Shown here: in pieces, positions 1 through 64,000 of the stretch
How positions within the stretch are numbered: the first letter of the stretch is position 1
How the letters are laid out: each line of letters opens with the position of its first letter
Assembly (NCBI GenBank): GCA_043825875.1
Contig: JBDRRF010000079.1
Coordinates: 224,353 to 288,352 of the forward strand
Reading direction: 5' to 3'
From: Pseudomonadota bacterium
Lineage (GTDB): Bacteria; Desulfobacterota; Desulfobacteria; Desulfobacterales; RPRI01
Length of the DNA stretch: 64,000 nucleotides
Notes under the pieces: generated by a model
Databases searched by the model: none
What the model saw: the letters and a program-made list of their open reading frames with translations, nothing else
Told to the model about the DNA's origin: nothing
Translations under genes and position numbers: made by a program

Positions 1-584
1 TTTTTATTCTTACCGGCTATATATATATCACCATACCCAATGGCATAACCATTATCATTTATACTTAGGCCATGTGAATAATGATCCAAATTTAAGCTTT
101 GACCCATTTCTAAAATCCCGGTAGTTTCTGAATAATATTGCGCAGAAAGATTAAAATCTGATATGCCAGTCCCAACTACTTCATTAATATTATTTATTGA
201 ATTTCCGTCCATTCCGATATATTGAATCAAATTATCCCGGTAGTTCCAAATATATCCATCATCACCGTTGCTTGGGGCTAGCATTCCACAACTTAATCCA
301 TTATCATTGAGATCACATAAATATCCATTCTCAATTGGAAGTTCATATATAATGTCCAAATTCATATCCCATACATAAGCAACAGTATTTAAGAGGCTGC
401 TTGGTCCAATATCATAACAAAAGCCAACAACCTCCCCTGAGTTATTTATGTTTCCCAAAACAGAATATTGTTGCCCATTAAATGAATCTTTTAATGTTAT
501 TTCATACTCAGTTGCTTGTCCAAAATTTTGTAATCCCAAAAATACCACTAACGCTAAAAGTATGCCTTTAATTTGAGTCTTCAT
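1..584 (-). CDS. Secreted protein with HAF-like extracellular repeats, running off the window edge
   Basis: Not in the ORF track. Hand translation from ATG at 584 (GGGAGG RBS at 591-596) gives MKTQIKGILLALVVFLGLQNFGQATEY (signal peptide), then repeats such as INNSGEVVG, LNDNGLSCG, INNINEVVG, INDNGYAIG. Open to position 1. Confidence 0.7.
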   Translation of the reverse strand, partial: MKTQIKGILLALVVFLGLQNFGQATEYEITLKDSFNGQQYSVLGNINNSGEVVGFCYDIGPSSLLNTVAYVWDMNLDIIYELPIENGYLCDLNDNGLSCGMLAPSNGDDGYIWNYRDNLIQYIGMDGNSINNINEVVGTGISDFNLSAQYYSETTGILEMGQSLNLDHYSHGLSINDNGYAIGYGDIYIAGKNK

Positions 585-685
585 TTTAAACCTCCCGACA
601 GTTTCAATGTTATTATTAAGAGAATAGATCCTTTCCGTTATTTATTGTCTATCCACTAATTCAAAAATCAGGATATGCTTATTCA

Positions 686-1060
686 TTATTTAGTTTTTGA
701 TCTAATCTCTTGCTTGGCTACGTCCTTAGAACCATAAGCCTTTAAGTAAACCTCTTCGTATTTTACACTCCACCATAACAGCTCGATAAATATATTGTTC
801 CTCCACCGCCCTTTGCCATCCATGCTGATTCGTATCTTGTTTGCTTTAAGAATTCCGGTAAATGCTTCCGAAGTAAATTGACTGCCCTGATCGGCATTGA
901 AAATATCAGGCTTCCCAAAACGTATTATTGCCTCTTCAAGCGCCTCTATACAAAATAAATTATCCATCGTGGTAGACACACGCCAGGATAAAAAGAAAAT
1001 ATTAGGGTCGCATCTTAAATGTTTATTTTTTTTAATTCTATTGGCACAACCTTTTAGCAT
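686..1060 (-). pseudogene. IS3-family transposase OrfB (rve integrase core) fragment
   Basis: SWRVSTTMD...FGKPDIFNADQGSQFTS...ISMDGKGRWRNNIFIE..W.SVKYEEVYL is typical of IS3 OrfB. The N-terminus and OrfA are missing and the C-terminus is truncated. Confidence 0.85.
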
Positions 1061-1236
1061 GCGGTCACTCTGTATCTTATTTGCAAATTAAGTTTACTAG
1101 TTTAATACGCACCTAATACTACCCCTTATTACGCTTCTTTCTTTTTTAATTTCCTTTATAGTAATATGCTAAGAAAGACATCTGATAAAAACTATATAAC
1201 TAAAGAACACCCCCGATATCCCCCTGGTTAGGCACT

Positions 1237-1758
1237 TTAATGCAACTGCATCAATAGCTTATTGAGAAGCTTAGTTTCGTACCTATTAAAATAATTTTTA
1301 AGTTTGAAGCTCATTCTTTCTTTATAATTTTTTTGCATATCTAAAGCTTTAATCATATTCTCTGGGTTTTTTGAACGCAAAAGTTTCTGCAATTCCTCAT
1401 CTCTTTGAATAATGGCATGGGATGATATTGTTATCTGGCGTTCTGCGCAAAATTCGGCAAGCTCAACGAAATTATTAAATTTATTGACTACCGTAGTATC
1501 CTCTCTCCTGTCGCTTGAATATGAATATATTCGATAACCATCTTCATCAAGAACAATATGTGAAGCATCACTTCTTTCTGCTAATGGTTCATATTTCTTA
1601 CCTATAAAAATTGGGTAGTATCTTGTCTTGAACATCAACTCGCCTATATTATGAATACCAGCTTTAAGCTTTTCTTTCTTGGGGGCAGGGAGCCCGAGAC
1701 TTCTTATCGAGCCGTTTAAAATAAGCCTACAAATACTTTCAATTATTATTTTCTTCAT
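1237..1758 (-). CDS. Hypothetical gene-cassette protein (weak resemblance to Imm63-like immunity proteins)
   Basis: 173-aa ORF starting just after the attC R' site and ending 3 nt before an R''-like GCCTAAC. Family resemblance (HIVLDEDGYRIYSY) is weak. Confidence 0.55.
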   Translation of the reverse strand: MKKIIIESICRLILNGSIRSLGLPAPKKEKLKAGIHNIGELMFKTRYYPIFIGKKYEPLAERSDASHIVLDEDGYRIYSYSSDRREDTTVVNKFNNFVELAEFCAERQITISSHAIIQRDEELQKLLRSKNPENMIKALDMQKNYKERMSFKLKNYFNRYETKLLNKLLMQLH

Positions 1759-1773
1759 GATATTAATTCCGTG

Positions 1774-1903
1774 GCCTAACGCTCCAAATCACCGAGTGCA
1801 AATGGCTTTCACCAAATTATGCAAAAGCCAAAAAGCGTCGATGAATAATGACTTGTTAAAAAGACCCACGGCCTTTTGCATCCGGTGCATTTGGCGGTTC
1901 GGG
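1774..1903 (-). mobile_element. Integron attC recombination site
   Basis: Minus strand: R'' CCCGAAC, 5 nt, L'' AATGCACC ... L' GGTGATT, 6 nt, R' GTTAGGC. L'' carries one extra unpaired base and the arms keep pairing (GATGCAAAAGGC / GCCATTTGCA). Length 130 bp; overlaps the 3' end of the upstream gene. Confidence 0.85.
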
Positions 1904-2431
1904 CTGAAAGTTCATTCTGTTTAAAAACCCATCTTCATATTTAACCTGCGTTAAGAACCAACCACGATGCAATAATTCTTTCTTTTTCAATGCGTTGATA
2001 AACCCATGTCCAATAATTACAATTCTTTCATTTTCTAAAAGCTTTAACTCGATTGTTTCAACTATTCTCTTTACCCTCTGCCTGACCTCTTTAAAAGATT
2101 CACATTTTGTTTTAAGCCCTAATAACCAAAGTGACCTCGAAATGAATAACCATAACTTTGCCTTAAGCCGCACTGGAGGAAATACTATCAATGGGATTTC
2201 TGCTTCACGGAATATTGAATCCTCAATGATCTTTTTGCCTATGAGCCTTCCAGTTTCAATACTTCTCATAAGATCACTTGTATATACGATCTCTTCCTTA
2301 TCTCTTTCGATTTCATCAATGCAAATTCCTGCCGCACTTTACCTTTGTAACCAGAGCGGAAAATCGCCCCCAGAAATTATTTCACTATCAGAGACTGTTG
2401 GTTTTGCATGACGATAAATAATTATTTCCAT
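1856..2431 (-). pseudogene. Histidine phosphatase (phosphoglycerate mutase-like) family cassette gene interrupted by an in-frame TAA
   Basis: ATG at 2431 gives MEIIIYRHAKP (RH motif), TAA at codon 31 (2339-2341), then continues in frame to VYTSDLMRSIET...VIIGHG of the listed 1856..2269 ORF. Confidence 0.8.
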
Positions 2432-2440
2432 TTTCCAAGA

Positions 2441-2535
2441 ACCGAACAGTTGAGATATATGGAAATTTTTTCCACCTATTGCCTATAATACAATGGAACA
2501 TTTTCCATCTATTGCGATATTAAGCATACAAACAT
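2441..2535 (-). other. attI-like site at the start of the cassette array, with upstream direct repeats
   Basis: GTTCGGT on minus (2441-2447) just before the first cassette ATG; complementary at 6/7 to that cassette's R''. Direct repeats TTTTCCA(C/T)CTATTGC at 2468 and 2501. Confidence 0.55.
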
Positions 2536-2881
2536 GGAAAACTTGGAATTAAATTTTTCATGTATGAGTTTCATTATTAAATAGTATGGAAATATAAAAA
2601 ACCGCGGATTGCAGCGCCGCAATATTGTTTTTATAAATTGTTGATCGTTTTATTTAGATTGAATCATACCAAGTTTCCAATAAACATATTATATAAAACT
2701 GGCTGAATCTTAATATTTTTGAGGAGTTAAAGCATACAAACATTATTCATCTTTATATGTCAATAATTATTTAAGTAATGACAAGTAACCAATTGTGCTT
2801 CACATTTTATAAACTTGTAATCCATGTCTATACTGGGCACTGGCTTTCGAAACTATACCATACTATAATTATTGATTCCTT

Positions 2882-2964
2882 TGTCATTACGAGAGAAGTG
2901 AGAAATGTTTTTTTTAATATGGTTGTAAGCTTTAAGATTTCTCGGCTATTGCCTTGAAATGACA
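2882..2964. repeat. Palindromic REP-like element with TGTCATT...AATGACA ends
   Basis: TGTCATTACGAG..GAGAAAT ... ATTTCTC..TTGAAATGACA nested inverted repeats, intergenic. Confidence 0.6.
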
Positions 2965-3013
2965 TTACTACACAGTCTCTTTTCTCCGGTGCGAAGATAA
3001 ATGAGATAATATT

Positions 3014-3217
3014 TCAAACTTTTTTTTCATTTACCAATCGCGCAAAGTGTTCAAAAGATCTGTCATATGTTTTTTCCGCATCAGCGGAAAAACAGCATCC
3101 GGGCAGTTGTCTGCTTTTCAGATGATATTTCAAGCATTCGCAGCAGTAGCCTTTTTGTTTACAAGGTTCATAACTACAGTTACAAGTTGTGAGATTCTTT
3201 TCGACTTTGCATTCCAT
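3014..3217 (-). CDS. Small Cys-rich protein (DUF6485-like)
   Basis: [19 protein letters not shown]...LPGCCF...YDRS pattern; AGGAG RBS. Confidence 0.75.
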
Positions 3218-3224
3218 AATACTA

Positions 3225-4043
3225 TCACTCCTTTTTTTGTTTTACAACTTCGTCTACCAGCCTTTTTACTTCTTTAAGATACATCTCCATCCCTACTGCA
3301 AAAATAGTATTATGATCGGCATCCGGTATTTTAAGAAATTTTTTGTTTGGTGAAGAGCTTGCATCAAAAAGAGCCTGGCCGTCAGTAAAGGGAATAATAT
3401 GATCATATTCAGCATGTATGATAAGTACCGGTTTAGCAAAGTTTCGCATATTATCTATATTATGAAGATCGTGTTTCTCATCAATTCCCAATCTGTGGAT
3501 ATCAACTCCTATAAGACTTAACAGCGGAAGGACATTGGCAAAGCCGCTTTCTATTATAAGACCATCTATATCATTTTGATAATGTCCGGCAAGTTCAAGA
3601 GCAGAAGCACTCCCAAGAGATCTTCCCATAACAAGTATCGGCCCGGAATAGTCTTTTTGCTTAAGCCACTGCTTTATATAATCAAATATCACATGACAGT
3701 CGCGCATCATGTTTGTAACTGTAGGAGTTCCTGCTGAGCGACCGTATCCCCTGTAGTCCACAGGAAGAAAGTTGAAACCTATTTTTGTATATACAGGGCC
3801 TAAGTCATCATAGTCAGATACAATTTCACCGTTTCCGTGAAAATAAAGGATCACGGGAGCAGACTTTTCCGCACTGTGCAGTTTCGCTCCAATAGATATG
3901 CCGTTTTCAACAGGAATAAAAATATCTTCCACCTCTTTTGCAAATGTTAAAGAGTCTCCCCAATCCGGCCTTGGATGAAAAAGAAGTGCCAATATCTCCG
4001 GCTGGTCAAGTGAAGAATAATCGGCTCCGGAAAAATCGTTCAT
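3225..4043 (-). CDS. Alpha/beta hydrolase
   Basis: [19 protein letters not shown] nucleophile elbow, D and H (ADHN) catalytic residues. Confidence 0.9.
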
Positions 4044-4086
4044 ATGTTAACCTCCTATATTTTATTTATCTTGCTACTCTTTTACT

Positions 4087-5388
4087 TCATATCAGTTGTT
4101 CTATTTCTTTAATTATTTTATTTATTTCATCTATGCGATGGTCGTTATCAGTAAGCGGCAATGCTTTTTTATACATATCAAGAGCCTCCAGATATTTTTT
4201 TTGCTCGTTTTTCAATTGAGCGTAATGATAGTATATCTTAAAAGAACCGTTATCAACAGCCAAAGCATTTGAAAGATAAAATTCTGCAAGATCGAGCTGT
4301 TTGGTACTTAAGCAAAATTCCCCAAGCCTGAACAATACTTCTTCATCAATTGTTAAAATCGAAAGAAGTTTTGCAATCTCTGCATTGTATTCCAATGTCT
4401 GCCCGCTTGATTTATACCCAACAGCGGCTACAATATGCGGCATAGGATGATCAGGATGATTTTCTATTGCTTTTTCTGCCAGGCTTAATGCTCCTTGCAC
4501 CCTACCCTCTTTCAAAAGCTGTTCGGCCTGCTCAACTTCATCCTGCAAGACAAGCAACCGATAATCGATATCATCTCCGTTTACAAAAACATTAAAAAAG
4601 TGGCTGAATGCCCCATCTTCTAAAGTACCGGCCAGCGGAGCACCGGAGCCTCCGGCAATTATCTGGCTCAATCCGGAAACTACCGAATAATTATAAACAT
4701 GCACATGCCCGGCAAATACCATATCAACATTGTACTGCTTTAGCAGACCGGCAAGTTCATTACGCTTTTCCGGATATTTATTCAATGAATCCTCCTGATG
4801 TTTTATCTTAGGATATAAAGGCCTGTGCAGCAGTACAAAAATATGTTTACCTTCAGCCCCCTTCAAATCATTTTTGAGCCACTCAAGTTGTTTACCCGTA
4901 ATCAGGGCCTCTTCACTCTCAAGTTCACTGCATAATATGATAAAATGACAATTCTTTACATCAACCGAATAATAAAGCGTTCCGGTCTCCTTGTTTATAT
5001 ATCGTTTTGCAAATGCTTTTCTGGCTTGTTTCGTATATCCGGCATGATTTCCCATAGTGATGTATAAGGGAATATTCTTTTCCCGTATCAGTGCTGTGGC
5101 TTTCTCAAAATCCTCGAATTCTTTTTCTGCCTTTTTTTCTGAATCAGCATCATAACCCAAAACAAGATCGCCGGTATTAAGTATCAGTGCAGGATCAAGT
5201 TCAACAGACTTGTTAACTGCCTTGTAGTATATATATGGTTGTTCCGGCCGAAACTCATTTGCCGGGCGGTTATCACCCATAACTACAAAATTTAACGCTT
5301 GTTCTTCATGCTGTTCAGCCGCATAAACTGTCCATGAACCAAACAATAAAATCAGCAAAACAGAAACAGAATATATTTTTCTTTTCAT
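4087..5388 (-). CDS. Exported calcineurin-like metallophosphoesterase with C-terminal TPR repeats
   Basis: Signal peptide; GDNR, TGD, GNH, H, GHVH motifs; TPR-like helical tail. Confidence 0.85.
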   Translation of the reverse strand: MKRKIYSVSVLLILLFGSWTVYAAEQHEEQALNFVVMGDNRPANEFRPEQPYIYYKAVNKSVELDPALILNTGDLVLGYDADSEKKAEKEFEDFEKATALIREKNIPLYITMGNHAGYTKQARKAFAKRYINKETGTLYYSVDVKNCHFIILCSELESEEALITGKQLEWLKNDLKGAEGKHIFVLLHRPLYPKIKHQEDSLNKYPEKRNELAGLLKQYNVDMVFAGHVHVYNYSVVSGLSQIIAGGSGAPLAGTLEDGAFSHFFNVFVNGDDIDYRLLVLQDEVEQAEQLLKEGRVQGALSLAEKAIENHPDHPMPHIVAAVGYKSSGQTLEYNAEIAKLLSILTIDEEVLFRLGEFCLSTKQLDLAEFYLSNALAVDNGSFKIYYHYAQLKNEQKKYLEALDMYKKALPLTDNDHRIDEINKIIKEIEQLI

Positions 5389-5405
5389 ATCTTACCCTTT
5401 CCTAA

Positions 5406-5771
5406 TCATCCCCCGGTAAGTTTGACTTTGTAGCCAAGCATGCCTAATTCTTTTTCCAGCACACCCCTGTGATCTCCCTGAATTTCAATTACTCCGTTCT
5501 TTACACTGCCACCGCTCCCGCACTTTTGTTTAAGGACTTTCGCAATATTTTTCAGATCTTCATCATCTAAAGGCAAACCGGTTATCAAGGTTACACCTTT
5601 TCCTTTTCGCCCCTTTGTTTCTCTCATTAACCTTACTATCCCATCGCTTTTAGGAGCAGATTGTTTTTTCCGGCAAATACAATTTACGACAGGTTTATTG
5701 CAGGCAGGACACATTTTACCAAACTCTGTTGAGTAAACCAAACTGGTATTTTTATTATTGTGAACTTTCAT
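5406..5771 (-). CDS. yciH: Translation initiation factor SUI1/YciH
   Basis: LVYSTE, RETKGRKGKGVT, LKQKCGSGG, IEIQGDHR. Confidence 0.92.
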   Translation of the reverse strand: MKVHNNKNTSLVYSTEFGKMCPACNKPVVNCICRKKQSAPKSDGIVRLMRETKGRKGKGVTLITGLPLDDEDLKNIAKVLKQKCGSGGSVKNGVIEIQGDHRGVLEKELGMLGYKVKLTGG

Positions 5772-6423
5772 AGCGGATTTTATATTGTTTTTGGAAGTAA
5801 TTTCAGCGAAGTTTCATGCGCCCGTTTATCAATTAATAAATAACAAGCTGCCTCGCCATTGTTGAGTAGTCCTTCGAACCCTATAAATATGGATATTTTC
5901 CCGTATGCATATATTTTTTTATATATGCACACAATATATGCTTCCGTCAATATCTGAGTTTTGCAGCAACTAAAGACGCGGTTATGCAACGAGTTTCCGG
6001 ACTCCTAAAAAGATAAATTTCATCTCCTGCAAATCAAATACATTAAGCCAATACAAATTTACACTATTAATTTGAATAGTTCGGTTTTTTCATATCATTA
6101 TCAAATGCTGTTTAAAAATAGTTGATAAAAATAGTTTGATAAAATCCATTAATTGAATTAAAATTTATATATAATTTATTTTTGTTTGGACAGAATTATT
6201 TCTTATACTAAATCTCTCGTATTCCTTCAGGATAAAGCTCACGTAATTTGACGCTAATCTGAACATCAGTGAAACAACCAGACCTCTTAAAACGGTTATA
6301 GCAAATTTTCGTATCTTGTTAATTTAATTGTTTGTATGTGTTTATATTAATTCATGGACTAAAGCATTTAAATTAGATCAATTAAAACCGATTGGCATAA
6401 CATAAACATGAAAGGAGGTTATA

Positions 6424-7047
6424 ATGGAAAGACAACTTATCAATTATAAAACTTTACTTAATGTTACAAAGGTCATTTCACATTCTAAAGATCCGGAAGA
6501 AGTAGCACTAATGACAGTTGAAAGCATCAAGCACGCATTGGGAGCAAAGGGCTGCGCGTTATTTCTGATCAATCGTAAAACCAATATGCTAGAATTGGCA
6601 ACTTCTTATGGATTGAGCAAAGAGTATATCAACAAAGGCCCTTTAAATTCCCTACGTTCCATTGCTCAATCGCTGGAAGAAGGGCCGGTGGCAATTTGCG
6701 ATGTTATGGACGACCCAAGGATTCAATACCCGGAAGAAGCAAAAAAGGAAGGAATCGCTTCTATTTTGTCGGTTCCGATCATAGTCGGCGGCAATATAAT
6801 GGGAGCGATGCGTGTTTATACTTCGGAAGCATGGGACTTCACATTGGAAGATGTTAACTTTGTTCAGGCCTTGGCCGAACTTGCCGGAATGTCAATTAGT
6901 ATGGCCAAGTATTCAAAAGGATTAAAAAGCAGCATCGAAGTCTTAAAAACAATGAGAGAGGTTGAAATTCACAAATCTACAAGAAGAACCCCCTATGAGG
7001 GTGTTCCTGTAAGTGTTTCTTCAAAAGAACTCCCTATGCATGCTTAG
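6424..7047 (+). CDS. Stand-alone GAF domain protein
   Basis: ATSYGLSKEY, DPRIQYPEEAKKEGIASILSVP; strong AGGAGG RBS. Confidence 0.85.
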   Translation: MERQLINYKTLLNVTKVISHSKDPEEVALMTVESIKHALGAKGCALFLINRKTNMLELATSYGLSKEYINKGPLNSLRSIAQSLEEGPVAICDVMDDPRIQYPEEAKKEGIASILSVPIIVGGNIMGAMRVYTSEAWDFTLEDVNFVQALAELAGMSISMAKYSKGLKSSIEVLKTMREVEIHKSTRRTPYEGVPVSVSSKELPMHA

Positions 7048-7070
7048 CAATCAGAGTTTGAGGTAATAAA

Positions 7071-7149
7071 TGACAATAAACACCAGGGGCATCTAATCAC
7101 GTTTTTTTGAGAATTTATTTAGTCAACAGGTGCCCCTTATTTATTGTTA
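7071..7149. repeat. Inverted repeat between convergent genes (bidirectional terminator or REP-like)
   Basis: ACAATAAA..AGGGGCATCT ... AGGTGCCCCT..TTTATTGT. Confidence 0.5.
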
Positions 7150-7168
7150 ATAGCAAGACTACTGTTCT

Positions 7169-7438
7169 TCAAAGACCCTTCATACTAAACAGCACCACCT
7201 TATCTCCAAGTAATTTCACATTAATATACTTCTCATTATTACCCCATTTACAAGTTTTCGCACCCATGGCACCGGAGCATCTATCAGCTTCACCCAAAAT
7301 TTCAATTACTTTGTTATAATCCATGCCTAATTCCAAACGGCCATAATTTTCCGAAGTTAACTTGCTGCACCCAATTGCAAACAAAAAGGATATGGCTAAA
7401 ATACAAAGCAAAGTTTTTTTTATTATTTTATGTCGCAT
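7169..7438 (-). CDS. Small lipoprotein (DUF3862/BLIP-like)
   Basis: Lipobox AIGC; SKLTSENYGRLELGMDY. Confidence 0.75.
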   Translation of the reverse strand: MRHKIIKKTLLCILAISFLFAIGCSKLTSENYGRLELGMDYNKVIEILGEADRCSGAMGAKTCKWGNNEKYINVKLLGDKVVLFSMKGL

Positions 7439-7719
7439 TTCATCTCCTAAGAATATAATTTTAAAGTCAAAAATTTATGGGAATATAACAAAAAAACCGG
7501 AAATTGGCAAAGTATAAACCAATTTACAATTTTTGCATTGTATTTATATGGAGCAGTTTTTCGTACCAAGTTTACTGGGTTTTATCATTATTGACAGTTG
7601 AGCACTATAGGTTTATTTTATTAGATATTGTATTTTGAACATAATCATGTCCTATCCAATTACATTTCAAAACCAGCTGAGTCGTTTAATATTTAAATGA
7701 AACAAAAGGGATAATAATA

Positions 7720-8643
7720 ATGCAGCAGTTAAACGAATATATCTCAGTATCTCCTGAACTGTTTGAGAAAATAGTAATTTCTCTTGTTGTTCTGATTGTT
7801 TTTAGCATAGGCAGAATCGTCTTGAATCTTGTTGTAAAAAGAAAATTTACGGATGCAAGGCGGGCATACCATTATCGCCGTTTTATCTTATACACATATA
7901 CCATTCTTTTGGTGCTGATTATAGGACGAATATGGGTAAAAGGAATAGATTCAATAACGACTTTTTTAGGTTTAGCAACAGCCGGTATCGCAATAGCTAT
8001 GCATGATACCATTGCGAATCTTGCCGGATGGCTTTTTATCATCTGGCGTAAACCTTTTTCCGTTGGGGATCGTATTGAAATTGGCGGTGTAGCAGGCGAT
8101 GTTATTGATATCAGAATTTTTCAGTTCAGCCTGATTGAAATCGGGAACTGGGTTGATGCTGATCAAAGCACGGGAAGAATTATTCATATCCCAAACAGTA
8201 AAGCATTAAGAGAACCTTTGGCTAATTACCAAATCGGATTTGAACATATCTGGAATGAAATTCCTGTACTTATAACATTTGAAAGTAATTGGAAAAAGGC
8301 GAAGGAAATACTAAATAATATTGTCTTAGACAAAACCATGCACCTTTCCAAAGGCGCACAGGACCAGATACGAAACGCTGCAAAAAAGTACTTTATATTT
8401 TATGACAAGCTTACCCCTATAGTATACACATCAGTCAAAGACAGCGGTGTTTTACTGACTCTTCGTTATCTTGTTAAGCCTCGTGAAAGAAGAATAACGG
8501 AACAGCAAATATGGGAGGCGATTCTGGATGCTTTCGGAAAAGATAAAGAAATAGATCTGGCATATCCTACTACCAGGTTTTATAGTGATAATAGTGAGTG
8601 CCAAAAAGGGTTCAAGGAGTCAAGGATGCAAGGGGGCGAGTGA
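7720..8643 (+). CDS. MscS-family mechanosensitive channel
   Basis: Three TM helices, KPFSVGDRIEIG, IHIPNS, IDLAYPT. The last residues derive from an 8-nt repeat arm. Confidence 0.9.
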   Translation: MQQLNEYISVSPELFEKIVISLVVLIVFSIGRIVLNLVVKRKFTDARRAYHYRRFILYTYTILLVLIIGRIWVKGIDSITTFLGLATAGIAIAMHDTIANLAGWLFIIWRKPFSVGDRIEIGGVAGDVIDIRIFQFSLIEIGNWVDADQSTGRIIHIPNSKALREPLANYQIGFEHIWNEIPVLITFESNWKKAKEILNNIVLDKTMHLSKGAQDQIRNAAKKYFIFYDKLTPIVYTSVKDSGVLLTLRYLVKPRERRITEQQIWEAILDAFGKDKEIDLAYPTTRFYSDNSECQKGFKESRMQGGE

Positions 8644-8785
8644 AAGGCTTAAAATATAATGAATTAATAGTTTGGCAACAATCCTATCAGTTATGTTTTA
8701 ACGTTTGTAAAATCAACAAACAACCTCTTGAACCCTTGAACCCTGGAACCCTCGAATCCTGGAATCCTGGAATCCTGGAATCCTT
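8606..8785 (+). mobile_element. 8-nt-repeat-armed element, copy 1, with four-helix-bundle gene remnant
   Basis: Left arm AAGGGTTC-type x4, right arm GAA(C/T)CCTN x7 in inverted orientation; interior encodes YNELIVWQQSYQLC. Confidence 0.7.
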
Positions 8786-8819
8786 TGATAGATTAAAATG
8801 CTTCCGTTATAAAAAAGTA

Positions 8820-9542
8820 TCAACTAAATGCATCCCTCACATTTCGCTCAATTGTCTGAAAAAACTCTGGGCTTAATGCATATGCTAGCACCTCAAATTT
8901 CCACATGGTTTCGTCAGAGTTTTCCTTAAGATTAATTTGCGGCTCTTTTTTAATACTTGCACCTGTTGAAAGCATAATAGCATTTTTTATCAGATTTTTT
9001 GCTTCTTCTATCGAAGCTTTCTTTTTTATTTCAATATCAAACCGGTGCAAAGTTGTCTTGTCCCGTGGCTGAATCTTATAATGGATAGCAGAACTTATTT
9101 TGCTATAGGGGATTTTAACAACAGCACCATCCTCTGTTGATAAAATCAAATTCAGATAACCGGCTTCAACAATTACACCCTCAATTTCATTTAACATGAT
9201 ATGCTGGCCCGGCTGATAATTATCGCCCAACTTGAGCACAAAACCTGCAATAAAGTCTTTTGCCATAAACCAGCCAAGCCAGATTACTATAACGGCAGTT
9301 ATGCTTATTACAGCCAAAAAATAATAATCACTGTCTTTTAATGTTATATGAAGACCCCAAAATCCAAAAACACTCCATATCAGTATTTCAGCAATCTGGA
9401 AAAATTGTTTTGTCCGGTTCTTTTGGATCTTTACTATAATTGTTTTGTTTATAATTTTTAATGCAAAGGAAAGTAATATCCCAAGCATAATAACTATCAG
9501 TAATGATAATCCCGAAAACTCAATATTTAACAACTCATTCAT
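8820..9542 (-). CDS. MscS-domain membrane protein
   Basis: Three TM helices, KDFIAG, VKIPYS. Probable start ATG at 9542 overlaps the TGA of the upstream gene (ATGA). Confidence 0.8.
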   Translation of the reverse strand: MNELLNIEFSGLSLLIVIMLGILLSFALKIINKTIIVKIQKNRTKQFFQIAEILIWSVFGFWGLHITLKDSDYYFLAVISITAVIVIWLGWFMAKDFIAGFVLKLGDNYQPGQHIMLNEIEGVIVEAGYLNLILSTEDGAVVKIPYSKISSAIHYKIQPRDKTTLHRFDIEIKKKASIEEAKNLIKNAIMLSTGASIKKEPQINLKENSDETMWKFEVLAYALSPEFFQTIERNVRDAFS

Positions 9543-12500
9543 AAGAGATCCATTTCTTCTAAACAATTAGTAATTAAAGGTTGAATATAAGGACTAATTT
9601 GCATGATCCCCGGACGAATTTCCTTTATAATCCCGCTTCTCTTAAGGGATTGAACCACGAGATCTGTTTTTTCTTCGTCACCGCCAAGAAGCTGTTTAAG
9701 TCGAATATCACTAAGATGTTTGTGCAGCATAAATTGCTGAAGAGTAATCAGCCAGTCCATCTTCATTTTTTTAAGAGCCTGATTGTTTGCAGCAATTGGA
9801 ATTCTGATATCTATGGTAAGCGGATTTACCTTCACAATATTACTGATCCAGTAATGTATGGCCTGACCGATATTGCCGTTTGAGATTCCAAAATATTTAT
9901 TAAATAACCCGGCAAGACGGAAATTCGAAATTAAATCTTCATTTAGCTTGCCCAGTTGAAATTTTAAACCTGTGGAACGATGTCTGAGCAGTATTGCCTC
10001 TTGCAGCTCTTCAGAATCAAAGGGTTGGCATTCTATAGCGCTGATAAAAGCATTTTCAATCGGTTTTAGCCTGTTGATAAATTTAAAACTGCGCGTTCCT
10101 GCATTTACAATAAAAAAGCATCTATCACTATATTTGTATATCAGATCAATAATTTCTTCTATTACGGCAAAGCCTTTATTGCTGCGCTGCCACCAAAGTT
10201 CCATATCATGAAATATAATCGTGCTGTTTTGTTCAAGATTATTGAACACCTTTTTATAATCCCCGTTTTGCTTCAGTATATCCGTTAAGCGATTTTTAAA
10301 TTCATTTGGATCTATACTTCCGCCATCAGGTGGAAATACATGAAAAATATTTTTACGATCGAAATACTTGTTTGTTATGGAACGGCATAAGGTAGATTTG
10401 CCGGAGTGGCGATCTCCTATAACAAGCAGTGCTCCATTGTATCCCTGACGATATGAATCGATAGCTTTTTTTGCACAATCCATTTCATATTTTCTATCAA
10501 TTATAAATTCTTTGCCGATTATCTGGTTGCCTAAAAATAATTGTTTGTAATAAAAAGGCAGTATACGGTTTATTTCATTATCCGGTGTCAGCAGTTTTAC
10601 CATTTCAAGAAGGTGGCCTGTTTCGGTCTGATAAGTTGCGGAAACTCTGCTTATTTTTTTTGCAAACAAAATCCCTTCGCTTTTTTGATAGATAAGCCTG
10701 ACCACAAGATTTTTGCTCTGTGTTTTCAACCATTCGGATATTTTTACTGCTTGTGTAAATATTTTACGGCCTTCTCTTGTGCGGATAGTTTGCTTTAATT
10801 CTCCGGCAGTTTTTGATATTAGATAAGGACTCATTTTTTCAAATGTTGCGCCAAGCAGGCGTTTAAATTCTGCCTGGAGATTTTGCTGAAGTTTTTCAAT
10901 ATTGTTATTTTCAGCGCTTATCCTGTCAAGGCCGCTTTTTACAATAACTGACAAATCGGGAACTTCCTTTTCATTGGAATCGGCATTGTTGGCATCAGAT
11001 AAAAGCGAGAGATTATGATTTGTAAATCTGACAACATCCTGAGCGATATCGTTTGTTTTTTTAAGACTTGTGGAAAGCTCGGATATATGCTGCCGTAGCG
11101 GATCAATAAGTTCCGTTTCGATCAGGAAACCGGCATAACGAAGTAAATTGATATTTAACATTAAAATATCACAGAACTGCTCCTGCTCAATTTTTTCACA
11201 TGATTCTTCCGTCATAAGTTCAATGGTATCAGGCAATTCTTCTTCCGCTGCCTGTATATCTTTAACCAGTTCATTAAATAATGAGTCCGGATTAATTATT
11301 CCCTGTAAAAAAACAGGCCAGCTTATATCCTCTTTTTCCTCTGAATTAATCGATTTCAAGTCAGTCTCTAATTTATCGAGTCTGCTTGAAAAATTATTTC
11401 CTATGCTTAATTGTATTCCATTGATGAATCGATCAAGAATAGTATTTATGCGGTTTTGAAAATTTTTAATGGTTAAATCTTCAATCAATGAATTCACGAT
11501 TAATCTTTGATGATTAAACCATGTATCGGGAATTTCCTGTAATTGTATATCAGATAACTGTTTTTTATTAAGTTGTTTATTTTTCTTTTTTATGATGCGG
11601 TTTACATTAGCACTTTCCAGATCAATAGACATCATCTGCATAATCTGGTAAAGGTTTTGTCGCAGCTCATCCGATGAGTTCTGGTAGTCTTTCTGACAAT
11701 TATCCAGAACCGATTGTAATTTCTCTTTTATTTTTATTATTTCCTGATCATATATTGTTTCATCTATACTATCTTTTTCAAGTTCCAGCCCAATAGCATT
11801 AAGACTGTCTGATACGAAAATAAATAATTTTTGCAAATCCGATATCAGGTTGTAGTTTTGCAACCCAAAATCCTGTAGATGCTTATAAACTACATCCTGC
11901 TCAATTTGTTTTATTAAGGTATTAGCAAATAAACGCATCCGGATTTTACGGCGGATTGCCATATCACCACTTTTTAACTTAACTTTTTCCCAAATTGAAG
12001 TCCTGTTTGCAATTTCATCTGTTTGGGCAGACTCAATAAATATGTTTAATTCGGATGGGCTATCGTTATGTATTTTCTGTAATTCCACAAGGAGCGCCTG
12101 AAGACCTGCTGACAAACTGTCTTTTTGTTCTAGCAGTGTAGTATCCTGAAAACTCTGAACAATCCGGTTTGAGTTAAAGAGATAGTTACTGAAAGCATGC
12201 GCCAAAGCGTTTTTGATAGCTTGCACTTCAAAATGGTTTTTATCGGGAAAAGCTTCTTTAAGCTGATTGATGTTTCTTTCAACCAGCTTTTCGATTTCTT
12301 TTAACAATAAAAGATTTTCTGCATGAATGATCTTTACTGAACCGTTTTGATACCTGGCAAATGCTTCTTCTGTTTTTGCATGAATATCAGCCATACTGTC
12401 TGCAAGCACTTTATGCTTAGGCAAAACCAGCGAGGGCGGAATATAATCGTAACCAATATAATTGTCTGGCATAATTCTGGTTTGTTTAATTGCATTCGCC

Positions 12501-14671
12501 CTTTCAAGCCCGGTATGAATAGATTTAAAAAAGGAGGATGCTTGAATCAGCAGGACTGTACCCAATGTTTTAAGGATGTTATCCGTATCTGATATGTACT
12601 GGGCAACATTTTCCTTTTCGACATCTGTTAATCCAAGTATTACAAGATCCGAATCCTGAGACTCTTTGGCAATAATTTCATTAACGGAACTCCGATCGAT
12701 ATTGTTGTTGATTATTTTTATACCGGCTTCAATTCTGTATTCTTCAATTACATTGTTTATGTTTCTATATATTATATCGTTTAATGAAGAATCTTCATTT
12801 ATAATTAAAATCCTGGCATTTGTGTCTTCCCATTCTTCGGTCATTTTCAAAAACTTTATCAATGTCAGCCCTAAAGACACCGAATTGCTGCCGCCGCCCC
12901 ACCAGAGATCTATTGTTTTATGGGAACCAAATCCCTTTTCAAAATGGTAGTCGAGCAGAAAAATATTATAATCAAGCTTTTTGAAACTTTTAATTACCTG
13001 GGCAAATTTTTCGGGCTGCTTGCTGGTTCGTGCCCATCCGAGCATAACCGAATTAGGTTCAATACCGGCAAAACCATATACTTTCGTTATGGTTTCCATT
13101 CCTTCATAAATATCGTTTACTTCCATGTGCCTTGTAAATATACCGGTAAATTCGGATTCTTTTTCATCTGATGCCTGCTGGACTTTAGGGGCAATATTTT
13201 CAGTTTTCTTGTTTTCTATTAAATTAAAATTGGAAATAATTCCTCTCTTATGAACAAGCCAGCGCCCAAATTCCAGCAAATGGGGGCGCGCTACCGTTCC
13301 ACCGCTGAAAAGTATTATATTGGGACGCCAGTTTCTCTGCTGTTTTACAGTACGATCAAGATGGTTGAGTCCGTATCTTAAAATAGATGACCAGACACCT
13401 TCCCAAGTATCACCTGAATCCAGTGTCAGTTCTTTTTTCTTAAGAAAAAGAAATATGGAACTCATAATAATAACCGCACCTATCAGAGCTATAAAATCCA
13501 GTTCAAGCATTAAGATAAAACATACTACTGCCCCGATAATGCTCACCCACCCAGGAATTTTAAAAGAAGGCATAAAATCTGTGCTGGCCCATTTTTCTAT
13601 GGCACAGCTTAAATTTAAAAAGCCGTATGTGGTGATAAAAAACATTGACACTACTCTTGCTATCAGATTCAACTCACCTATGAGAATGCCTGCTTCCGCT
13701 ATTATAAAAGACAGTATAAGAGCATTTCGCGGGTCATTTGTCTTACCGTAACCTTTGGCAAAAATACGAGGTGTAATTCCGTCTGATGATGTTGCCTGCA
13801 GAATACGGGGCGCTCCTAATATACTGCCTATAGCAGAAGATAATGTTGCTCCCCAAATGCCAGCTACAAGCAAAGGTGAATAAAATGATATTTCAAGTAA
13901 AATATTCGGATTGTTCACCAACTGGTCGGAATTAATCCGGAAAGAAAAAAATGCGGCAAGACCAATGTAAACTAACAATCCCAAGGCGATTGCGCTTATT
14001 GTTCCAATGGGAATGGATTTTTTTGGATCTTTAAGGTCTCCGGACATTGATACCCCGGCCTCAAAACCTGTTACAGCCGGGAAATAGATAGCAAACAGCA
14101 TGATAAGTGGAACAGAAGTTGTCACTGGATCAATAAGCGGTTTTACCGGTGCAAAATCGCCTTTTCCGAAAAGGATAGTAAGAAGGGACAAGACAATCGT
14201 AGTCATAATAATATATTGTGTTTTTATTGCCAGAGAAGTACTGATAATAACCAAAGTGCCTACAAGGATAATAGCTATAGTTCCGGTCAACCGGATTGTA
14301 TCTTTAGTAATCGGTAGCCCCCAAAAGCCCAAAAAACTTTCGGAAAAGCCTATTAAATATAAACTAATACTTAATGACATGCCAAAAAACAGAGCAATAC
14401 CAAGCGTTCCGCCAATAGATAAGCCCATACTGCGGGAAATTATATAGTAGGTTCCGCCCGCCTTTACTTTTTTATCGGTTGCTATGGATGAAACACTAAG
14501 ACCTGTGCAAACTGAAACAATATGTGCCACCAATATAATACCAAGTGTAAGAACAAATCCGGCCTGTCCTACTATCCAGGGCAGGCGCATATACATAATA
14601 ACGCCAAGAATAGTTAAAATTGAAGGCGTAAATACTCCGCCGAAAGTTCCGAGTTTTTTATCCTGTGCCAT
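9539..14671 (-). CDS. SLC12/cation-chloride cotransporter-like permease fused to a long helical region and a C-terminal P-loop ATPase
   Basis: LGTFGGVFTPSILTILGVIMYMR, GGTYYIISRS, FPAVTG, MSGDLKDP, NWRPNI (SLC12 C-terminal domain); later GDRHSGKST (Walker A) and IIFHD (Walker B). Confidence 0.88.
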   Translation of the reverse strand: MAQDKKLGTFGGVFTPSILTILGVIMYMRLPWIVGQAGFVLTLGIILVAHIVSVCTGLSVSSIATDKKVKAGGTYYIISRSMGLSIGGTLGIALFFGMSLSISLYLIGFSESFLGFWGLPITKDTIRLTGTIAIILVGTLVIISTSLAIKTQYIIMTTIVLSLLTILFGKGDFAPVKPLIDPVTTSVPLIMLFAIYFPAVTGFEAGVSMSGDLKDPKKSIPIGTISAIALGLLVYIGLAAFFSFRINSDQLVNNPNILLEISFYSPLLVAGIWGATLSSAIGSILGAPRILQATSSDGITPRIFAKGYGKTNDPRNALILSFIIAEAGILIGELNLIARVVSMFFITTYGFLNLSCAIEKWASTDFMPSFKIPGWVSIIGAVVCFILMLELDFIALIGAVIIMSSIFLFLKKKELTLDSGDTWEGVWSSILRYGLNHLDRTVKQQRNWRPNIILFSGGTVARPHLLEFGRWLVHKRGIISNFNLIENKKTENIAPKVQQASDEKESEFTGIFTRHMEVNDIYEGMETITKVYGFAGIEPNSVMLGWARTSKQPEKFAQVIKSFKKLDYNIFLLDYHFEKGFGSHKTIDLWWGGGSNSVSLGLTLIKFLKMTEEWEDTNARILIINEDSSLNDIIYRNINNVIEEYRIEAGIKIINNNIDRSSVNEIIAKESQDSDLVILGLTDVEKENVAQYISDTDNILKTLGTVLLIQASSFFKSIHTGLERANAIKQTRIMPDNYIGYDYIPPSLVLPKHKVLADSMADIHAKTEEAFARYQNGSVKIIHAENLLLLKEIEKLVERNINQLKEAFPDKNHFEVQAIKNALAHAFSNYLFNSNRIVQSFQDTTLLEQKDSLSAGLQALLVELQKIHNDSPSELNIFIESAQTDEIANRTSIWEKVKLKSGDMAIRRKIRMRLFANTLIKQIEQDVVYKHLQDFGLQNYNLISDLQKLFIFVSDSLNAIGLELEKDSIDETIYDQEIIKIKEKLQSVLDNCQKDYQNSSDELRQNLYQIMQMMSIDLESANVNRIIKKKNKQLNKKQLSDIQLQEIPDTWFNHQRLIVNSLIEDLTIKNFQNRINTILDRFINGIQLSIGNNFSSRLDKLETDLKSINSEEKEDISWPVFLQGIINPDSLFNELVKDIQAAEEELPDTIELMTEESCEKIEQEQFCDILMLNINLLRYAGFLIETELIDPLRQHISELSTSLKKTNDIAQDVVRFTNHNLSLLSDANNADSNEKEVPDLSVIVKSGLDRISAENNNIEKLQQNLQAEFKRLLGATFEKMSPYLISKTAGELKQTIRTREGRKIFTQAVKISEWLKTQSKNLVVRLIYQKSEGILFAKKISRVSATYQTETGHLLEMVKLLTPDNEINRILPFYYKQLFLGNQIIGKEFIIDRKYEMDCAKKAIDSYRQGYNGALLVIGDRHSGKSTLCRSITNKYFDRKNIFHVFPPDGGSIDPNEFKNRLTDILKQNGDYKKVFNNLEQNSTIIFHDMELWWQRSNKGFAVIEEIIDLIYKYSDRCFFIVNAGTRSFKFINRLKPIENAFISAIECQPFDSEELQEAILLRHRSTGLKFQLGKLNEDLISNFRLAGLFNKYFGISNGNIGQAIHYWISNIVKVNPLTIDIRIPIAANNQALKKMKMDWLITLQQFMLHKHLSDIRLKQLLGGDEEKTDLVVQSLKRSGIIKEIRPGIMQISPYIQPLITNCLEEMDLL

Positions 14672-14792
14672 ACTTTACTTACTCATTTCTGATAATTTTT
14701 TGGTTAATTATATGGGAAACATAACATACTTTAAATAATTTCACTATCATGTCAAACAACTATTAAGACATTATGGATCATAATATCTACGG

Positions 14793-15830
14793 TTATTTTT
14801 TTGACCTGAAAATTATCCATACAGCTAAGCTCATAACCAGCAAAGCAATTACATTTAATGTATATGTAAAAAACATATTCCCTGAAAAATAAGGCCAGAC
14901 CCGTTCTATGGCATATTTTTCTATCTTGTCTTCAATATCAACTGATGCATCCACAGGAAGAATCCACTCTGACTCATCATCCTTGTTAATAGTGATTACA
15001 ATGGCATGATTAAATTGCTTATGTTTATTCTCATGCAGATGTGCTCCGCCGCCGCCGGTTATGATAAAATTCGTTTGCCCGGTATTTATTCGCGCATACC
15101 CGTGGTAGTCACCCGCCAATACATAATCAATTCTCTTTTTTTTAAAAAGTGAGATCAATTCGTCACTTTTATCAAAAATTTTAGCAGAAAAGACGCTGCT
15201 AACCGGAGGAGGGATATGCATAAAAACAAATCGTTTCTTAAATTTTAAAATATATTCTTCCGGCATTTTATTAAGAAAATCTATACTTTCATGACTGGGA
15301 TAGGTTCCTCCAAGAATGCGAAGAAAAATAAAAAGACAGTGCTGGTATTCAAAGCTAAAAATACTGGGCCCGTAGTCATGCTCAAAACGCGTAATCGGAA
15401 AGCTTTTCTCACTAACATCGTGATTTCCCGGCACGTAAAAAACGGGAAAAGGCATAGCAAACTCATCCGTACATTCCGCCCGGAAATACCGGTGATCATC
15501 TTCTGTTGGATTGTCAGCACAGTCACCCAGTAAAACTGCAAAATCTATCGGAAGTACCCGCAGCTTTTCCGCCAACCGTTCAAAGGTACCAACACTTCTT
15601 GTATCTCCTATCACCGCAAATGAAAAAGACTTTTTGTCAGGCTGCTTTTCCAAACTCTCCCGATTTTTGATAAAATTGCCAAAGTTGGAAGGAAGCGGTT
15701 CATCTGAACCTTGCCGGGCAGATATGACATAGAGTTCAAAAGCAAAAAATACTGCAATTATAAAAAAAGTTACCATTGCAACAATACTTAAAACACCCAA
15801 TTTTTTTCGTGCTTGTTTTTTATTTTTCAT
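14793..15830 (-). CDS. Membrane-anchored calcineurin-like metallophosphoesterase
   Basis: GDTR, LGD, PGNHD, H, GDYH; N- and C-terminal TM segments. Confidence 0.85.
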   Translation of the reverse strand: MKNKKQARKKLGVLSIVAMVTFFIIAVFFAFELYVISARQGSDEPLPSNFGNFIKNRESLEKQPDKKSFSFAVIGDTRSVGTFERLAEKLRVLPIDFAVLLGDCADNPTEDDHRYFRAECTDEFAMPFPVFYVPGNHDVSEKSFPITRFEHDYGPSIFSFEYQHCLFIFLRILGGTYPSHESIDFLNKMPEEYILKFKKRFVFMHIPPPVSSVFSAKIFDKSDELISLFKKKRIDYVLAGDYHGYARINTGQTNFIITGGGGAHLHENKHKQFNHAIVITINKDDESEWILPVDASVDIEDKIEKYAIERVWPYFSGNMFFTYTLNVIALLVMSLAVWIIFRSKK

Positions 15831-15961
15831 GTTTTTAATTATGCCTCGTATCGATTATATATCCATTTCACAATTATCATCTATTATAAAAACAAACATT
15901 ATGAAGATTCAATGAATATACTTTTTTATACAAATAACAGGCTCTCTCCAAAGCATAGCAT

Positions 15962-16180
15962 TTACATTTTATCATTATGGCATTTCAGGCATCCCGTAAA
16001 TTTAGGATGAGGACTTGCCGGAGCTTCATCGGCATTATCAGGATGATGGCAGGACAAACATTGGCTGTCAGAAATTACACCATCGTGGATATCAGGAAAA
16101 TTTTGAATGGATTTTCCATGTATTCCCATATATGCACATCCGGTAATAAGAAGAATAAATATGAGACATATTTTTTTCAT
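15962..16180 (-). CDS. Small diheme c-type cytochrome lipoprotein
   Basis: Lipobox ITGC; two CxxCH motifs (CLSCH, CLKCH); extra His residues as possible distal ligands. Confidence 0.8.
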   Translation of the reverse strand: MKKICLIFILLITGCAYMGIHGKSIQNFPDIHDGVISDSQCLSCHHPDNADEAPASPHPKFTGCLKCHNDKM

Positions 16181-16229
16181 TATGTTGTCCTTTAAAAATA
16201 AAATTATCCGCCGCTATAAATCAGCTTTT

Positions 16230-16895
16230 TTAATCACTTAATTCACCGTCTTTTAGTTCAAAAACCCGATCTGCCATTGATAATAATTCAGGATCATGCG
16301 TAGAAAATACTACAGTGCTTTTCTGCATCCGGCTAAGCTCCCGTATAAGGGACAACACATATTTGCCTGTAGCCGTATCAAGGCTTGCAGTCGGTTCATC
16401 TGCAAACAGTATTTCAGGTTTATGGGAAAGTGCTCTTGCCACAGCAACCCTTAAGGTCTCTCCACCGGAAAGCTCAGACGGCAAAGCATTTTGTGCATCT
16501 TGCATCCCTATAATCGATAACAGTTCCGAAACTCTTGATTTTATCCTGGCAGATGTTTCGTTATTTAAATGAAGGGGAAAAGAGATATTTTCAGATACGG
16601 TTAGATAAGAAAGAAGATTTCCCTGCTGAAAGACAAATCCGGTTTTTGTTCGTAATAATTTTGACAACTGCTTAGCGCTTAATGTTTTTAAATCAATGCC
16701 GGAACATACGACTTTACCGCTGTCAGGGCTTTCCAGACCGCAACAACAATTTAAAAGAGTGGTTTTGCCTGATCCTGATTTTCCCTTTAATGCGATAATC
16801 TCACCTTTTTCAACATTAAGGCTGATATCTTTTAACACATTAACCTGCCTTCTTCCTGAATCAAATGCTTTAGATATATTATACACATTTAACAT
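16230..16895 (-). CDS. ABC transporter ATP-binding protein (LolD/MacB-like)
   Basis: GKSGSGKTT, LSGGE, DEPT, THD. Confidence 0.93.
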   Translation of the reverse strand: MLNVYNISKAFDSGRRQVNVLKDISLNVEKGEIIALKGKSGSGKTTLLNCCCGLESPDSGKVVCSGIDLKTLSAKQLSKLLRTKTGFVFQQGNLLSYLTVSENISFPLHLNNETSARIKSRVSELLSIIGMQDAQNALPSELSGGETLRVAVARALSHKPEILFADEPTASLDTATGKYVLSLIRELSRMQKSTVVFSTHDPELLSMADRVFELKDGELSD

Positions 16896-16905
16896 TAATT
16901 TGGCC

Positions 16906-18105
16906 TCAACGGTTTCTTAATATTTTTGCCGCATTACTTTTCATGACAATAATCATAGGCCATAGTGCTGCAAGTAAGCTGAAAACAAATGCCAGTACAG
17001 GAGGCACCAAAAGAGAATTGACAGTAAGCCTTGGATAGATGATTCCGGATATCACAAAATACTTGTTATGCGAAGTCATCTGAGTAAGATCGATACCTGA
17101 TCCGGCAAACCATCCGCACAAAATGGCTCCGGCAACTACTCCGGCAAGGGCTGCAAAAATGTTTAATATTATAACTTTGGACATAATAAAAAAAGCCATA
17201 AGGCCCGGAGAAAGACCCATTGTTTTTAAAATTCCGTATTCACGCAGATTCTTAAGGATAAATATTACAAATGCACATGCCACACCCACAGCAACGATGA
17301 AAAATACAATAATAGTAACTATATCCATGCATACCTGATTTAAATCCGTAAGCTGTTTTAGATCCGGCATCAAATCATACCATGCATGAAAAGCTCCTTT
17401 GCCCTCACTGATCTTTTCATATTCGGTAATTATTTTTTCAGGATTTTCACCATCATTCAGAAAAACAGCCGCATTCCAGATTACTACATCTTTTGGAATA
17501 TCTTTTATATTGCAAAATACGATTTCATCATCAAAGCCCCCTATTCCGGTTTCATAAATTCCCGAAACCGTAAATTCAATCGGAGCTGAGTCAATACTTT
17601 TCTGAAAATACAGGTGGTCATTGATATCTGCTTCAAGCTTTTTTGCAAGAAATTGTCCTATATAAATTTCTTTTTCAACACCACTTAAATATTTACCTTT
17701 GATTGTTTTTTTAGAAAGTCCCGTTGCTATTATTTCTTTCTTATAGTCAACACCGGTTAAAAGTATGGTTTCTATCCGATCTTTATTTTTAAATATTGCC
17801 GGGCATATTTTTCTTTCCAGAACATGCCTTACTCCTCTGATCTCAAGAGATTGAGGACGAATACTGCCAGGAAGATTCATTCCCTGGATATGTCCTGAAT
17901 AAAGCCCTGTCGAATTTCTGATCATGGCATCATTTGTTCCTGTTGCAAGAGCGGATAAGAAGACAAGAGTAGCAACAGAGATAAAAATCATAAATGCGAG
18001 AACAAAAGTGGCTCTCCATGAACGCGCAAGAAATTTCAAAGCAGTTTTTAGTATGAAAAAAAAGGTTCGCATCATGTTAATCCGTATATCACGATTCTTT
18101 AACAA
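16906..18105 (-). CDS. FtsX/LolC-E-like ABC permease
   Basis: N-terminal TM, periplasmic domain, REYGILKTMG, three C-terminal TMs. Confidence 0.88.
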   Translation of the reverse strand: MLKNRDIRINMMRTFFFILKTALKFLARSWRATFVLAFMIFISVATLVFLSALATGTNDAMIRNSTGLYSGHIQGMNLPGSIRPQSLEIRGVRHVLERKICPAIFKNKDRIETILLTGVDYKKEIIATGLSKKTIKGKYLSGVEKEIYIGQFLAKKLEADINDHLYFQKSIDSAPIEFTVSGIYETGIGGFDDEIVFCNIKDIPKDVVIWNAAVFLNDGENPEKIITEYEKISEGKGAFHAWYDLMPDLKQLTDLNQVCMDIVTIIVFFIVAVGVACAFVIFILKNLREYGILKTMGLSPGLMAFFIMSKVIILNIFAALAGVVAGAILCGWFAGSGIDLTQMTSHNKYFVISGIIYPRLTVNSLLVPPVLAFVFSLLAALWPMIIVMKSNAAKILRNR

Positions 18106-19120
18106 GAAATGGTGCAGCTCCTATTTGCCTTGCTATAAAACTTATCGCCAAATTCTTCATCCCAGAATGATCTTTTTCGAAAAGATCACCGAAACCTTTA
18201 TCAAGATAATCAAAAGACAAGCAAGATGCTTTTTTTTGTGCATCAGGAAAATTTAAAATCAGGTCTTTATCATCGGCAGTACCGTGTGATGCCTTATCCA
18301 TAAGCATTGTGCGAAAGGCTTCCCGATTTCTCTCATCTGGTTCATGATAAATAAGGGATGCAATATAATTATTTCTTTTCATCCGGATATCTCTTTTCAG
18401 ATCCACCATATCATCCATAATCTGGCAGCCCATTCCGATATTATAAAGAGCATTTAAAAGCTTTTGCTTTTTGCCTGAATCAATGCTTTCCAAAAGAGCC
18501 GGAACAGCCCATGGGCATTGAAACAAAACACCTGTTTTATAATGATGCACTTTTGATAAAATAATTTCGGGTTTAAGAAATTCTTTAACACCTGCTTCTT
18601 CAGATGCTTCCTGAACCCCGCTTTTGATAAGGGCTTTTAGTGTCTCATGGGCGGATATGATAATATTTTCGAAGGCAAGCTTGCCGGATAAATGTTGTTT
18701 GCAAAGAAGTTCAAAAAGCACCCTGTCCGACACCATTATGTCAATAACCGACCGGAAGCGGTAGCTTTTTTCAGGCAGGCTGGTATCCAATGTTTTTTTA
18801 TATTCATCATCTAATATATTATCACAACCTGTTACCATACCCCTGATGCAGTGGTTGATTGCAGCATAAAAGATTCTTCGATCCGCCGGTATATTTGCTT
18901 TATGATAGGAATAGATAAAAAGAAGCGAGAAAAAATTTCTTTCAAGTGAATAGAAATCTTTAGATGGATTTTTCAGTGAAATGCCACTTCCTCTGATAAC
19001 ACCATCTGCAATATTCCAGTATTGCGATAGAGCAGAAAAAAGGTCCTCTGTAAGAGTTTTGAAAATATTAACTGACTTAGGATCATTAAACAAAAGATCT
19101 ATATCATCTGATAAAACCAT
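18089..19120 (-). CDS. Class I isoprenoid synthase-fold protein (prenyltransferase/terpene synthase-like)
   Basis: Asp-rich motifs GCDNILDD and GCQIMDDMVD, plus YKTG as in trans-IPPS. Likely start ATG at 19120 with GGGAG RBS. Confidence 0.7.
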   Translation of the reverse strand: MVLSDDIDLLFNDPKSVNIFKTLTEDLFSALSQYWNIADGVIRGSGISLKNPSKDFYSLERNFFSLLFIYSYHKANIPADRRIFYAAINHCIRGMVTGCDNILDDEYKKTLDTSLPEKSYRFRSVIDIMVSDRVLFELLCKQHLSGKLAFENIIISAHETLKALIKSGVQEASEEAGVKEFLKPEIILSKVHHYKTGVLFQCPWAVPALLESIDSGKKQKLLNALYNIGMGCQIMDDMVDLKRDIRMKRNNYIASLIYHEPDERNREAFRTMLMDKASHGTADDKDLILNFPDAQKKASCLSFDYLDKGFGDLFEKDHSGMKNLAISFIARQIGAAPFLVKES

Positions 19121-19169
19121 ATAAGAAAGCTCCCGCAGTATTACTGATATAAGTTTAATGAAACAATTT

Positions 19170-19817
19170 CTAAGGCTTTCTGCTTGAAAAAACTGCAACA
19201 TACCCCAGAAATGTATTTATCAGCTCAGGTTTGGCAAACCCTGATTCTTCTATAAGACCAGGCAAAACACCTCTGATATTTTCACCGATTTCAGGCTGCA
19301 TGAACATCCATCTTGCAAAATAAGATGTCATGGCTCCTAAAAGGTTTGTGGGAATATGCATATCTGCAATTACAAGACGGCCCCCCGGTTTCAGTACCCG
19401 AAACGATTCATCAAGTGTTCTTTTTTTCAGATCCAGATCTATATGGTGAAAGAAAAAACTTGAAACAACACTATCAAAACTTTCATCTTCAAATAAAAGA
19501 TTTTCACCTGCCATGATTTCAAACTTACAGGTTTCGCTTTGTCTTTTCTTTCTTGCAGCTGCTATCATCTTTGAAGCGGCATCTATGCCCACAGCCATTG
19601 CGCCTGAATCGGCATTTAGTTTTTTTGATATCAATTCGGCAACAAGACCTGTACCGCAACCTATATCAAGAATTCTATGTTCAGCTTTAATATCAAGAAG
19701 CTCAAGCAAAAGCAGATTAATTTGCTTTTGTTTTCCGAAAAGAACAAGAGGCTCGGTAAAATCATAGATCGGCGCTGCAATATCAAGGGTTCTTCCGCGT
19801 GTTTGAATAGTTTTCAT
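19170..19817 (-). CDS. Class I SAM-dependent methyltransferase (UbiE-like)
   Basis: ILDIGCGTG, FEDESFD, RVLKPGG. Confidence 0.9.
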   Translation of the reverse strand: MKTIQTRGRTLDIAAPIYDFTEPLVLFGKQKQINLLLLELLDIKAEHRILDIGCGTGLVAELISKKLNADSGAMAVGIDAASKMIAAARKKRQSETCKFEIMAGENLLFEDESFDSVVSSFFFHHIDLDLKKRTLDESFRVLKPGGRLVIADMHIPTNLLGAMTSYFARWMFMQPEIGENIRGVLPGLIEESGFAKPELINTFLGYVAVFSSRKP

Positions 19818-19852
19818 AAATATTTAAATTATTCTCCAAATTATTGCTAAGA

Positions 19853-20049
19853 AAGGGGCCCAGGATTCGAGGGGTCAAGGGTTCAAGTGTATATTTTTCC
19901 TGTTCTCTTCTACTATAATGATATGTATAATGTTGTCATTGCTCTTTACAGCTTAAAACCAAAAATACAAGACCTTTGCCAAGCCTTTAATTCTTGATAA
20001 TTTTTTATCATTCGCTTGAATCCTGGAACCCTTGACTCCTTGAACCCTT
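19853..20049 (-). mobile_element. 8-nt-repeat-armed element, copy 2, with four-helix-bundle gene remnant
   Basis: Four 8-nt units in each inverted arm; minus-strand ATG at 20011 gives MIKNYQELKAWQRSC. Confidence 0.7.
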
Positions 20050-20115
20050 ATTGTATCACCAAAGACATAAAGATGATTCATACTTTATTAAAAAGCAATC
20101 TGACTTTATCAACTT

Positions 20116-21282
20116 TTAATTTTCCTTCAAAGCTTCTACAACATTCATTCTCGATGCTCTGAATGCCGGAAGTATTCCACCGACAAATCCCATTATAATA
20201 GAAAACAAAAGCGATTTATATATAATTTCAAATGTGATCGTAAAATTAAAAGAAAGCTCTGAAAATGTCTGAAAATTAGTTGTTGAAACAGTTATAAACT
20301 GCATAAAAGAACCTAAAATAAGCCCAACGATTCCGCCTATCAAACCAAGAAGTAAAGATTCCATAAGAAAAGCCAGAAGAATGGTTCCCCGGTTGAATCC
20401 AAGAGCGCGAAGGGTTCCTATTTCACCGGTGCGGTTTGCAACAGCCGAATACATTGTTATCATTGCTCCAACAATCGCTCCTATTGAAAACACGAGAGTA
20501 AGCGTTTCTCCTAATACCCTTAAAAACTTGGCCATCATTTCCGATTGTTCTTTATAATACTGCGTTTCGCGTTTTGCTTCAAGTGTGAGTCTTGGATCAT
20601 TTTCAATATTATTTTTAAATGTCGTAAATTCGGAGGATTTTCTTAATCTAAAGAGAACAGATGAATAAACTGGCCTTCTGAAAGCCGGCATAAACTGCTC
20701 AACATCTCCCCATATTTCCGAACTGTAACCCGTATTTCCCGCATCAAATATACCTACCACTCTCCATGACCGCATTCCAAAAGAAAGAGGTTGCCCAATC
20801 CCGATACCTTTAAAGCCCTTTACTATACTTGTTCCAACAACTATTTCCGATGTGCCGGGTCTTGGCATACGGCCTGCAATAATTTTAACCTGCGGCCTCA
20901 GCATTAAAGAATTTTCTGAAATTCCTCTTATTGTAACATTCGCAGCGGTATTAGACTCTTTCTTCTCAAGGGTAATAAGAACAACAAGTTCTTTTGCAAG
21001 AAGAGTACGTCCTTTATTTCCTATCGCAATTTGAGGACTGGCTTCCACAATCGAAGCCTGCTGTCTTTCAATTCCGCTTTGCACTTCGGAAACAGCGGAT
21101 CTGCGGATAACTACAACATTGTCAAACGTTCCCGTATCAACGAGTGTTTTTTCCAAACCTTCGGCAAGCATTACTATCGAAGCAAAAACAAAAACAACAA
21201 GAGACATCCCGGCAGCCGTAAGAAATGTGGTAAGTTTTCTTGCCAGCAAGTTTCTAAAACTATAAAAAAACAAAAGCCCCAT
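20116..21282 (-). CDS. ABC transporter permease (MacB/FtsX family)
   Basis: RTGEIGTLRALGF; MacB periplasmic domain plus TMs. Confidence 0.92.
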   Translation of the reverse strand: MGLLFFYSFRNLLARKLTTFLTAAGMSLVVFVFASIVMLAEGLEKTLVDTGTFDNVVVIRRSAVSEVQSGIERQQASIVEASPQIAIGNKGRTLLAKELVVLITLEKKESNTAANVTIRGISENSLMLRPQVKIIAGRMPRPGTSEIVVGTSIVKGFKGIGIGQPLSFGMRSWRVVGIFDAGNTGYSSEIWGDVEQFMPAFRRPVYSSVLFRLRKSSEFTTFKNNIENDPRLTLEAKRETQYYKEQSEMMAKFLRVLGETLTLVFSIGAIVGAMITMYSAVANRTGEIGTLRALGFNRGTILLAFLMESLLLGLIGGIVGLILGSFMQFITVSTTNFQTFSELSFNFTITFEIIYKSLLFSIIMGFVGGILPAFRASRMNVVEALKEN

Positions 21283-21289
21283 TATTTTT

Positions 21290-22444
21290 TTACCCTATTC
21301 TTCCTAACCCGCTTGCAATGGGAACAGTTACCGCCTGTTTTATCGGAAAAACCGCAGCTACAATTCCCACAATAATACTTGCAATAATATCAAGATAAAT
21401 AGTTTCTTTTGAAATATTGAAAATAGGAAAAAAATCTCCCACAGCACCTACAAAGGCATCAGCCGCAGGGAATGTAACGATAATGCCCATAAGACCTCCA
21501 AGAGATGTTATAAGCAATGATTCTCCTAAAATAAGCCCTGTGATATAGAAACCCCCGAAGCCAAGAGTTTTCAAAACCGCATATTCATTCATGCGTTCAC
21601 GCACGGACATAGCCATAGTGTTTGCGACAACAACCATTATAATTACGATAACAACCATGGTAACAAGCTCTATTACAGTAAGAATTGTCTGGGTAAGAGA
21701 CACAAAACTCATCTGAAAGGCCTTTTCCGTTTCCGTCAGAGTTTCAGCATAGGAATTTTTAAACATTTTATCTATCGCCCGCGCGGTTGTTGCTGCTATA
21801 TCAGGAGATCTTACTCCTATCATATAAAAGCCAACCTGGTCAGCTCTTCGTGGCAAAAATTTTTTAACGGTTTCATTCAAATATTCCCAGTGAAAGAAAA
21901 ACTGGCTTTCATCTATATTTTTATGGCTTCCCTTATATATGGCCTTTACAACAAATTCCCAGTTTCCCGGATAAATTGTTCCTTTTAATACTACCGTATC
22001 TCCAAGTTTCCAGCCGAATCTTTTGGCAAGTTTTTCACCAACAACACAACCTTTTCTTTCTCTTAAAAATGAGCTTTTCCGGTCTGGAGGTATCACAAAT
22101 TCGGGGTAAAGATCTAAATAGTTCTTTGATTCAACAGCGAAGTTAGCGAAAAAATTCTTTTCATTTATATAATAAGCTCCAAACCAGCTTCCGGCAGCTA
22201 CTAGTTTTACTCCATCCACATTACGAATTTTTTCTTTGTAGGAAATAGGCAGAGGAAAAATCAAAGAAATAGAATTACGGGTTACAAGACGGGTAGCCGA
22301 AGATGCATCAACTCCGGCATACCAGGCGCTGATAACAGTTCTTAACAAACCGAAGGCAAGAATCGCAACACAAATGCCGCAGATTGTAAGAAAGGTTCTG
22401 AGTTTGTGTCTAAACGCATTCCTGAAAAGAAGTTTGAGGAGCAT
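21290..22444 (-). CDS. ABC transporter permease (MacB/FtsX family)
   Basis: RNAFRHKLRT, RERMNEYAVLKTLGF; likely start ATG at 22444. Confidence 0.9.
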   Translation of the reverse strand: MLLKLLFRNAFRHKLRTFLTICGICVAILAFGLLRTVISAWYAGVDASSATRLVTRNSISLIFPLPISYKEKIRNVDGVKLVAAGSWFGAYYINEKNFFANFAVESKNYLDLYPEFVIPPDRKSSFLRERKGCVVGEKLAKRFGWKLGDTVVLKGTIYPGNWEFVVKAIYKGSHKNIDESQFFFHWEYLNETVKKFLPRRADQVGFYMIGVRSPDIAATTARAIDKMFKNSYAETLTETEKAFQMSFVSLTQTILTVIELVTMVVIVIIMVVVANTMAMSVRERMNEYAVLKTLGFGGFYITGLILGESLLITSLGGLMGIIVTFPAADAFVGAVGDFFPIFNISKETIYLDIIASIIVGIVAAVFPIKQAVTVPIASGLGRIG

Positions 22445-23114
22445 CTGCAAGAATACCTTTATCAAGATACATTATGCTGCCGGCTTTTTTTGCAGCTCTT
22501 GGATCATGTGTTACCATTACAATAGTCTTTCCAATTGAATTGCTCAAATTTTCCATAAGATTGAGCACCTCCTGGGCAGACACTCTGTCCAGATCACCGG
22601 TTGGTTCATCTGCTACAAGAATAGCCGGATCGGTAACAACCGCTCTTGCTATTGCAACCCGCTGCTGCTGTCCACCTGATAACTGACCCGGATAATGATC
22701 CATCCTGTCTTCAAGCCCAACCAGCTTTAAAGCCGTATGTACATGCTCTTTTCTCTCTTTTTTGGAAAGCCTGGTTAGAATCAAAGGCAATTCAACATTT
22801 TCAAAAGCGGTCAGCACTGGAATAAGATTGTAAAACTGGAAAATAAAACCTACATTATCGGCTCTCCACTTTGCAAGTTCGGTTTCTACCAGCAAAGAAA
22901 TATCGATGCCCTGTATTATAATGCTTCCGCTGTCCGGCTTATCCAGTCCTGCTATCAGATTTAAAAGAGTACTTTTACCGGAACCTGAAGGTCCCATTAA
23001 AGCAAGAAAATCATTCTCATTAATATCAAGAGTTAAATTTTCTAAAACCATTATCGACTGATTACCGCGCCGATATGATTTTGTAAGATTTTTAATTTCT
23101 ATAATAGGCGCCAA
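22410..23114 (-). CDS. ABC transporter ATP-binding protein
   Basis: GPSGSGKST, LSGGQQQR, DEPTG, THD. Confidence 0.95.
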   Translation of the reverse strand: MAPIIEIKNLTKSYRRGNQSIMVLENLTLDINENDFLALMGPSGSGKSTLLNLIAGLDKPDSGSIIIQGIDISLLVETELAKWRADNVGFIFQFYNLIPVLTAFENVELPLILTRLSKKERKEHVHTALKLVGLEDRMDHYPGQLSGGQQQRVAIARAVVTDPAILVADEPTGDLDRVSAQEVLNLMENLSNSIGKTIVMVTHDPRAAKKAGSIMYLDKGILADAPQTSFQECV

Positions 23115-23123
23115 CTGTTAAAT

Positions 23124-24341
23124 CTACTCCTCAAGGACTTTAACTTTTGCGTCTGCCCTTACTTTGTCAAGCGGTTCGGTTATTAAAAATTCTCCGATTT
23201 TAAGACCTTCTATCACTTCCACCATGTTTTCGAGTTTCTTTCCGGTTCTGATTTCTTTTTTAACCGCTTTGCCGTTTACTACAGTAAATACAAATGAATT
23301 GTCTTTATCTTTTATGACAGCTTTTGCCGGAATAGCCATTACGGCATTTTGTTCATCCGGTAAGATTTCACGTGAAAGAAAGGCCACTTTTGCGCTCATT
23401 TCAGGAAGTACTCTAGTGTCTTTATTCGCAAATGCCACTTTGACCATAACAGAAGCCTTTGTTCTGTCTGCTGTCGGAACCACCATGTGAACCTTGCCCA
23501 TAAAACGTTCATCCTGTATGGCATCAAGCCTTATTTCACAGGGCTGGCCATTTTTAACAGTGTTAATATTGGTTTCCGAAACATCTACTTCAACTTGCAG
23601 AGAATCCATATCCGCAATATTAACAACAGCCGCCTTTGCATCCGCTGCAGCACCAATTGGAGTTACAATATCACCAAGATCTGCGTTTTTTGTAAGAACC
23701 ACCGCATCAAACGGCGCACGCATATTGGCATATTCAAGCGCAACTTCGGCTTCTCTTAATGCCGCCTCACTTGCCTTTATCGCAGCCTTTTGAGCTGATA
23801 CAGCAGCCTTCGCTCTTTTATATCTTGCATTTGCAATATCATACTCGGCTTTTGACACGCCATTGATATCGGCCAGCTTCGATATACGACTATAATTTAA
23901 AGAAGCATCATCAAATTCAGCCATGGTCTGCTCAAGCACAGCCTTGGAAGCATTTACATTGGCAATAGCTCTGTTTTTTGCAGCTATAGTATCATCATTT
24001 TCAAGCCGTGCTACTATTTCTCCTTTTTTAACTTTATCACCTTCTTCAACACCCAAATATACAAGGCGTCCGGTAATTTTAGAAGAAATAGCCGCTTTTC
24101 TCTGGGCTACAACATACCCGCTTGCATTTAAAAGAGTATAGGTCTGGGACGGATATATGTTCATTACTTTAAGACCACGGACTGAAAGAGCCGGAGTTAA
24201 ATACCCATTTTTATAAAGAACCGCGATTGCGACAAATATCAATATTGCTATCAGCAAGATATAATATTTTTTCTTTTTCCCGGAACCTGAAATTCTTTCG
24301 TCTTTTTCTATACGAAGTTTGGAAATATCTCCATCAGGCAT
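23124..24341 (-). CDS. Efflux periplasmic adaptor (membrane fusion protein)
   Basis: N-terminal TM, VEEGDKVKKG lipoyl half, coiled coil, RAPFD. Confidence 0.93.
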   Translation of the reverse strand: MPDGDISKLRIEKDERISGSGKKKKYYILLIAILIFVAIAVLYKNGYLTPALSVRGLKVMNIYPSQTYTLLNASGYVVAQRKAAISSKITGRLVYLGVEEGDKVKKGEIVARLENDDTIAAKNRAIANVNASKAVLEQTMAEFDDASLNYSRISKLADINGVSKAEYDIANARYKRAKAAVSAQKAAIKASEAALREAEVALEYANMRAPFDAVVLTKNADLGDIVTPIGAAADAKAAVVNIADMDSLQVEVDVSETNINTVKNGQPCEIRLDAIQDERFMGKVHMVVPTADRTKASVMVKVAFANKDTRVLPEMSAKVAFLSREILPDEQNAVMAIPAKAVIKDKDNSFVFTVVNGKAVKKEIRTGKKLENMVEVIEGLKIGEFLITEPLDKVRADAKVKVLEE

Positions 24342-24388
24342 TGATGTATCCTCATAGCATTTGTCAAAATAATATTCCGGTTGATTTT

Positions 24389-25291
24389 TTAACCTCTCGG
24401 ATGATATTTACTGTGTACTTTCCTTAAATGATCCCGTACTACATGAGTATATATCTGAGTTGTTGAAATATCAACATGCCCCAGCATTAACTGAACCGAC
24501 CTTAAATCAGCGCCGCCTTCCAGAAGGTGGGTTGCGAAAGAATGCCTTATACTATGGGGCGTTATTGTTTTTGTTATTTTTGCCAGAATTGAATATCGCT
24601 TGATTATTTTCCAGAAGCCCTGACGTGTCAAAGGTTTTCCGCCTCTACCTACAAACAAAAAGTGGCTCACACTATTTTTTAAAAGTTGCGGTCTTGCAGT
24701 ATTAATGTATTCACTTACTTTATCTTTTGCATAAATCCCAATAGGAACAATTCTTTCTTTTGAACCTTTACCAAAAACTCTAACAAAGCATGCATCCATA
24801 TTTACATCAAATAGCTTAAGACTTATAAGTTCCGAAACCCTGAGGCCTGCGGCATACAAAAGCTCAATCATGGCGCAATCTCTTAATCCTGCCGGTTTAC
24901 TAACATCAGGAGTAGATAAAAGACATTTAACCTCATCCTGGGTCAAAACATTCGGAAGATAGAAGCCACTTTTGGGAAGATCGATAACACTTGTTGGATC
25001 ACTGGATATGTACTTTTCCCGTACAAGAAATTTATAAAACCCCCTTAGGGTCACAAGATGTCTTGCCCTTGATCTTGCCTTAAGCCCTTCATCTCTTAAT
25101 GCGATAATATGCTTAAGAATTGTCGGCGTGTCAGCCTCCGAGATATCTCTGATACCATGTTTGCCTAAAAAAGTAATATAAGTTGCGATATCGCTTCCAT
25201 AAGATTCAATAGTTTTCTTTGAAAGTCCTTTTTCGACAACAAGGTAATTAAGATATTGATCAACAAGAGAGTCTATTGAAGGCATCCGCAT
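24389..25291 (-). CDS. xerD: Site-specific tyrosine recombinase XerD
   Basis: LYAAGLRVSEL, GKGSKERIVP, LTRQGFW, HSIRHSFATHLLEGGADLRSVQLMLGH, TTQIY, HPRG. Confidence 0.95.
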   Translation of the reverse strand: MRMPSIDSLVDQYLNYLVVEKGLSKKTIESYGSDIATYITFLGKHGIRDISEADTPTILKHIIALRDEGLKARSRARHLVTLRGFYKFLVREKYISSDPTSVIDLPKSGFYLPNVLTQDEVKCLLSTPDVSKPAGLRDCAMIELLYAAGLRVSELISLKLFDVNMDACFVRVFGKGSKERIVPIGIYAKDKVSEYINTARPQLLKNSVSHFLFVGRGGKPLTRQGFWKIIKRYSILAKITKTITPHSIRHSFATHLLEGGADLRSVQLMLGHVDISTTQIYTHVVRDHLRKVHSKYHPRG

Positions 25292-25296
25292 TAACC

Positions 25297-26412
25297 TTAT
25301 TTGTAAGAAATTATTTCCTCTAGTTTGTTTAGCACCTCTGCTCCTTTGTCTCTTACAACTACCATATTTTCAAGTCTTATACCACCCCAGCCGGTAATAT
25401 ATATTCCGGGTTCGACAGTAAACACCATTTGAGGCTCAAGAACCGTACTACTCAAAGATCCGACTCTGGGGCTCTCATGCACCGAAAGACCTGTACCATG
25501 TCCAAGACCATGTGTGAATTTTCCGCTAAATTCTGTGCTGTCAATATGACTGCGCGCGATTTTGTCAACAGACTTTGAATCTGAACCTGGAGCTATTGCA
25601 TTTACTGCAAGAAGCTGGGCATCAAGTACGGCTTTATATGCCTTAATAAAATATTCATCGGGTTTTCCGATAACTATAGTTCTTGAAATATCAGAAAAAT
25701 AACCTTCAAGTTCTGCACCCCAGTCAAAAAGTATAGGTTCATTTTCCTTAAATGCCCTATCTGAAGGAATTGCATGAGGAAGTGCGCTGTTTGGCCCTGA
25801 TGCAACAATAGTGGGAAAAGACAAGCCATCCGCTCCGGCCTCATGCATGGCTTTTTCAATAAGCCAGGCTGCCTCTTTTTCCGTAACCCCGGGCCTGATT
25901 GAATCCTGAATCCTGATAAACGCCGTTTCTGCTATCAGCAGAGCTTTTTGTATCAACTCAATCTCTTCTTCATCTTTTATTTCACGCAATGTCTCAACAA
26001 TATTTTCGGTTTCCACCAGTTTGACTTCAAGACCGCTTGATTTTATCTCTTTACATATTTTTCTGTAATCAAGATATGACAGCCTGACACTTTCAAATCC
26101 AAGCCTTTTCGTACCAAGTTTTTTCAGAATCGCAGGTATTTGTTTGGCCAGACCTTCTTTATAACAAACAATTTCATAAAGATTTCCAGCTTCCCTGATA
26201 GCCTGCTCTTCATAACGGGAATCGGTGGCAAGAATAAGACCCGCTTTTGAAATAAACAAAACTCCGGAAGATTCATCAAACTGGGAGTCATGGCCTTGAA
26301 ATCCGCTTAAATACCTTCGGTTTTCACCTACCATTACCATGAGGGTATCGAGGTTTTTATCGGATATGATTTCTTTTATACGAAGGATTCTGTTTTCAAT
26401 AACACTGCTCAA
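25297..26412 (-). CDS. Xaa-Pro aminopeptidase (M24 family)
   Basis: TDSRY, SDISRT, HGLGHG, HE, TVEPGIY, GIRLE. Confidence 0.93.
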   Translation of the reverse strand: MSSVIENRILRIKEIISDKNLDTLMVMVGENRRYLSGFQGHDSQFDESSGVLFISKAGLILATDSRYEEQAIREAGNLYEIVCYKEGLAKQIPAILKKLGTKRLGFESVRLSYLDYRKICKEIKSSGLEVKLVETENIVETLREIKDEEEIELIQKALLIAETAFIRIQDSIRPGVTEKEAAWLIEKAMHEAGADGLSFPTIVASGPNSALPHAIPSDRAFKENEPILFDWGAELEGYFSDISRTIVIGKPDEYFIKAYKAVLDAQLLAVNAIAPGSDSKSVDKIARSHIDSTEFSGKFTHGLGHGTGLSVHESPRVGSLSSTVLEPQMVFTVEPGIYITGWGGIRLENMVVVRDKGAEVLNKLEEIISYK

Positions 26413-26537
26413 CTGATTCTCCTTAAATTGATTCAGGGTAGATCATATTATCATGCAGATAAAAAAAATAGCCTCCTAACATCATAACGGTGCATTTTCC
26501 ACAAATCCCATTTGATTGAAGGCGACTATTTAATATG

Positions 26538-26864
26538 TTAAATGAGCACACCGTACCTCTTAATTTCCTGGGCAAGTGTACTATATCGATCTTCAAGGTC
26601 TTGAGGAGAAAAGGGAAGTGGTTCGATGTGTGAGTCTATCTCAAGAGCTACCTTACGCAAAAACATCATTTCATTTATACTATCTTGCCCGAACTGTGAA
26701 GAAATTACTGCTATATCGATATCACTGTCCGGTTTTGCCATTCCCTTAGCATAAGAACCAAAAAGAATTACTTTTGATACTTTTATCCCTTTTTGCTCAA
26801 GAAGCGCTATATATCTGTTGATTGAATTAATCTCTTTTTTCCCTAAAGATGTTTGTTTAGCCAT
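26538..26864 (-). CDS. Minimal nucleotidyltransferase (MNT) antitoxin-like protein
   Basis: LFGSYAKG...SDIDI (GSx10DxD). Confidence 0.9.
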   Translation of the reverse strand: MAKQTSLGKKEINSINRYIALLEQKGIKVSKVILFGSYAKGMAKPDSDIDIAVISSQFGQDSINEMMFLRKVALEIDSHIEPLPFSPQDLEDRYSTLAQEIKRYGVLI

Positions 26865-27232
26865 ATCAAAATCTTTTTTGTTTTATTAATATATTTTGAA
26901 GTAAATCTCTTATTAGCTTTCTTATAGAAGCTGAATTTATAATCATCGTATCTTGCTTCAATGTTAAAAGTGCTGATCTCAGCAAGCTCATTTTTTTGTT
27001 TAACGGATAATGTTATCTCTGTTTTTTCTGCCAAACGAACCAAATCGTGCAAAAGAGGAGGCGCTTCTTGTGTTTTTTTAACGATTATTGCTTTTAGAAT
27101 TTTTTCTATACTCAAATGACAGAAAAATAAAGCATGAAGGTATCTCTTATTCTCAAAAAGAATTACTGCGGTTTCAAAATCCTGCTTAGAAACTACTGAC
27201 CAGTATTCAACTATTTTTTGTTCTTCATTCAT
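26843..27232 (-). CDS. HEPN domain protein
   Basis: FFCHLSIEKILKA, HDLVRL, EARY; overlaps the MNT gene. Confidence 0.9.
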   Translation of the reverse strand: MNEEQKIVEYWSVVSKQDFETAVILFENKRYLHALFFCHLSIEKILKAIIVKKTQEAPPLLHDLVRLAEKTEITLSVKQKNELAEISTFNIEARYDDYKFSFYKKANKRFTSKYINKTKKILIWLNKHL

Positions 27233-27506
27233 ATTTTTTATTATAAGTTAATTTTTATAATTTTACCATGAAAAATTATTAGGTTGTCAGAAATACCGAA
27301 CGATGTAATTAAAGCAGAACATAGTTGACCATATTACTTCCTTATTGACTGATCATCAGGCAACAAATATCCTGCAACTTGGAAAGAATATCTACAATTT
27401 CTACATATATAAGGATAATAAATTATTGTGCTATAGGCTCTAACGTCCTTGGACTTATTGAAACGATCATTAAAAGCCAAGAGCCGATCTAACCCCTTAT
27501 TCCTTT

Positions 27507-28637
27507 CTACTTCGCTTCTGTGGTAAATGCCCAAGGAGTAACCGCCATATCAATTCCGGCCGTGCTCCTGTAGCCACATTTTCCCGCTAAGCCAAGCGAG
27601 AACGAATATGTGTAGTCTGGTTTTAAACTGCCGTCTATCTTGACCGCAAGAGTCCTGGAATCTTTCCAGTAGGCTTTTTTGTAGCAAAGACCGGTATCTC
27701 CGCAAGGAGTTTTGATACACACTATTTGCATCATGTCCGTGTTAAAATGCACCACAATTTCTTTAAGATCTGTCGGGACATTGATGGCATTATTCGCGGG
27801 AAACATGTCAACAATCTGAGGCTGCATAAGAATTGGCTCATATTTGACTGCTGCGAGGTATAGCAACCACTTGCTTTCAAGCTCTTTCATCGGGATGTTT
27901 AACACATTCTGAGATGATTTTCCTAAATCGCGTGTGGTACCGATATCCTTAACAAACTTCCAAAAACGCTCTTCACCATAATTATCCATCACAAAAAAGT
28001 TAAAGCTAGCCCCCACGTCATAAGCATACCCTAAATTTGGGTTTGTACCCGGCGGACCATAATAGACAGACCATTTTTGCACTTTCCCAAAACTGACATT
28101 GTTTTTTGTCTGCTGCACTTTGGCGACGTTTAGGGCCTGCTCTTTGTATGCCGGTAGCTTATCAGCGGCAATCGCCCCCATGATATTGGCTAATCCCTCA
28201 TCAATAAAGCGAAATTGTTCCAACATACTTGCACCTGCAGTAAAATGATGCAAGCCAATATGTGACGATTCATGGGCCACCAGTCCGGGACCACCAGTTG
28301 AACTATACAGATGCCCTATGGAAAGACTGATTTTATCCCTTGAGGGATTAAAATATGAACCTGAGTCTTCACTATAATAGACGACCGTAAAGATCATTGG
28401 AAGATGTTCACCATAATACGTATGCAGCATGTCCCATACCGCGTCGTATTTCTCTAAGGAATTCTGGTGAAGGTCATAATAATGATGACCAATATCCTCT
28501 GCCATTGTTGTTACCGGATTCCATCCACACATCATAATCACAATAAGCATAAGAATATATCGATGTGGTCTGAAGCGGAAAATATCTAGCTTTTTGCGTC
28601 CAAGTGTCATATCATTCACCACCTTTAGCAATTTCAA
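27507..28637 (-). CDS. Exported zinc metallopeptidase (HExxH, MA clan) with C-terminal Ig-like domain; start uncertain
   Basis: VAHESSH ... FIDEGLA; C-terminal PANNAINVPTD..IVVHFN...W.FTT (Big_5-like). Confidence 0.75.
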   Translation of the reverse strand: MKLLKVVNDMTLGRKKLDIFRFRPHRYILMLIVIMMCGWNPVTTMAEDIGHHYYDLHQNSLEKYDAVWDMLHTYYGEHLPMIFTVVYYSEDSGSYFNPSRDKISLSIGHLYSSTGGPGLVAHESSHIGLHHFTAGASMLEQFRFIDEGLANIMGAIAADKLPAYKEQALNVAKVQQTKNNVSFGKVQKWSVYYGPPGTNPNLGYAYDVGASFNFFVMDNYGEERFWKFVKDIGTTRDLGKSSQNVLNIPMKELESKWLLYLAAVKYEPILMQPQIVDMFPANNAINVPTDLKEIVVHFNTDMMQIVCIKTPCGDTGLCYKKAYWKDSRTLAVKIDGSLKPDYTYSFSLGLAGKCGYRSTAGIDMAVTPWAFTTEAK

Positions 28638-29136
28638 TAACGATTTCGATTATTTTCTTGCATCGTAACAATATATAGAACAGCTTCCTCTCAATACCGT
28701 GAAATTGGAAGGCTGTCAATATTGCATTTAAATTATTTGATCAACATATAATTGATTTTATTAGCATTGTCTAACTTGTTCAATATCCAATTGCTTTTCT
28801 TAGGGAGTTAACTGTTCAATAACGATGCAGCCTTTTCGGTTTCCGTTTTGACTATGTTTTACGTAATTCTCGAGATATGTCTTAATTTAAACGGGCACTA
28901 TGCAAGCGAGAAAAACAAGAGAGCGAGGTGCCTGGTGAGCAAATGCCCAAAAAAACCAAGCTACAAAAAAGGATTGAGGAAGAATGCCTTTTATCTCAGT
29001 AATAGCAATATCTTATACTGGATAAGGAAGTGCTCTTAATATTACGCTTATCTTGTATGGGATTTTTAGCCAAAATATGATAAAAAGCTAAGCATCTTAT
29101 TACAATGTAATAAAAATAAAGCCGGAGCATTTAAGC

Positions 29137-32100
29137 TTGCATAATATAAAACAGCAAAATTTATTAATTAACAAAATCGAATTCAGGATTAAAAAAGCAA
29201 TGCGGGCTGACAGGCCGGTTCTTTATCGCGATATCGCAAAACTGAAAAACGCTGTTTCCAAAAACTTTGCCGGGCAAAAAATTGAAAGTCTGCTTTCTGA
29301 TATTACAAAAAAGCTTGATGCTTCAATTCATGAACAAACATTAAGAAGAAATAATATCCCAAAATTTGATTTTGATTCCGATCTTCCCATAACTGCCAAA
29401 AAAGATGAAATAATAGATTCTATTGTTAAAAATCAGGTTGTTATTATTTCGGGTGAAACCGGATCAGGCAAAACCACACAGTTGCCGAAATTCTGCCTTG
29501 CTGCAGGAAGGGGAATTTTTGGGAAGATTGGCTGTACCCAGCCGAGAAGAATTGCCGCTATTACCGTTTGTGCACGTATTGCACAGGAACTTTCTGAGGA
29601 AACCGGAAAGTCTGTCGGCTACAAAATCCGTTTTGACGATAAAACGCATAAAGACTCATATATAAAAATAATGACCGACGGCATTTTGCTGGCGGAAGCC
29701 AATAATGATCCGTATCTTAATGAATATGACACTATAATTGTTGATGAAGCACATGAAAGAAGTCTTAACATTGATTTTATACTGGGAGTGCTGAAAACTC
29801 TTTTAAAAAAAAGAAAAGACTTAAAACTGATTATTACTTCTGCAACAATTGATACCGATAAATTTTCAAAAGCTTTTGATAATGCACCTGTAATTGAAGT
29901 TTCAGGCAGGATGTTTCCTGTTGATGTTCGCTATCTTCCTGTTGATTTTGAACCTGAAAAAGATGAAGACAAAAGCCATGCGGATCTTGCAATAGAAGCT
30001 GTTGATAAAATAGTAAAAGAAAATCCATACGGCGATATACTTATTTTCATGCCCACAGAATTAGATATCAGAGAAGCAACCGAAATTCTTGAAGGAAGAA
30101 AATACAGATCCGTTGAGATAATACCTCTTTTTGCAAGGCTTCCGGCTTCAGAGCAAAAAAAGGTATTTTTGCCTCTTTCTGCAAGAAAGATTATTATATC
30201 AACCAATATCGCAGAAACATCTATTACTATCCCTGGCATAAAATATGTGATAGACACGGGACTTGCCCGCATCCCGCATTATACTCCAAGATCGCGCTCA
30301 ACCGCTATGCCAGTAGTTTCCGTTTCAAAAAGCAGTGCTGACCAGCGAAAAGGAAGGTGCGGAAGAGTAGAAAACGGCATCTGCGTGCGTCTTTATACTA
30401 AAGAAAATTACGAAGCCCGCTCTCTTTATACGCTGCCCGAAATTTTAAGGTCAAATCTTGCCGAAGTAGTATTGAGAATGATTGCTTTAAAACTTGGCGA
30501 AGTATCTTCCTTTCCTTTTATAGACAGGCCTTCGCCAAAAAGCATCAAGGATGGATATGATATTCTTCTTGAACTGGGAGCAATAAAACAGGAGCCAGGC
30601 AATAAGGCGCTCTATTGCCTAACCCCAACCGGCAAACTTATGGCATCCCTTCCGGTTGATCCCAGGCTTTCAAGGATGCTTATTGAAGCACCGAACAGAG
30701 GCTGCCTTGAAGAAATGACAGTAATCGCCTCAGCCATAAGCTCTCAGGACCCAAGGCAAAGACCTGCCGATAAAACGGAAGAAGCAGACAGGGCGCACAA
30801 GGTTTTTTCAGACCCACTTTCAGACTTTATAACTCTTCTTAATATATGGAATAAATATAATGAGGCTTCAGGTACTACTTCCGGTGCAAGAAAATTCTGC
30901 AAAGCAAACTTTCTATCTTTTAGAAGGATGAAAGAGTGGCGCGATATACATACACAGATAACAAATATACTAATTGAAACCGGTATGAAAAGCAGGAAAA
31001 CAGAAAGTGGGAAAGCTTTAAGCGGTGCAAATAAATCAGACAGCAAATTCAGCCCGCTTTATACTGCCATTCATAAATCAATACTCAGCGGCTTTTTGTC
31101 AAATATTGCCATGAAAAAAGAGAAGAATAATTTTTGTGCAACAAGAGATAAATCCGTTATGATATTTCCCGGCTCAGGATTATTCAAAAACCCACCGACA
31201 TGGATAGTATCTGCCGAAATGGTTGAAACATCGCGTTTTTTTGCAAGAACTGCTGCAACCATAGAAAGCGCCTGGATAGAAGAAATCGGAAAAGAGCAGT
31301 GCAAATACTCCCATTATGGACCACACTGGGATAGAAAACGCGGAGAAGTTGTGGCCATTGAAAAAGCAAGTTTATACGGACTTGCAATCGTTGCCGGACG
31401 ATCCGTATCTTACGGAAAAATAAATCCGGAAGAAGCATCTGATATTTTTATAAGATGCGCCCTTGTTGAAGAAGATATCGACACCTTTTTGCCTTTCATG
31501 GAACATAATAAAAATATAAAAGAAGAAGTTCTGGATATGGAAAACAGGTTAAGAAAAAGAGATGTTTTCGCAGGAAATGAAACCATCTTTGAATTTTATA
31601 AAAAACAGCTTCCTGGAATCTGTGACATTCGCACACTTTCCAGGCACATAAAAAGCTTTGGTAACGATAAACATCTTCGGATGAAAAAAGAAGATTTATT
31701 GCGTTATTTGCCAGATGAAGAGAATCTGTCTCTTTATCCGGATAGTATAAACTTAGGCAAAAAACCCTTTATATGTCTTTATAATTTTGATCCGGGAAAA
31801 CCGGATGACGGCATAACCGTCAAGATCCCGGTTTCATCATCATCATCCGTTTTGCCGGAAAAAACAGACTGGGTTGTACCCGGACTATTGCAGGAAAAAA
31901 TAACTGCCCTTATAAAAGGACTTCCAAAAGAATACAGAAAAAAATTACTCCCTCTTTCTAAAATAGTTGATATCATCATAGAAAAAATGCCAAGGGGAAA
32001 AGCTGCGCTTGCAACCGAGCTTTCAAACTTTATTTTCCGTAATTTCGGAATTGATATTCCAGCAAGCGCCTGGTCATACGATTCTTTGCCTGAGCATCTT

Positions 32101-33120
32101 AAAATGCGCTTTTCAATAACTGATGCCAAGGGAAAAGAGATCTTTGCCGGAAAAGATAAAAATATTTTATTAAAAGATTTTTCAAAGCCGCTTGATAACA
32201 GAATGCTTGCATCAGTTAAAAGAAAGTATGAAAAGGCAGGTATTTTAAAATGGGATTTTGGAGACATTGCAAAGCAGCTTGTAATAAAGGAAGATGAAAA
32301 CACCAGCAGGATTTATTTTCCAGCTCTTGAAAAAGATGAAGGTTGCGTTAATCTTAGAATTTTTGAATCTGAAAAAACGGCTCAGTTATCACATAAACAA
32401 GGTTCAATCGCTCTTTTTTTAATAACTTTTGACAAAGATATAAAGCATGTAAAAAAACAGATCTCTATTCCTACTGAACTTCATAAATTTACAGTTTTTT
32501 TCGGGGGAGTAAAAAGTTTTGATAAAATGCTTTTTAATGGCATAATAAATGATCTTTTTGATAAAGAAATACGAACCGGAGATATTTTCAACACCCATTC
32601 ACAGTATGTTCTTAAGAATATATTTTCTTATGGCCAGGAAAAAATTAAACAAATTTCCCCGGTGATAGAAGCATTTCATGAGACCAGATCAATTTTACAG
32701 GATCTATGCAAAAAATGCCGTCTTAATAATAAGGAAGCTTTTTTAATGATAGACAGACTTGAAAATGAAGTTGTCCGGCTGGTGCCGAATAATTTCATCC
32801 AATTATATGAGCCAAAGCGGCTTTTGCATCTACCCAGGTATCTTAAAGCCACATCAATCAGAGCACAAAGAGCGATGATTGATCCTGAAAAAGACAATTT
32901 AAAAACCAGGGAACTTGAAACACATACCTTTTCTCTGGATAAACTTCTTAAAAACATCTCCCCTTTTATATCGGAGGAAAAGAGAAAAGCCATGGAAGAA
33001 TACTTCTGGCTGATTGAAGAATATAAGGTATCTCTTTTTGCCCAGGAGTTAAAAACACCGATTCCAATCTCTTCTAAAAGACTGGATAAAAAGCTTAAAG
33101 AAATCGAGCGACTGATATAA
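29137..33120 (+). CDS. hrpA: ATP-dependent RNA helicase HrpA
   Basis: GETGSGKTTQ, DEAH, SAT, QRKGRCGR, C-terminal EEYKVSLFAQEL. Confidence 0.96.
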   Translation: MHNIKQQNLLINKIEFRIKKAMRADRPVLYRDIAKLKNAVSKNFAGQKIESLLSDITKKLDASIHEQTLRRNNIPKFDFDSDLPITAKKDEIIDSIVKNQVVIISGETGSGKTTQLPKFCLAAGRGIFGKIGCTQPRRIAAITVCARIAQELSEETGKSVGYKIRFDDKTHKDSYIKIMTDGILLAEANNDPYLNEYDTIIVDEAHERSLNIDFILGVLKTLLKKRKDLKLIITSATIDTDKFSKAFDNAPVIEVSGRMFPVDVRYLPVDFEPEKDEDKSHADLAIEAVDKIVKENPYGDILIFMPTELDIREATEILEGRKYRSVEIIPLFARLPASEQKKVFLPLSARKIIISTNIAETSITIPGIKYVIDTGLARIPHYTPRSRSTAMPVVSVSKSSADQRKGRCGRVENGICVRLYTKENYEARSLYTLPEILRSNLAEVVLRMIALKLGEVSSFPFIDRPSPKSIKDGYDILLELGAIKQEPGNKALYCLTPTGKLMASLPVDPRLSRMLIEAPNRGCLEEMTVIASAISSQDPRQRPADKTEEADRAHKVFSDPLSDFITLLNIWNKYNEASGTTSGARKFCKANFLSFRRMKEWRDIHTQITNILIETGMKSRKTESGKALSGANKSDSKFSPLYTAIHKSILSGFLSNIAMKKEKNNFCATRDKSVMIFPGSGLFKNPPTWIVSAEMVETSRFFARTAATIESAWIEEIGKEQCKYSHYGPHWDRKRGEVVAIEKASLYGLAIVAGRSVSYGKINPEEASDIFIRCALVEEDIDTFLPFMEHNKNIKEEVLDMENRLRKRDVFAGNETIFEFYKKQLPGICDIRTLSRHIKSFGNDKHLRMKKEDLLRYLPDEENLSLYPDSINLGKKPFICLYNFDPGKPDDGITVKIPVSSSSSVLPEKTDWVVPGLLQEKITALIKGLPKEYRKKLLPLSKIVDIIIEKMPRGKAALATELSNFIFRNFGIDIPASAWSYDSLPEHLKMRFSITDAKGKEIFAGKDKNILLKDFSKPLDNRMLASVKRKYEKAGILKWDFGDIAKQLVIKEDENTSRIYFPALEKDEGCVNLRIFESEKTAQLSHKQGSIALFLITFDKDIKHVKKQISIPTELHKFTVFFGGVKSFDKMLFNGIINDLFDKEIRTGDIFNTHSQYVLKNIFSYGQEKIKQISPVIEAFHETRSILQDLCKKCRLNNKEAFLMIDRLENEVVRLVPNNFIQLYEPKRLLHLPRYLKATSIRAQRAMIDPEKDNLKTRELETHTFSLDKLLKNISPFISEEKRKAMEEYFWLIEEYKVSLFAQELKTPIPISSKRLDKKLKEIERLI

Positions 33121-33128
33121 TAAATGGT

Positions 33129-34085
33129 ATGATAAATGATATGACAGATAATAAAATTTCAATTATCGTAATCTGCGGCCCAACAGGCATAGGGAAAACA
33201 TCAGCAGGCATCAAAACAGCAGAAATTTTCGGCGGCGAAATCATAAGCGCCGATTCAATGCAGGTTTATCGATATTTAGACATTGGAACAGCAAAACCAA
33301 CAAAAGATGAAACCCTGCGTGTGTTTCACCATATGATAGATATTATAGATCCTGATGAAGATTTCAGTGCGGCGAAATTCGCTTCAATGGGAATCGAAAT
33401 AATCAACAAACTCGAAGAAGAAAACAAGGTTGCGTTTATAGTTGGTGGAACCGGGCTTTACATAAAAGCTCTGGTTCACGGTCTTTTTGACGTCAAACCT
33501 GCGGCAGACAGCGATTTTAAGATTCATCTTAAAAAGCAGGCCAAAGAAAACGGAACTCAATTTTTATATAATCAACTTAAAAAACTTGATCCTAAAGCAG
33601 CAGATAAAATTCACCCGAATGATACATTCAGGATAATAAGGGCACTGGAAGTTTTTGAGTCAACAGGTATAAGTATTTTAGAACATCAAAAAAAGCATGG
33701 CTTTTCAGAAAACAGGTTTAATGTTTTAAAGATCGGCCTTAACATGGAAAGAGAAGCTCTTTACAGGCGAATAGAACAAAGAGTGGACTTAATGATTGAG
33801 GCCGGTTTTGAAGATGAAGTAAGAAGGCTTCTTGATATGAATTATTCGCCAAATCTTAAATCAATGCAATCTATAGGATACCGGCATATGATAGATTATA
33901 TTTCAGGAAGCATTACTTTAGATGAAGCAATACGCACGCTGAAGCAAGACACCAGAAGATTTGCAAAACGCCAGTTGACATGGTTTAACGCCGATCCTGA
34001 CATAATATGGATGAAACCGGATCAGGTTGGAGATATTAAAATACTTGCAGAAAATTTCCTTAAAACAGGAGATAGCCTTGGATAA
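33129..34085 (+). CDS. miaA: tRNA dimethylallyltransferase
   Basis: GPTGIGKT, DSMQVYR, IGTAKP, VGGTGLY, AKRQLTWF. Confidence 0.97.
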   Translation: MINDMTDNKISIIVICGPTGIGKTSAGIKTAEIFGGEIISADSMQVYRYLDIGTAKPTKDETLRVFHHMIDIIDPDEDFSAAKFASMGIEIINKLEEENKVAFIVGGTGLYIKALVHGLFDVKPAADSDFKIHLKKQAKENGTQFLYNQLKKLDPKAADKIHPNDTFRIIRALEVFESTGISILEHQKKHGFSENRFNVLKIGLNMEREALYRRIEQRVDLMIEAGFEDEVRRLLDMNYSPNLKSMQSIGYRHMIDYISGSITLDEAIRTLKQDTRRFAKRQLTWFNADPDIIWMKPDQVGDIKILAENFLKTGDSLG

Positions 34086-34602
34086 AAAATCATCAGAAAA
34101 AAACGCATCCTGCTTTCTTGTTGAAAACATAAACCTTTTGCCAAAAGGCCGTGTCCTTGACATAGCAATGGGTGAAGGACGAAATTCTATTTATCTTGCG
34201 AGTCTGGGTTTTAAGGTTCAAGGAATAGACATATCAGAAGAAGCTATAAAAATTGCCGAAAAAACTGCCAGGCAATCGGGGGTGGATATCAGCACTCATG
34301 TTGTTGATCTTGAAAAAGATGCACATATCACCAAAGACAGTTATGATGTTATTATCTGCTTTAACTATCTTCAAAGACCTCTCATACCGCACATAAAGGC
34401 TGGATTGCACAAAGGTGGGGTTATCGTATATGAAACTTTTATAATAGACCAGATTCAGTTCGGAAAACCACATAATCCCGACTTTCTTTTAAAACACAAT
34501 GAATTACTTGACATGTTTCGTGATTTCAGGTGCCTTAGGTATCATGAGGGAATTGTGGAAAACCAAAAAGCTGTTGCCGGAATAATTGCGCAAAAGATAT
34601 AA
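34078..34602 (+). CDS. SAM-dependent methyltransferase (TehB-like)
   Basis: VLDIAMGEGRN, NYLQR; probable TTG start at 34078 after AGGAG. Confidence 0.85.
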   Translation: MDKKSSEKNASCFLVENINLLPKGRVLDIAMGEGRNSIYLASLGFKVQGIDISEEAIKIAEKTARQSGVDISTHVVDLEKDAHITKDSYDVIICFNYLQRPLIPHIKAGLHKGGVIVYETFIIDQIQFGKPHNPDFLLKHNELLDMFRDFRCLRYHEGIVENQKAVAGIIAQKI

Positions 34603-34608
34603 ATTAAA

Positions 34609-35385
34609 ATGGCTTCATTAATTACACATTTGCTTGTAGGAAAACATGTATTTCAGCACATACACAATATTGAACACAGCGCCAAAAATTACAGCGCTTT
34701 TTTACTTGGCTGTTTGTTAGTCGATGTAAACCGTTTTAGTATTATCGACAAATCTCAAACTCATTTTGTAAAGCGCAAAAAAGAAAACAGTAAAAAATAC
34801 TCTAGTTACAGTTGTGAAAATTTCTTAAGTCAGCTCGACAAAGAGTTGCTGCGACCCTGGGAAACTTTATCAAAAGAAGAACAGGTTTTTATAGCCGGAT
34901 ATCTGTGCCATCTGGCAGCAGATGAAATCTGGAAAGAATTCGGATGGCAACAGGTAAGAACTCTTAAGATGTCAGCCCTGCCGGAATTTCCTGTAACCGG
35001 CACGGTCATGCTTACTGCTTATGATATGCTGTGTAAAAAAGAATTTACAGACTTTGACTCCGTAACCCAGGCTTTAAATCAAGTTTCCATTCCTGATGTT
35101 CTCGTAAATATCTCGCATGATTCTTTACTAAAAATGTGGGAAATTATCCGATCTCATATCATATATGGCAGCACACCCGATTCCTATATTCAATTACTTG
35201 CCTTATCAGGGGAAACAGAAGCCGAATTGGAGAAAACTCGCAAAGAGCATGATTTATACTGGGAAATTGCAATAACTATTATCCGTGAAGCCGGAGGTGT
35301 TAATAAATATATTCAGACTGCTATAAAACGGGCGGTGGATGTTCTTCCGCTATTATTTCAAAGTGATACACTACCAAAAAATTAA
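34609..35385 (+). CDS. Zinc-dependent phospholipase C/P1 nuclease-fold protein
   Basis: N-terminal TH, FLLGCLLVD, THF, GYLCHLAAD. Confidence 0.75.
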   Translation: MASLITHLLVGKHVFQHIHNIEHSAKNYSAFLLGCLLVDVNRFSIIDKSQTHFVKRKKENSKKYSSYSCENFLSQLDKELLRPWETLSKEEQVFIAGYLCHLAADEIWKEFGWQQVRTLKMSALPEFPVTGTVMLTAYDMLCKKEFTDFDSVTQALNQVSIPDVLVNISHDSLLKMWEIIRSHIIYGSTPDSYIQLLALSGETEAELEKTRKEHDLYWEIAITIIREAGGVNKYIQTAIKRAVDVLPLLFQSDTLPKN

Positions 35386-35390
35386 GAATA

Positions 35391-35419
35391 TTGACATACC
35401 TGTATTTTATTTCTAAGAT
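35391..35419 (+). promoter_or_regulatory. Sigma70 promoter for the riboswitch-thiC transcript
   Basis: TTGACA-17 nt-TAAGAT immediately upstream of the aptamer. Confidence 0.7.
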
Positions 35420-35427
35420 ACAAAATA

Positions 35428-35509
35428 ATCTCGTTAGGGGAGCCATTAATGGCTGAGAATCGACTCTTAACTACCTGATCAGGGTAATGCCTGCGAAGGG
35501 AAACGAGTT
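35428..35509 (+). ncRNA. TPP riboswitch
   Basis: P1 CTCGTT/AACGAG; GGGGAGC..GCTGAGA..ACCTGATCAGGGTAATGCCTGCGAAGGGA consensus; upstream of thiC. Confidence 0.93.
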
Positions 35510-35587
35510 TTTGGTTTTTATACTTTAAAAATCCACCGTTTCTCATGGTCACATTTTTGTGTATCAACCCCTTTTGGTAGCCTAAGT

Positions 35588-35683
35588 GGCGGCATATAAA
35601 ATGCCGCCCTACGTAAAGAAATATACCGTAGGGCGGGGTTCCCCCTTATCAAAGGGGGATAAAGGGGGTTGTTAGACCCCGCC
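35588..35683. repeat. Pair of GTAG-type REP palindromes, one with a nested CCCCCTT/AAGGGGG hairpin
   Basis: Minus GTAGGGCGGCAT..ATGCCGCC (35588-35612) and plus GTAGGGCGGGGT...ACCCCGCC (35628-35683). Confidence 0.7.
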
Positions 35684-35725
35684 AATACCTTCAGTATACA
35701 AACAACAAAAAAAGAAGAAATACAT

Positions 35726-37021
35726 ATGACACAACTTGAAGATGCTTTAAAAGGCAAAATAACTGATGCCATGAAACAGGCAGCAGAATATGAAGGAATA
35801 AGTGGTGAAGAAATTCGCGCGGGAGTTGCAAAAGGAGAGATCGTAATTCCAAAAAACATCAACCATAATTTTGTGGCGCGTGGAGTTGGCAAGGGACTTA
35901 AAACCAAGATAAATGCCAATATAGGAACATCACCCAGCCATTTTGATCTTGATGAAGAGTTAAAAAAACTTGATGTGGCAGTTGAGGCTGGTGCTGATGC
36001 CGTTATGGATCTATCAACCGGCGGAGATATTTCTCTGATTTTAAGAAAAATTCTTGAGCACTCAAAAGTTATGATCGGAACCGTTCCAATTTATAAATCC
36101 GTTTCAAAATTAATTTCTGAAGGCAAAAGCAGTATTGAACTGACTTCCGATGAAATCTTTGATGAAATTGAAAACCAGGCAAAAATAGGAGTGGATTTTG
36201 TTACGGTTCACTGCGGCATCACCCGCCACACTGTTGATGTGCTCAAAAATTCTAACAGATTGATGGGTATAGTATCCAGGGGCGGTAGCCTTATGACCGA
36301 ATGGATACTAAAAAATGAGAAAGAAAACCCACTTTATGAGTATTATGACCGACTGCTCGATATCTCAAGAAAATATGATGTCACGCTTTCTTTAGGAGAT
36401 GGTTTGCGTCCTGGAACAATTTGTGATGCCGAAGACAGAGCCCAGATCTCAGAACTTGTGGTTCTTGGAGAACTTGCACAAAAAGCAAGAAAAGCCGGAG
36501 TACAGGTAATGATTGAAGGCCCAGGTCATGTACCTCTTAACCGGATTGCCGCCGATATGAAACTCCAGAAAAGTTTATGCGGCAATGCCCCATACTATGT
36601 TCTGGGCCCATTGCCTACTGATATAGCACCAGGTTATGATCATATAGTATCTGCCATAGGAGGAGCAATTGCGGCAGCAAGCGGTGCCGATTTTTTGTGT
36701 TATGTAACATCCGCCGAACATTTAAGCCTTCCGACAATTGAAGATGTAAGAGAAGGAGTAATCGCTTCCAAAATTGCAGCACATATTGGAGACATAGAAA
36801 AAGGTGTAAAAGGGGCATGGGATCGCAATAAGAAAATGTCGGAAGCCCGCAAACGGTTTGACTGGAAGACAATGTTTGAACTGGCTATAGATCCTGTTAA
36901 GGCGTGCAGGATACGAAACAGCACTGAAGACAGGGACAGGGATGTATGTACAATGTGCGGCGATATGTGCGCCTTGAAAACTTATGAACGTGCTATGAAT
37001 TTATCTTCCGACAAAAAATGA
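35726..37021 (+). CDS. thiC: Phosphomethylpyrimidine synthase ThiC
   Basis: KINANIGTS, MDLSTGG, LSLGDGLRPG, EGPGHVP, CTMCGDMC; TPP riboswitch upstream. Start ATG at 35726. Confidence 0.95.
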   Translation: MTQLEDALKGKITDAMKQAAEYEGISGEEIRAGVAKGEIVIPKNINHNFVARGVGKGLKTKINANIGTSPSHFDLDEELKKLDVAVEAGADAVMDLSTGGDISLILRKILEHSKVMIGTVPIYKSVSKLISEGKSSIELTSDEIFDEIENQAKIGVDFVTVHCGITRHTVDVLKNSNRLMGIVSRGGSLMTEWILKNEKENPLYEYYDRLLDISRKYDVTLSLGDGLRPGTICDAEDRAQISELVVLGELAQKARKAGVQVMIEGPGHVPLNRIAADMKLQKSLCGNAPYYVLGPLPTDIAPGYDHIVSAIGGAIAAASGADFLCYVTSAEHLSLPTIEDVREGVIASKIAAHIGDIEKGVKGAWDRNKKMSEARKRFDWKTMFELAIDPVKACRIRNSTEDRDRDVCTMCGDMCALKTYERAMNLSSDKK

Positions 37022-37088
37022 CGAATGCATGTTTTACGAAAGCGTAACAAAATGTTTGGTTTTGCTTTTTTTGGGGGGAAGTTGAGCA

Positions 37089-38096
37089 TCAAGCAATATT
37101 GATAGAATCTACCTGCAAATTTCCAAGGCTTTTTATTAAGTTGGCATACAGGTTTTTATCAAATTTACCACTAACAACATCTTTCATGATAATTTGACTT
37201 AAGGCATTATATGCATCCATTGCACTTCTGTAAGGACGGGTATCATTTGTCAGCGCCTCATAACAATCGATAATGCTGATTATTTGAGATATTTGAGATA
37301 TTCTGGTTTTTCCATTGGGATATCCGCTTCCATCAATCTTTTCATGATGATCTAAAGCGCAAGCTGCAATTTCTTTGTTATTGAACTTACAAGCAATTAA
37401 TATTTTATAGCCTAAAATGGTATGACTCTTCATTTCTGCAAATTCTTCATCGGTAAGTTTTCTTGGCGCGGTTAAAATTTCGTTGTTGATTTTGGTTTTG
37501 CCTACATCATGCAAGAGCCCGCATAAACCAAGCAACTTGGCCTCAATGGAAGAAAAATTCATATGAAACGCATACTTTAAAGCAAGGGCCATAACATTTA
37601 TGGAATGCATAATAGAAGAATAGTCTTTAGAAGAAAGATCAATCAAGCTGTTAATAACACCGGATTCTCTGGAGTAATCGCTTACAAAGACGCCTACCGT
37701 ATCTGATACTCCTTCAAGACTCCCGCTTCTTGGTTCAGCAAGTGTTTCACCGACAACCGCAATAAGAGTTTCTTTAACTTTGGCGGGGTCACTGGAATTG
37801 ACATAATTTTCAAGCTGTTTGTTAAATCCTTTTTGTGCTTCCTGAAGTCCTGTTAGTTTATCGGTTTGCTTAATAAATAAATCTTTGGGATGCATGCCCT
37901 CTGTAATACGCATTTCACCAAGTGTAATTCCGGATGGTTTATACAAAACATATGTATCATTTTTGGTTTTGTGATAAAGTGGAATACCAATATAAAAATT
38001 TAATTGAGATTTTTTTGCCAGTATATATTCGCTCAAAGCATATGCCGTTTTTATTCTATAAAATGATATTATTGTACAAAACAAGTTGATCTGCAT
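37089..38096 (-). CDS. HD-GYP domain phosphodiesterase; true start lies downstream of the MITE and is uncertain
   Basis: LLHDVGK, HHEKIDGSGYP, RPYR. The listed N-terminal extension reads through the MITE. Confidence 0.85.
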   Translation of the reverse strand: MQINLFCTIISFYRIKTAYALSEYILAKKSQLNFYIGIPLYHKTKNDTYVLYKPSGITLGEMRITEGMHPKDLFIKQTDKLTGLQEAQKGFNKQLENYVNSSDPAKVKETLIAVVGETLAEPRSGSLEGVSDTVGVFVSDYSRESGVINSLIDLSSKDYSSIMHSINVMALALKYAFHMNFSSIEAKLLGLCGLLHDVGKTKINNEILTAPRKLTDEEFAEMKSHTILGYKILIACKFNNKEIAACALDHHEKIDGSGYPNGKTRISQISQIISIIDCYEALTNDTRPYRSAMDAYNALSQIIMKDVVSGKFDKNLYANLIKSLGNLQVDSINIA

Positions 38097-38121
38097 TTCT
38101 ATAAATAAGCATATCACAAAT

Positions 38122-38285
38122 GAGCCAGTTTCAAAACGCCCCATTTTGGCCGATCTCTGCGTTGGGCTCAAATTTCGCACGAAGTGAAGCTTTAGCGCTA
38201 TCCTCGAAATACTTAATGTATTCCTGTGGTTGAAATTTTCTCCCGCCTTGAGCTTGACCAAACTGAAACGTTTTGAAAGTGGCTC
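38122..38285. mobile_element. MITE copy A with 4-bp target duplication AAAT
   Basis: TIR GAGCCAGTTTCAAAACG / CGTTTTGAAAGTGGCTC; AAAT on both sides; homologous to 45572-45713. Confidence 0.85.
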
Positions 38286-38361
38286 AAATGATACCAATTT
38301 ATTACAGGATATCATAATTGTCTATAATTAATTCGGCATAATTATCCGATTCCTTTAGCCC

Positions 38362-39285
38362 TTATTTCGTCTTATCTGTTGAAGTTACAATCATCCCATA
38401 GGACACAAAAATCAGGGACAACAATGATAACCATGTAAAGGACTCCGAATCCAGTATCGCTACCGAAAGGAATGCCCCGCAAACCGGTATAAGAAATCTA
38501 TATACCGCAATACTTGTCAACTTGTTATGTTTAATCAGCATGTACCAAAGGGAAAAAGCCGTTGCTGTTGCCACAGACAGATATAAAAGAAGAAATACCA
38601 GTTCTGCTGAAAACTCTATCACAGAAGGTTTTTCGAACAGGCTTGCAACAGCAAAAAGAACAATGCCGCCAAAGGTAAGCTGATACGCAGATAATACAGG
38701 AGGATAAATTCTGGAAGATGTTTTTTTTACTATAAAAAGAGCTGATATGGAAGAAAGAGATGTTAAAATTATAAAGCCTTCACCTGTTAGCCGGAAATCA
38801 AGGGTAAATAGCTCAACATTGAAATTAACTACAATAATACCTATAAAGCCAAGTAAAAGCCCTGTTATTTTTACCGGGGTCAATTTATCGTCTTTAAGAA
38901 GGAAATGGGAAAAACCCGCTAAAAAAAGTGAACCTGATCCTGTTATAATAGAAGCCTTCATACTTGTGGTATTTGAAATACCAATGTAGAAAAAAAAATA
39001 TTGAATTGTAGTCTGAAGGAGTCCTAATAAAAGAAGAGTAAGATAATCTTTACCGGCGGGCAGTTTCAGTGGTTTTTTGCAAAACAGCAATACCAGAAAG
39101 AGTATTACGCCAGCCAACAGAAACCGATATGCCGCAAAAAAAAGTTTTCCGCCTGTATTGTTCTCAATATTAAGGATTGAAAAGCCAATTTTTAAAAGCG
39201 GGAAAGCGCTTCCCCAGAGCATGGCACAAACAAATGCTATGAGCATTACCGCAGGAGGCCAGGTTAAGATTTTGTTTTTATCCAT
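38362..39285 (-). CDS. DMT/EamA family transporter
   Basis: LWGSAFP, YRFLLAG, about 10 TMs. Confidence 0.92.
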   Translation of the reverse strand: MDKNKILTWPPAVMLIAFVCAMLWGSAFPLLKIGFSILNIENNTGGKLFFAAYRFLLAGVILFLVLLFCKKPLKLPAGKDYLTLLLLGLLQTTIQYFFFYIGISNTTSMKASIITGSGSLFLAGFSHFLLKDDKLTPVKITGLLLGFIGIIVVNFNVELFTLDFRLTGEGFIILTSLSSISALFIVKKTSSRIYPPVLSAYQLTFGGIVLFAVASLFEKPSVIEFSAELVFLLLYLSVATATAFSLWYMLIKHNKLTSIAVYRFLIPVCGAFLSVAILDSESFTWLSLLSLIFVSYGMIVTSTDKTK

Positions 39286-39288
39286 TAA

Positions 39289-40047
39289 TTATATAAGATA
39301 TGCAAAGTCTTTCTTTATTACTGCAAAGAGTTCTTCTCCTATTGCAATACCGATATCTATAAACCCAGGCCCGTATTTCTTTCCGGTTTCCGAACGAAAT
39401 GTTAGTTTGATTTTGTGAAGACTTTCCATTCCTTTAGGATAAAGGGCTATAAATTCGGAAAAGGGAGGATTTATATATGATATCATTTCCCAGAATGTAT
39501 CGGTAAAATTATCAGGCCCCCAACGAAACTTATCAGCATCATAAAGACAATCCGATAAAAGTTTTCCTTCCGGACTTTTTGTTTCTATACCAGTTGTAAA
39601 AGCTTCGTGATTTTTTATTGCGATACAGATATCATCCAGTTCTTCAGGAATAAAAGGGTAGTCTTTTAAAACTTCACGGGCAAAAACTGCACCTGCTGAG
39701 GAATGATCTTTTTCTTTTCTTTTTGTATCGTGTAACAGTCCGGCGCATTGGGCAATAATTACTCTTCGATTGTAAAAACTCTCGGAATATCCGGCCATCT
39801 CGCTTTCTATAAGTATCAATGCCCCGGCATCCAAAGTTACTTTAACGGCATGATTGAGGCCATGGCCAAAATCATTATCCAGATTATTGGTCACAAATGT
39901 ACGTAGTTTTGAAAGGAGAGGATTTGTTTCAAGATTTTTTTTTGAATATGCTAAAGCAGGCGCATAATCCTTATAGAAATCAGGAAGAGGATATCCGGAA
40001 ACTATACGTCGCGCCAGATTTTGTATTTTAGCGTAAACATTCTCCAT
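39289..40047 (-). CDS. HD domain phosphohydrolase
   Basis: HGLNH, LLHD, NHE, LYDADK; start ATG at 40047. Confidence 0.85.
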   Translation of the reverse strand: MENVYAKIQNLARRIVSGYPLPDFYKDYAPALAYSKKNLETNPLLSKLRTFVTNNLDNDFGHGLNHAVKVTLDAGALILIESEMAGYSESFYNRRVIIAQCAGLLHDTKRKEKDHSSAGAVFAREVLKDYPFIPEELDDICIAIKNHEAFTTGIETKSPEGKLLSDCLYDADKFRWGPDNFTDTFWEMISYINPPFSEFIALYPKGMESLHKIKLTFRSETGKKYGPGFIDIGIAIGEELFAVIKKDFAYLI

Positions 40048-40082
40048 AATACACCGAACAGGAATTATTGCTCCAATAAACC

Positions 40083-40151
40083 AAAAAAAATCCTCCTTGG
40101 AAAGAGCACACAAAATTAAACGCAAAGTGGCTTTTTAATATCAAGGAGGAT
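40083..40151 (-). terminator. Probable intrinsic terminator after prpE
   Basis: ATCCTCCTTG...CAAGGAGGAT stem followed by a U-run on the minus strand. Confidence 0.55.
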
Positions 40152-40172
40152 ATGAAAATTAACCAAGATCAA

Positions 40173-42080
40173 TTATTTTTTGGCATCTGAGTAACCAATC
40201 TTGATCAGAGCCTCTTTTATTTCATCTAAAATAATCGGATCATCTATAGTTGCAGGCATCTTGTATTCTTTGTTATCTGCAATCTTCTGTATGGTTCCTC
40301 TTAATATTTTACCGGAACGTGTTTTGGGAAGACGCTTTACAACAGTTGCTATTTTAAATGATGCAACAGCCCCTATCCTTTCTCTTACCATTTGCACTAT
40401 TTCTTTTATTATTTCATCATCACTGTGGGTGACACCTGCTTTAAGAACGATAAAGCCTAAAGGAATCTGGCCTTTAAGCTGGTCTTCAACACCAAGAACC
40501 GCACATTCCGCAACATCGGGATGATCGGACAGCACTTCTTCCATGCCTCCGGTTGAAAGACGGTGACCCGCTACATTAATCACATCATCTGTTCTGGTCA
40601 TAACATATGCATACCCTTCTTCATCAATAAAACCGGCATCCGCTGTTTTATAATATCCGGGAAATTCCTTCAGATATGCATTGATAAATCCATCATCATT
40701 ATTCCATAGTGTCGGAAGCGTTCCGGGAGGAAGAGGCAATTTGACTACAAGGGCACCTATCTCACCTGCTTTGGCTACTTCATTATTTGGATCAAGAACC
40801 GTTAAATTCCATCCTGGAGCCGGTTTAGTCGGAGAACCCTGTTTAACCGGAAATTGATGGATGCCCATACAATTTGCTACTATGGCCCATCCGGTTTCAG
40901 TTTGCCACCAGTGATCTATTACAGGAATACCAAGGCTTTTTTCGGCCCAGTGCAAAGTATCGGGATCAAGCCTTTCACCTGCCAGAAACAAAGCCTTGAA
41001 ACATGAAAGATCATAATTTTTCATAAGCTCGGCATTAGGATCTTCTCTTTTAATCGCACGAAAGGCTGTGGGAGCCGTAAATAAAACTTTTACCTTGTGC
41101 TGAGATATAACACGCCAGAAAGCGCCAGCATCAGGAGTACCTACCGGCTTTCCTTCATACACAATAGTTGTACAGCCCTGTAGCAGCGGGCCATATACAA
41201 TATAAGAGTGCCCTACTACCCATCCAACATCTGATGCCGCCCAGTAAACATCTCCAGGATCAACATCATAAATTGCTTTCATACTCCATTTTAGTGCAAC
41301 CATATGACCGCCGTTATCCCTTACAACACCCTTAGGAACGCCTGTTGTTCCTGAAGTGTAGAGTATATATAAAGGATCTGTTGCTGCAACCGGAACACAA
41401 TCGTGCGGTTTGGCTTTTGATATTTCTTCATTCCAGTCAAGATCTCTTCCGGCAATTAAATCAGCAGATACCATAGGCCTCTGGACAATAATACAATGAT
41501 CGGGTTTTGATGTTGCTATTTCAATAGCACTGTCAAGAAGAGGCTTATATGGGATCACACGCTTGGTTTCTATACCGCAAGAGGCAGATACAATTATCTT
41601 TGGCTTTGCATCATTTATCCTTGTTGCAAGCTCATTAGGAGCAAACCCCCCAAATACAACCGAATGAACCGCTCCGAGACGTGCACATGCCAGCATAGCC
41701 ACAACAGCCTCCGGAATCATGGGCATATAAATCAGCACCCGGTCGCCTTTTTGAACCCCATGGGCTGCATACACACCGGCAAGTTTTGCAACCAAATCTC
41801 TTAGTTCGGAATAAGTATACTTCTTGATAGTATCGGTAACCGGGCTGTCAAAAATAATTGCATCCTGATTCCCTCTTCCATTTTCAACATGAATATCAAG
41901 CGCATTATAACAGGTATTTACCATTCCACCGGAAAACCATCTATAGAAATAAGGCTTGCGGGAATCATCTAAGACTTTATCCCATTTTTTATACCAGTGA
42001 CAATTTTGTGCCACTTCACCCCAGAAACCTTCCGGATCATTTATAGATTGTTCATAAGCTTGTTGGTAAGGGTTAGTCAT
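40173..42080 (-). CDS. prpE: Propionyl-CoA synthetase (Acs/PrpE family)
   Basis: YTSGTTGVPKG, DHWWQTETG, VAGHRLS, PKTRSGKILR; start ATG at 42080 with AAGGAG. Confidence 0.85.
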   Translation of the reverse strand: MTNPYQQAYEQSINDPEGFWGEVAQNCHWYKKWDKVLDDSRKPYFYRWFSGGMVNTCYNALDIHVENGRGNQDAIIFDSPVTDTIKKYTYSELRDLVAKLAGVYAAHGVQKGDRVLIYMPMIPEAVVAMLACARLGAVHSVVFGGFAPNELATRINDAKPKIIVSASCGIETKRVIPYKPLLDSAIEIATSKPDHCIIVQRPMVSADLIAGRDLDWNEEISKAKPHDCVPVAATDPLYILYTSGTTGVPKGVVRDNGGHMVALKWSMKAIYDVDPGDVYWAASDVGWVVGHSYIVYGPLLQGCTTIVYEGKPVGTPDAGAFWRVISQHKVKVLFTAPTAFRAIKREDPNAELMKNYDLSCFKALFLAGERLDPDTLHWAEKSLGIPVIDHWWQTETGWAIVANCMGIHQFPVKQGSPTKPAPGWNLTVLDPNNEVAKAGEIGALVVKLPLPPGTLPTLWNNDDGFINAYLKEFPGYYKTADAGFIDEEGYAYVMTRTDDVINVAGHRLSTGGMEEVLSDHPDVAECAVLGVEDQLKGQIPLGFIVLKAGVTHSDDEIIKEIVQMVRERIGAVASFKIATVVKRLPKTRSGKILRGTIQKIADNKEYKMPATIDDPIILDEIKEALIKIGYSDAKK

Positions 42081-42247
42081 CGCAGTTCTCCTTAATTTGA
42101 TAATGTAAGCACACAAATCATTATCAAATAAAAAATTATAGGTATAAGTGTCAAGTAAAAAAGATAAAAGGCATGCAAAATACGAATTGTTTGGGAAATA
42201 TTTTTATACCGGAGTGGTTTTTTGTCTTTGGAACCATAATTTTATAA

Positions 42248-42940
42248 TCATCTTATAATACACTCATTAACAAAAGGTTTTGCCGCCAATTCCATCTTAA
42301 AAAACTCTTCTTCAGTCAATTCGCAATCTTTGGTGTTGAAAAACTCCGGCATAAGCACATTGTTGTTATGAAAATGCTGAAGTACATACCGGTTTGCGCC
42401 TGAAATTAAATGAGATATTTTTTCGATAACAGATACATCGACAAACGGCCTAACCGATGTAGTCCTGAATTCATATTTAATTTTTGAATTCATTATGATT
42501 TGAATACTGGATAATATTTTTACATAGTCAAAACCGGACGCAGTAAAATAAGAATACCTGGAAGGGTCTGTTTTTATATCCATTGCAATATAATCTATAA
42601 GCTCTTCATCTATCAGACTTTTTATAACCTCAGGATTACTTCCGTTTGTATCAAGTTTAACACAGTAACCCATCGCCTTAATCTTTTTACAGATAAAATT
42701 TATATCACTGTGCAGGGTGGGCTCTCCGCCGGAAACAACAACACCATCTAAGAAATTCTTGTGGCTTTCCAAAAAATCAAAGATTTCCGTTTCTTTTAAG
42801 CAAGCAGTTGGTTTATTATTTGCGAGTTGCGGATTATGGCAATAAGGACAAGCAAAATTACAACCCGAAGAAAAAAGGACGCAGCTTATTTTTCCAGGAT
42901 AATCGATTAATGAATTTTTTTGAATGCCGCCTATTTTCAT
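42248..42940 (-). CDS. nrdG: Anaerobic ribonucleotide reductase activating radical SAM enzyme
   Basis: SLIDYPG, CNFACPYCHN, SGGEPT; downstream of nrdD. Confidence 0.92.
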   Translation of the reverse strand: MKIGGIQKNSLIDYPGKISCVLFSSGCNFACPYCHNPQLANNKPTACLKETEIFDFLESHKNFLDGVVVSGGEPTLHSDINFICKKIKAMGYCVKLDTNGSNPEVIKSLIDEELIDYIAMDIKTDPSRYSYFTASGFDYVKILSSIQIIMNSKIKYEFRTTSVRPFVDVSVIEKISHLISGANRYVLQHFHNNNVLMPEFFNTKDCELTEEEFFKMELAAKPFVNECIIR

Positions 42941-42976
42941 GACAAAAATCCTTTTTGTTAAATCGATTGTTTGTAA

Positions 42977-45184
42977 TTATATTGAGACCTGTGACCTTAG
43001 AATAGGTTCCTCATAGCAGCAATCAAGGTCGTTATCATCAGCTTTTGACTCCATCCCGGCAATAATTTTAGCTTCTTCATCTTCAGATGGCAGTACATAG
43101 ATTTTTCTCATTTTATATTCAGCTTGCTTCCCGTTGTTCCATTGCTTTACCGGTCGCAGATATCCTACAACCCTTGAATAGACTTCCGTTTGGGCATCAC
43201 AGGTCGGACATTGTTCCTGCTCCCCATTCAGATACCCGTGTGAAGGACACACGCTAAATGTTGGGGTAAGAGTAAAATAGGGAAGATGAAAATTGGTTGA
43301 TATTTTTCTGATAAGTCCTTTTATTATTGTAATATCTGATATGAGTTCTCCTAAAAACAGATGCAGTACTGTGCCACCGGTATATTTTGACTGAAGGCTA
43401 TCCTGTAATTGTAATGTTTCATATATATCGTCCGTATAATTAACAGGTAGTTGTGTTGAATTTGTATAAAACGGTGCTGCCCCGTTTTTATAATCCTCTT
43501 CATTGGCACATATAATATCGGGCATATCATGCTTGTCTTTCATGCACAAACGATAAGATGTACCTTCTGCCGGAGTAGCTTCAAGATTGTAAAGATCTCC
43601 TGTTTCTTCCTGTGATTCAGAAAGCATATTGCGTATAAAATCCATAACCCTTAAGGAAAATTCCAGACCTTTTTTACTTGCTATATCTACCCCTATAAAA
43701 TTAAGGCAAGCTTCGTTCATGCCGATTATTCCGATTGTAGAAAAGTGATTTTTCCAGTAAAGACCTGTTCCGTTTTTAACATCTCTTAGATAGAATTTTG
43801 AGTAAGGATAGAGATTCTTTTCAGTAAACTTTTCTAAGATCTTTCTTTTTATAGAAAGGCTTTGTGTTGCGACATTGATTTTTTCTTTAAGATGCCCGAA
43901 AAATTCATCTTCAGTTTCAGCAATATAGCCTATCCTCGGAAGATTTATTGTAACAACTCCTATAGAGCCGGTAAGCGGGCTTGCTCCGAACAGGCCGCCA
44001 CCTCTTTTTAATAGCTCTCTGTTGTCAAGGCGCAGCCTGCAGCACATAGATCTTGTGTCTTCAGGAGAAAGATCGGAATTAACAAAATTTGAAAAATAGG
44101 GTATCCCATATTTGCCGGTCATTTTCCAAACCGTATCAAGGTTTGGATTGTTCCAGTCAAAATCGGCGGTAATACTATAAGTTGGAATAGGAAATGTGAA
44201 TACCCTTCCCTTTGCATCCCCTTCCATCATTACTTCGGCAAAAGCTCTGTTTAGCATATCCATTTCAGGTTGAAAATCGGAATATGTTTCCTCGCGCTCT
44301 TTCCCTCCTACTATTACAGGATGATCTTTTAATATTGATGGAACAAAAAGATCCAATGTAATATTGGTAAAAGGCGTCTGAAAGCCAACTCGTGTAGGAA
44401 TATTTATGTTAAATACAAATTCCTGCATTGCCTGCTTTACTTCATTGTATTTAAGTCCGTCAAATCGTATAAAAGGAGCAAGAAGAGTATCGAAATTTGA
44501 AATAGCCTGGGCGCCGGCTGCTTCACCCTGAAGTGTATAGAAAAAATTGACAACTTGCCCAAGTGCGGATCGTAAGTGGTTGGGTGGAGCACTTTCCACT
44601 TTTCCCTCCACACCCCTGAATCCTTTTACAAGAATATCTTTTAAATCCCATCCTACACAGTAAACCGACAAAAGGCTTAGATCGTGTATATGTATGTCAC
44701 CTTTTTTATGAGCATCTCTTATTTCAGGAGGATAAATCTTGTTAAGCCAGTATTCTGAGGTTACATCAGATGATATGTAATTATTCAGTCCCTGCAAAGA
44801 ATAACACATATTGCTGTTTTCCTTGATTTTCCAATCAAGCTTTTGGATGTAATGCTCCACAAGATCAATATTGGCATCGGTTGCAATACTTCGTATCTGT
44901 GCATGCTGCTCCCTGTAAATAATATAGGCTTTTGCCGTTTTGTAGAACGTAGAATCCAGGAGCACACGTTCAACAATATCTTGTATTCCTTCAACATCCG
45001 GAATTGGCCCGAGGCGGATTTCATGGGCAAGTGTTAGAACCCTGAGTGTAAGTTTTCTTGCATCTCTTTCTTCAAATTCACCAGTTGCTTTTCCTGCTAT
45101 AACCAATGCAGCCGTAATTTTAGATGAATCAAAATCAACAATTCTGTTGTCACGTTTTCTGATTTTTTCAAACACTTGCACCAC
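42977..45184 (-). CDS. nrdD: Class III anaerobic ribonucleoside-triphosphate reductase with ATP cone
   Basis: ATP cone, SMCCRL, EATPAEG, Zn site C..H...C..C, glycyl radical loop YSRVVGYLRP. Confidence 0.95.
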   Translation of the reverse strand: MVQVFEKIRKRDNRIVDFDSSKITAALVIAGKATGEFEERDARKLTLRVLTLAHEIRLGPIPDVEGIQDIVERVLLDSTFYKTAKAYIIYREQHAQIRSIATDANIDLVEHYIQKLDWKIKENSNMCYSLQGLNNYISSDVTSEYWLNKIYPPEIRDAHKKGDIHIHDLSLLSVYCVGWDLKDILVKGFRGVEGKVESAPPNHLRSALGQVVNFFYTLQGEAAGAQAISNFDTLLAPFIRFDGLKYNEVKQAMQEFVFNINIPTRVGFQTPFTNITLDLFVPSILKDHPVIVGGKEREETYSDFQPEMDMLNRAFAEVMMEGDAKGRVFTFPIPTYSITADFDWNNPNLDTVWKMTGKYGIPYFSNFVNSDLSPEDTRSMCCRLRLDNRELLKRGGGLFGASPLTGSIGVVTINLPRIGYIAETEDEFFGHLKEKINVATQSLSIKRKILEKFTEKNLYPYSKFYLRDVKNGTGLYWKNHFSTIGIIGMNEACLNFIGVDIASKKGLEFSLRVMDFIRNMLSESQEETGDLYNLEATPAEGTSYRLCMKDKHDMPDIICANEEDYKNGAAPFYTNSTQLPVNYTDDIYETLQLQDSLQSKYTGGTVLHLFLGELISDITIIKGLIRKISTNFHLPYFTLTPTFSVCPSHGYLNGEQEQCPTCDAQTEVYSRVVGYLRPVKQWNNGKQAEYKMRKIYVLPSEDEEAKIIAGMESKADDNDLDCCYEEPILRSQVSI

Positions 45185-45446
45185 CTCTCTTAGTTTTGTC
45201 GATTTAAAGAAAATTGTTTCTGCCTATAAAAAAGAGACAAAAAATACCCGCCCGCTTCCAAGAAAAACAGAAAATACAAAATATATATAATAGTTAAGTG
45301 AATTAATAAAATACAAAGGATAAGATCAGTTTTTTAAATAGCTTTAAAAAAAACATTTCAATACAGCTTTATAGAAGTTATGATTTTTATGATAATAGGT
45401 ATAAGGGTTTATCTAATTAAAATTTAATTAGATGATATGTCTTAGT

Positions 45447-45493
45447 ACACAATATATAGTCGCTTGTCAACTATTTTATTCAATATATGGTAT
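45447..45493 (-). promoter_or_regulatory. Tandem NrdR boxes flanking the nrdD -35 element
   Basis: ACACAATATATAGTCG (45447) and ATTCAATATATGGTAT (45478), 31 nt apart; minus-strand TTGACA-17-TACTAA overlaps them. Confidence 0.8.
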
Positions 45494-45571
45494 TATTATA
45501 ATTAAAACGTAACTATTTCAAAGAACAGTAAAAAAAGATTTGAAGGTTGATTTTTTCAAAAAAAAGCCAAT

Positions 45572-45713
45572 GAGCCACTTTCAAAACGTTTCAGTTTGGT
45601 CAAGGTCAAGGCGGGTGAAAATTTTAACCGCAGGAATACATTAAGTATTTCGAGGATTATAATTTTCACCCAACGCAGAGATCGGCCAAAATGGGACGTT
45701 TTGAAACTGGCTC
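45572..45713. mobile_element. MITE copy B (inverted relative to A) with 4-bp target duplication CAAT
   Basis: TIR GAGCCACTTTCAAAACG / CGTTTTGAAACTGGCTC; CAAT on both sides. Confidence 0.85.
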
Positions 45714-45859
45714 CAATAAAAGCCGATTGTAAATTATTGCAATCCCATAAATTGTTACTATACTCAGATTGACAATGTGTCACAGTTCTGACAATTATAT
45801 AGTAATTTTAGCTGCTTTTTTATTGTGTTAATAATACAAACGTAACGGGATTTAAACAT

Positions 45860-47044
45860 ATGGAAAATACAACTTGTAAAGGATTTACAGCTTCCGGAGT
45901 AATCTCCGGTCTTAAAAAAAACGGGCGCAAAGATCTTGGCCTGATATATTCCGAAGTTCCTGCAAATGTTGCCGGAGTATTTACCAGAAATAAAGTCCAG
46001 GCTGCCCCGGTGGTTCTTGACAGGCAGAGAATCAAAGCAGGACTTTGCCAGGCAATTATTGCAAACAGCGGAAGCGCAAATTGCTGCACAGGAGACAAAG
46101 GCATGGAGGATGCCCTGTCCGAAGCCAAACTTGCGGCATCCGGTCTTAATATAGCCGAAGAAATGGTGCTTGTAGCCTCAACCGGTGTTATAGGAAAGCC
46201 ACTTGAGCTTGATAAAATAAAAAGTGCTGTTCCAAATCTTGTAAAATCACTCTCCGCTGACGGCATAAATGATTTTGCCCAGGCAATAATGACCACAGAC
46301 ACTGTTCCAAAGATAGCATCAGTAAAAGGTGAAGTCGGAGGGTGTAATTTTTATATAACCGGTGTTGCAAAAGGTGCCGGGATGATCTGCCCTGATATGG
46401 CCACAATGCTCTGCTTTATTATTACTGATATCAAAGCAGAATCAGATTATCTTAAAGAAGCACTTATATCTTCTACCAACAAATCTTTTAACAGGATAAC
46501 TATTGACGGCGACACAAGTACAAACGATACGGTTCTTATCATGGCAAACGGAATGTCAGGTATAAATACAGATAGCCTTTCCGAAAAAGAATATTTTCAA
46601 AAACTGCTTGATGAAGTTATGATCAAGCTTGCCAAAATGGTTGTAAAAGATGGTGAAGGTGCAACAAAACTGGTAGATATCACAGTTAACGGAGCTGCAA
46701 GCGAGAGTGATGCCAGAAAAATTGCAGGCGTTATAGCAAATTCAAACCTTGTTAAAACGGCTTTATTCGGAGAAGATGCAAACTGGGGAAGAATTCTGGC
46801 TGCAGCCGGAAGAGCCGGAGCAGAAATTAAACCTGAATCTGTGGATATTTATTTTGATAATGTGCTTATGGTAAAAAACGGCTGCGGCTGCGGAATTGAT
46901 GCTGAAGCAAAAGCAACAAAGGTTTTAAAAAAGTCTGAATTTACCATAATGCTTGATTTGAAATCGGGAAACGCAAATGCTTCGATTTTAACATGTGATT
47001 TTTCGATTGATTATGTCAAGATAAATGCCGATTACAGGTCGTGA
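45860..47044 (+). CDS. argJ: Bifunctional ornithine acetyltransferase/N-acetylglutamate synthase
   Basis: STGVIG, IMTTDT, KGAGMICPDMATML, DGDTSTND, DGEGATK, INADYRS. Confidence 0.97.
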   Translation: MENTTCKGFTASGVISGLKKNGRKDLGLIYSEVPANVAGVFTRNKVQAAPVVLDRQRIKAGLCQAIIANSGSANCCTGDKGMEDALSEAKLAASGLNIAEEMVLVASTGVIGKPLELDKIKSAVPNLVKSLSADGINDFAQAIMTTDTVPKIASVKGEVGGCNFYITGVAKGAGMICPDMATMLCFIITDIKAESDYLKEALISSTNKSFNRITIDGDTSTNDTVLIMANGMSGINTDSLSEKEYFQKLLDEVMIKLAKMVVKDGEGATKLVDITVNGAASESDARKIAGVIANSNLVKTALFGEDANWGRILAAAGRAGAEIKPESVDIYFDNVLMVKNGCGCGIDAEAKATKVLKKSEFTIMLDLKSGNANASILTCDFSIDYVKINADYRS

Positions 47045-47123
47045 TTTTTGCCGTTCAACTCTGGAGCTGATAGAAAAACTCACGCCTTCAGACGAATACT
47101 TCAATTCAATATTATTTATACAA

Positions 47124-47260
47124 AAGGGTTCAAGGATTCGAGGGTTCGAGTGAAATGGAAAATAAATTAAAGAATCAATTGATTGAAGAAAGTTTATTGC
47201 AGAAGTATGCAGGAGGCAATAAACACTTGACCCCTTGGTCCCTTGAATCCTTGAACCCTG
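47124..47260 (+). mobile_element. 8-nt-repeat-armed element, copy 3
   Basis: AAGGGTTC AAGGATTC GAGGGTTC GAGTGAAATG ... CACTT GACCCCTT GGTCCCTT GAATCCTT GAACCCTG. Confidence 0.7.
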
Positions 47261-47294
47261 ACAATCAGCTTTATCCGATGGCTTTGACTTTAAA

Positions 47295-47996
47295 ATGAGA
47301 CTTCAAAAATACTTATCTGCCGCAGGATTCTGTTCGAGAAGAAAGGGTGAACAGCTTATTCTATCCGGGCTTGTGAAAGTTAACGGCGTTGCAATAACTG
47401 CACTTGGAACAAAAATAGATCCTGAAAATGATGTGGTTGAAGTCGATGGAAACAAGATAGAATCAAAAGATGATTTAATTTATATAGCTCTTAATAAACC
47501 AAAAGGATATGTTACAACATGCAGAAGGGAAAGTAATAAAATTGTTTTAGATCTTGTTGATATTCCCCAGCGCATTTATCCTGTAGGCCGTCTGGATAAA
47601 GATTCAAGCGGACTTCTTCTTTTAACCAATGACGGCAGTTTGCATAATATTCTTTCACACCCATCTTTTGATCACGAGAAAGAGTATGAAGTTACCGTCA
47701 AATGGCCGATTACCGACAAGGCCCTTGATAAAATGAAAGAAGGGCTTTTTCTTATGGGAAGCAAAACAAGACCTGCCGAAATAATAAGAATTTCTCCTGA
47801 GCATTTTAATATCACACTTAAAGAAGGCCGTAACAGGCAAATACGCCGCATGGTCGTAAAAGTAGGAAACAAGGTTTTGAAGTTAAAAAGGATAAGAATC
47901 TCAGATATAAAACTGGGCAATCTTAAGGAAGGCGCATGGAGATATCTGAAGGAAAAAGAAAAAAAAACTTTGTTTAAAAATTATGCCTTAGAATAA
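47295..47996 (+). CDS. RsuA/RluB-family pseudouridine synthase
   Basis: S4 domain, NKPKG, GRLDKDSSGLLLLTND, EGRNRQIRRM. Confidence 0.95.
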   Translation: MRLQKYLSAAGFCSRRKGEQLILSGLVKVNGVAITALGTKIDPENDVVEVDGNKIESKDDLIYIALNKPKGYVTTCRRESNKIVLDLVDIPQRIYPVGRLDKDSSGLLLLTNDGSLHNILSHPSFDHEKEYEVTVKWPITDKALDKMKEGLFLMGSKTRPAEIIRISPEHFNITLKEGRNRQIRRMVVKVGNKVLKLKRIRISDIKLGNLKEGAWRYLKEKEKKTLFKNYALE

Positions 47997-48373
47997 TCCA
48001 TAGCTTTAAGACTTCTGACTATGAGTTTACCCAACAGATTTGTTTCCGGTTTTTATCTATTGGCATTAATGCCTATACCCTTATCTACTATAAATTCCAT
48101 TACATGAAAAATATCGGGTATTTACATTATATTTACTGCAATACTGGCTGTTTAGCCTTATATATTAGAGAATCTTTGCTGTATAATCGGACAATTAGAT
48201 TAGTTGACAAAATCAAAAACAAATGGTATTTCTATTTCGTAAGTATAGTATATTGCCAACAAGATAGTTTGCAAGGTTTATATAACAGAATTGAATATTT
48301 AAAGTACAACTTTGGCGCCTTACATTCTATTTAATACTATAGTTCTTTACCTTATAAATACTTATGAATCTAA

Positions 48374-49336
48374 TTGCAGGTAAATACAATGAATGTTAAA
48401 AGAGCCATAGCCCCGCAAATAGAAAAAAACGGATTGATTTTAATCGCATTTGCAATGGTAGCAATTTACTGGGTTATTGATTCTCTGGCATCCGGCCTTT
48501 TATTCCCACGCACTCTTATCGTAACTTTTGTCATTATATATGGGATTTTTACCCAGACTTTGATCAATTCCCGCAAAGCAGCTCTTGACGACAAAGAAAA
48601 AACACAACAGCAGTTGATACAGTCCGAAAGCCTTGCTGCAATCGGGCAACTTGTGGCAGGAATTGCACATGAATTAAACAATCCCCTCTCCAGTACTGCA
48701 AGCTTTATCCAAAGCGATATCGAATTGATTAATGAACAGGAAGATAAAAGAGAGATTGATCATGAAATACTGGCTGATCTTGAATTTTCATTAAAGGAAT
48801 TAAACAGGGCCGAAACAATAGTTAAAAGCGTTTTGGGCCTGTCCCGCCAGACGCAGACATATGCCGAAAATGTGAATCTTAATAAAATACTCGAAGATAC
48901 CTTAAGAATACTTCACAATCAGTATAGTTCTTCCGATATAACAATTGTAAAAGATTTTGATAATAATTTGCAGGACATTAACGGTAATTTTGCAAATCTT
49001 GGGCAGGTGTTTATCAATATAATACAAAATGCTCTACAGGCATTGCCGGACAACAAAGGATTTATATATTTAACTACAAGATATAATAACAATACAAATT
49101 GTATTGAAATAGAGTGCCGTGATACGGGAGAAGGAATCCCAAGCGAAGATATCAAAGATATATTCAAGCCATTTTATACAACAAAAGAAGTTGGGAAAGG
49201 ATCAGGCTTAGGATTATATATATCTCATGAAATTATAAAAAAACATGGGGGCCTTATCACTGTTAGCAGCAATAAAGATAAGGGCACAACCTTTTTAGTA
49301 GCGCTTCCGGCCAGAGGAGAAAAAGAAGATGAATAA
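48374..49336 (+). CDS. Membrane histidine kinase (NtrB-like) with minimal two-TM sensor
   Basis: GIAHELNNPL, N box, DTGEGI, FYTTK, GSGLGL. Confidence 0.93.
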   Translation: MQVNTMNVKRAIAPQIEKNGLILIAFAMVAIYWVIDSLASGLLFPRTLIVTFVIIYGIFTQTLINSRKAALDDKEKTQQQLIQSESLAAIGQLVAGIAHELNNPLSSTASFIQSDIELINEQEDKREIDHEILADLEFSLKELNRAETIVKSVLGLSRQTQTYAENVNLNKILEDTLRILHNQYSSSDITIVKDFDNNLQDINGNFANLGQVFINIIQNALQALPDNKGFIYLTTRYNNNTNCIEIECRDTGEGIPSEDIKDIFKPFYTTKEVGKGSGLGLYISHEIIKKHGGLITVSSNKDKGTTFLVALPARGEKEDE

Positions 49337-50324
49337 CATTTTGGTCGTTGATGATGAAGAAGGCATAAGGATCGCTTTGAAAAAAGTCCTGAAAAAAGAT
49401 GGTTATGAAGTTTTTTTAGCTGAAAGCGGGACCGAAGCTATAGATATTGTAAAAAAGCACATCAATGAAATAGAAACAGTAATCTCTGATTTTAAAATGC
49501 CCGGGCTAGACGGTCTGGAAACTCTCCAGCAAATCGGCAGAATTAACCCGGAAATTATAAAAATTATTTTAACCGGATATGCAACTCTTGAACGAGCCAT
49601 TGAAAGTGTCAATTCAGATATAGACGGATTTCTGACAAAACCTTTTGACAATAATATAATCAAACTTAAAATCAAGGAATTCCATGTAAAAAAAAGATTA
49701 AAACAATTTGTTCCATTCCAGATCCTTGAAGAGCTTCAGAAGTACGGTAACGGCTTAACTCCAAAAAATCAGAAAGTATCCATTCTTTTTACCGATATTC
49801 GTGATTTTTCCGGAATATCTAAGAGAATAAGTACTCTTGAGTTAGCTGAACTCTTAAACCTGCATTATTTTTATCCTCTTGATAATATCATTTTCGAATT
49901 CAACGGCACACTTGATAAACATATAGGAGACAGCATTATGGGAATATTCGGAGCGCCGATAGTTCGCGAAGATGACCCTTTCAGAGCTGTTTCCTGTGCA
50001 ATTAAGATGCGGGAAAAAGTCGCTGAAATAAATCGTGAAATTAAAAATAAAAATTTAAGAATACCTGTTGGGTATGGAATCAGTACCGGAGAAACTATGG
50101 TAGGAATATTTGGATCAGCCATCAGGAAAGAATATACCGCACTTGGTCAAGCAGTAAATTTTGCTGCGCATCTTGAACAGATTGCCAAAGAAGATCAAAT
50201 TCTTATCTGCCATGAAACATATAAGGCTGTTAAAGATTTTTTTAAGTTTGAATTGATTGATGGATTAATTATAAAAGGCATGGAAGGTGAAGGATCTATA
50301 TATAATGTTCTCGGAGCGCTTTAA
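49329..50324 (+). CDS. Response regulator receiver fused to class III adenylate cyclase
   Basis: VVDDE, SDFKMP, KPF; cyclase FTDIRDFS, DKHIGD, EYTALGQAVN. Confidence 0.92.
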   Translation: MNNILVVDDEEGIRIALKKVLKKDGYEVFLAESGTEAIDIVKKHINEIETVISDFKMPGLDGLETLQQIGRINPEIIKIILTGYATLERAIESVNSDIDGFLTKPFDNNIIKLKIKEFHVKKRLKQFVPFQILEELQKYGNGLTPKNQKVSILFTDIRDFSGISKRISTLELAELLNLHYFYPLDNIIFEFNGTLDKHIGDSIMGIFGAPIVREDDPFRAVSCAIKMREKVAEINREIKNKNLRIPVGYGISTGETMVGIFGSAIRKEYTALGQAVNFAAHLEQIAKEDQILICHETYKAVKDFFKFELIDGLIIKGMEGEGSIYNVLGAL

Positions 50325-50377
50325 ATAACGAAATACTCTTCAGTTAAAGGTACCCATACGATAACATGACCGGATAC

Positions 50378-50428
50378 AAAAAAGCCCCATTCTTCAAATG
50401 GTTGAAGCACGGGGCTTTTGTTTTTTTT
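50378..50428 (+). terminator. Intrinsic terminator
   Basis: AAAAGCCCC...GGGGCTTTT stem followed by a T-run. Confidence 0.75.
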
Positions 50429-50498
50429 AAATATCACAAACTATCAAATTTTCATAGTACCCATGAGAGGCTAAAGGTATATTTTCCATGGAGAGGCA

Positions 50499-51131
50499 AT
50501 GACAGAAATATTGAGTGATTTTCAGGCGGCTTTATTGTCGGTAGATATTATTAAGGCCAGACGGCTACTGGCTGAAGCAATGACCAATACGACTGCAGAT
50601 CAGCTTTTCGAAACGGTAATTGTAAGCGCGCTTGAAAATATTGGAAAGGGCTGGGAAGCAGGGCATTATGCGCTCGCGCAGGTTTATATGAGCGGAAGGA
50701 TTTGTGAAGAACTGGTTGATACTCTGCTGCCAAAAGAAGACAGGAAGAAAAATATTGCAACCAAAATGGCAATAACCACGCTCAACGACTATCATGCCCT
50801 CGGCAAGCGTATTGTTTATTCAGCGCTTCGTGCAGGCGGGTTTGATCTGCGGGACTATGGAAGGCTCGGCGTTGAAGGTCTTGTTAAAAAGATAATGGAT
50901 GACGGCCTTGATGTTATCCTTATTTCCGTATTAATGTTTCCCTCGGCGCTGCATGTAAAGGATATCAGAGAACAGCTCGATAAAAATGGATACACGGTGA
51001 AGATAGTGGTCGGCGGCGCTCCGTTCAGGCTTGACCCTCACCTTTGGCACCAGGTTGGGGCCGACGCTGTCGGATATACTGCATCTGACGCAATAAAGAT
51101 CGTTCAATCTATATATGGAGAAATCGCATGA
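50499..51131 (+). CDS. Corrinoid (B12-binding) protein, MtaC/MttC-like
   Basis: Cap domain LENIGKGWE; DYHALG (DxHxxG), ISVLM, VGGAP, GADA. Confidence 0.9.
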   Translation: MTEILSDFQAALLSVDIIKARRLLAEAMTNTTADQLFETVIVSALENIGKGWEAGHYALAQVYMSGRICEELVDTLLPKEDRKKNIATKMAITTLNDYHALGKRIVYSALRAGGFDLRDYGRLGVEGLVKKIMDDGLDVILISVLMFPSALHVKDIREQLDKNGYTVKIVVGGAPFRLDPHLWHQVGADAVGYTASDAIKIVQSIYGEIA

Positions 51132-52186
51132 TGGCTACCCCCTCGATGACCTCATTGCAGCGGGTTCTTACCACTTTGGGGCACAAGGAACCTGATCGTG
51201 TCCCTTTTTTCCTCCTGCTGACCATGCACGGGGCAAGGGAACTTGGCGTGTCGATTCAAGAGTATTTCTCAAACGCCGAATCTGTTGCCTTGGGACAGCT
51301 TCTGATGAGGAAGAAATACCGGCATGATTGTCTCTACAGCTTTTTTTATGCCGCAGTGGAATTCGAGGCCTGGGGTGGAAATGTTATTTATGTAGATGAT
51401 GGCCCTCCGAATGCAGGCGCACCTTTTATAAGGAAACCCGATGACATTACACGATTGACACTGCCTCGCGTTAAAGACATCCCCTGCCTGATAAAGGTGC
51501 TCAAGGCCACCCAAATGATAAAAGAAGATATCGGTGAGGAGGCCCCGATCATCGGGGTTGTAATGTCTCCTTTTTCCCTGCCTGTAATGCAAATGGGGTT
51601 TTCCTCCTATATCGATCTGATCTATGAACAACCCCAACTGTTCGAGCAGCTAATGAAAATCAACCAGGAATTCTGCGTCGAATGGGCAAATGCACAACTT
51701 GGGGCAGGTGCGACGGCCATTTGTTATTTCGATCCGGTGTCCTCCCCAACCATTGTTCCCCGGGAGCTTTACCTGAAAACCGGATTTGCCATCGCAAAGA
51801 GCACACTCTCGCGCATCAAAGGACCGACAGCCACCCATATGGCTTCAGGCCGATGCCTGCCTATTGCCGAAGACCTTGCCCTCACCGGGACGGCTGCCAT
51901 AGGAGTCAGCGAACTGGAGGACCTGGAAGACATCAAAAACAAATACAGGGGAAAGCTGGCCGTTATAGGAAATCTAAATGGCATAGAAATGGCGCGCTGG
52001 GATACAGGACAGGCAGTGTCAGCTGTAAAGCAAGCCATTACAAAGGCAGGCCCAGGAGGGGGTTTTATCCTGTCGGACAATCATGGCGAGATACCGTGGC
52101 AAGTACATGAAGATGTGCTGATGGCCCTGTCAGAGGCTGTTGAAACCTATGGCCGCTATCCGATTGTCCCAGGAGAAATGGCATGA
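51128..52186 (+). CDS. URO-D superfamily methylcobamide methyltransferase (MT2/MtaA-like)
   Basis: EPDRVP, EAWG, FDP, GNL, GGFILS; ATGA overlaps with both neighbours. Confidence 0.88.
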   Translation: MMATPSMTSLQRVLTTLGHKEPDRVPFFLLLTMHGARELGVSIQEYFSNAESVALGQLLMRKKYRHDCLYSFFYAAVEFEAWGGNVIYVDDGPPNAGAPFIRKPDDITRLTLPRVKDIPCLIKVLKATQMIKEDIGEEAPIIGVVMSPFSLPVMQMGFSSYIDLIYEQPQLFEQLMKINQEFCVEWANAQLGAGATAICYFDPVSSPTIVPRELYLKTGFAIAKSTLSRIKGPTATHMASGRCLPIAEDLALTGTAAIGVSELEDLEDIKNKYRGKLAVIGNLNGIEMARWDTGQAVSAVKQAITKAGPGGGFILSDNHGEIPWQVHEDVLMALSEAVETYGRYPIVPGEMA

Positions 52187-53706
52187 GCGGCAAGCATGCT
52201 ATTCTGTGTTGCAGCATTTTTCGGCAGGAGATCGAGAAACTTAAGGTGTCCGAGAAATACCCTCATGTTCAAATTGCATTTTTTCCCGGAACATGCGGAA
52301 GACCGCCGGTAGAACTGGACAAGATGAAAAACATTCTGTTGGGGTCGATGGACTATGCTGCGTTAGATGTTCTTGGAAGCCTCTGCGTCACCGAGCCTGA
52401 ACTTCCGGACTATAAATTAAAACCATTTCACATCCATGGCATGCGCAATTGTTTTCACATGATTGCCAATCCGGACCTGGTGGATAAGTATGTCAGCGAA
52501 GGCCGGCACCTGGTAACTCCGGGGTGGTTGTCATCATGGAGGCAGTTTGTCAATGCATGGGGATTTGACCGGCCTACGGCACAAAGCTACTTTGCCGAGT
52601 CAGCCAAGGAAATCCTGATGCTCGATACGGGGGTGGATGATGCGGCATACCTCAACCTTCAGGAATTTTCGGATTTTATCAATAGACCGTTTGAAGCCCT
52701 AACGGTAGGACTTGGCTTTATTGACCTTTTTGTTGCCAATGTCGTCATGCAAAGACAGGTTGAACTATCGTGTAACGAACATCTGAGCCTGCTTGATGAG
52801 AAACAGAAAGAGCTGTCTTATTATGCCATGGCATTTGACCTTTTAAGGACAATCACCAAAGTCAAAAATGAAGATGAGGTGGTCAGTCAGATTACCGATA
52901 TGTTCAATATGCTTTTTGCGCCCCGCACTATTACATATAAAAAAGAGGAGCCAGATATTTCTCCTGCCACAGATGCGGTCATCCGCAGCGAAAAGGGCTT
53001 TGTTTTGCCGATTTCTGCAAACGGAAGATTGATGGGCAGGTTTGAACTGGATGGCCTGCAATTTCCGGAATACATGGACAGATACCTGATCCTATCTTCA
53101 GGCTTGATGGATGTCTGTGGGATGGCCTTAGAGAACGCCAGATACTACCAGGAGATCAAAGACCTTTCTGAAATAGACGGACTAACCGGCATAGCAAACC
53201 GCCGCAGGTTCGATCAGTGTATTGAGCAGGAATGGAAGCGCATGGAGCGGGAACGGCAACCTCTGTCAGTTATTATGTGTGATGTGGATGATTTCAAGCT
53301 GTATAACGACACTTACGGCCATCAAGCGGGTGATGATTGTTTGCGTAAGGTGGCTACAGATCTTTCCTCCAATTGCAAGCGGCCCGGTGATTTGGTTGCG
53401 CGCTACGGAGGTGAAGAGTTCGTGCTTTTGCTGCCGGATACGCCGGAAGAGGGGGCTTTCCAACTGGCAGAAAACATTCGGCACTCGATCGAAAAGCTGG
53501 GCATCCCCCATGCCAATTCGCAGGTCAGCCCATGGATTACGTTAAGCCTGGGTGTGGCCTGCTGTATGCATACTTCCCATTTATCTGCGCAATCGCTGCT
53601 TCTGTCAGCGGACCAGGCGCTTTATGCGGCCAAGTCAACCGGGAGAAACCGCACTGTGGTGAAACAACTTAAAGAAGACGGACCACAGTCCTTTCCACTT
53701 TTATAG
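52183..53706 (+). CDS. DUF1638-like domain plus GAF-like linker plus GGDEF diguanylate cyclase
   Basis: N-terminal CCSIF, C, GSLC, NCFHM, TPGWL, LDTG; DGLTG, ND.YGH..GD, RPGD I-site, GGEEF. Confidence 0.9.
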   Translation: MSGKHAILCCSIFRQEIEKLKVSEKYPHVQIAFFPGTCGRPPVELDKMKNILLGSMDYAALDVLGSLCVTEPELPDYKLKPFHIHGMRNCFHMIANPDLVDKYVSEGRHLVTPGWLSSWRQFVNAWGFDRPTAQSYFAESAKEILMLDTGVDDAAYLNLQEFSDFINRPFEALTVGLGFIDLFVANVVMQRQVELSCNEHLSLLDEKQKELSYYAMAFDLLRTITKVKNEDEVVSQITDMFNMLFAPRTITYKKEEPDISPATDAVIRSEKGFVLPISANGRLMGRFELDGLQFPEYMDRYLILSSGLMDVCGMALENARYYQEIKDLSEIDGLTGIANRRRFDQCIEQEWKRMERERQPLSVIMCDVDDFKLYNDTYGHQAGDDCLRKVATDLSSNCKRPGDLVARYGGEEFVLLLPDTPEEGAFQLAENIRHSIEKLGIPHANSQVSPWITLSLGVACCMHTSHLSAQSLLLSADQALYAAKSTGRNRTVVKQLKEDGPQSFPLL

Positions 53707-53893
53707 AAAAGCGTAGAAAAGACTGTAGGGAAAAGAAGACAAGCTACACTTTCGAGATCTTGGTCAGTCAAATGAGCCCAACTTTCCAACCAGTCCGTCA
53801 ACCCGTTAAACGGGTTACATCCGCGTTGGCCAGATGCAATATGTAATGAATTAGCTTTTTATTCAATTATTTTAAAGACAGGAGGGCAATACA

Positions 53894-56800
53894 ATGTACA
53901 AGCAAATACTAGTCTTCTTTATTGGGATTCTGCTTTTAACTTGTCCTACCCCTGCATTCGCACAGGAAGTTCTTTACACCGAAGATTTTAAAGCTGGAGT
54001 GGTCGAAGGTTGGGAATTAGAGCCAGGCTGGAGAGTGGAACAAAAGGAAGGTAATTTTATCCTAAACGGAGAAGGGCATAATTGGGCAAGGCTGCAAAGA
54101 GGTCAGGACTGGGCCGATTATGCCTTCCGATCTCGCCTTAAGGTTATCAGAGGAGGAATTCATCTAAATTATCGCGTTAGCGAGAAGGGAAGATATTTCA
54201 TTGGTTTCAGTGAGGAGGGACTCTATCTGAACAAGGAAACGCCATGGGGGAAATTCTTTGAACTATCCAGAAGCGATGCGCGCATTGGCATTAACACTTG
54301 GCATGACATCGAGATCCGGGGCAAGGGTGGGCATCTTCAAGTCTATTTAGATGGTAAGCTGGAAATAGACTTTACTGACAATGCTCCTATCACACAGGGC
54401 AGTATCGCTTTTGAAACTCTCGAAGAATCTTATGCCCAGGTAGATAATGTTGAAAGCGCTAGTATTTCTACCGTCATTTCCGAAACAGATGGTGCAATTA
54501 ATTTGGATTTGATAAACATAGGAGAGCTGTGGATAGAAGGTTTGAAGCTTGCTGTTGGTGAGCAGGCCCAAGAGTTATTTTCATCTGCCGAGGATGTTTA
54601 TCATAAAGCTATTTTACAGATAGAAAAAGGGGCAGTAGATGAAGCTGAACACCTTGTAAAGGAGGCTGAAGCTATCTATCGCGAGGCAATCATAATAGGG
54701 TTGCGGCAGGGACTGTTAGAGATAACGGAAAAGAACTTAAAGGAGGGCAATACAAATATTACTCTTGATAATCTTGAAAAATCAAGACAGTTACATATAC
54801 AAGCAAGTGATAGAAATATAAGCACAAAAGAGTTTTTGAAGTTGCTTAAAAAAATACAATGGGAACTTGCCAGTATGACATATCCGGATTTAAAAGTCGA
54901 ATTATGGACTGTACCTGAAAGTCAGAAGAAATTAAGCCATAAAAAATGGATTTCTCCTTATCCTCCTACACCGGATCAACCTGCAATCATTTCTATAATT
55001 GTTAAGAATATCGGCTTAGAGCCTGTTGATAAAAAATTTAACATTGAACTTTATGTAGATAAAAAACTAGAAAAGACCTGGACATGGTCACCTATCTTAG
55101 AAATGGAGGATGACTATCATAAAAAGAACCTGATGATGCCCGGCGAAACACAGGTATATGAATTTGCCAAAAAGTTTTCAGCGGGAAAACATACCTTCCA
55201 TTGGAAAGTAGACACGAAAAACAATATTTCTGAAAGCGATGAAAGTAAAAAAAGCAATGAGTTGGAAGCGACAGCAATTTGGGTTGCCCCATCTGATCTC
55301 CCGGATTTGATCGTCAAAGATATCACTCATGCTGATGAGCTGATTGTTGGGCAAGACACTAAATGGAAAATCACAATTATGAACAACGGGAAAACGGATG
55401 TTGATTCTCCTTTCTTAACTACTTTGGATACAGGTGGCGTACAGTTTGGATCATTTTGGCTAAACTCTCTTGCCGCAGGCGCTTTGAAAACCTTTGAGAC
55501 AAAACAGTCCTCCAGCGTAGCCGGTACAGAGTCTATAACAGGCACCGTTGATGTTGGCGGTGTTATACCCGAAACAAATGAGGCTAATAACAAGAAAGTA
55601 ATCCCGTTTACTACATCATACGTGGACTTAGAAGTGGGTAATGTTATTGTGAAAACAAATAAATCCGCTATCCATGAGCCTGTAACGATTTCGTTTCAAA
55701 TAAAAAACAATGGTCCCGGAAATATTACCAAACCTTTTAAAATAGGTGTCTTTCCAGGCAAAGTGTTGCAAGGCAAGACTCAGGCAACTTCATTTACATT
55801 CCCTAAGAATAAGCTACCATTGAAGGCTGGAGCATCAATCGATCTCGAACAAAAAGTTCTTTTGTCCTATCCCGGAAATTACCAAGCTTGGGTTATGGCA
55901 GATTTCCCTGACCCGGATTTCGTTTATAATGAAAAAGATAAGGGCAATAATACAAAAACCAGCAAGGGCTTTTCTTTAAAGGAAACTTATTATGTTAAAA
56001 TTGATAAGATTGAATATACTTCCTCATGTAAAAACGGATTTAAGGTATGGCTGGACCGTTCAGGTGGATATTGGAAAGGAGATGTAGTATTAAAGCTTTT
56101 CTATAACGGTAAGTTGAAAAGTGAAAAAGACTTACCTCCAGGTGAAAGCAAAGCATACTTTAAGGAAAATACTTTTGATGTAGGTTTTGCCGATAATAAA
56201 GAGCTGAAAATATACAACGGTACCTTAGAGACACATGCAAAGGTGGGTGGCCAACTTATACAATCAAGCTCACCTGCAAAAGTAATTGATGTATGGGATT
56301 GGCCCCAACCCAAAATCAATTCTATTTCTCCTGATTATGCATTGCGGGGGCAAAAGAATAATATAACCATTAATGGGAAGGATCTTACAACGCCAAAGGG
56401 TTTGACCAATGTTACTATTGCGCATATGCAACCAGGAGCTTTATATCCGGACAAAGAAGTGACAGAAAAAGTATTGAAAACATCCTCCTCAGTTGTAGTA
56501 ACTGAATTAGATGTTTCTAATAGTGCGCAACTCGGCAAGAGAGGCCTTTGGTTAGATGCTTGTTCATATGCAGATTGTAGAGATTGCTTTGAGATAGTAT
56601 CACAGCCACCTTCTCCAACAAAACCATCAGAGCCTAAAAAGCCGCCGGTATGCAATAAACCCGATCTTTTTTTTCTTGGTTCTGTTTGGCTTGAACCAAC
56701 CAACAACCCGTCTCCGGGTCAAAAATTTACATTCTATTCCACCTTGATAAACATAGGTAATGCATTAGCGCCAGCCTCTAAAGCAAAGGTTATATTAACC

Positions 56801-57013
56801 GGTGGAGGAAAAGAATTGAAATCAAAAATCATAACCATTCCCACGCTAAAGGCTAAACAGCCGTATAAAGTTAGCTGGGCCTTTAATAACGGTCTCCCAA
56901 AAGGTAAATATACTTTTGGTTATTATAATATTACAATAACTCTTGATTATAATAAAGCTATTCAAGAATGTAATGAAAACAATTGGACTGACATCTCCTT
57001 CGGTGTTTATTAA
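53894..57013 (+). CDS. Large secreted protein: DUF1080-like beta-sandwich, several CARDB repeats, IPT/TIG domain
   Basis: Signal peptide PAFA/Q; W.DY.F, NTWHDIEI..KG; repeated PDL...N.G...E..E.NN CARDB signatures; PKINSISP. Confidence 0.8.
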   Translation: MYKQILVFFIGILLLTCPTPAFAQEVLYTEDFKAGVVEGWELEPGWRVEQKEGNFILNGEGHNWARLQRGQDWADYAFRSRLKVIRGGIHLNYRVSEKGRYFIGFSEEGLYLNKETPWGKFFELSRSDARIGINTWHDIEIRGKGGHLQVYLDGKLEIDFTDNAPITQGSIAFETLEESYAQVDNVESASISTVISETDGAINLDLINIGELWIEGLKLAVGEQAQELFSSAEDVYHKAILQIEKGAVDEAEHLVKEAEAIYREAIIIGLRQGLLEITEKNLKEGNTNITLDNLEKSRQLHIQASDRNISTKEFLKLLKKIQWELASMTYPDLKVELWTVPESQKKLSHKKWISPYPPTPDQPAIISIIVKNIGLEPVDKKFNIELYVDKKLEKTWTWSPILEMEDDYHKKNLMMPGETQVYEFAKKFSAGKHTFHWKVDTKNNISESDESKKSNELEATAIWVAPSDLPDLIVKDITHADELIVGQDTKWKITIMNNGKTDVDSPFLTTLDTGGVQFGSFWLNSLAAGALKTFETKQSSSVAGTESITGTVDVGGVIPETNEANNKKVIPFTTSYVDLEVGNVIVKTNKSAIHEPVTISFQIKNNGPGNITKPFKIGVFPGKVLQGKTQATSFTFPKNKLPLKAGASIDLEQKVLLSYPGNYQAWVMADFPDPDFVYNEKDKGNNTKTSKGFSLKETYYVKIDKIEYTSSCKNGFKVWLDRSGGYWKGDVVLKLFYNGKLKSEKDLPPGESKAYFKENTFDVGFADNKELKIYNGTLETHAKVGGQLIQSSSPAKVIDVWDWPQPKINSISPDYALRGQKNNITINGKDLTTPKGLTNVTIAHMQPGALYPDKEVTEKVLKTSSSVVVTELDVSNSAQLGKRGLWLDACSYADCRDCFEIVSQPPSPTKPSEPKKPPVCNKPDLFFLGSVWLEPTNNPSPGQKFTFYSTLINIGNALAPASKAKVILTGGGKELKSKIITIPTLKAKQPYKVSWAFNNGLPKGKYTFGYYNITITLDYNKAIQECNENNWTDISFGVY

Positions 57014-57080
57014 CTAAACCTTAATTTGGAGATATACTGGTCAGTACAATAACTTGTTGGGGCATCAGGAGGTCAATAAG

Positions 57081-57305
57081 ATGGGAGGAGCAGCTGCAAT
57101 TATTAAAGGAAAAGTTGCAAATCGGCTATTGCAAACAAGGCCGGTGAAGCGTGGTCTGATTGGTCGGCTTCTAAAGAAAGACAAGTTTGTAAAACCAAAA
57201 GAGATAGAATTAGGTGATGGTCGATTTATGACGGAAGTCCCGTCCGATGACTTCGCCCATCTTGCGAATGAATTTGTGGAAAAATGGGGTCAGGTCTACA
57301 TTTGA
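57081..57305 (+). CDS. Small hypothetical protein (74 aa), possibly truncated
   Basis: AGGAGG RBS then ATG at 57081; the stop lies within a GGGGTCAG motif. Confidence 0.5.
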   Translation: MGGAAAIIKGKVANRLLQTRPVKRGLIGRLLKKDKFVKPKEIELGDGRFMTEVPSDDFAHLANEFVEKWGQVYI

Positions 57306-57323
57306 CCTTTAAGGAATTATTGT

Positions 57324-59114
57324 ATGAGCGATAAATCAGGCAAAACACCCGTTGTGCTGGTGGGACCCGTGGGAGATCACTACGGCATGCCCTCCATTGC
57401 CGTTAGCCTTTTGAAAGCCTCCCTGGAAACCCGTGGTATTGGCTGCCGGGCGATATACGCCAATCTTGTGTTTTATGATATTTTCGGTAACGATTTTTTC
57501 AATAACAACAGTCTGACCGGAATCAGCCTTCTATTCCTTGAACGCCTTTTTGCACCCATGGCCCACGGCGATCTCATGCCATATGATTTAACTTCCCTGA
57601 CGGGACATGGCATTAGCGATTCCCCTGAAATATTTTACGATGTTCTGATGGGAGAACGCACGCCGGTATCCCGGGCGCTGGCACGGGAAGCGAATCGGAT
57701 GGCAACGTTGTTTCTTCAAAGAATGACGGAAAAAATTGTTGCACAGAGCCCTATAATCGTAGGATTCTCCTCGACGTTCCATACCACCAATTCCATTCTC
57801 GCCATGGTCCGATATGTCAAAATGCACCTCCCCGATGCTCTTTGTGTAGTGGGCGGCAATAATTGCGAAGGCGAAATGGGCATTGAATTGGGAAAGCTCT
57901 CCAAGGATATAGATTATATTTTCCAGGGAGAGGCGGATTTCGCCTTTGCCAGTTTTTGCCGCGATTACCTCGATAAAGAAAAACTTCCTCAGGATAAAAT
58001 CATAGCCTGCCCTCCTATATTGGACCTGAACACCCTTCCATCGCCCGATTACCAGGATTTTTTCCATCAATGGACTCTCCCCCACGAGCACATATTTCTC
58101 ACATTCGAAAGCTCCAGAGGTTGCTGGTGGGGCCACAAGCACCAATGCAAATTTTGTGGGGAAAGCGCCCTTGACCTGCCCTACCGGGTGCGCGCCCCCG
58201 AACGGGTCATCTCTGAGTTGGAAAAGTTTCAGGAATACTACCCTGGTGTGAAAACTTACATGGCCTCCGATTCAATTTTCCCCTACAGCTATTTTAAAAC
58301 TTTTTTGCCCCAATTGATCGAGAGCCGGTTCACGGGAAAATTGATCTACGAAACCAAGGCTAACCTGCGCCGGTCCCAGGTTGAGCTGCTTTGCCGGGCA
58401 GGCGTGATTCGCATCATGCCCGGCATCGAATCGCTCTCCACCCGTCTTTTAAAATTACTCAATAAGGGAAGCACAACCATTATCAATATTCGCCTGTTGA
58501 GGCATTGCAGAGAATTGGATATGGATGTGGCCTGGCTCTTGTTGATGGGGATTCCCGGAGACAAACTCGAAGATTATGAGGCCCAGGTATCCCTCATCCC
58601 CTTCCTTCAACACCTCTCGCCCCCGGGCATCGAACCGGTGCGGATTCCAAGAAACAGCCCGTATTTCAAAGAGGGGCATAAATACGATGTCTGCAACCTT
58701 ACTGCGCTTCGGGCATACCGGCACGCCTTTCCCGCCAAAACGGATTTTTTTTCCATAGCTTATTTTTTTACTGCGGATTTTCCGTCCGAAGCGCGTGAAT
58801 GCCCCGAAAAAATGCGAACTTTTGTGGAATGTATTCGAAAATGGCAGACGCGGTGGACCCATGAAAAATTCCCGGAGCTGATCCTCCGCCAGTTGCCGAA
58901 TAAAGAGTGGGAATTGACCGATACAAGGGACTGTGCGTTGACACCCCGGCATATCATCAGCCAGGGCGAACAAGATCTATTGAGACGATGTGTCTGGGGA
59001 TTACCCGTGGAAAAAGCAAGACTCGATCCTGCATATAAAATATGTATCAAAGCTGGCTACATTGTCGAAGTCGATCAAAAAGCCCTGTCCGTCGTGTGCC
59101 GTACATCAGGATAA
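57324..59114 (+). CDS. B12-binding radical SAM protein of the RiPP maturation rSAM_ocin_1 type
   Basis: MPSIAVSLLKA, VGFSSTF, GGNNCEGEMG, ESSRGCWWG.KH.C.FCG, YETKANL, PGIESLS. Confidence 0.88.
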   Translation: MSDKSGKTPVVLVGPVGDHYGMPSIAVSLLKASLETRGIGCRAIYANLVFYDIFGNDFFNNNSLTGISLLFLERLFAPMAHGDLMPYDLTSLTGHGISDSPEIFYDVLMGERTPVSRALAREANRMATLFLQRMTEKIVAQSPIIVGFSSTFHTTNSILAMVRYVKMHLPDALCVVGGNNCEGEMGIELGKLSKDIDYIFQGEADFAFASFCRDYLDKEKLPQDKIIACPPILDLNTLPSPDYQDFFHQWTLPHEHIFLTFESSRGCWWGHKHQCKFCGESALDLPYRVRAPERVISELEKFQEYYPGVKTYMASDSIFPYSYFKTFLPQLIESRFTGKLIYETKANLRRSQVELLCRAGVIRIMPGIESLSTRLLKLLNKGSTTIINIRLLRHCRELDMDVAWLLLMGIPGDKLEDYEAQVSLIPFLQHLSPPGIEPVRIPRNSPYFKEGHKYDVCNLTALRAYRHAFPAKTDFFSIAYFFTADFPSEARECPEKMRTFVECIRKWQTRWTHEKFPELILRQLPNKEWELTDTRDCALTPRHIISQGEQDLLRRCVWGLPVEKARLDPAYKICIKAGYIVEVDQKALSVVCRTSG

Positions 59115-59308
59115 CCGGTGCACTTAATCCCTCGAACGGCAGTGGGATCAGCCCTTGACATAGGACAATTTATCAAGAAGACATGAGGAAGAAGACATTA
59201 GAGACAAGAGACATTAGGGTCTGCTTTGGTAGTATCCGGGTATTTATATATTGATAAGATTTTAAAATTGACTAACATCATGTTGATACAAATTGGAATT
59301 TATGTGTA

Positions 59309-60673
59309 ATGAAATTTCCCATGCGAAAAATACAATTTAATACTCTGATCTGTATTTTAGTAATCTGTCTTATTTCATGCAGTAACGATACTAAAAATTT
59401 ACCATTTTTTTCTTATATCAATTCTCCGCGCCCTTCTCACGAAACAAGAATCTTTGATAATGCCAATCTGATTAAATACAAAAACAGCCTGGATTCTCAT
59501 TTAAATACTTTATACAGGCTTGCAGATATTGACATGGTGGTTGTTACACTACCAAAACTTCAGGGTAACGATATCTCCGATATAACTGCCAAGTTGCTTA
59601 CAAACTGGAAAATCGGAGAAAATACAAAAGGATTAAAGGGTATATTATTTATTCTCAGCGTAGAAGAAGAACTAGTTAGATTTGAGATTGGCTATGATCT
59701 TGAATGGATCTTTCCGGATAGTTTTGTAGGTTATATAGAAAGAGAACAAATGGCACCCTTTTTTAAAGCAGGCCGGGTTCAGGATGGAATTGCAGCAACG
59801 CTGGAAATGATCATTGCCAGGGCAAATGAAAAAATCGATGAACAGTCATATGATCCTAATGTGAATAAAAATAATTTACCTGCCAATTACTATTCCGGCG
59901 GTGGGGGAGCCAACCAAAAAATTCAGATAAAAGAAATTACGATCCCCGACAAAGCCAATTACCCTGACGATATTAAATCTCTTTTTGTTCCCCAGCCCAC
60001 ACCCGAAGAAGCTTATCTGTTAGATATTGAAAAATGCAAACGGCGTATCAGAGGATATGACTTTGATTTGTACACAGATGAAACTCGTGCAATAAGCAAA
60101 AAGTTGATGTTCACAAATGCACAGATGGACAATGAAGTAAAAGATACCCAAGGAAAGACATTTAAGGTTTTCACCAGGGGTGAATTAGCCATTATTGTTT
60201 TTGAACCAAAACACAAAAATTGTCCTCCTATTTATCTGGAAAGAAATAATAATGGATGGCAATTGGATATTGCAACTATGTCCAAGACAATCCATTTTGA
60301 CATGCGAAACCGCGCACATATGGGAAAAAGCAAATATCTGCCACTATTTAAGGAAAATGGATATACCTTTGGTGTAAATGGTTTTTTGTATTACAAGCAG
60401 CAGGCGCCAGCTTGCCTTGGTATAAATTCGTGGTCCGGTTCGACAAAGACAGCGACAATAAATTCCCTTGTAGATGATGGCCCGGGCGATAAAGCCGGCT
60501 TAAAACCCGGTGATACTATTATCAAGGTAGGAGATACTGATATTTTAAGCACTCGCGAGATTGTAAAAGCTGAAAACAAATATAAGATTGGGGATACGGT
60601 AGTCGTAAAAGTAAAACGCGGGGCCTGGACAAAAAAATTCAATGTCGTACTTGAAGCTTATAATCCATATTGA
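59309..60673 (+). CDS. Lipoprotein with TPM domain and C-terminal PDZ domain
   Basis: Lipobox LISC; IFDNANL, WKIG, RFEIGYDLE, SGGGGA; PGDKAGLKPGD. Confidence 0.85.
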   Translation: MKFPMRKIQFNTLICILVICLISCSNDTKNLPFFSYINSPRPSHETRIFDNANLIKYKNSLDSHLNTLYRLADIDMVVVTLPKLQGNDISDITAKLLTNWKIGENTKGLKGILFILSVEEELVRFEIGYDLEWIFPDSFVGYIEREQMAPFFKAGRVQDGIAATLEMIIARANEKIDEQSYDPNVNKNNLPANYYSGGGGANQKIQIKEITIPDKANYPDDIKSLFVPQPTPEEAYLLDIEKCKRRIRGYDFDLYTDETRAISKKLMFTNAQMDNEVKDTQGKTFKVFTRGELAIIVFEPKHKNCPPIYLERNNNGWQLDIATMSKTIHFDMRNRAHMGKSKYLPLFKENGYTFGVNGFLYYKQQAPACLGINSWSGSTKTATINSLVDDGPGDKAGLKPGDTIIKVGDTDILSTREIVKAENKYKIGDTVVVKVKRGAWTKKFNVVLEAYNPY

Positions 60674-60841
60674 ATTGGAGTATCTGGGACGCACTTTATA
60701 TATGTAGTTTATGGTCTAAATATCTAATATTATTAAGAGTAAGAACTCTGCTTAACTATATATTTTCCTGTTTGTAAATGTCATTTATTATCGTGTCCCA
60801 TCTCTCCCCTGTTTTACAACTCCAGCATTTGAAACCGTTTG

Positions 60842-62467
60842 CTAAGCGGCCTTTAGAATCATGGCTTCACGGGTTTGTGCAACTTCCGTGCTTTCAATAT
60901 ACTCGTCAAAAGTCATGAGCCGATCGATAACACCGCCGGGGGTAATCTCGATAATCCGGTTTACTACTGTATTCAAGAACTCGTGGTCATGGGAAGTAAA
61001 AAGAATCACCTCCTGGAAATTGAGCAGGCTGTTATTTAAGGACGTGATCGATTCCAGATCAAGGTGGTTGGTAGGTTCATCCAGCATAAGAACATTTGAT
61101 TCGGAAAGCATCATCCGTGAGAGCATGCAACGAACCTTTTCACCACCGGAAAGAACGCTGATTTTTTTAACAGCCTCTTCTCCGGAAAAGAGCATCCGTC
61201 CCAAAAATGTCCGGGCAAAGCTCTCGCCCTCTGTGGGGGGAGCGTACTGCAGGAGCCACTCTATAAGGTTCCGGTCGCCGTTGAAATAGGTACTGTGTTC
61301 CTTTGGAAAATAAGAGTGGGTAATGGTAAGTCCCCAACAGAAAGTACCACTGTCCGCTTCCATCTCCCCGGCCAGAATTTGGAAAAGGGTGGTCTTGGCC
61401 AAACTGTTTCCACCCATAAAGGCGATCTTATCCCCGCTGTTTACAGTAAAACTCACGTTGTTCAGTACTTTTTCACCATCGATGGTCTTTGTGAGTCCTT
61501 CCACTTCAAGAATCACGTTGCCACAGGGTCGTTCAGGCTTGAAGCAAATAAACGGGTATTTTCTTGATGACACCGGCATGTCTTCAATGGTTAGTTTCTC
61601 CAGGAGTTTCTTTCGGGAAGTGGCCTGCTTCGATTTGGATGCATTTGAACTGAACCGCTGGATAAAAGCCTTCAGTTCATTGGCCCGGTCAGTACTCTTC
61701 TTGTTTTCCGCATATTTCTGCTTCAGGTTCAGCTGGCTGGCCTGATACCAGAAATCATAGTTTCCCACGTATACCGAGATCTTGCCAAAATCGATATCAG
61801 CAATGTGGGTACACACCTGGTTCATGAAATAACGGTCGTGTGATACCACGATTACGGTGTTCTGAAACCTGTAGAGAAATTCCTCAAGCCAGGCAATAGA
61901 CTTGATGTCAAGGTTGTTGGTAGGCTCATCTAAAAGCAGGATATCCGGGTTTCCGAACAAAGCCTGGGCAAGGAGCACCCGCACCTTTTCCCCGCCCTCG
62001 AGTTCCTTCATCTTTTTTTGATGCATCTCTTCGGAGATTGCCAAACTTTTTAGAAGAACAGCCGCTTCAGACTCTGCTTCATAGCCATTCATCTCCTCTA
62101 ATTCGCACTCAAGCTCACTTGACCTGACTCCATCCTCTTCGGAGAAGTCTGGCTTTGCATAAAGAGAATCTCTTTCCGTCAAAATATCGTACAGCTTTTT
62201 ATGGCCCATAATCACAGTGTTTAAAACCGTCTCTTCGTCAAAGGCAAAATGGTCCTGCCTTAAAACCGCGATCCGCTCTCTGGATCCCACGGAAACGGTT
62301 CCAGAGTCCGATTCGATATCTCCGGATAGAATTTTTAAAAATGTGGACTTTCCTGCGCCATTGGCTCCGATGAGACCGTAACAGTTGCCCGGTGTAAACT
62401 TCATATTAACATCTTTGAACAGAATTCTCTTGCCGTAGGCGAGGGTGACGTTGGTTGCGCAAATCAT
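60842..62467 (-). CDS. ABC-F family ATPase (YbiT-like)
   Basis: GANGAGKST, two ABC domains with LLDEPTN, linker SKQATSR, no TM segments. Confidence 0.92.
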   Translation of the reverse strand: MICATNVTLAYGKRILFKDVNMKFTPGNCYGLIGANGAGKSTFLKILSGDIESDSGTVSVGSRERIAVLRQDHFAFDEETVLNTVIMGHKKLYDILTERDSLYAKPDFSEEDGVRSSELECELEEMNGYEAESEAAVLLKSLAISEEMHQKKMKELEGGEKVRVLLAQALFGNPDILLLDEPTNNLDIKSIAWLEEFLYRFQNTVIVVSHDRYFMNQVCTHIADIDFGKISVYVGNYDFWYQASQLNLKQKYAENKKSTDRANELKAFIQRFSSNASKSKQATSRKKLLEKLTIEDMPVSSRKYPFICFKPERPCGNVILEVEGLTKTIDGEKVLNNVSFTVNSGDKIAFMGGNSLAKTTLFQILAGEMEADSGTFCWGLTITHSYFPKEHSTYFNGDRNLIEWLLQYAPPTEGESFARTFLGRMLFSGEEAVKKISVLSGGEKVRCMLSRMMLSESNVLMLDEPTNHLDLESITSLNNSLLNFQEVILFTSHDHEFLNTVVNRIIEITPGGVIDRLMTFDEYIESTEVAQTREAMILKAA

Positions 62468-62494
62468 TATTGTTTTGTTTCCTTTTCATTAAAT

Positions 62495-62526
62495 AAAAAA
62501 AACCACAGGAATTAAACCTGTGGTTT
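62495..62526 (-). terminator. Terminator-like hairpin in the ABC-F 5' leader
   Basis: Minus strand AAACCACAGG-TTTAATT-CCTGTGG followed by T8, about 28 nt upstream of the ATG. Confidence 0.6.
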
Positions 62527-62731
62527 AAAAGAGGTTTGATCTATATCATTGTTCGAAGTGAATGGAAACCTTTTTTTCAGGTAAGAAGAATTGGAGCTAA
62601 ATTCGGTTGTTGACTTAAAATACCTTCATAATAATAAAATTGTAGCTATTTATTGTTAGAAAATGTAGAATTTAATAAATTGATTTGAAAGCAATATAAC
62701 AAAATTTGATAAACCATTGTAGGATTATTAT

Positions 62732-64000
62732 ATGTCATTTGATCAACTTGGCCTTCGGGTCGAACTGCTTAAAGCTATTAAAGACAAGGGTTACATAGCC
62801 CCAACCCTGATTCAGACCAAGGCCATCCCCGTTATTATTGATGGCCGGGATATTCTTGCCCGGGCTCAGACCGGAACTGGAAAAACAGATGCATTTGCAC
62901 TACCATTGGTCGAAATTCTGAGTCAAAAGAGCGTCAATGGGCGACATCCCCGCGCACTTGTTTTGACACCCACTCGCGAACTGGCGCTTCAGGTGGGAGA
63001 GAGCATCAAGGCCTATGCAAGAAGAGTTTCCTTGCGTAGCACCGTGGTTTACGGCGGGGTTAACATCAGTCCACAGATAGGGCGGCTGAGGCGCGGCATC
63101 GATATTCTTGTAGCCACACCGGGCCGCCTGTTGGATCTTGCCGGTCAGAGGCATTTGAATCTTTCCCGGATAGAGTTTCTGGTTTTTGACGAGGCGGACA
63201 GAATGCTGGATTTGGGATTCAGTGAGGAGATTTCTGCGATCCTTGATCTTGTTCCGGCTAAACGCAGAACCATGCTGTTTTCCGCCACCTACACACAGGA
63301 GATCCGGAATCTTGCCGGAAGAATGCTGCTTGAGCCGGAATATATCGAGGTGACGCCCAGCAATACAGCGGCAGAATCGGTTGCCCAAAAGGTTCACCTG
63401 GTGGACCGATCAAATAAACGGGATCTTCTCATCCACCTGATCACTAAGGGCAGCTTGAGCCGGATACTGGTTTTTACACGCACAATACACGGGGCAAATA
63501 AACTCACGGAAAAACTTGCTGCACAAGGAATCAGCGTAGCTGCCCTGCACGGCAACAAGAGCCAGTCTTTCCGTACACGTACCCTCGAAGAGTTCAAAAA
63601 CGGTGAGATTCGCATCCTCGTGGCAACTGATGTGGCAGCAAGGGGCCTGGACATCAGTAATTTGCCCTATGTGGTCAATTACGATTTGCCCGGCATCCCC
63701 GAGGATTATATTCATCGCATCGGTCGAACCGGACGCGCGGGTGTAAGCGGAATTGCCGTATCTCTGGTCAGTCACGATGAAAAGCCTCATCTTCAGGCCA
63801 TTGAAAAATTGCTGAAGAAGAAAATCCAGGTGGAAAAAGTAAACGGCTATACAGAGGATAGCGATGTTCCGGATTATGTTCTCTATCGTCCCAACAACCC
63901 GTCCAGCGAAAAAAAGGCAGACAAGGAAATAAAAGAAATAGTCGCAAGAAGAGAAGCTTCAAAACAGAAAGCGAAAAACCGTAAAGCGAAAACTACAGGT
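62732..64000 (+). CDS. DEAD-box RNA helicase (RhlE-like), running off the window edge
   Basis: Not in the ORF track. ATG at 62732 gives MSFDQLGL; AQTGTGKT, PTRELA, DEAD, SAT, ARGLD, HRIGRTGRAG. Confidence 0.95.
   Translation, partial: MSFDQLGLRVELLKAIKDKGYIAPTLIQTKAIPVIIDGRDILARAQTGTGKTDAFALPLVEILSQKSVNGRHPRALVLTPTRELALQVGESIKAYARRVSLRSTVVYGGVNISPQIGRLRRGIDILVATPGRLLDLAGQRHLNLSRIEFLVFDEADRMLDLGFSEEISAILDLVPAKRRTMLFSATYTQEIRNLAGRMLLEPEYIEVTPSNTAAESVAQKVHLVDRSNKRDLLIHLITKGSLSRILVFTRTIHGANKLTEKLAAQGISVAALHGNKSQSFRTRTLEEFKNGEIRILVATDVAARGLDISNLPYVVNYDLPGIPEDYIHRIGRTGRAGVSGIAVSLVSHDEKPHLQAIEKLLKKKIQVEKVNGYTEDSDVPDYVLYRPNNPSSEKKADKEIKEIVARREASKQKAKNRKAKTTG

Follow-up and report, generated by a model that had tools for sequence, protein, structure and literature searches.

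Cassette arrays that lack an integrase gene have been assigned four origins by Cury et al. (2016, PMC4889954), one of which is the loss of intI, and truncated intI genes have been reported in Xanthomonas (10.1101/2025.06.18.660453). Arrays with a single attC, termed SALINs, have been described by Loot et al. (10.1101/2022.09.11.507474). The locus described here lies in a 64,000-nucleotide stretch of DNA (the window, in whose coordinates all unprefixed positions are given) and resembles a SALIN in having one attC, no intI nearby, and intI genes elsewhere in the genome. The difference is that it keeps an attI, whereas a SALIN is defined in that work as having no other att site nearby; a CALIN contains at least two attC sites, as opposed to the one found here. 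Strictly, the locus is thus neither a CALIN nor a SALIN, yet it works like the remnants placed in those classes. Since both attI and the start codon of intI are retained, the locus did not originate from the insertion of cassettes at a genomic attG site, and it provides a clear case of a single-attC array derived from a full integron by intI deletion. IntegronFinder is blind to most attI sites and would therefore likely file the locus as a SALIN.

The locus also resembles the sedentary integron platforms found in four related genomes (G015, G018, G027, and G111; here and below, G000 is the source genome, C-numbers are its contigs, other G-numbers are related genomes, and L-numbers are fetched loci). 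It shares with them the attI family, the spacing between the intI start and the crossover, and the orientation of the cassettes, but intI is deleted after codon 3 and followed by a repeated segment, the last attC is missing, and the assembly contains no cognate integrase. Replacement of a cassette attC is also a feature of the Delta-attI-type cassettes found in integrons of classes 1 and 2 (Gonzales Machuca et al. 2026, PMC12901181). In those cassettes, part of an attI that terminates in GTTRRRY stands in for the attC, whereas the substitute in our locus is a repeat other than attI, with no GTT except R″ read on the opposite strand. We read the locus, with reasonable confidence, as a two-cassette integron remnant in which intI is gone after three codons and the second attC was likely cut by what is likely a Y1 transposon terminus, and which is probably frozen.

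The two cassettes and their attC

Read on the minus strand, the array runs from ATATC-TCAACT-G|TT (2458–2445) through gene 1 (2431–1856), an attC (1903–1774), and gene 2 (1758–1237) to GCCTAAC (1233→1227), which begins 3 nt past the gene 2 stop. The attC displays the features by which such sites are recognized, namely R″ and R′ boxes with AAC/GTT (CCCGAAC and GTTAGGC), spacers of 5–6 nt, and an L″/L′ pair with one extra, extrahelical G. A heuristic scan recovered 25 sites from the genome, including this one, as opposed to zero from 1.13 Mb of shuffled DNA. A covariance model, built by us rather than taken from IntegronFinder and trained on 23 other attC sites (19 from this genome and 4 from relatives) chosen by our own heuristic, gave a single match in the 64 kb at exactly 1774–1903 on the minus strand (27.4 bits, E 0.00046). 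The folding energy of the site is unremarkable (z −0.7 and −1.6) and would by itself be weak evidence. The original prediction of an integrase-less two-cassette array with one canonical attC at this position is therefore borne out, as both cassettes and the attC are confirmed.

Cassette 1 starts at G2447 (GTTCGGT), which is complementary at six of seven positions to its R″ box CCCGAAC. Its gene (1856–2431, minus strand) is histidine-phosphatase-like (PF00300, E 9e-7), carries an in-frame stop at codon 31 (2341–2339) that the original prediction had overlooked, and has a reading frame that ends inside the attC. An intact homologue with 69% identity lies at C24:24032, with an identical GTTCGGT start behind an attC-like palindrome. 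The 173-aa product of the cassette 2 gene (1237–1758, minus strand) belongs to no family matched in Pfam or NCBIfam, had no usable Atlas match, and was found neither in 300 other genomes of the order nor in a collection of genome contigs. The sole homologue found (83%) is part of an attC array of metagenomic origin, where it is likewise bounded by GTTAGGC at its start and GCCTAAC at its end. Judging by these boundaries, both genes occur as cassettes elsewhere, and the cassette logic that had been claimed for the two ends of the array holds.

What follows cassette 2 is its R″ box plus 2 nt (1225–1233, minus strand), the sole remainder of a second attC. The lack of an attC hairpin at this distal site, which had been noted previously, was confirmed by folding (z +0.3 and +0.5) and by the lack of a covariance-model match; no allele with an intact second attC was found, and the metagenomic homologue of gene 2 is likewise without a recognizable attC beyond its R″. 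The locus consists of an attI with intI deleted, cassette 1 with a broken gene, an attC, and cassette 2, the second attC having likely been removed by a transposon end.

A different assignment of the attC would reach the same arrangement by another route: a cassette 2 circle carrying the present attC body could have recombined through its top strand (R″) into an already truncated cassette 1 end. Since R′ (GTTAGGC) and the distal R″ (GCCTAAC) are perfectly complementary, the attC body formally fits cassette 2 as well as cassette 1, and top-strand recombination does exist (PMC5027507). The same work places it orders of magnitude below the usual reaction, however, and for genome insertion it occurs at background level (10.1101/2022.09.11.507474). 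The bases that follow the R″ of the gene 2 homologue also match the distal spacer of the window at 3/5 positions as opposed to 0/5 for the central attC spacer, though this is a weak point. We judge the top-strand route very improbable and retain the attC as that of cassette 1.

The attI site and the missing integrase gene

The right end of the array is formed by an attI region (2445–2590, minus strand) with its crossover G|TT at 2447 and direct repeats spaced by 33 bp, as delineated by profile match and alignment. An HMM constructed from only three intI-adjacent sites of relatives matched the window from 2592 to 2446 with an E value of 1e-15, and a broad attI profile returned the right site at E 3.8e-24. 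The last 100–150 bp were matched in 20/61 and 24/151 of the related genomes searched, source genome included. The classified sites are fetched top loci rather than all matches, with two duplicates, matches of E >1e-5, and rows short of the model end dropped. Among the resulting 34 sites of relatives, 7 are divergent from an intact intI, 13 lie beside a partial intI (in L027, partial solely through the contig end), and 14 are without a tblastn-detectable intI, although several of these still keep the first intI codons. No intact intI therefore adjoins 27 of the 34 sampled sites of this family. Three of the seven intact neighboring integrase genes were tested, and all three scored over the TIGR02249 cutoff.

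Most sites of the family end in GTT (32/35), and 29 of these 32 are followed downstream by an R″ match with at most one mismatch, 17 of them exact, as a raw count with no chance baseline. Because homologues adjoin intact intI in relatives and the intI start codon is kept at an equivalent distance, the right site is, as judged from sequence, a true attI, whose position beside the 5′ end of an intI holds by homology rather than in place. The family provides a usable marker, given its presence in 20/61 and 24/151 related genomes, mostly without an intact adjoining intI.

On several contigs of relatives (L113 and L115 of G024 and L114 of G015), multiple attI copies occur in direct orientation with different genes after each, and one copy on L114 has an intI stub in front of it. 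A few homologues (L033/L114:6799, L124:1660, and L099) end in GAT instead of GTT, and two of them continue with the same short sequence. Near the GAT-ending homologue on L114 lies an ORF that we take to be reverse-transcriptase-like; these homologues possibly mark the end of a group II intron at the attI crossover.

Adjacent to the attI is what remains of the integrase gene, the codons ATG GAA ATA (2586–2597 with the stop, plus strand), encoding Met-Glu-Ile followed by a stop and foreign DNA. The ATG lies 141 nt from the crossover; in the intact relatives this distance is 139–140 nt in 5/7 and 156 nt in one, the start of the last not having been located. In place of intI stands a repeated intergenic segment of approximately 200 bp (2598–2800, minus strand). 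The same segment is fused to attI at C53, at C103, and in the relative G011, and it occurs without attI elsewhere. The C53 and C103 copies have lost approximately 85 bp of the attI region, and behind the C103 copy is a cassette whose R″ match is exact and whose end resembles an attC. The presence of the same fusion in three copies of this genome and in G011 suggests that intI was lost once and that the platform was copied afterwards.

Two candidate roles for the segment found no support. As a Pc promoter, it fared poorly in a sigma-70 scan (7 sites vs 9.4 expected, with none at its TTGACA), and as an RNA element, it drew no relevant match in an Rfam search across 600–3100, the only match being at chance level. 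The breakpoints of intI in the family were also inspected by eye, given that spread of solo attI sites as circles, by recombination of an attC with a secondary GTT inside the intI 5′ end, predicts AAC at the break. Only a few breaks have AAC at or close to them, a number not above that expected of AT-rich DNA, and for many the position of the break could not be fixed.

As originally predicted, the window contains no intI; its only tblastn match is a Xer-like gene at 24.4–25.0 kb. Elsewhere in the genome, four genes pass TIGR02249, the nearest located on the same contig, approximately 159 kb away, with an array of its own, and the window locus is not a complete integron. The four resident IntIs are 40–53% identical to the seven IntIs that adjoin this attI family, and the attI is upstream of none of their genes (0/4). 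The assembly thus holds no integrase of the cognate type, although a cognate intI could be unassembled, given that the genome is in 118 contigs. According to PMC2095811, the specificity of IntIs for their own attI is strict, while attC sites are shared. The attC could thus serve as a substrate for the four resident integrases, whereas this attI probably would not. Two of the four are long, with N-terminal extensions (C107:334–1647 and C79:66176–67696; 437 and 506 aa).

The distal end and its dispersed repeat

The original prediction placed the array between two inverted, inward-facing attI-like sites sharing ATATC-N6-GTT. The letters are indeed present at both ends (1216–1229, plus strand; 2458–2445, minus strand), but only the right site proved to be an attI, while the left side gave no match to the attI profile at E ≤10 across 901–1300. 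Nor does the motif denote a special shared site. It occurs 371 times in the genome vs 274–291 times in three shuffles, and nine times in the window; pairs that face inward and lie within 3 kb number 26 across the genome, and the motif was found at 0/45 attC boundaries. The original prediction had named a lack of enrichment at cassette boundaries as grounds for its own refutation, and such a lack is what was observed. Within the attI family, ATATC-N6 precedes GTT in only 3/34 rows, the window included, and is thus not a consensus. Both outer sites are ends of longer repeated elements, which had been missed. At the left, the GTT is the complement of the cassette 2 R″ box and ATATC belongs to a dispersed repeat, so the left "site" is, on the sequence, a chance join.

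We accordingly give almost no credence to the array as an invertible or mobile unit bounded by two simple sites. Its appeal lies in the shared ATATC-N6-GTT, in the right site being a real attI, and in the copy of the left repeat at C110:15067, which also has GTT at a similar offset (3/15 copies have GTT within +4 to +8). In addition to the missing attI homology on the left and a frequent motif that shows no enrichment at cassette boundaries, the 25 longest of 92 pairs include no inverted repeat linking one end with the other, and the multiple attI copies on three contigs of relatives (L113, L114, and L115) are all direct. The claimed architecture is absent, and the locus is an ordinary decayed integron.

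The dispersed repeat (993–1224, minus strand) starts at 1224, 2 nt beyond the cassette 2 R″, and opens with a likely terminal inverted repeat of a Y1/TIRYT element (1224→1189), pointing away from the array. Fifteen copies with unrelated outer sequence are present in the genome, the window copy being 90% identical over 231 bp to that on C91. ATATC is found in 8/15 copies, and its continuation as N6-GTT in the window copy only (1/15). Over its first 36 bases, the repeat is similar to DNA located 69 nt ahead of a Y1 transposase gene (C79:72344), the two Y1 genes of this genome that were tested being PF01797 members, and a second, nested end at approximately 1125→1086 matches sequence flanking Y1 genes of G008 on their 5′ side.

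A search pattern constructed from the left repeat and the pre-Y1 sequence returned 35 matches in 22/401 genomes, and 30 loci were examined. A Y1 gene or fragment was present in 10/30, compared with approximately 1% by chance, and 20/30 had no Y1 nearby. The motif precedes Y1 starts by 66–70 nt in L135, L147, and L150, and it follows Y1 C-terminal matches in inverted orientation at 48–72 nt in L130, L140, and L151. A PWM scored the window repeat at 31.1 bits vs a shuffle maximum of 6.8, a value that is partly circular because the pattern was designed from the repeats of this genome. A 27-nt pattern of the left repeat had no match in the genome-contig collection.

G-rich motifs located 5′ and, inverted, 3′ of Y1 genes, together with dispersed solo copies, are likewise found in TIRtron/TIRYT elements (PMC3733652; TnpA-Y1 subclass 2.1, 10.1101/279083). 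The window copy differs in being a solo end without a transposase and in departing from the GGGGWSAS consensus given in these works for the putatively mobile elements. The consensus is missed by most copies, which have G at the seventh position, and the window copy is degenerate; the L146 copy of a relative fits. The flanking of Y1 genes by inverted repeats, which characterizes TIRYT elements, thus holds for the motif family but not for the window copy itself. Inverted motif pairs enclose only a fragment or a short spacer (L130 and L135), with no whole element in the 3-kb loci, and only 1/15 copies in this genome has a Y1 gene behind it, with another end nearer that gene. Although no complete element was found in which an intact Y1 gene has this exact repeat on either side, which counts against this part of the reading, the left repeat is likely a Y1 (TIRYT-type) transposon terminus, as judged from the motif and its neighbors.

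The copies of the repeat tend to sit behind genes: 10/15 in this genome lie within 60 nt of a gene 3′ end vs 4% at random. Likewise, 4/16 ends are positioned downstream of a same-strand attC at a distance of up to 2 kb vs 0.6% at random; since variable islands collect elements of both types, this is co-location rather than proof of targeting. Targeting of attC R″ boxes by the repeat was considered and rejected, with AAC within 6 nt outside the motif in 0/30 loci. That TIRYT-type ends and array ends are found together points to one way in which arrays may be trimmed.

Several further arrangements of these ends were observed. The same Y1-type end is found at window 1224 and, a little to the left of the window, at C79:223594 and C79:222339, all in direct orientation and 13–33 nt past the stops of unrelated genes. 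The integron array at C79:66182 ends at a Y1 element (C79:72344) that splits a cassette gene 170 nt beyond an attC. A solo attI copy (C103:640–858) is preceded by a G-rich end near-identical over approximately 25 bp to one before the Y1 gene of C102 (5500–5545), which hints that Y1-type ends may move attI modules.

Proposed history and genomic surroundings

In the history that we favor, an integron of the type intact in G015, G018, G027, and G111 would have taken up both cassettes in the normal manner, by recombination of the attC bottom strand with attI. The gene for the integrase, which now stops just after its start codon with the 200-bp segment in its place, would have been lost before the platform was copied. 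At the distal end, a TIRYT-type end is joined 2 nt past R″, and either its insertion or an adjacent deletion likely removed the second attC. With one attI and one attC left, excision of cassette 1 or acquisition of a new cassette at attI would need an attI-accepting integrase, and because the assembly contains none of this type, the array is probably frozen. A poor fit to a long-dead locus is that the three segment-attI copies of this genome are followed by different DNA.

The same anatomy would result if the array were a live landing pad, that is, if the segment-plus-attI module had spread over the chromosome in copies and still received cassettes from an integrase acting in trans. The three copies share the segment that replaces intI while their downstream DNA is unrelated (C53 offers only 197 bp for this comparison), the C103 copy is followed by the cassette noted above, with its exact R″ match and attC-like terminus, four intI genes are present in the genome, and 27/34 sampled sites of relatives are without an intact adjoining intI. 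In addition, L035 and L039 share a 1.2-kb upstream flank with an intI remnant, and their first cassettes differ. However, differing first cassettes can also be explained by loading before the genome lost its cognate intI, none of the resident IntIs is of the cognate type while those characterized in PMC2095811 are attI-specific, the cassette 1 gene is broken, and the C53 and C103 copies are short of approximately 85 bp of the attI region. Continued loading in trans seems unlikely to us, and the frozen remnant remains our preferred reading.

Extended to the lineage, the idea would be that its integrons routinely shed intI and persist as multi-copy solo attI pads, spread over the chromosome by copying and reloaded in trans by non-cognate integrases, with TIRYT ends possibly helping. 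Although we consider this doubtful, it would, if true, imply a hidden attI origin for many "SALINs" and break the rule that one attI serves only its own integrase. The attI family as a marker makes the loading of solo attI sites by resident non-cognate integrases testable. No description of solo multi-copy attI sites was found among the papers listed in the literature search, a search that left out most subscription papers and so does not establish absence from print.

The closest relative, G008, has no island at the equivalent place. It is 94% identical to the source genome up to window position 3007, beyond which it carries an unrelated gene, and on a different contig synteny returns approximately 2.2 kb to the left of where the window starts. 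The array therefore sits in a patchwork island of approximately 5 kb at a breakpoint. This empty-site comparison is informative in G008 only, since synteny in G011 and G013 comprises one gene. The single DNA run, from which this genome may itself derive and which is thus not independent, gave contigs identical across 1176–3300 that contain no joint from one GTT to the other; two joints are listed for them, both with short sides and positioned in repeats.

Beside the left repeat lies a fragment of an IS3-family transposase (686–990, minus strand; PF00665; NF033516 at E 2.9e-21, below the cutoff). A gene for a secreted-looking protein with short internal repeats (window 1–584; 441 aa including the part left of the window) sits between this fragment and a Y1-type end, and the part tested had no Pfam match. 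Between the attI module and a DUF6485 gene, a degenerate palindromic repeat (2870–2968) has copies on C66 and C46 with approximately 80% identity. Farther along, the window encodes a 1710-aa ORF (9539–14671) with a transporter-like N-terminus and a long tail.

Follow-up and report, generated by a model that had tools for sequence, protein, structure and literature searches.

A mobile three-gene cassette of a corrinoid protein, a URO-D-family protein and a DUF1638-GAF-GGDEF cyclase as a candidate corrinoid-state sensor in a member of the Desulfobacterales

The window analyzed here is the whole stretch of 64,000 nucleotides taken from a genome of the Desulfobacterales, and at 50499-53706 it carries three plus-strand genes that encode a corrinoid protein, a URO-D protein and a DUF1638-GAF-GGDEF cyclase (Table 1). 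An earlier note, made from the DNA sequence alone, had described three genes joined by ATGA overlaps; three open reading frames are present there and both junctions are ATGA, with a GGAG read in the sequence 8 nt 5' of each. Upstream lies a hairpin of -19.8 kcal/mol (z = -3.54 vs shuffles) followed by a T-run, and because this terminator closes the preceding operon, the triad appears to be a separate transcription unit. A consensus scan for promoters and terminators across 50200-54000 yielded sites below the level of shuffles, none of them useful, and did not pick up this terminator. At Rfam gathering scores, the only riboswitch detected in the window is one for TPP, with none for cobalamin, and no contig from two metatranscriptome runs belonging to the same study covered the stretch, which is neutral as to expression.

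Table 1. Positions of the cassette and its features in the window
Feature	Position	Strand	Basis or remark
Intrinsic terminator of the upstream kinase/REC-cyclase operon	50380..50428	+	hairpin then T-run
Block shared with a congeneric genome	50487..53673	.	~97% nucleotide identity, flanks differ
Shine-Dalgarno-like GGAGAGG before gene 1	50490..50496	+	sequence reading
Gene 1 ORF	50499-51131	+	corrinoid (cobamide-binding) protein, 210 aa
Gene 2 ORF	51128-52186	+	URO-D-fold, MtaA/CmuA-like methyltransferase-like protein, 352 aa
Gene 3 ORF	52183-53706	+	DUF1638-GAF-GGDEF cyclase
DUF1638 input domain, aa 1-178	52183..52716	+	PF07796; two-lobed alpha/beta fold, C10, C38, C68, C90
Long connecting helix, aa 178-222, DUF1638 to GAF	52714..52848	+	AF2 model helix H178-222
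GAF-fold domain, aa ~205-320	52795..53142	+	structural match (VIA-align)
GGDEF diguanylate cyclase domain, aa 330-490	53170..53652	+	PF00990, TIGR00254
I-site RPGD	53380-53391	+	R400-P-G-D403
GGEEF active site	53407-53421	+	G409-G-E-E-F413, five residues after the I-site

The product of gene 1 is composed of a four-helix cap and a Rossmann B12-binding domain (PF02607, E 1.4e-10; PF02310, E 2.1e-16; each exceeding its Pfam cut-off). It keeps DxHxxG, as had been claimed, in the form D97-Y-H99-A-L-G102, and the residues of the base-off, His-on signature DxHxxG...SxL...GG (D97, H99, G102, S143, L145, G172 and G173) do not vary among 32 orthologues from cassettes; the median identity of the carriers is 49%. 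The protein reaches 73.6 bits against TIGR02370, below the NCBIfam cut-off of 215.3, and falls far below the cut-offs of the NCBIfam MtbC, MtgC and MtaC models. The best reading of these sequence features is that gene 1 encodes a dedicated cobamide carrier, predicted to be His-on as in methyltransferase corrinoid proteins.

B12-dependent regulation is known from riboswitches and from light-sensitive B12-binding domains, and AerR is a further B12 photoreceptor and regulator. Light was one of the inputs proposed in the earlier note. In a light sensor of this kind, methyl- or adenosyl-cobamide on the carrier would be photolysed, DUF1638-GAF would detect the change, and the URO-D enzyme would reset the system by re-methylating the cobalt. 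B12-binding domains are proven photoreceptor modules, one of them fused to a diguanylate cyclase in AbDPcob (PMC11796333), and the hosts include one phototrophic Chloroflexota strain (L030). CarH and AbDPcob are similar to the cassette in that a B12-binding module governs a regulatory output, which in AbDPcob is a GGDEF cyclase (PMC11796333, PMC10979010), whereas the cassette has no EH and its B12 protein is a separate polypeptide with two obligatory partners, a methyltransferase-like enzyme and DUF1638. The carrier retains GxxW (G49..W52) of the GxxW/EH/GxxH/GxxxP light signature given in PMC11796333, but family-conserved V62 and Y63 stand at W+10/+11, where EH is expected, and N96 occupies the G position of GxxH, and thus the full signature is absent. 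The CarH model of NCBIfam gives 29.3 bits against a cut-off of 400, and most hosts are anaerobes of dark habitats. The light option is weakened by the lack of the CarH-type EH, and we regard it as very unlikely.

Gene 2 matches PF01208, the TIM-barrel family URO-D, with 182.7 bits over profile positions 2-346 of 346, and its best NCBIfam matches are of the MtaA/CmuA type, all below the curated cut-offs (TIGR01463, 93.1 bits vs 235.4; PRK06252, 102.8 vs 244; MtaA_Meth, 92.2 vs 400). The HxC motif of MtaA supplies zinc ligands, and MT2 enzymes possess a second, C-terminal Cys as zinc ligand. The stretch HMASGR of gene 2 aligns with HIC-GN of the solved MtaA (4ay7), which sets H237-M-A239 opposite HIC, and hence Ala239 takes the position of the Cys; the description of the protein as an altered MT2 is thus correct as far as HxC is concerned. 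Among 32 orthologues, H237 never varies and A239 is retained in at least 90%. Further toward the C-terminus, a conserved motif without Cys, D317-N-H319-G320, resembles the aligned HG stretch of HemE (the pairwise alignment with 4ay7 ends at residue 285), and D317, H319, G320 and P323 are invariant among the orthologues. The predicted metal site of gene 2 is therefore altered relative to that of MtaA, and because the zinc-thiolate site is not intact, methyl transfer by this protein may differ from that of MtaA or may not take place. The URO-D partner is the most conserved part of the cassette: its median identity to 31 orthologues is 62%, whereas the carrier reaches 49% and the sensor head ~34%. 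Conservation this high is also compatible with a role that is structural alone, or with other chemistry. In a quick tree, the cassette URO-D proteins formed a group of their own, separate from nine paralogues of the same genome (SH-aLRT 88).

In methylotrophic methanogens, MtaC/MtaA-type pairs consist of a corrinoid protein and a URO-D-family methylcobamide:CoM methyltransferase. These pairs, as well as MtbC/MtbA and MtsB/MtsA, are made up of the same two protein families, in adjacent genes, as genes 1 and 2 of the cassette; the cassette carrier keeps DxHxxG, SxL and GG, and the enzyme best matches MtaA/CmuA models. In contrast to them, the cassette has no MT1, has Ala in place of the HxC Cys, misses all curated cut-offs, and joins the pair to a signalling protein instead of catabolic genes; CoM is, moreover, not expected in a bacterial host. 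Bacterial O-demethylase MT I of the URO-D family and chloromethane CmuA load methyl groups of small molecules onto a corrinoid protein, and hence provide a precedent for a cassette enzyme that works in the direction of methyl donor in, but those systems feed C1 metabolism and comprise an MT II as well as an activating enzyme, neither of which adjoins the cassette.

The third gene had been noted for an N-terminal Cys-rich DUF1638-like domain and for a GGDEF domain with an intact GGEEF and RxxD I-site, and all of these were recovered. PF07796 matches residues 85-180 with 31.7 bits (gathering cut-off 27), and the nearest ESM Atlas clusters are DUF1638 only, with a score of 0.89 that serves as a lead. 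In an AF2 model of the domain (pLDDT 87.7, pTM 0.85), the four near-invariant cysteines C10, C38, C68 and C90, present in 146, 145, 139 and 145 of 151 sequences, respectively, lie at or just past the strand ends of the alpha/beta core. Foldseek gave no solved structural relative of DUF1638 alone at E <= 0.001, and the best VIA-align matches, namely, creatininase (Z 6.0), LacI/periplasmic-binding-type two-lobed folds (~5) and CbiK chelatase (4.7), are too weak to name a relative. The GAF part matched the PDE6 GAF 3jab with Z 15.0 (rmsd 2.0 A, 113 residues) and dozens of other GAF chains at Z 10-15, although it is too divergent in sequence for Pfam (GAF_2, E = 0.23 only); BLASTP of this part against the kinase downstream of a stand-alone DUF1638 (L046) gave nothing significant (best E 0.063). 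With scores of 179.2 bits for PF00990 and 175.9 bits for TIGR00254 (cut-off 37.4), gene 3 is a predicted diguanylate cyclase with intact active site and I-site. The modelled DUF1638-helix-GAF-GGDEF architecture is reminiscent of GAF-helix-cyclase coupling of the phytochrome type: the bacteriophytochrome-linked diguanylate cyclase IsPadC (5llw) likewise has a GAF fold and a long helix before GGDEF (Z 10.0, rmsd 2.7 A, 110 residues), whereas gene 3 has neither PAS/PHY modules nor a bilin-binding context and takes its input from DUF1638 and two partner proteins.

DUF1638 has so far been known, to our knowledge, from a fitness phenotype only. In Phaeobacter inhibens, genetic data show that a split B12-dependent methionine synthase requires the stand-alone DUF1638 protein PGA1_c13340, whose gene adjoins the B12-binding gene of this synthase and is found together with that of a RamA-like activator (Price et al. 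2018; PMC5764234); the stand-alone form is also predicted, in PMC12478193, to take part in cobalamin recharging. As in the cassette, DUF1638 is there encoded beside, and functionally tied to, a B12-cap/B12-binding protein, and C10, E16, P113, W115, D148 and T149 are common to cassette and stand-alone DUF1638 proteins. The difference is that DUF1638 alone serves the enzyme in P. inhibens, whereas the cassette form has the four-cysteine set, is fused to GAF and an output, and has no RamA, pterin or homocysteine module with it. These cysteines might themselves be the primary sensor, as an Fe-S or other metal site responding to redox or oxygen, with the corrinoid and URO-D proteins as accessories (electron sink or source, or maturation). 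Their near-invariance and modelled placement would suit such a site, as would the predominance of sediment and groundwater anaerobes among the hosts and the co-occurrence of stand-alone DUF1638 with the Fe-S ATPase RamA (PMC5764234). Such a sensor, however, leaves unexplained why 35/35 loci retain a complete cobamide-binding protein together with an enzyme of such high conservation; furthermore, stand-alone DUF1638 proteins have His or Leu for C38, and one has Ser for C90, so that the four-cysteine set is not a general DUF1638 property. We consider this explanation unlikely.

Conservation of the triad across genomes was looked at because the earlier note had named its absence as grounds for refutation. 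The order corrinoid protein, URO-D, DUF1638-output was found in all 35 related loci from about ten phyla, including Nitrospirota, Syntrophomonadaceae, Desulfobacterales, Geobacter, Chloroflexota, Bacteroidota, Spirochaetota, Leptospirales, Magnetococcales, Thermoleophilia and others, most of the hosts being anaerobes of sediment and groundwater, and because this order is the same throughout, the association is more than chance. The output of the third protein was GGDEF in 18 loci, histidine kinase in 15 and PAS only in two. Among the best 150 of 1202 representatives of the sensor head, 106 had kinase-type outputs (several kinds of histidine kinase, and hybrid kinases), 20 GGDEF, two HD-GYP, one STAS, one REC and nine a Cys4 tail, and 11 were PAS/GAF-only or truncated. 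The expected swapping of outputs was thus seen for GGDEF and kinases and extended to HD-GYP, STAS and the Cys4 tail, but no MCP output was seen. Signalling genes adjoin the cassette at 16 of the 35 loci.

In a congeneric genome (L047), the cassette is present as a single 3.2 kb block at a different locus, matching the window by blastn with 96.9% identity over 3187 nt, and its flanks there match G000 C79:162678-171677 and not the flanks in the window. Contigs of two other metagenome runs lose their match to the window at the same two block edges, and GC is 0.45-0.48 at the cassette vs 0.35-0.39 in 44-50 kb. The block is a unit that was moved or inserted. It occurs in only 2 of 16 congeneric genomes searched; this patchy distribution is compatible with an accessory sensor and silent on function. 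A gene for a LigB-family ring-cleavage dioxygenase overlaps the cassette end in the congeneric genome.

The cassette might instead be mainly metabolic, that is, half of a corrinoid methyltransferase system (an MT I of O-demethylase, methylthiol or halomethane type, its carrier and DUF1638 as a maintenance factor) in which the fused output reports flux only. The pairing of URO-D-family enzymes with corrinoid proteins is, by their NCBIfam names, a classic one in metabolism, and profile searches of the genome found ten further URO-D proteins, three further B12-cap proteins, RACo (four matches), MTTB (two), Pterin_bind (four) and Wood-Ljungdahl genes (CdhD, four), although the RACo, MTTB, Pterin_bind and CdhD matches are all on other contigs. 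Geobacter sulfurreducens GSU2386 and GSU2387, termed a corrinoid enzyme and a methyltransferase in PMC7894505, may according to that paper serve acetyl-CoA synthesis, and the ring-cleavage dioxygenase gene also points toward metabolism. On the other hand, the absence of MT1, RamA/RACo and Wood-Ljungdahl genes near the triad, pointed out in the earlier note, was confirmed and holds more widely: neither MT1 or another second methyltransferase, a pterin methyltransferase or thiol-methyl acceptor enzyme, RamA/RACo nor Wood-Ljungdahl genes occur among the 118 flanking proteins scanned at the 35 loci, a set that leaves out two long flanking ORFs. Homologues hence do not sit with MT1 or catabolic methyl-transfer genes, an outcome that the earlier note had named as a further ground for refutation; the surrounding genes are unrelated ones with housekeeping or signalling functions, and the third gene always closes with a signalling or PAS module. 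A mainly metabolic role is, in our judgement, improbable.

We propose, with a probability of roughly 60%, that the three genes form a self-contained, cytoplasmic, laterally mobile corrinoid-state sensor cassette. This reading has comparative-genomic support in invariant cobamide motifs, strict gene order, many outputs, signalling neighbours and relocation as one block, as is the suggestion of the earlier note that a methyl-transfer module has been rewired as a sensory input, apart from its light option. We infer that gene 1 would provide a cobamide carrier dedicated to signalling, and that gene 2, a dedicated MtaA/CmuA-family enzyme, would set the carrier's cobamide state, most likely by shuttling methyl between a small, widely available molecule and cobalt, so that the carrier would alternate between Co(I)/Co(II) and methyl-Co(III). 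The four-cysteine site of DUF1638, probably binding a metal or Fe-S cluster, would read this state by docking on the carrier, as proposed by the parallel with stand-alone DUF1638 beside corrinoid proteins in B12 reactivation, and the change would then travel through the long helix and GAF to GGDEF, switching c-di-GMP synthesis. For the stimulus of the sensor, methyl-donor availability is our tentative first candidate, the redox or oxidant state of cobalt is rather doubtful, and cobamide supply is distinctly improbable. The cassette has no second methyltransferase or reductive activator, and a full methyl cycle therefore needs partners beyond it, or the four RACo-like proteins predicted elsewhere in the genome. 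An unlikely but distinct mechanism is a methyl relay parallel to a phosphorelay, with reversible methylation or the complex's cobalt state as the switch for outputs: the URO-D enzyme, on the premise that it has no zinc-thiolate site of its own, would move methyl in either direction between the methyl-cobamide carrier and a metal-bound DUF1638 cysteine cluster. Such a relay, if it operates, would control kinases and c-di-GMP enzymes, among other outputs, across hundreds of anaerobes.

The earlier note knew of no characterised system with this architecture, and we found no paper describing the cassette in the openly accessible literature searched; MtaR is an unrelated AraC-type regulator (PMC13602510). 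The cassette appears to be a hitherto undescribed means by which cells convert B12 chemistry into a signal. If the sensor reading is correct, the corrinoid carrier, the methyltransferase-like enzyme and DUF1638 would constitute a third, enzyme-coupled route of cobamide signalling, DUF1638 would gain a testable molecular role, and the signal, be it methyl donors, cobalt redox or cobamide supply, would be one apparently monitored by many sediment and groundwater anaerobes. The input module feeds two-component systems and c-di-GMP enzymes and comprises more than 1000 sequence clusters; in the window, the output would tie the signal to biofilm and motility decisions via c-di-GMP. In a set of 14 control genomes, Methanosarcina acetivorans alone gave matches to DUF1638, and the same was true for RACo and for MTTB.

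Sequence comparisons show the triad of corrinoid carrier, URO-D protein and DUF1638-GAF-GGDEF cyclase to be a putative sensory input module, made up of a cobamide carrier, a methyltransferase-like enzyme and a DUF1638-GAF head. This reading rests jointly on a strict three-gene order, translational coupling, interchangeable outputs, a lack of metabolic partners and movement of the genes as a block, and it lends support to the view of the earlier note that the triad is a rewired sensory input. In the literature that could be searched, no description was found of such a system, of this cassette or of DUF1638 as a sensor domain.

The three genes encode proteins of 210, 352 and 507 residues, with ATGA at both junctions and GGAG ahead of each junction. 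Pfam assigned B12-binding_2 and B12-binding to gene 1, URO-D to gene 2, and DUF1638 and GGDEF to gene 3, whose cyclase domain has an I-site (R400PGD) five residues ahead of an intact G409GEEF. The earlier observation, which had described the overlapping genes, the corrinoid motif, the intact cyclase signature with its DUF1638-like domain and the missing metabolic neighbors, was correct in all points checked. A hairpin with a T-run ends the upstream histidine kinase and REC-adenylate/guanylate cyclase operon, so that the triad starts on its own; with this terminator between them, two second-messenger modules thus lie side by side. An Rfam search of the window found no cobalamin riboswitch or member of any other family near the triad. 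No convincing membrane segment was seen in any of the three proteins, and gene 3 has a single hydrophobic stretch, at residues 170-188 (Kyte-Doolittle mean 1.72), which is a core strand and helix in the structural model.

Positions of the triad, its surroundings and related features (window coordinates unless a locus from a related genome, L, is named)
Feature	Position	Strand	Remarks
Triad, three ORFs	50499-53706	+	ORF reading
Ribosome site GGAGAGG ahead of gene 1	50490-50496	+	sequence
Hairpin with T-run, upstream of triad	50380-50428		-19.8 kcal/mol, z -3.5
HisKA/HATPase kinase and REC-adenylate/guanylate cyclase	48374-50324	+	overlapping pair directly upstream of triad
1039-aa and 596-aa proteins	53894-59114	+	downstream of triad
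TPP riboswitch	35426-35518	+	66.8 bits, gathering score 54.3
Matches to ~150-nt element	38118-38297, 45572-45713
~150-nt element beside congeneric cassette	L047 8603-8762
LigB-family aromatic ring-opening dioxygenase gene	L047 8766-9578	-	PF02900, 115 bits
Split form of cassette	L046 4022-8339	-	same-order genome
Cluster with two stand-alone DUF1638 genes	L045 4703-9529	-
Joined ORFs	L039 945-3571

A scan with the sensor head (DUF1638, helix and GAF), with one genome per species, gave 35 confirmed loci, and at all 35 the carrier, URO-D and sensor genes were directly consecutive in that order, so the triad is conserved across genomes. The hosts include Nitrospirota, Syntrophomonadaceae and other Bacillota, Desulfobacterales, Geobacter/Desulfuromonadales, Syntrophaceae, Chloroflexota, Bacteroidota, Spirochaetota, Leptospirales, Magnetococcales, Myxococcales, Thermoleophilia, Dongiaceae and Anoxymicrobiaceae. 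Swapped outputs, which the earlier note had anticipated, were found: the third protein ends in GGDEF at 18 loci, in a histidine kinase at 15 (of HisKA or HisKA_2 type, in some cases accompanied by REC, Hpt or PAS; one split over two ORFs) and in PAS only at two. Searched exhaustively, 1.84 billion representatives yielded 1202 relatives of the sensor head at E <= 0.001 (451 at E <= 1e-30), and among the best 150 of these the output was kinase-type in 106, GGDEF in 20, HD-GYP in two, STAS in one, REC in one and a Cys4 tail of about 50 residues in nine, the other 11 being PAS/GAF-only or truncated. The recurrent C-terminal tail (LPICxxCKKIRDDxGYW...(S/T)HxxCPxC), carried in place of an enzymatic output by the representative homologues P0020, P0052, P0074, P0078, P0118, P0120, P0131, P0133, P0159 and P0162, is a small Cys4 module that serves as output on some heads. 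At locus L039, one ORF joins URO-D to the first part of DUF1638 and a second joins the GAF-like part to a HisKA_2 kinase, which is either a true fusion or the product of erroneous frameshifts in a metagenome bin.

One rival explanation, on which the neighboring genes bear, would make the triad one half of a metabolic system to which a reporting domain is attached. Matches to MtaB, MTTB, Pterin_bind, RACo, CdhD, B12-binding or URO-D at E <= 1e-6 were found in none of 118 flanking proteins (up to two ORFs per side of each of the 35 loci, two very long ORFs being excluded for size), and homologues are thus not seated with MT1 or catabolic methyl-transfer genes; a weak second URO-D-like ORF lies upstream at locus L032. 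The window's genome has four RACo, two MTTB, four Pterin_bind and four CdhD matches, every one on other contigs, as are 10 other URO-D and three other B12-cap matches. At 16 of the 35 loci, a neighbor is another kinase, a response regulator or a c-di-GMP enzyme. Downstream of the triad in the window, four CARDB repeats accompany a 3-keto-disaccharide-hydrolase-like domain in the 1039-aa protein, and the 596-aa protein belongs to the radical SAM group and also matches B12-binding weakly (E 0.0085).

Distribution of the cassette is patchy: of the genomes searched, 2 of 16 from the same genus and 2 of 24 from the same order gave strong matches. Over 3187 nt, the block at 50487-53673 shares 96.9% identity with that of the congeneric genome G008, where the cassette flank has its counterpart about 103 kb away in the window's genome (C79:162678-171677, on the window's own contig; identity 94-97%). 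Contigs of two other groundwater metagenome runs break at the same points and carry flanks of the G008 type, and are therefore not independent of G008. GC content is 45-48% in the block (read over 50001-54000) vs 35-39% just upstream (44001-50000); after the cassette it stays at 0.40-0.45 up to the window end. Together, these findings indicate that the three genes act as one transferable unit. The ~150-nt element that adjoins the congeneric cassette matches dozens of sites (77-97% identity) spread over many contigs in the window's genome, two of them within the window. At the same locus of G008, the LigB-family gene overlaps the cyclase gene (TAATG), and the flanks of the 35 other loci showed no such gene; this is a single hint of a possible link between the signal and aromatic compounds.

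The carrier has the full cobamide-binding set (D97, H99, G102, S143, L145, G172 and G173), invariant in 32 orthologues and including the DxHxxG motif. Another rival reading of the module is a B12 photoreceptor. Light-responsive B12 domains have a published signature of GxxW, EH, GxxH and GxxxP (PMC11796333); the carrier instead has conserved V62 and Y63 in place of EH and N96 in place of the G of GxxH, and light is an unlikely stimulus on these motif grounds. For the URO-D protein, the best-scoring models are of MtaA/CmuA type (93-103 bits, vs 47 bits for HemE), but it reaches none of the curated cut-offs. Its H237-M-A239 pairs with the 'HIC' of solved MtaA (4ay7); in its orthologues, H237 and the C-terminal D317-x-H319-G320 are invariant, and A239 occurs in at least 90%. 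It is the most conserved of the three, with a median identity to the window's copy of 62% (range 45-76%; 31 others, omitting the split or partial ORFs of loci L006, L037, L039 and L040), compared with 49% for the carrier (35 others) and about 34% for the sensor head (31 others). In a quick tree, 32 cassette URO-D proteins form one group (SH-aLRT 88), separate from nine same-genome paralogues and from the URO-D protein of a split-form locus.

An AlphaFold2 model of residues 1-320 of gene 3, built from 32 cassette orthologues (mean pLDDT 85.2), contains an alpha/beta DUF1638 domain (1-178), a 45-residue helix (178-222) and a third part with strong matches to GAF domains (3jab: Z 15.0, rmsd 2.0 A, 113 residues; dozens more at Z 10-15), for which Pfam gave only E = 0.23 by sequence. 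DUF1638 modeled alone reached pLDDT 87.7 and pTM 0.85; no solved relative was found by Foldseek (nothing at E <= 0.001) or VIA-align (best Z 6.0), and what weak matches there were had two-lobed alpha/beta folds. Among the window protein and the best 150 of the 1202 homologues, four cysteines are near-invariant (C10 in 146 of 151, C38 in 145, C68 in 139 and C90 in 145), as are the TPGW and LDTG motifs. A rival reading would make a Cys4 metal centre the redox sensor and the B12 pair accessory. Three stand-alone DUF1638 proteins of related genomes share C10, E16, P113, W115, D148 and T149, with His or Leu replacing C38. The three-gene feature is real; as its most economical mechanism, we infer that the URO-D enzyme would set the chemical state of the cobalt on the carrier, that DUF1638 would read this state, and that the helix-GAF unit would pass it on to the GGDEF dimer. 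A methyl donor or acceptor, the cobalt redox state or cobamide supply could be the stimulus.

According to Price et al. 2018 (PMC5764234), a stand-alone DUF1638 protein is encoded beside the subunit of a split methionine synthase that binds B12, shares its fitness defect, which is rescued by methionine, and occurs alongside a RamA-like activator across Alphaproteobacteria; they did not assign it a specific function. The Ruegeria homologue was termed a predicted part of cobalamin recharging (PMC12478193), and GSU2386 and GSU2387 of G. sulfurreducens were named corrinoid enzyme and methyltransferase and were undetected in proteomes (PMC7894505). The split form at L046 comprises a carrier (221 aa), a divergent URO-D protein (344 aa), a stand-alone DUF1638 protein (200 aa, 89.9 bits) and, overlapping, a PAS-HisKA-HATPase-REC kinase. 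The cluster at L045 is a different DUF1638 context, unlike the cassette: it also has DUF3786 with an Fe-S domain, DUF2284 (a predicted metal-binding protein), a CMD-family protein, a GrdB-like protein and HAD hydrolases, and its neighbors are a BcrAD/BadFG-type activase and an activator of the sigma-54 kind.
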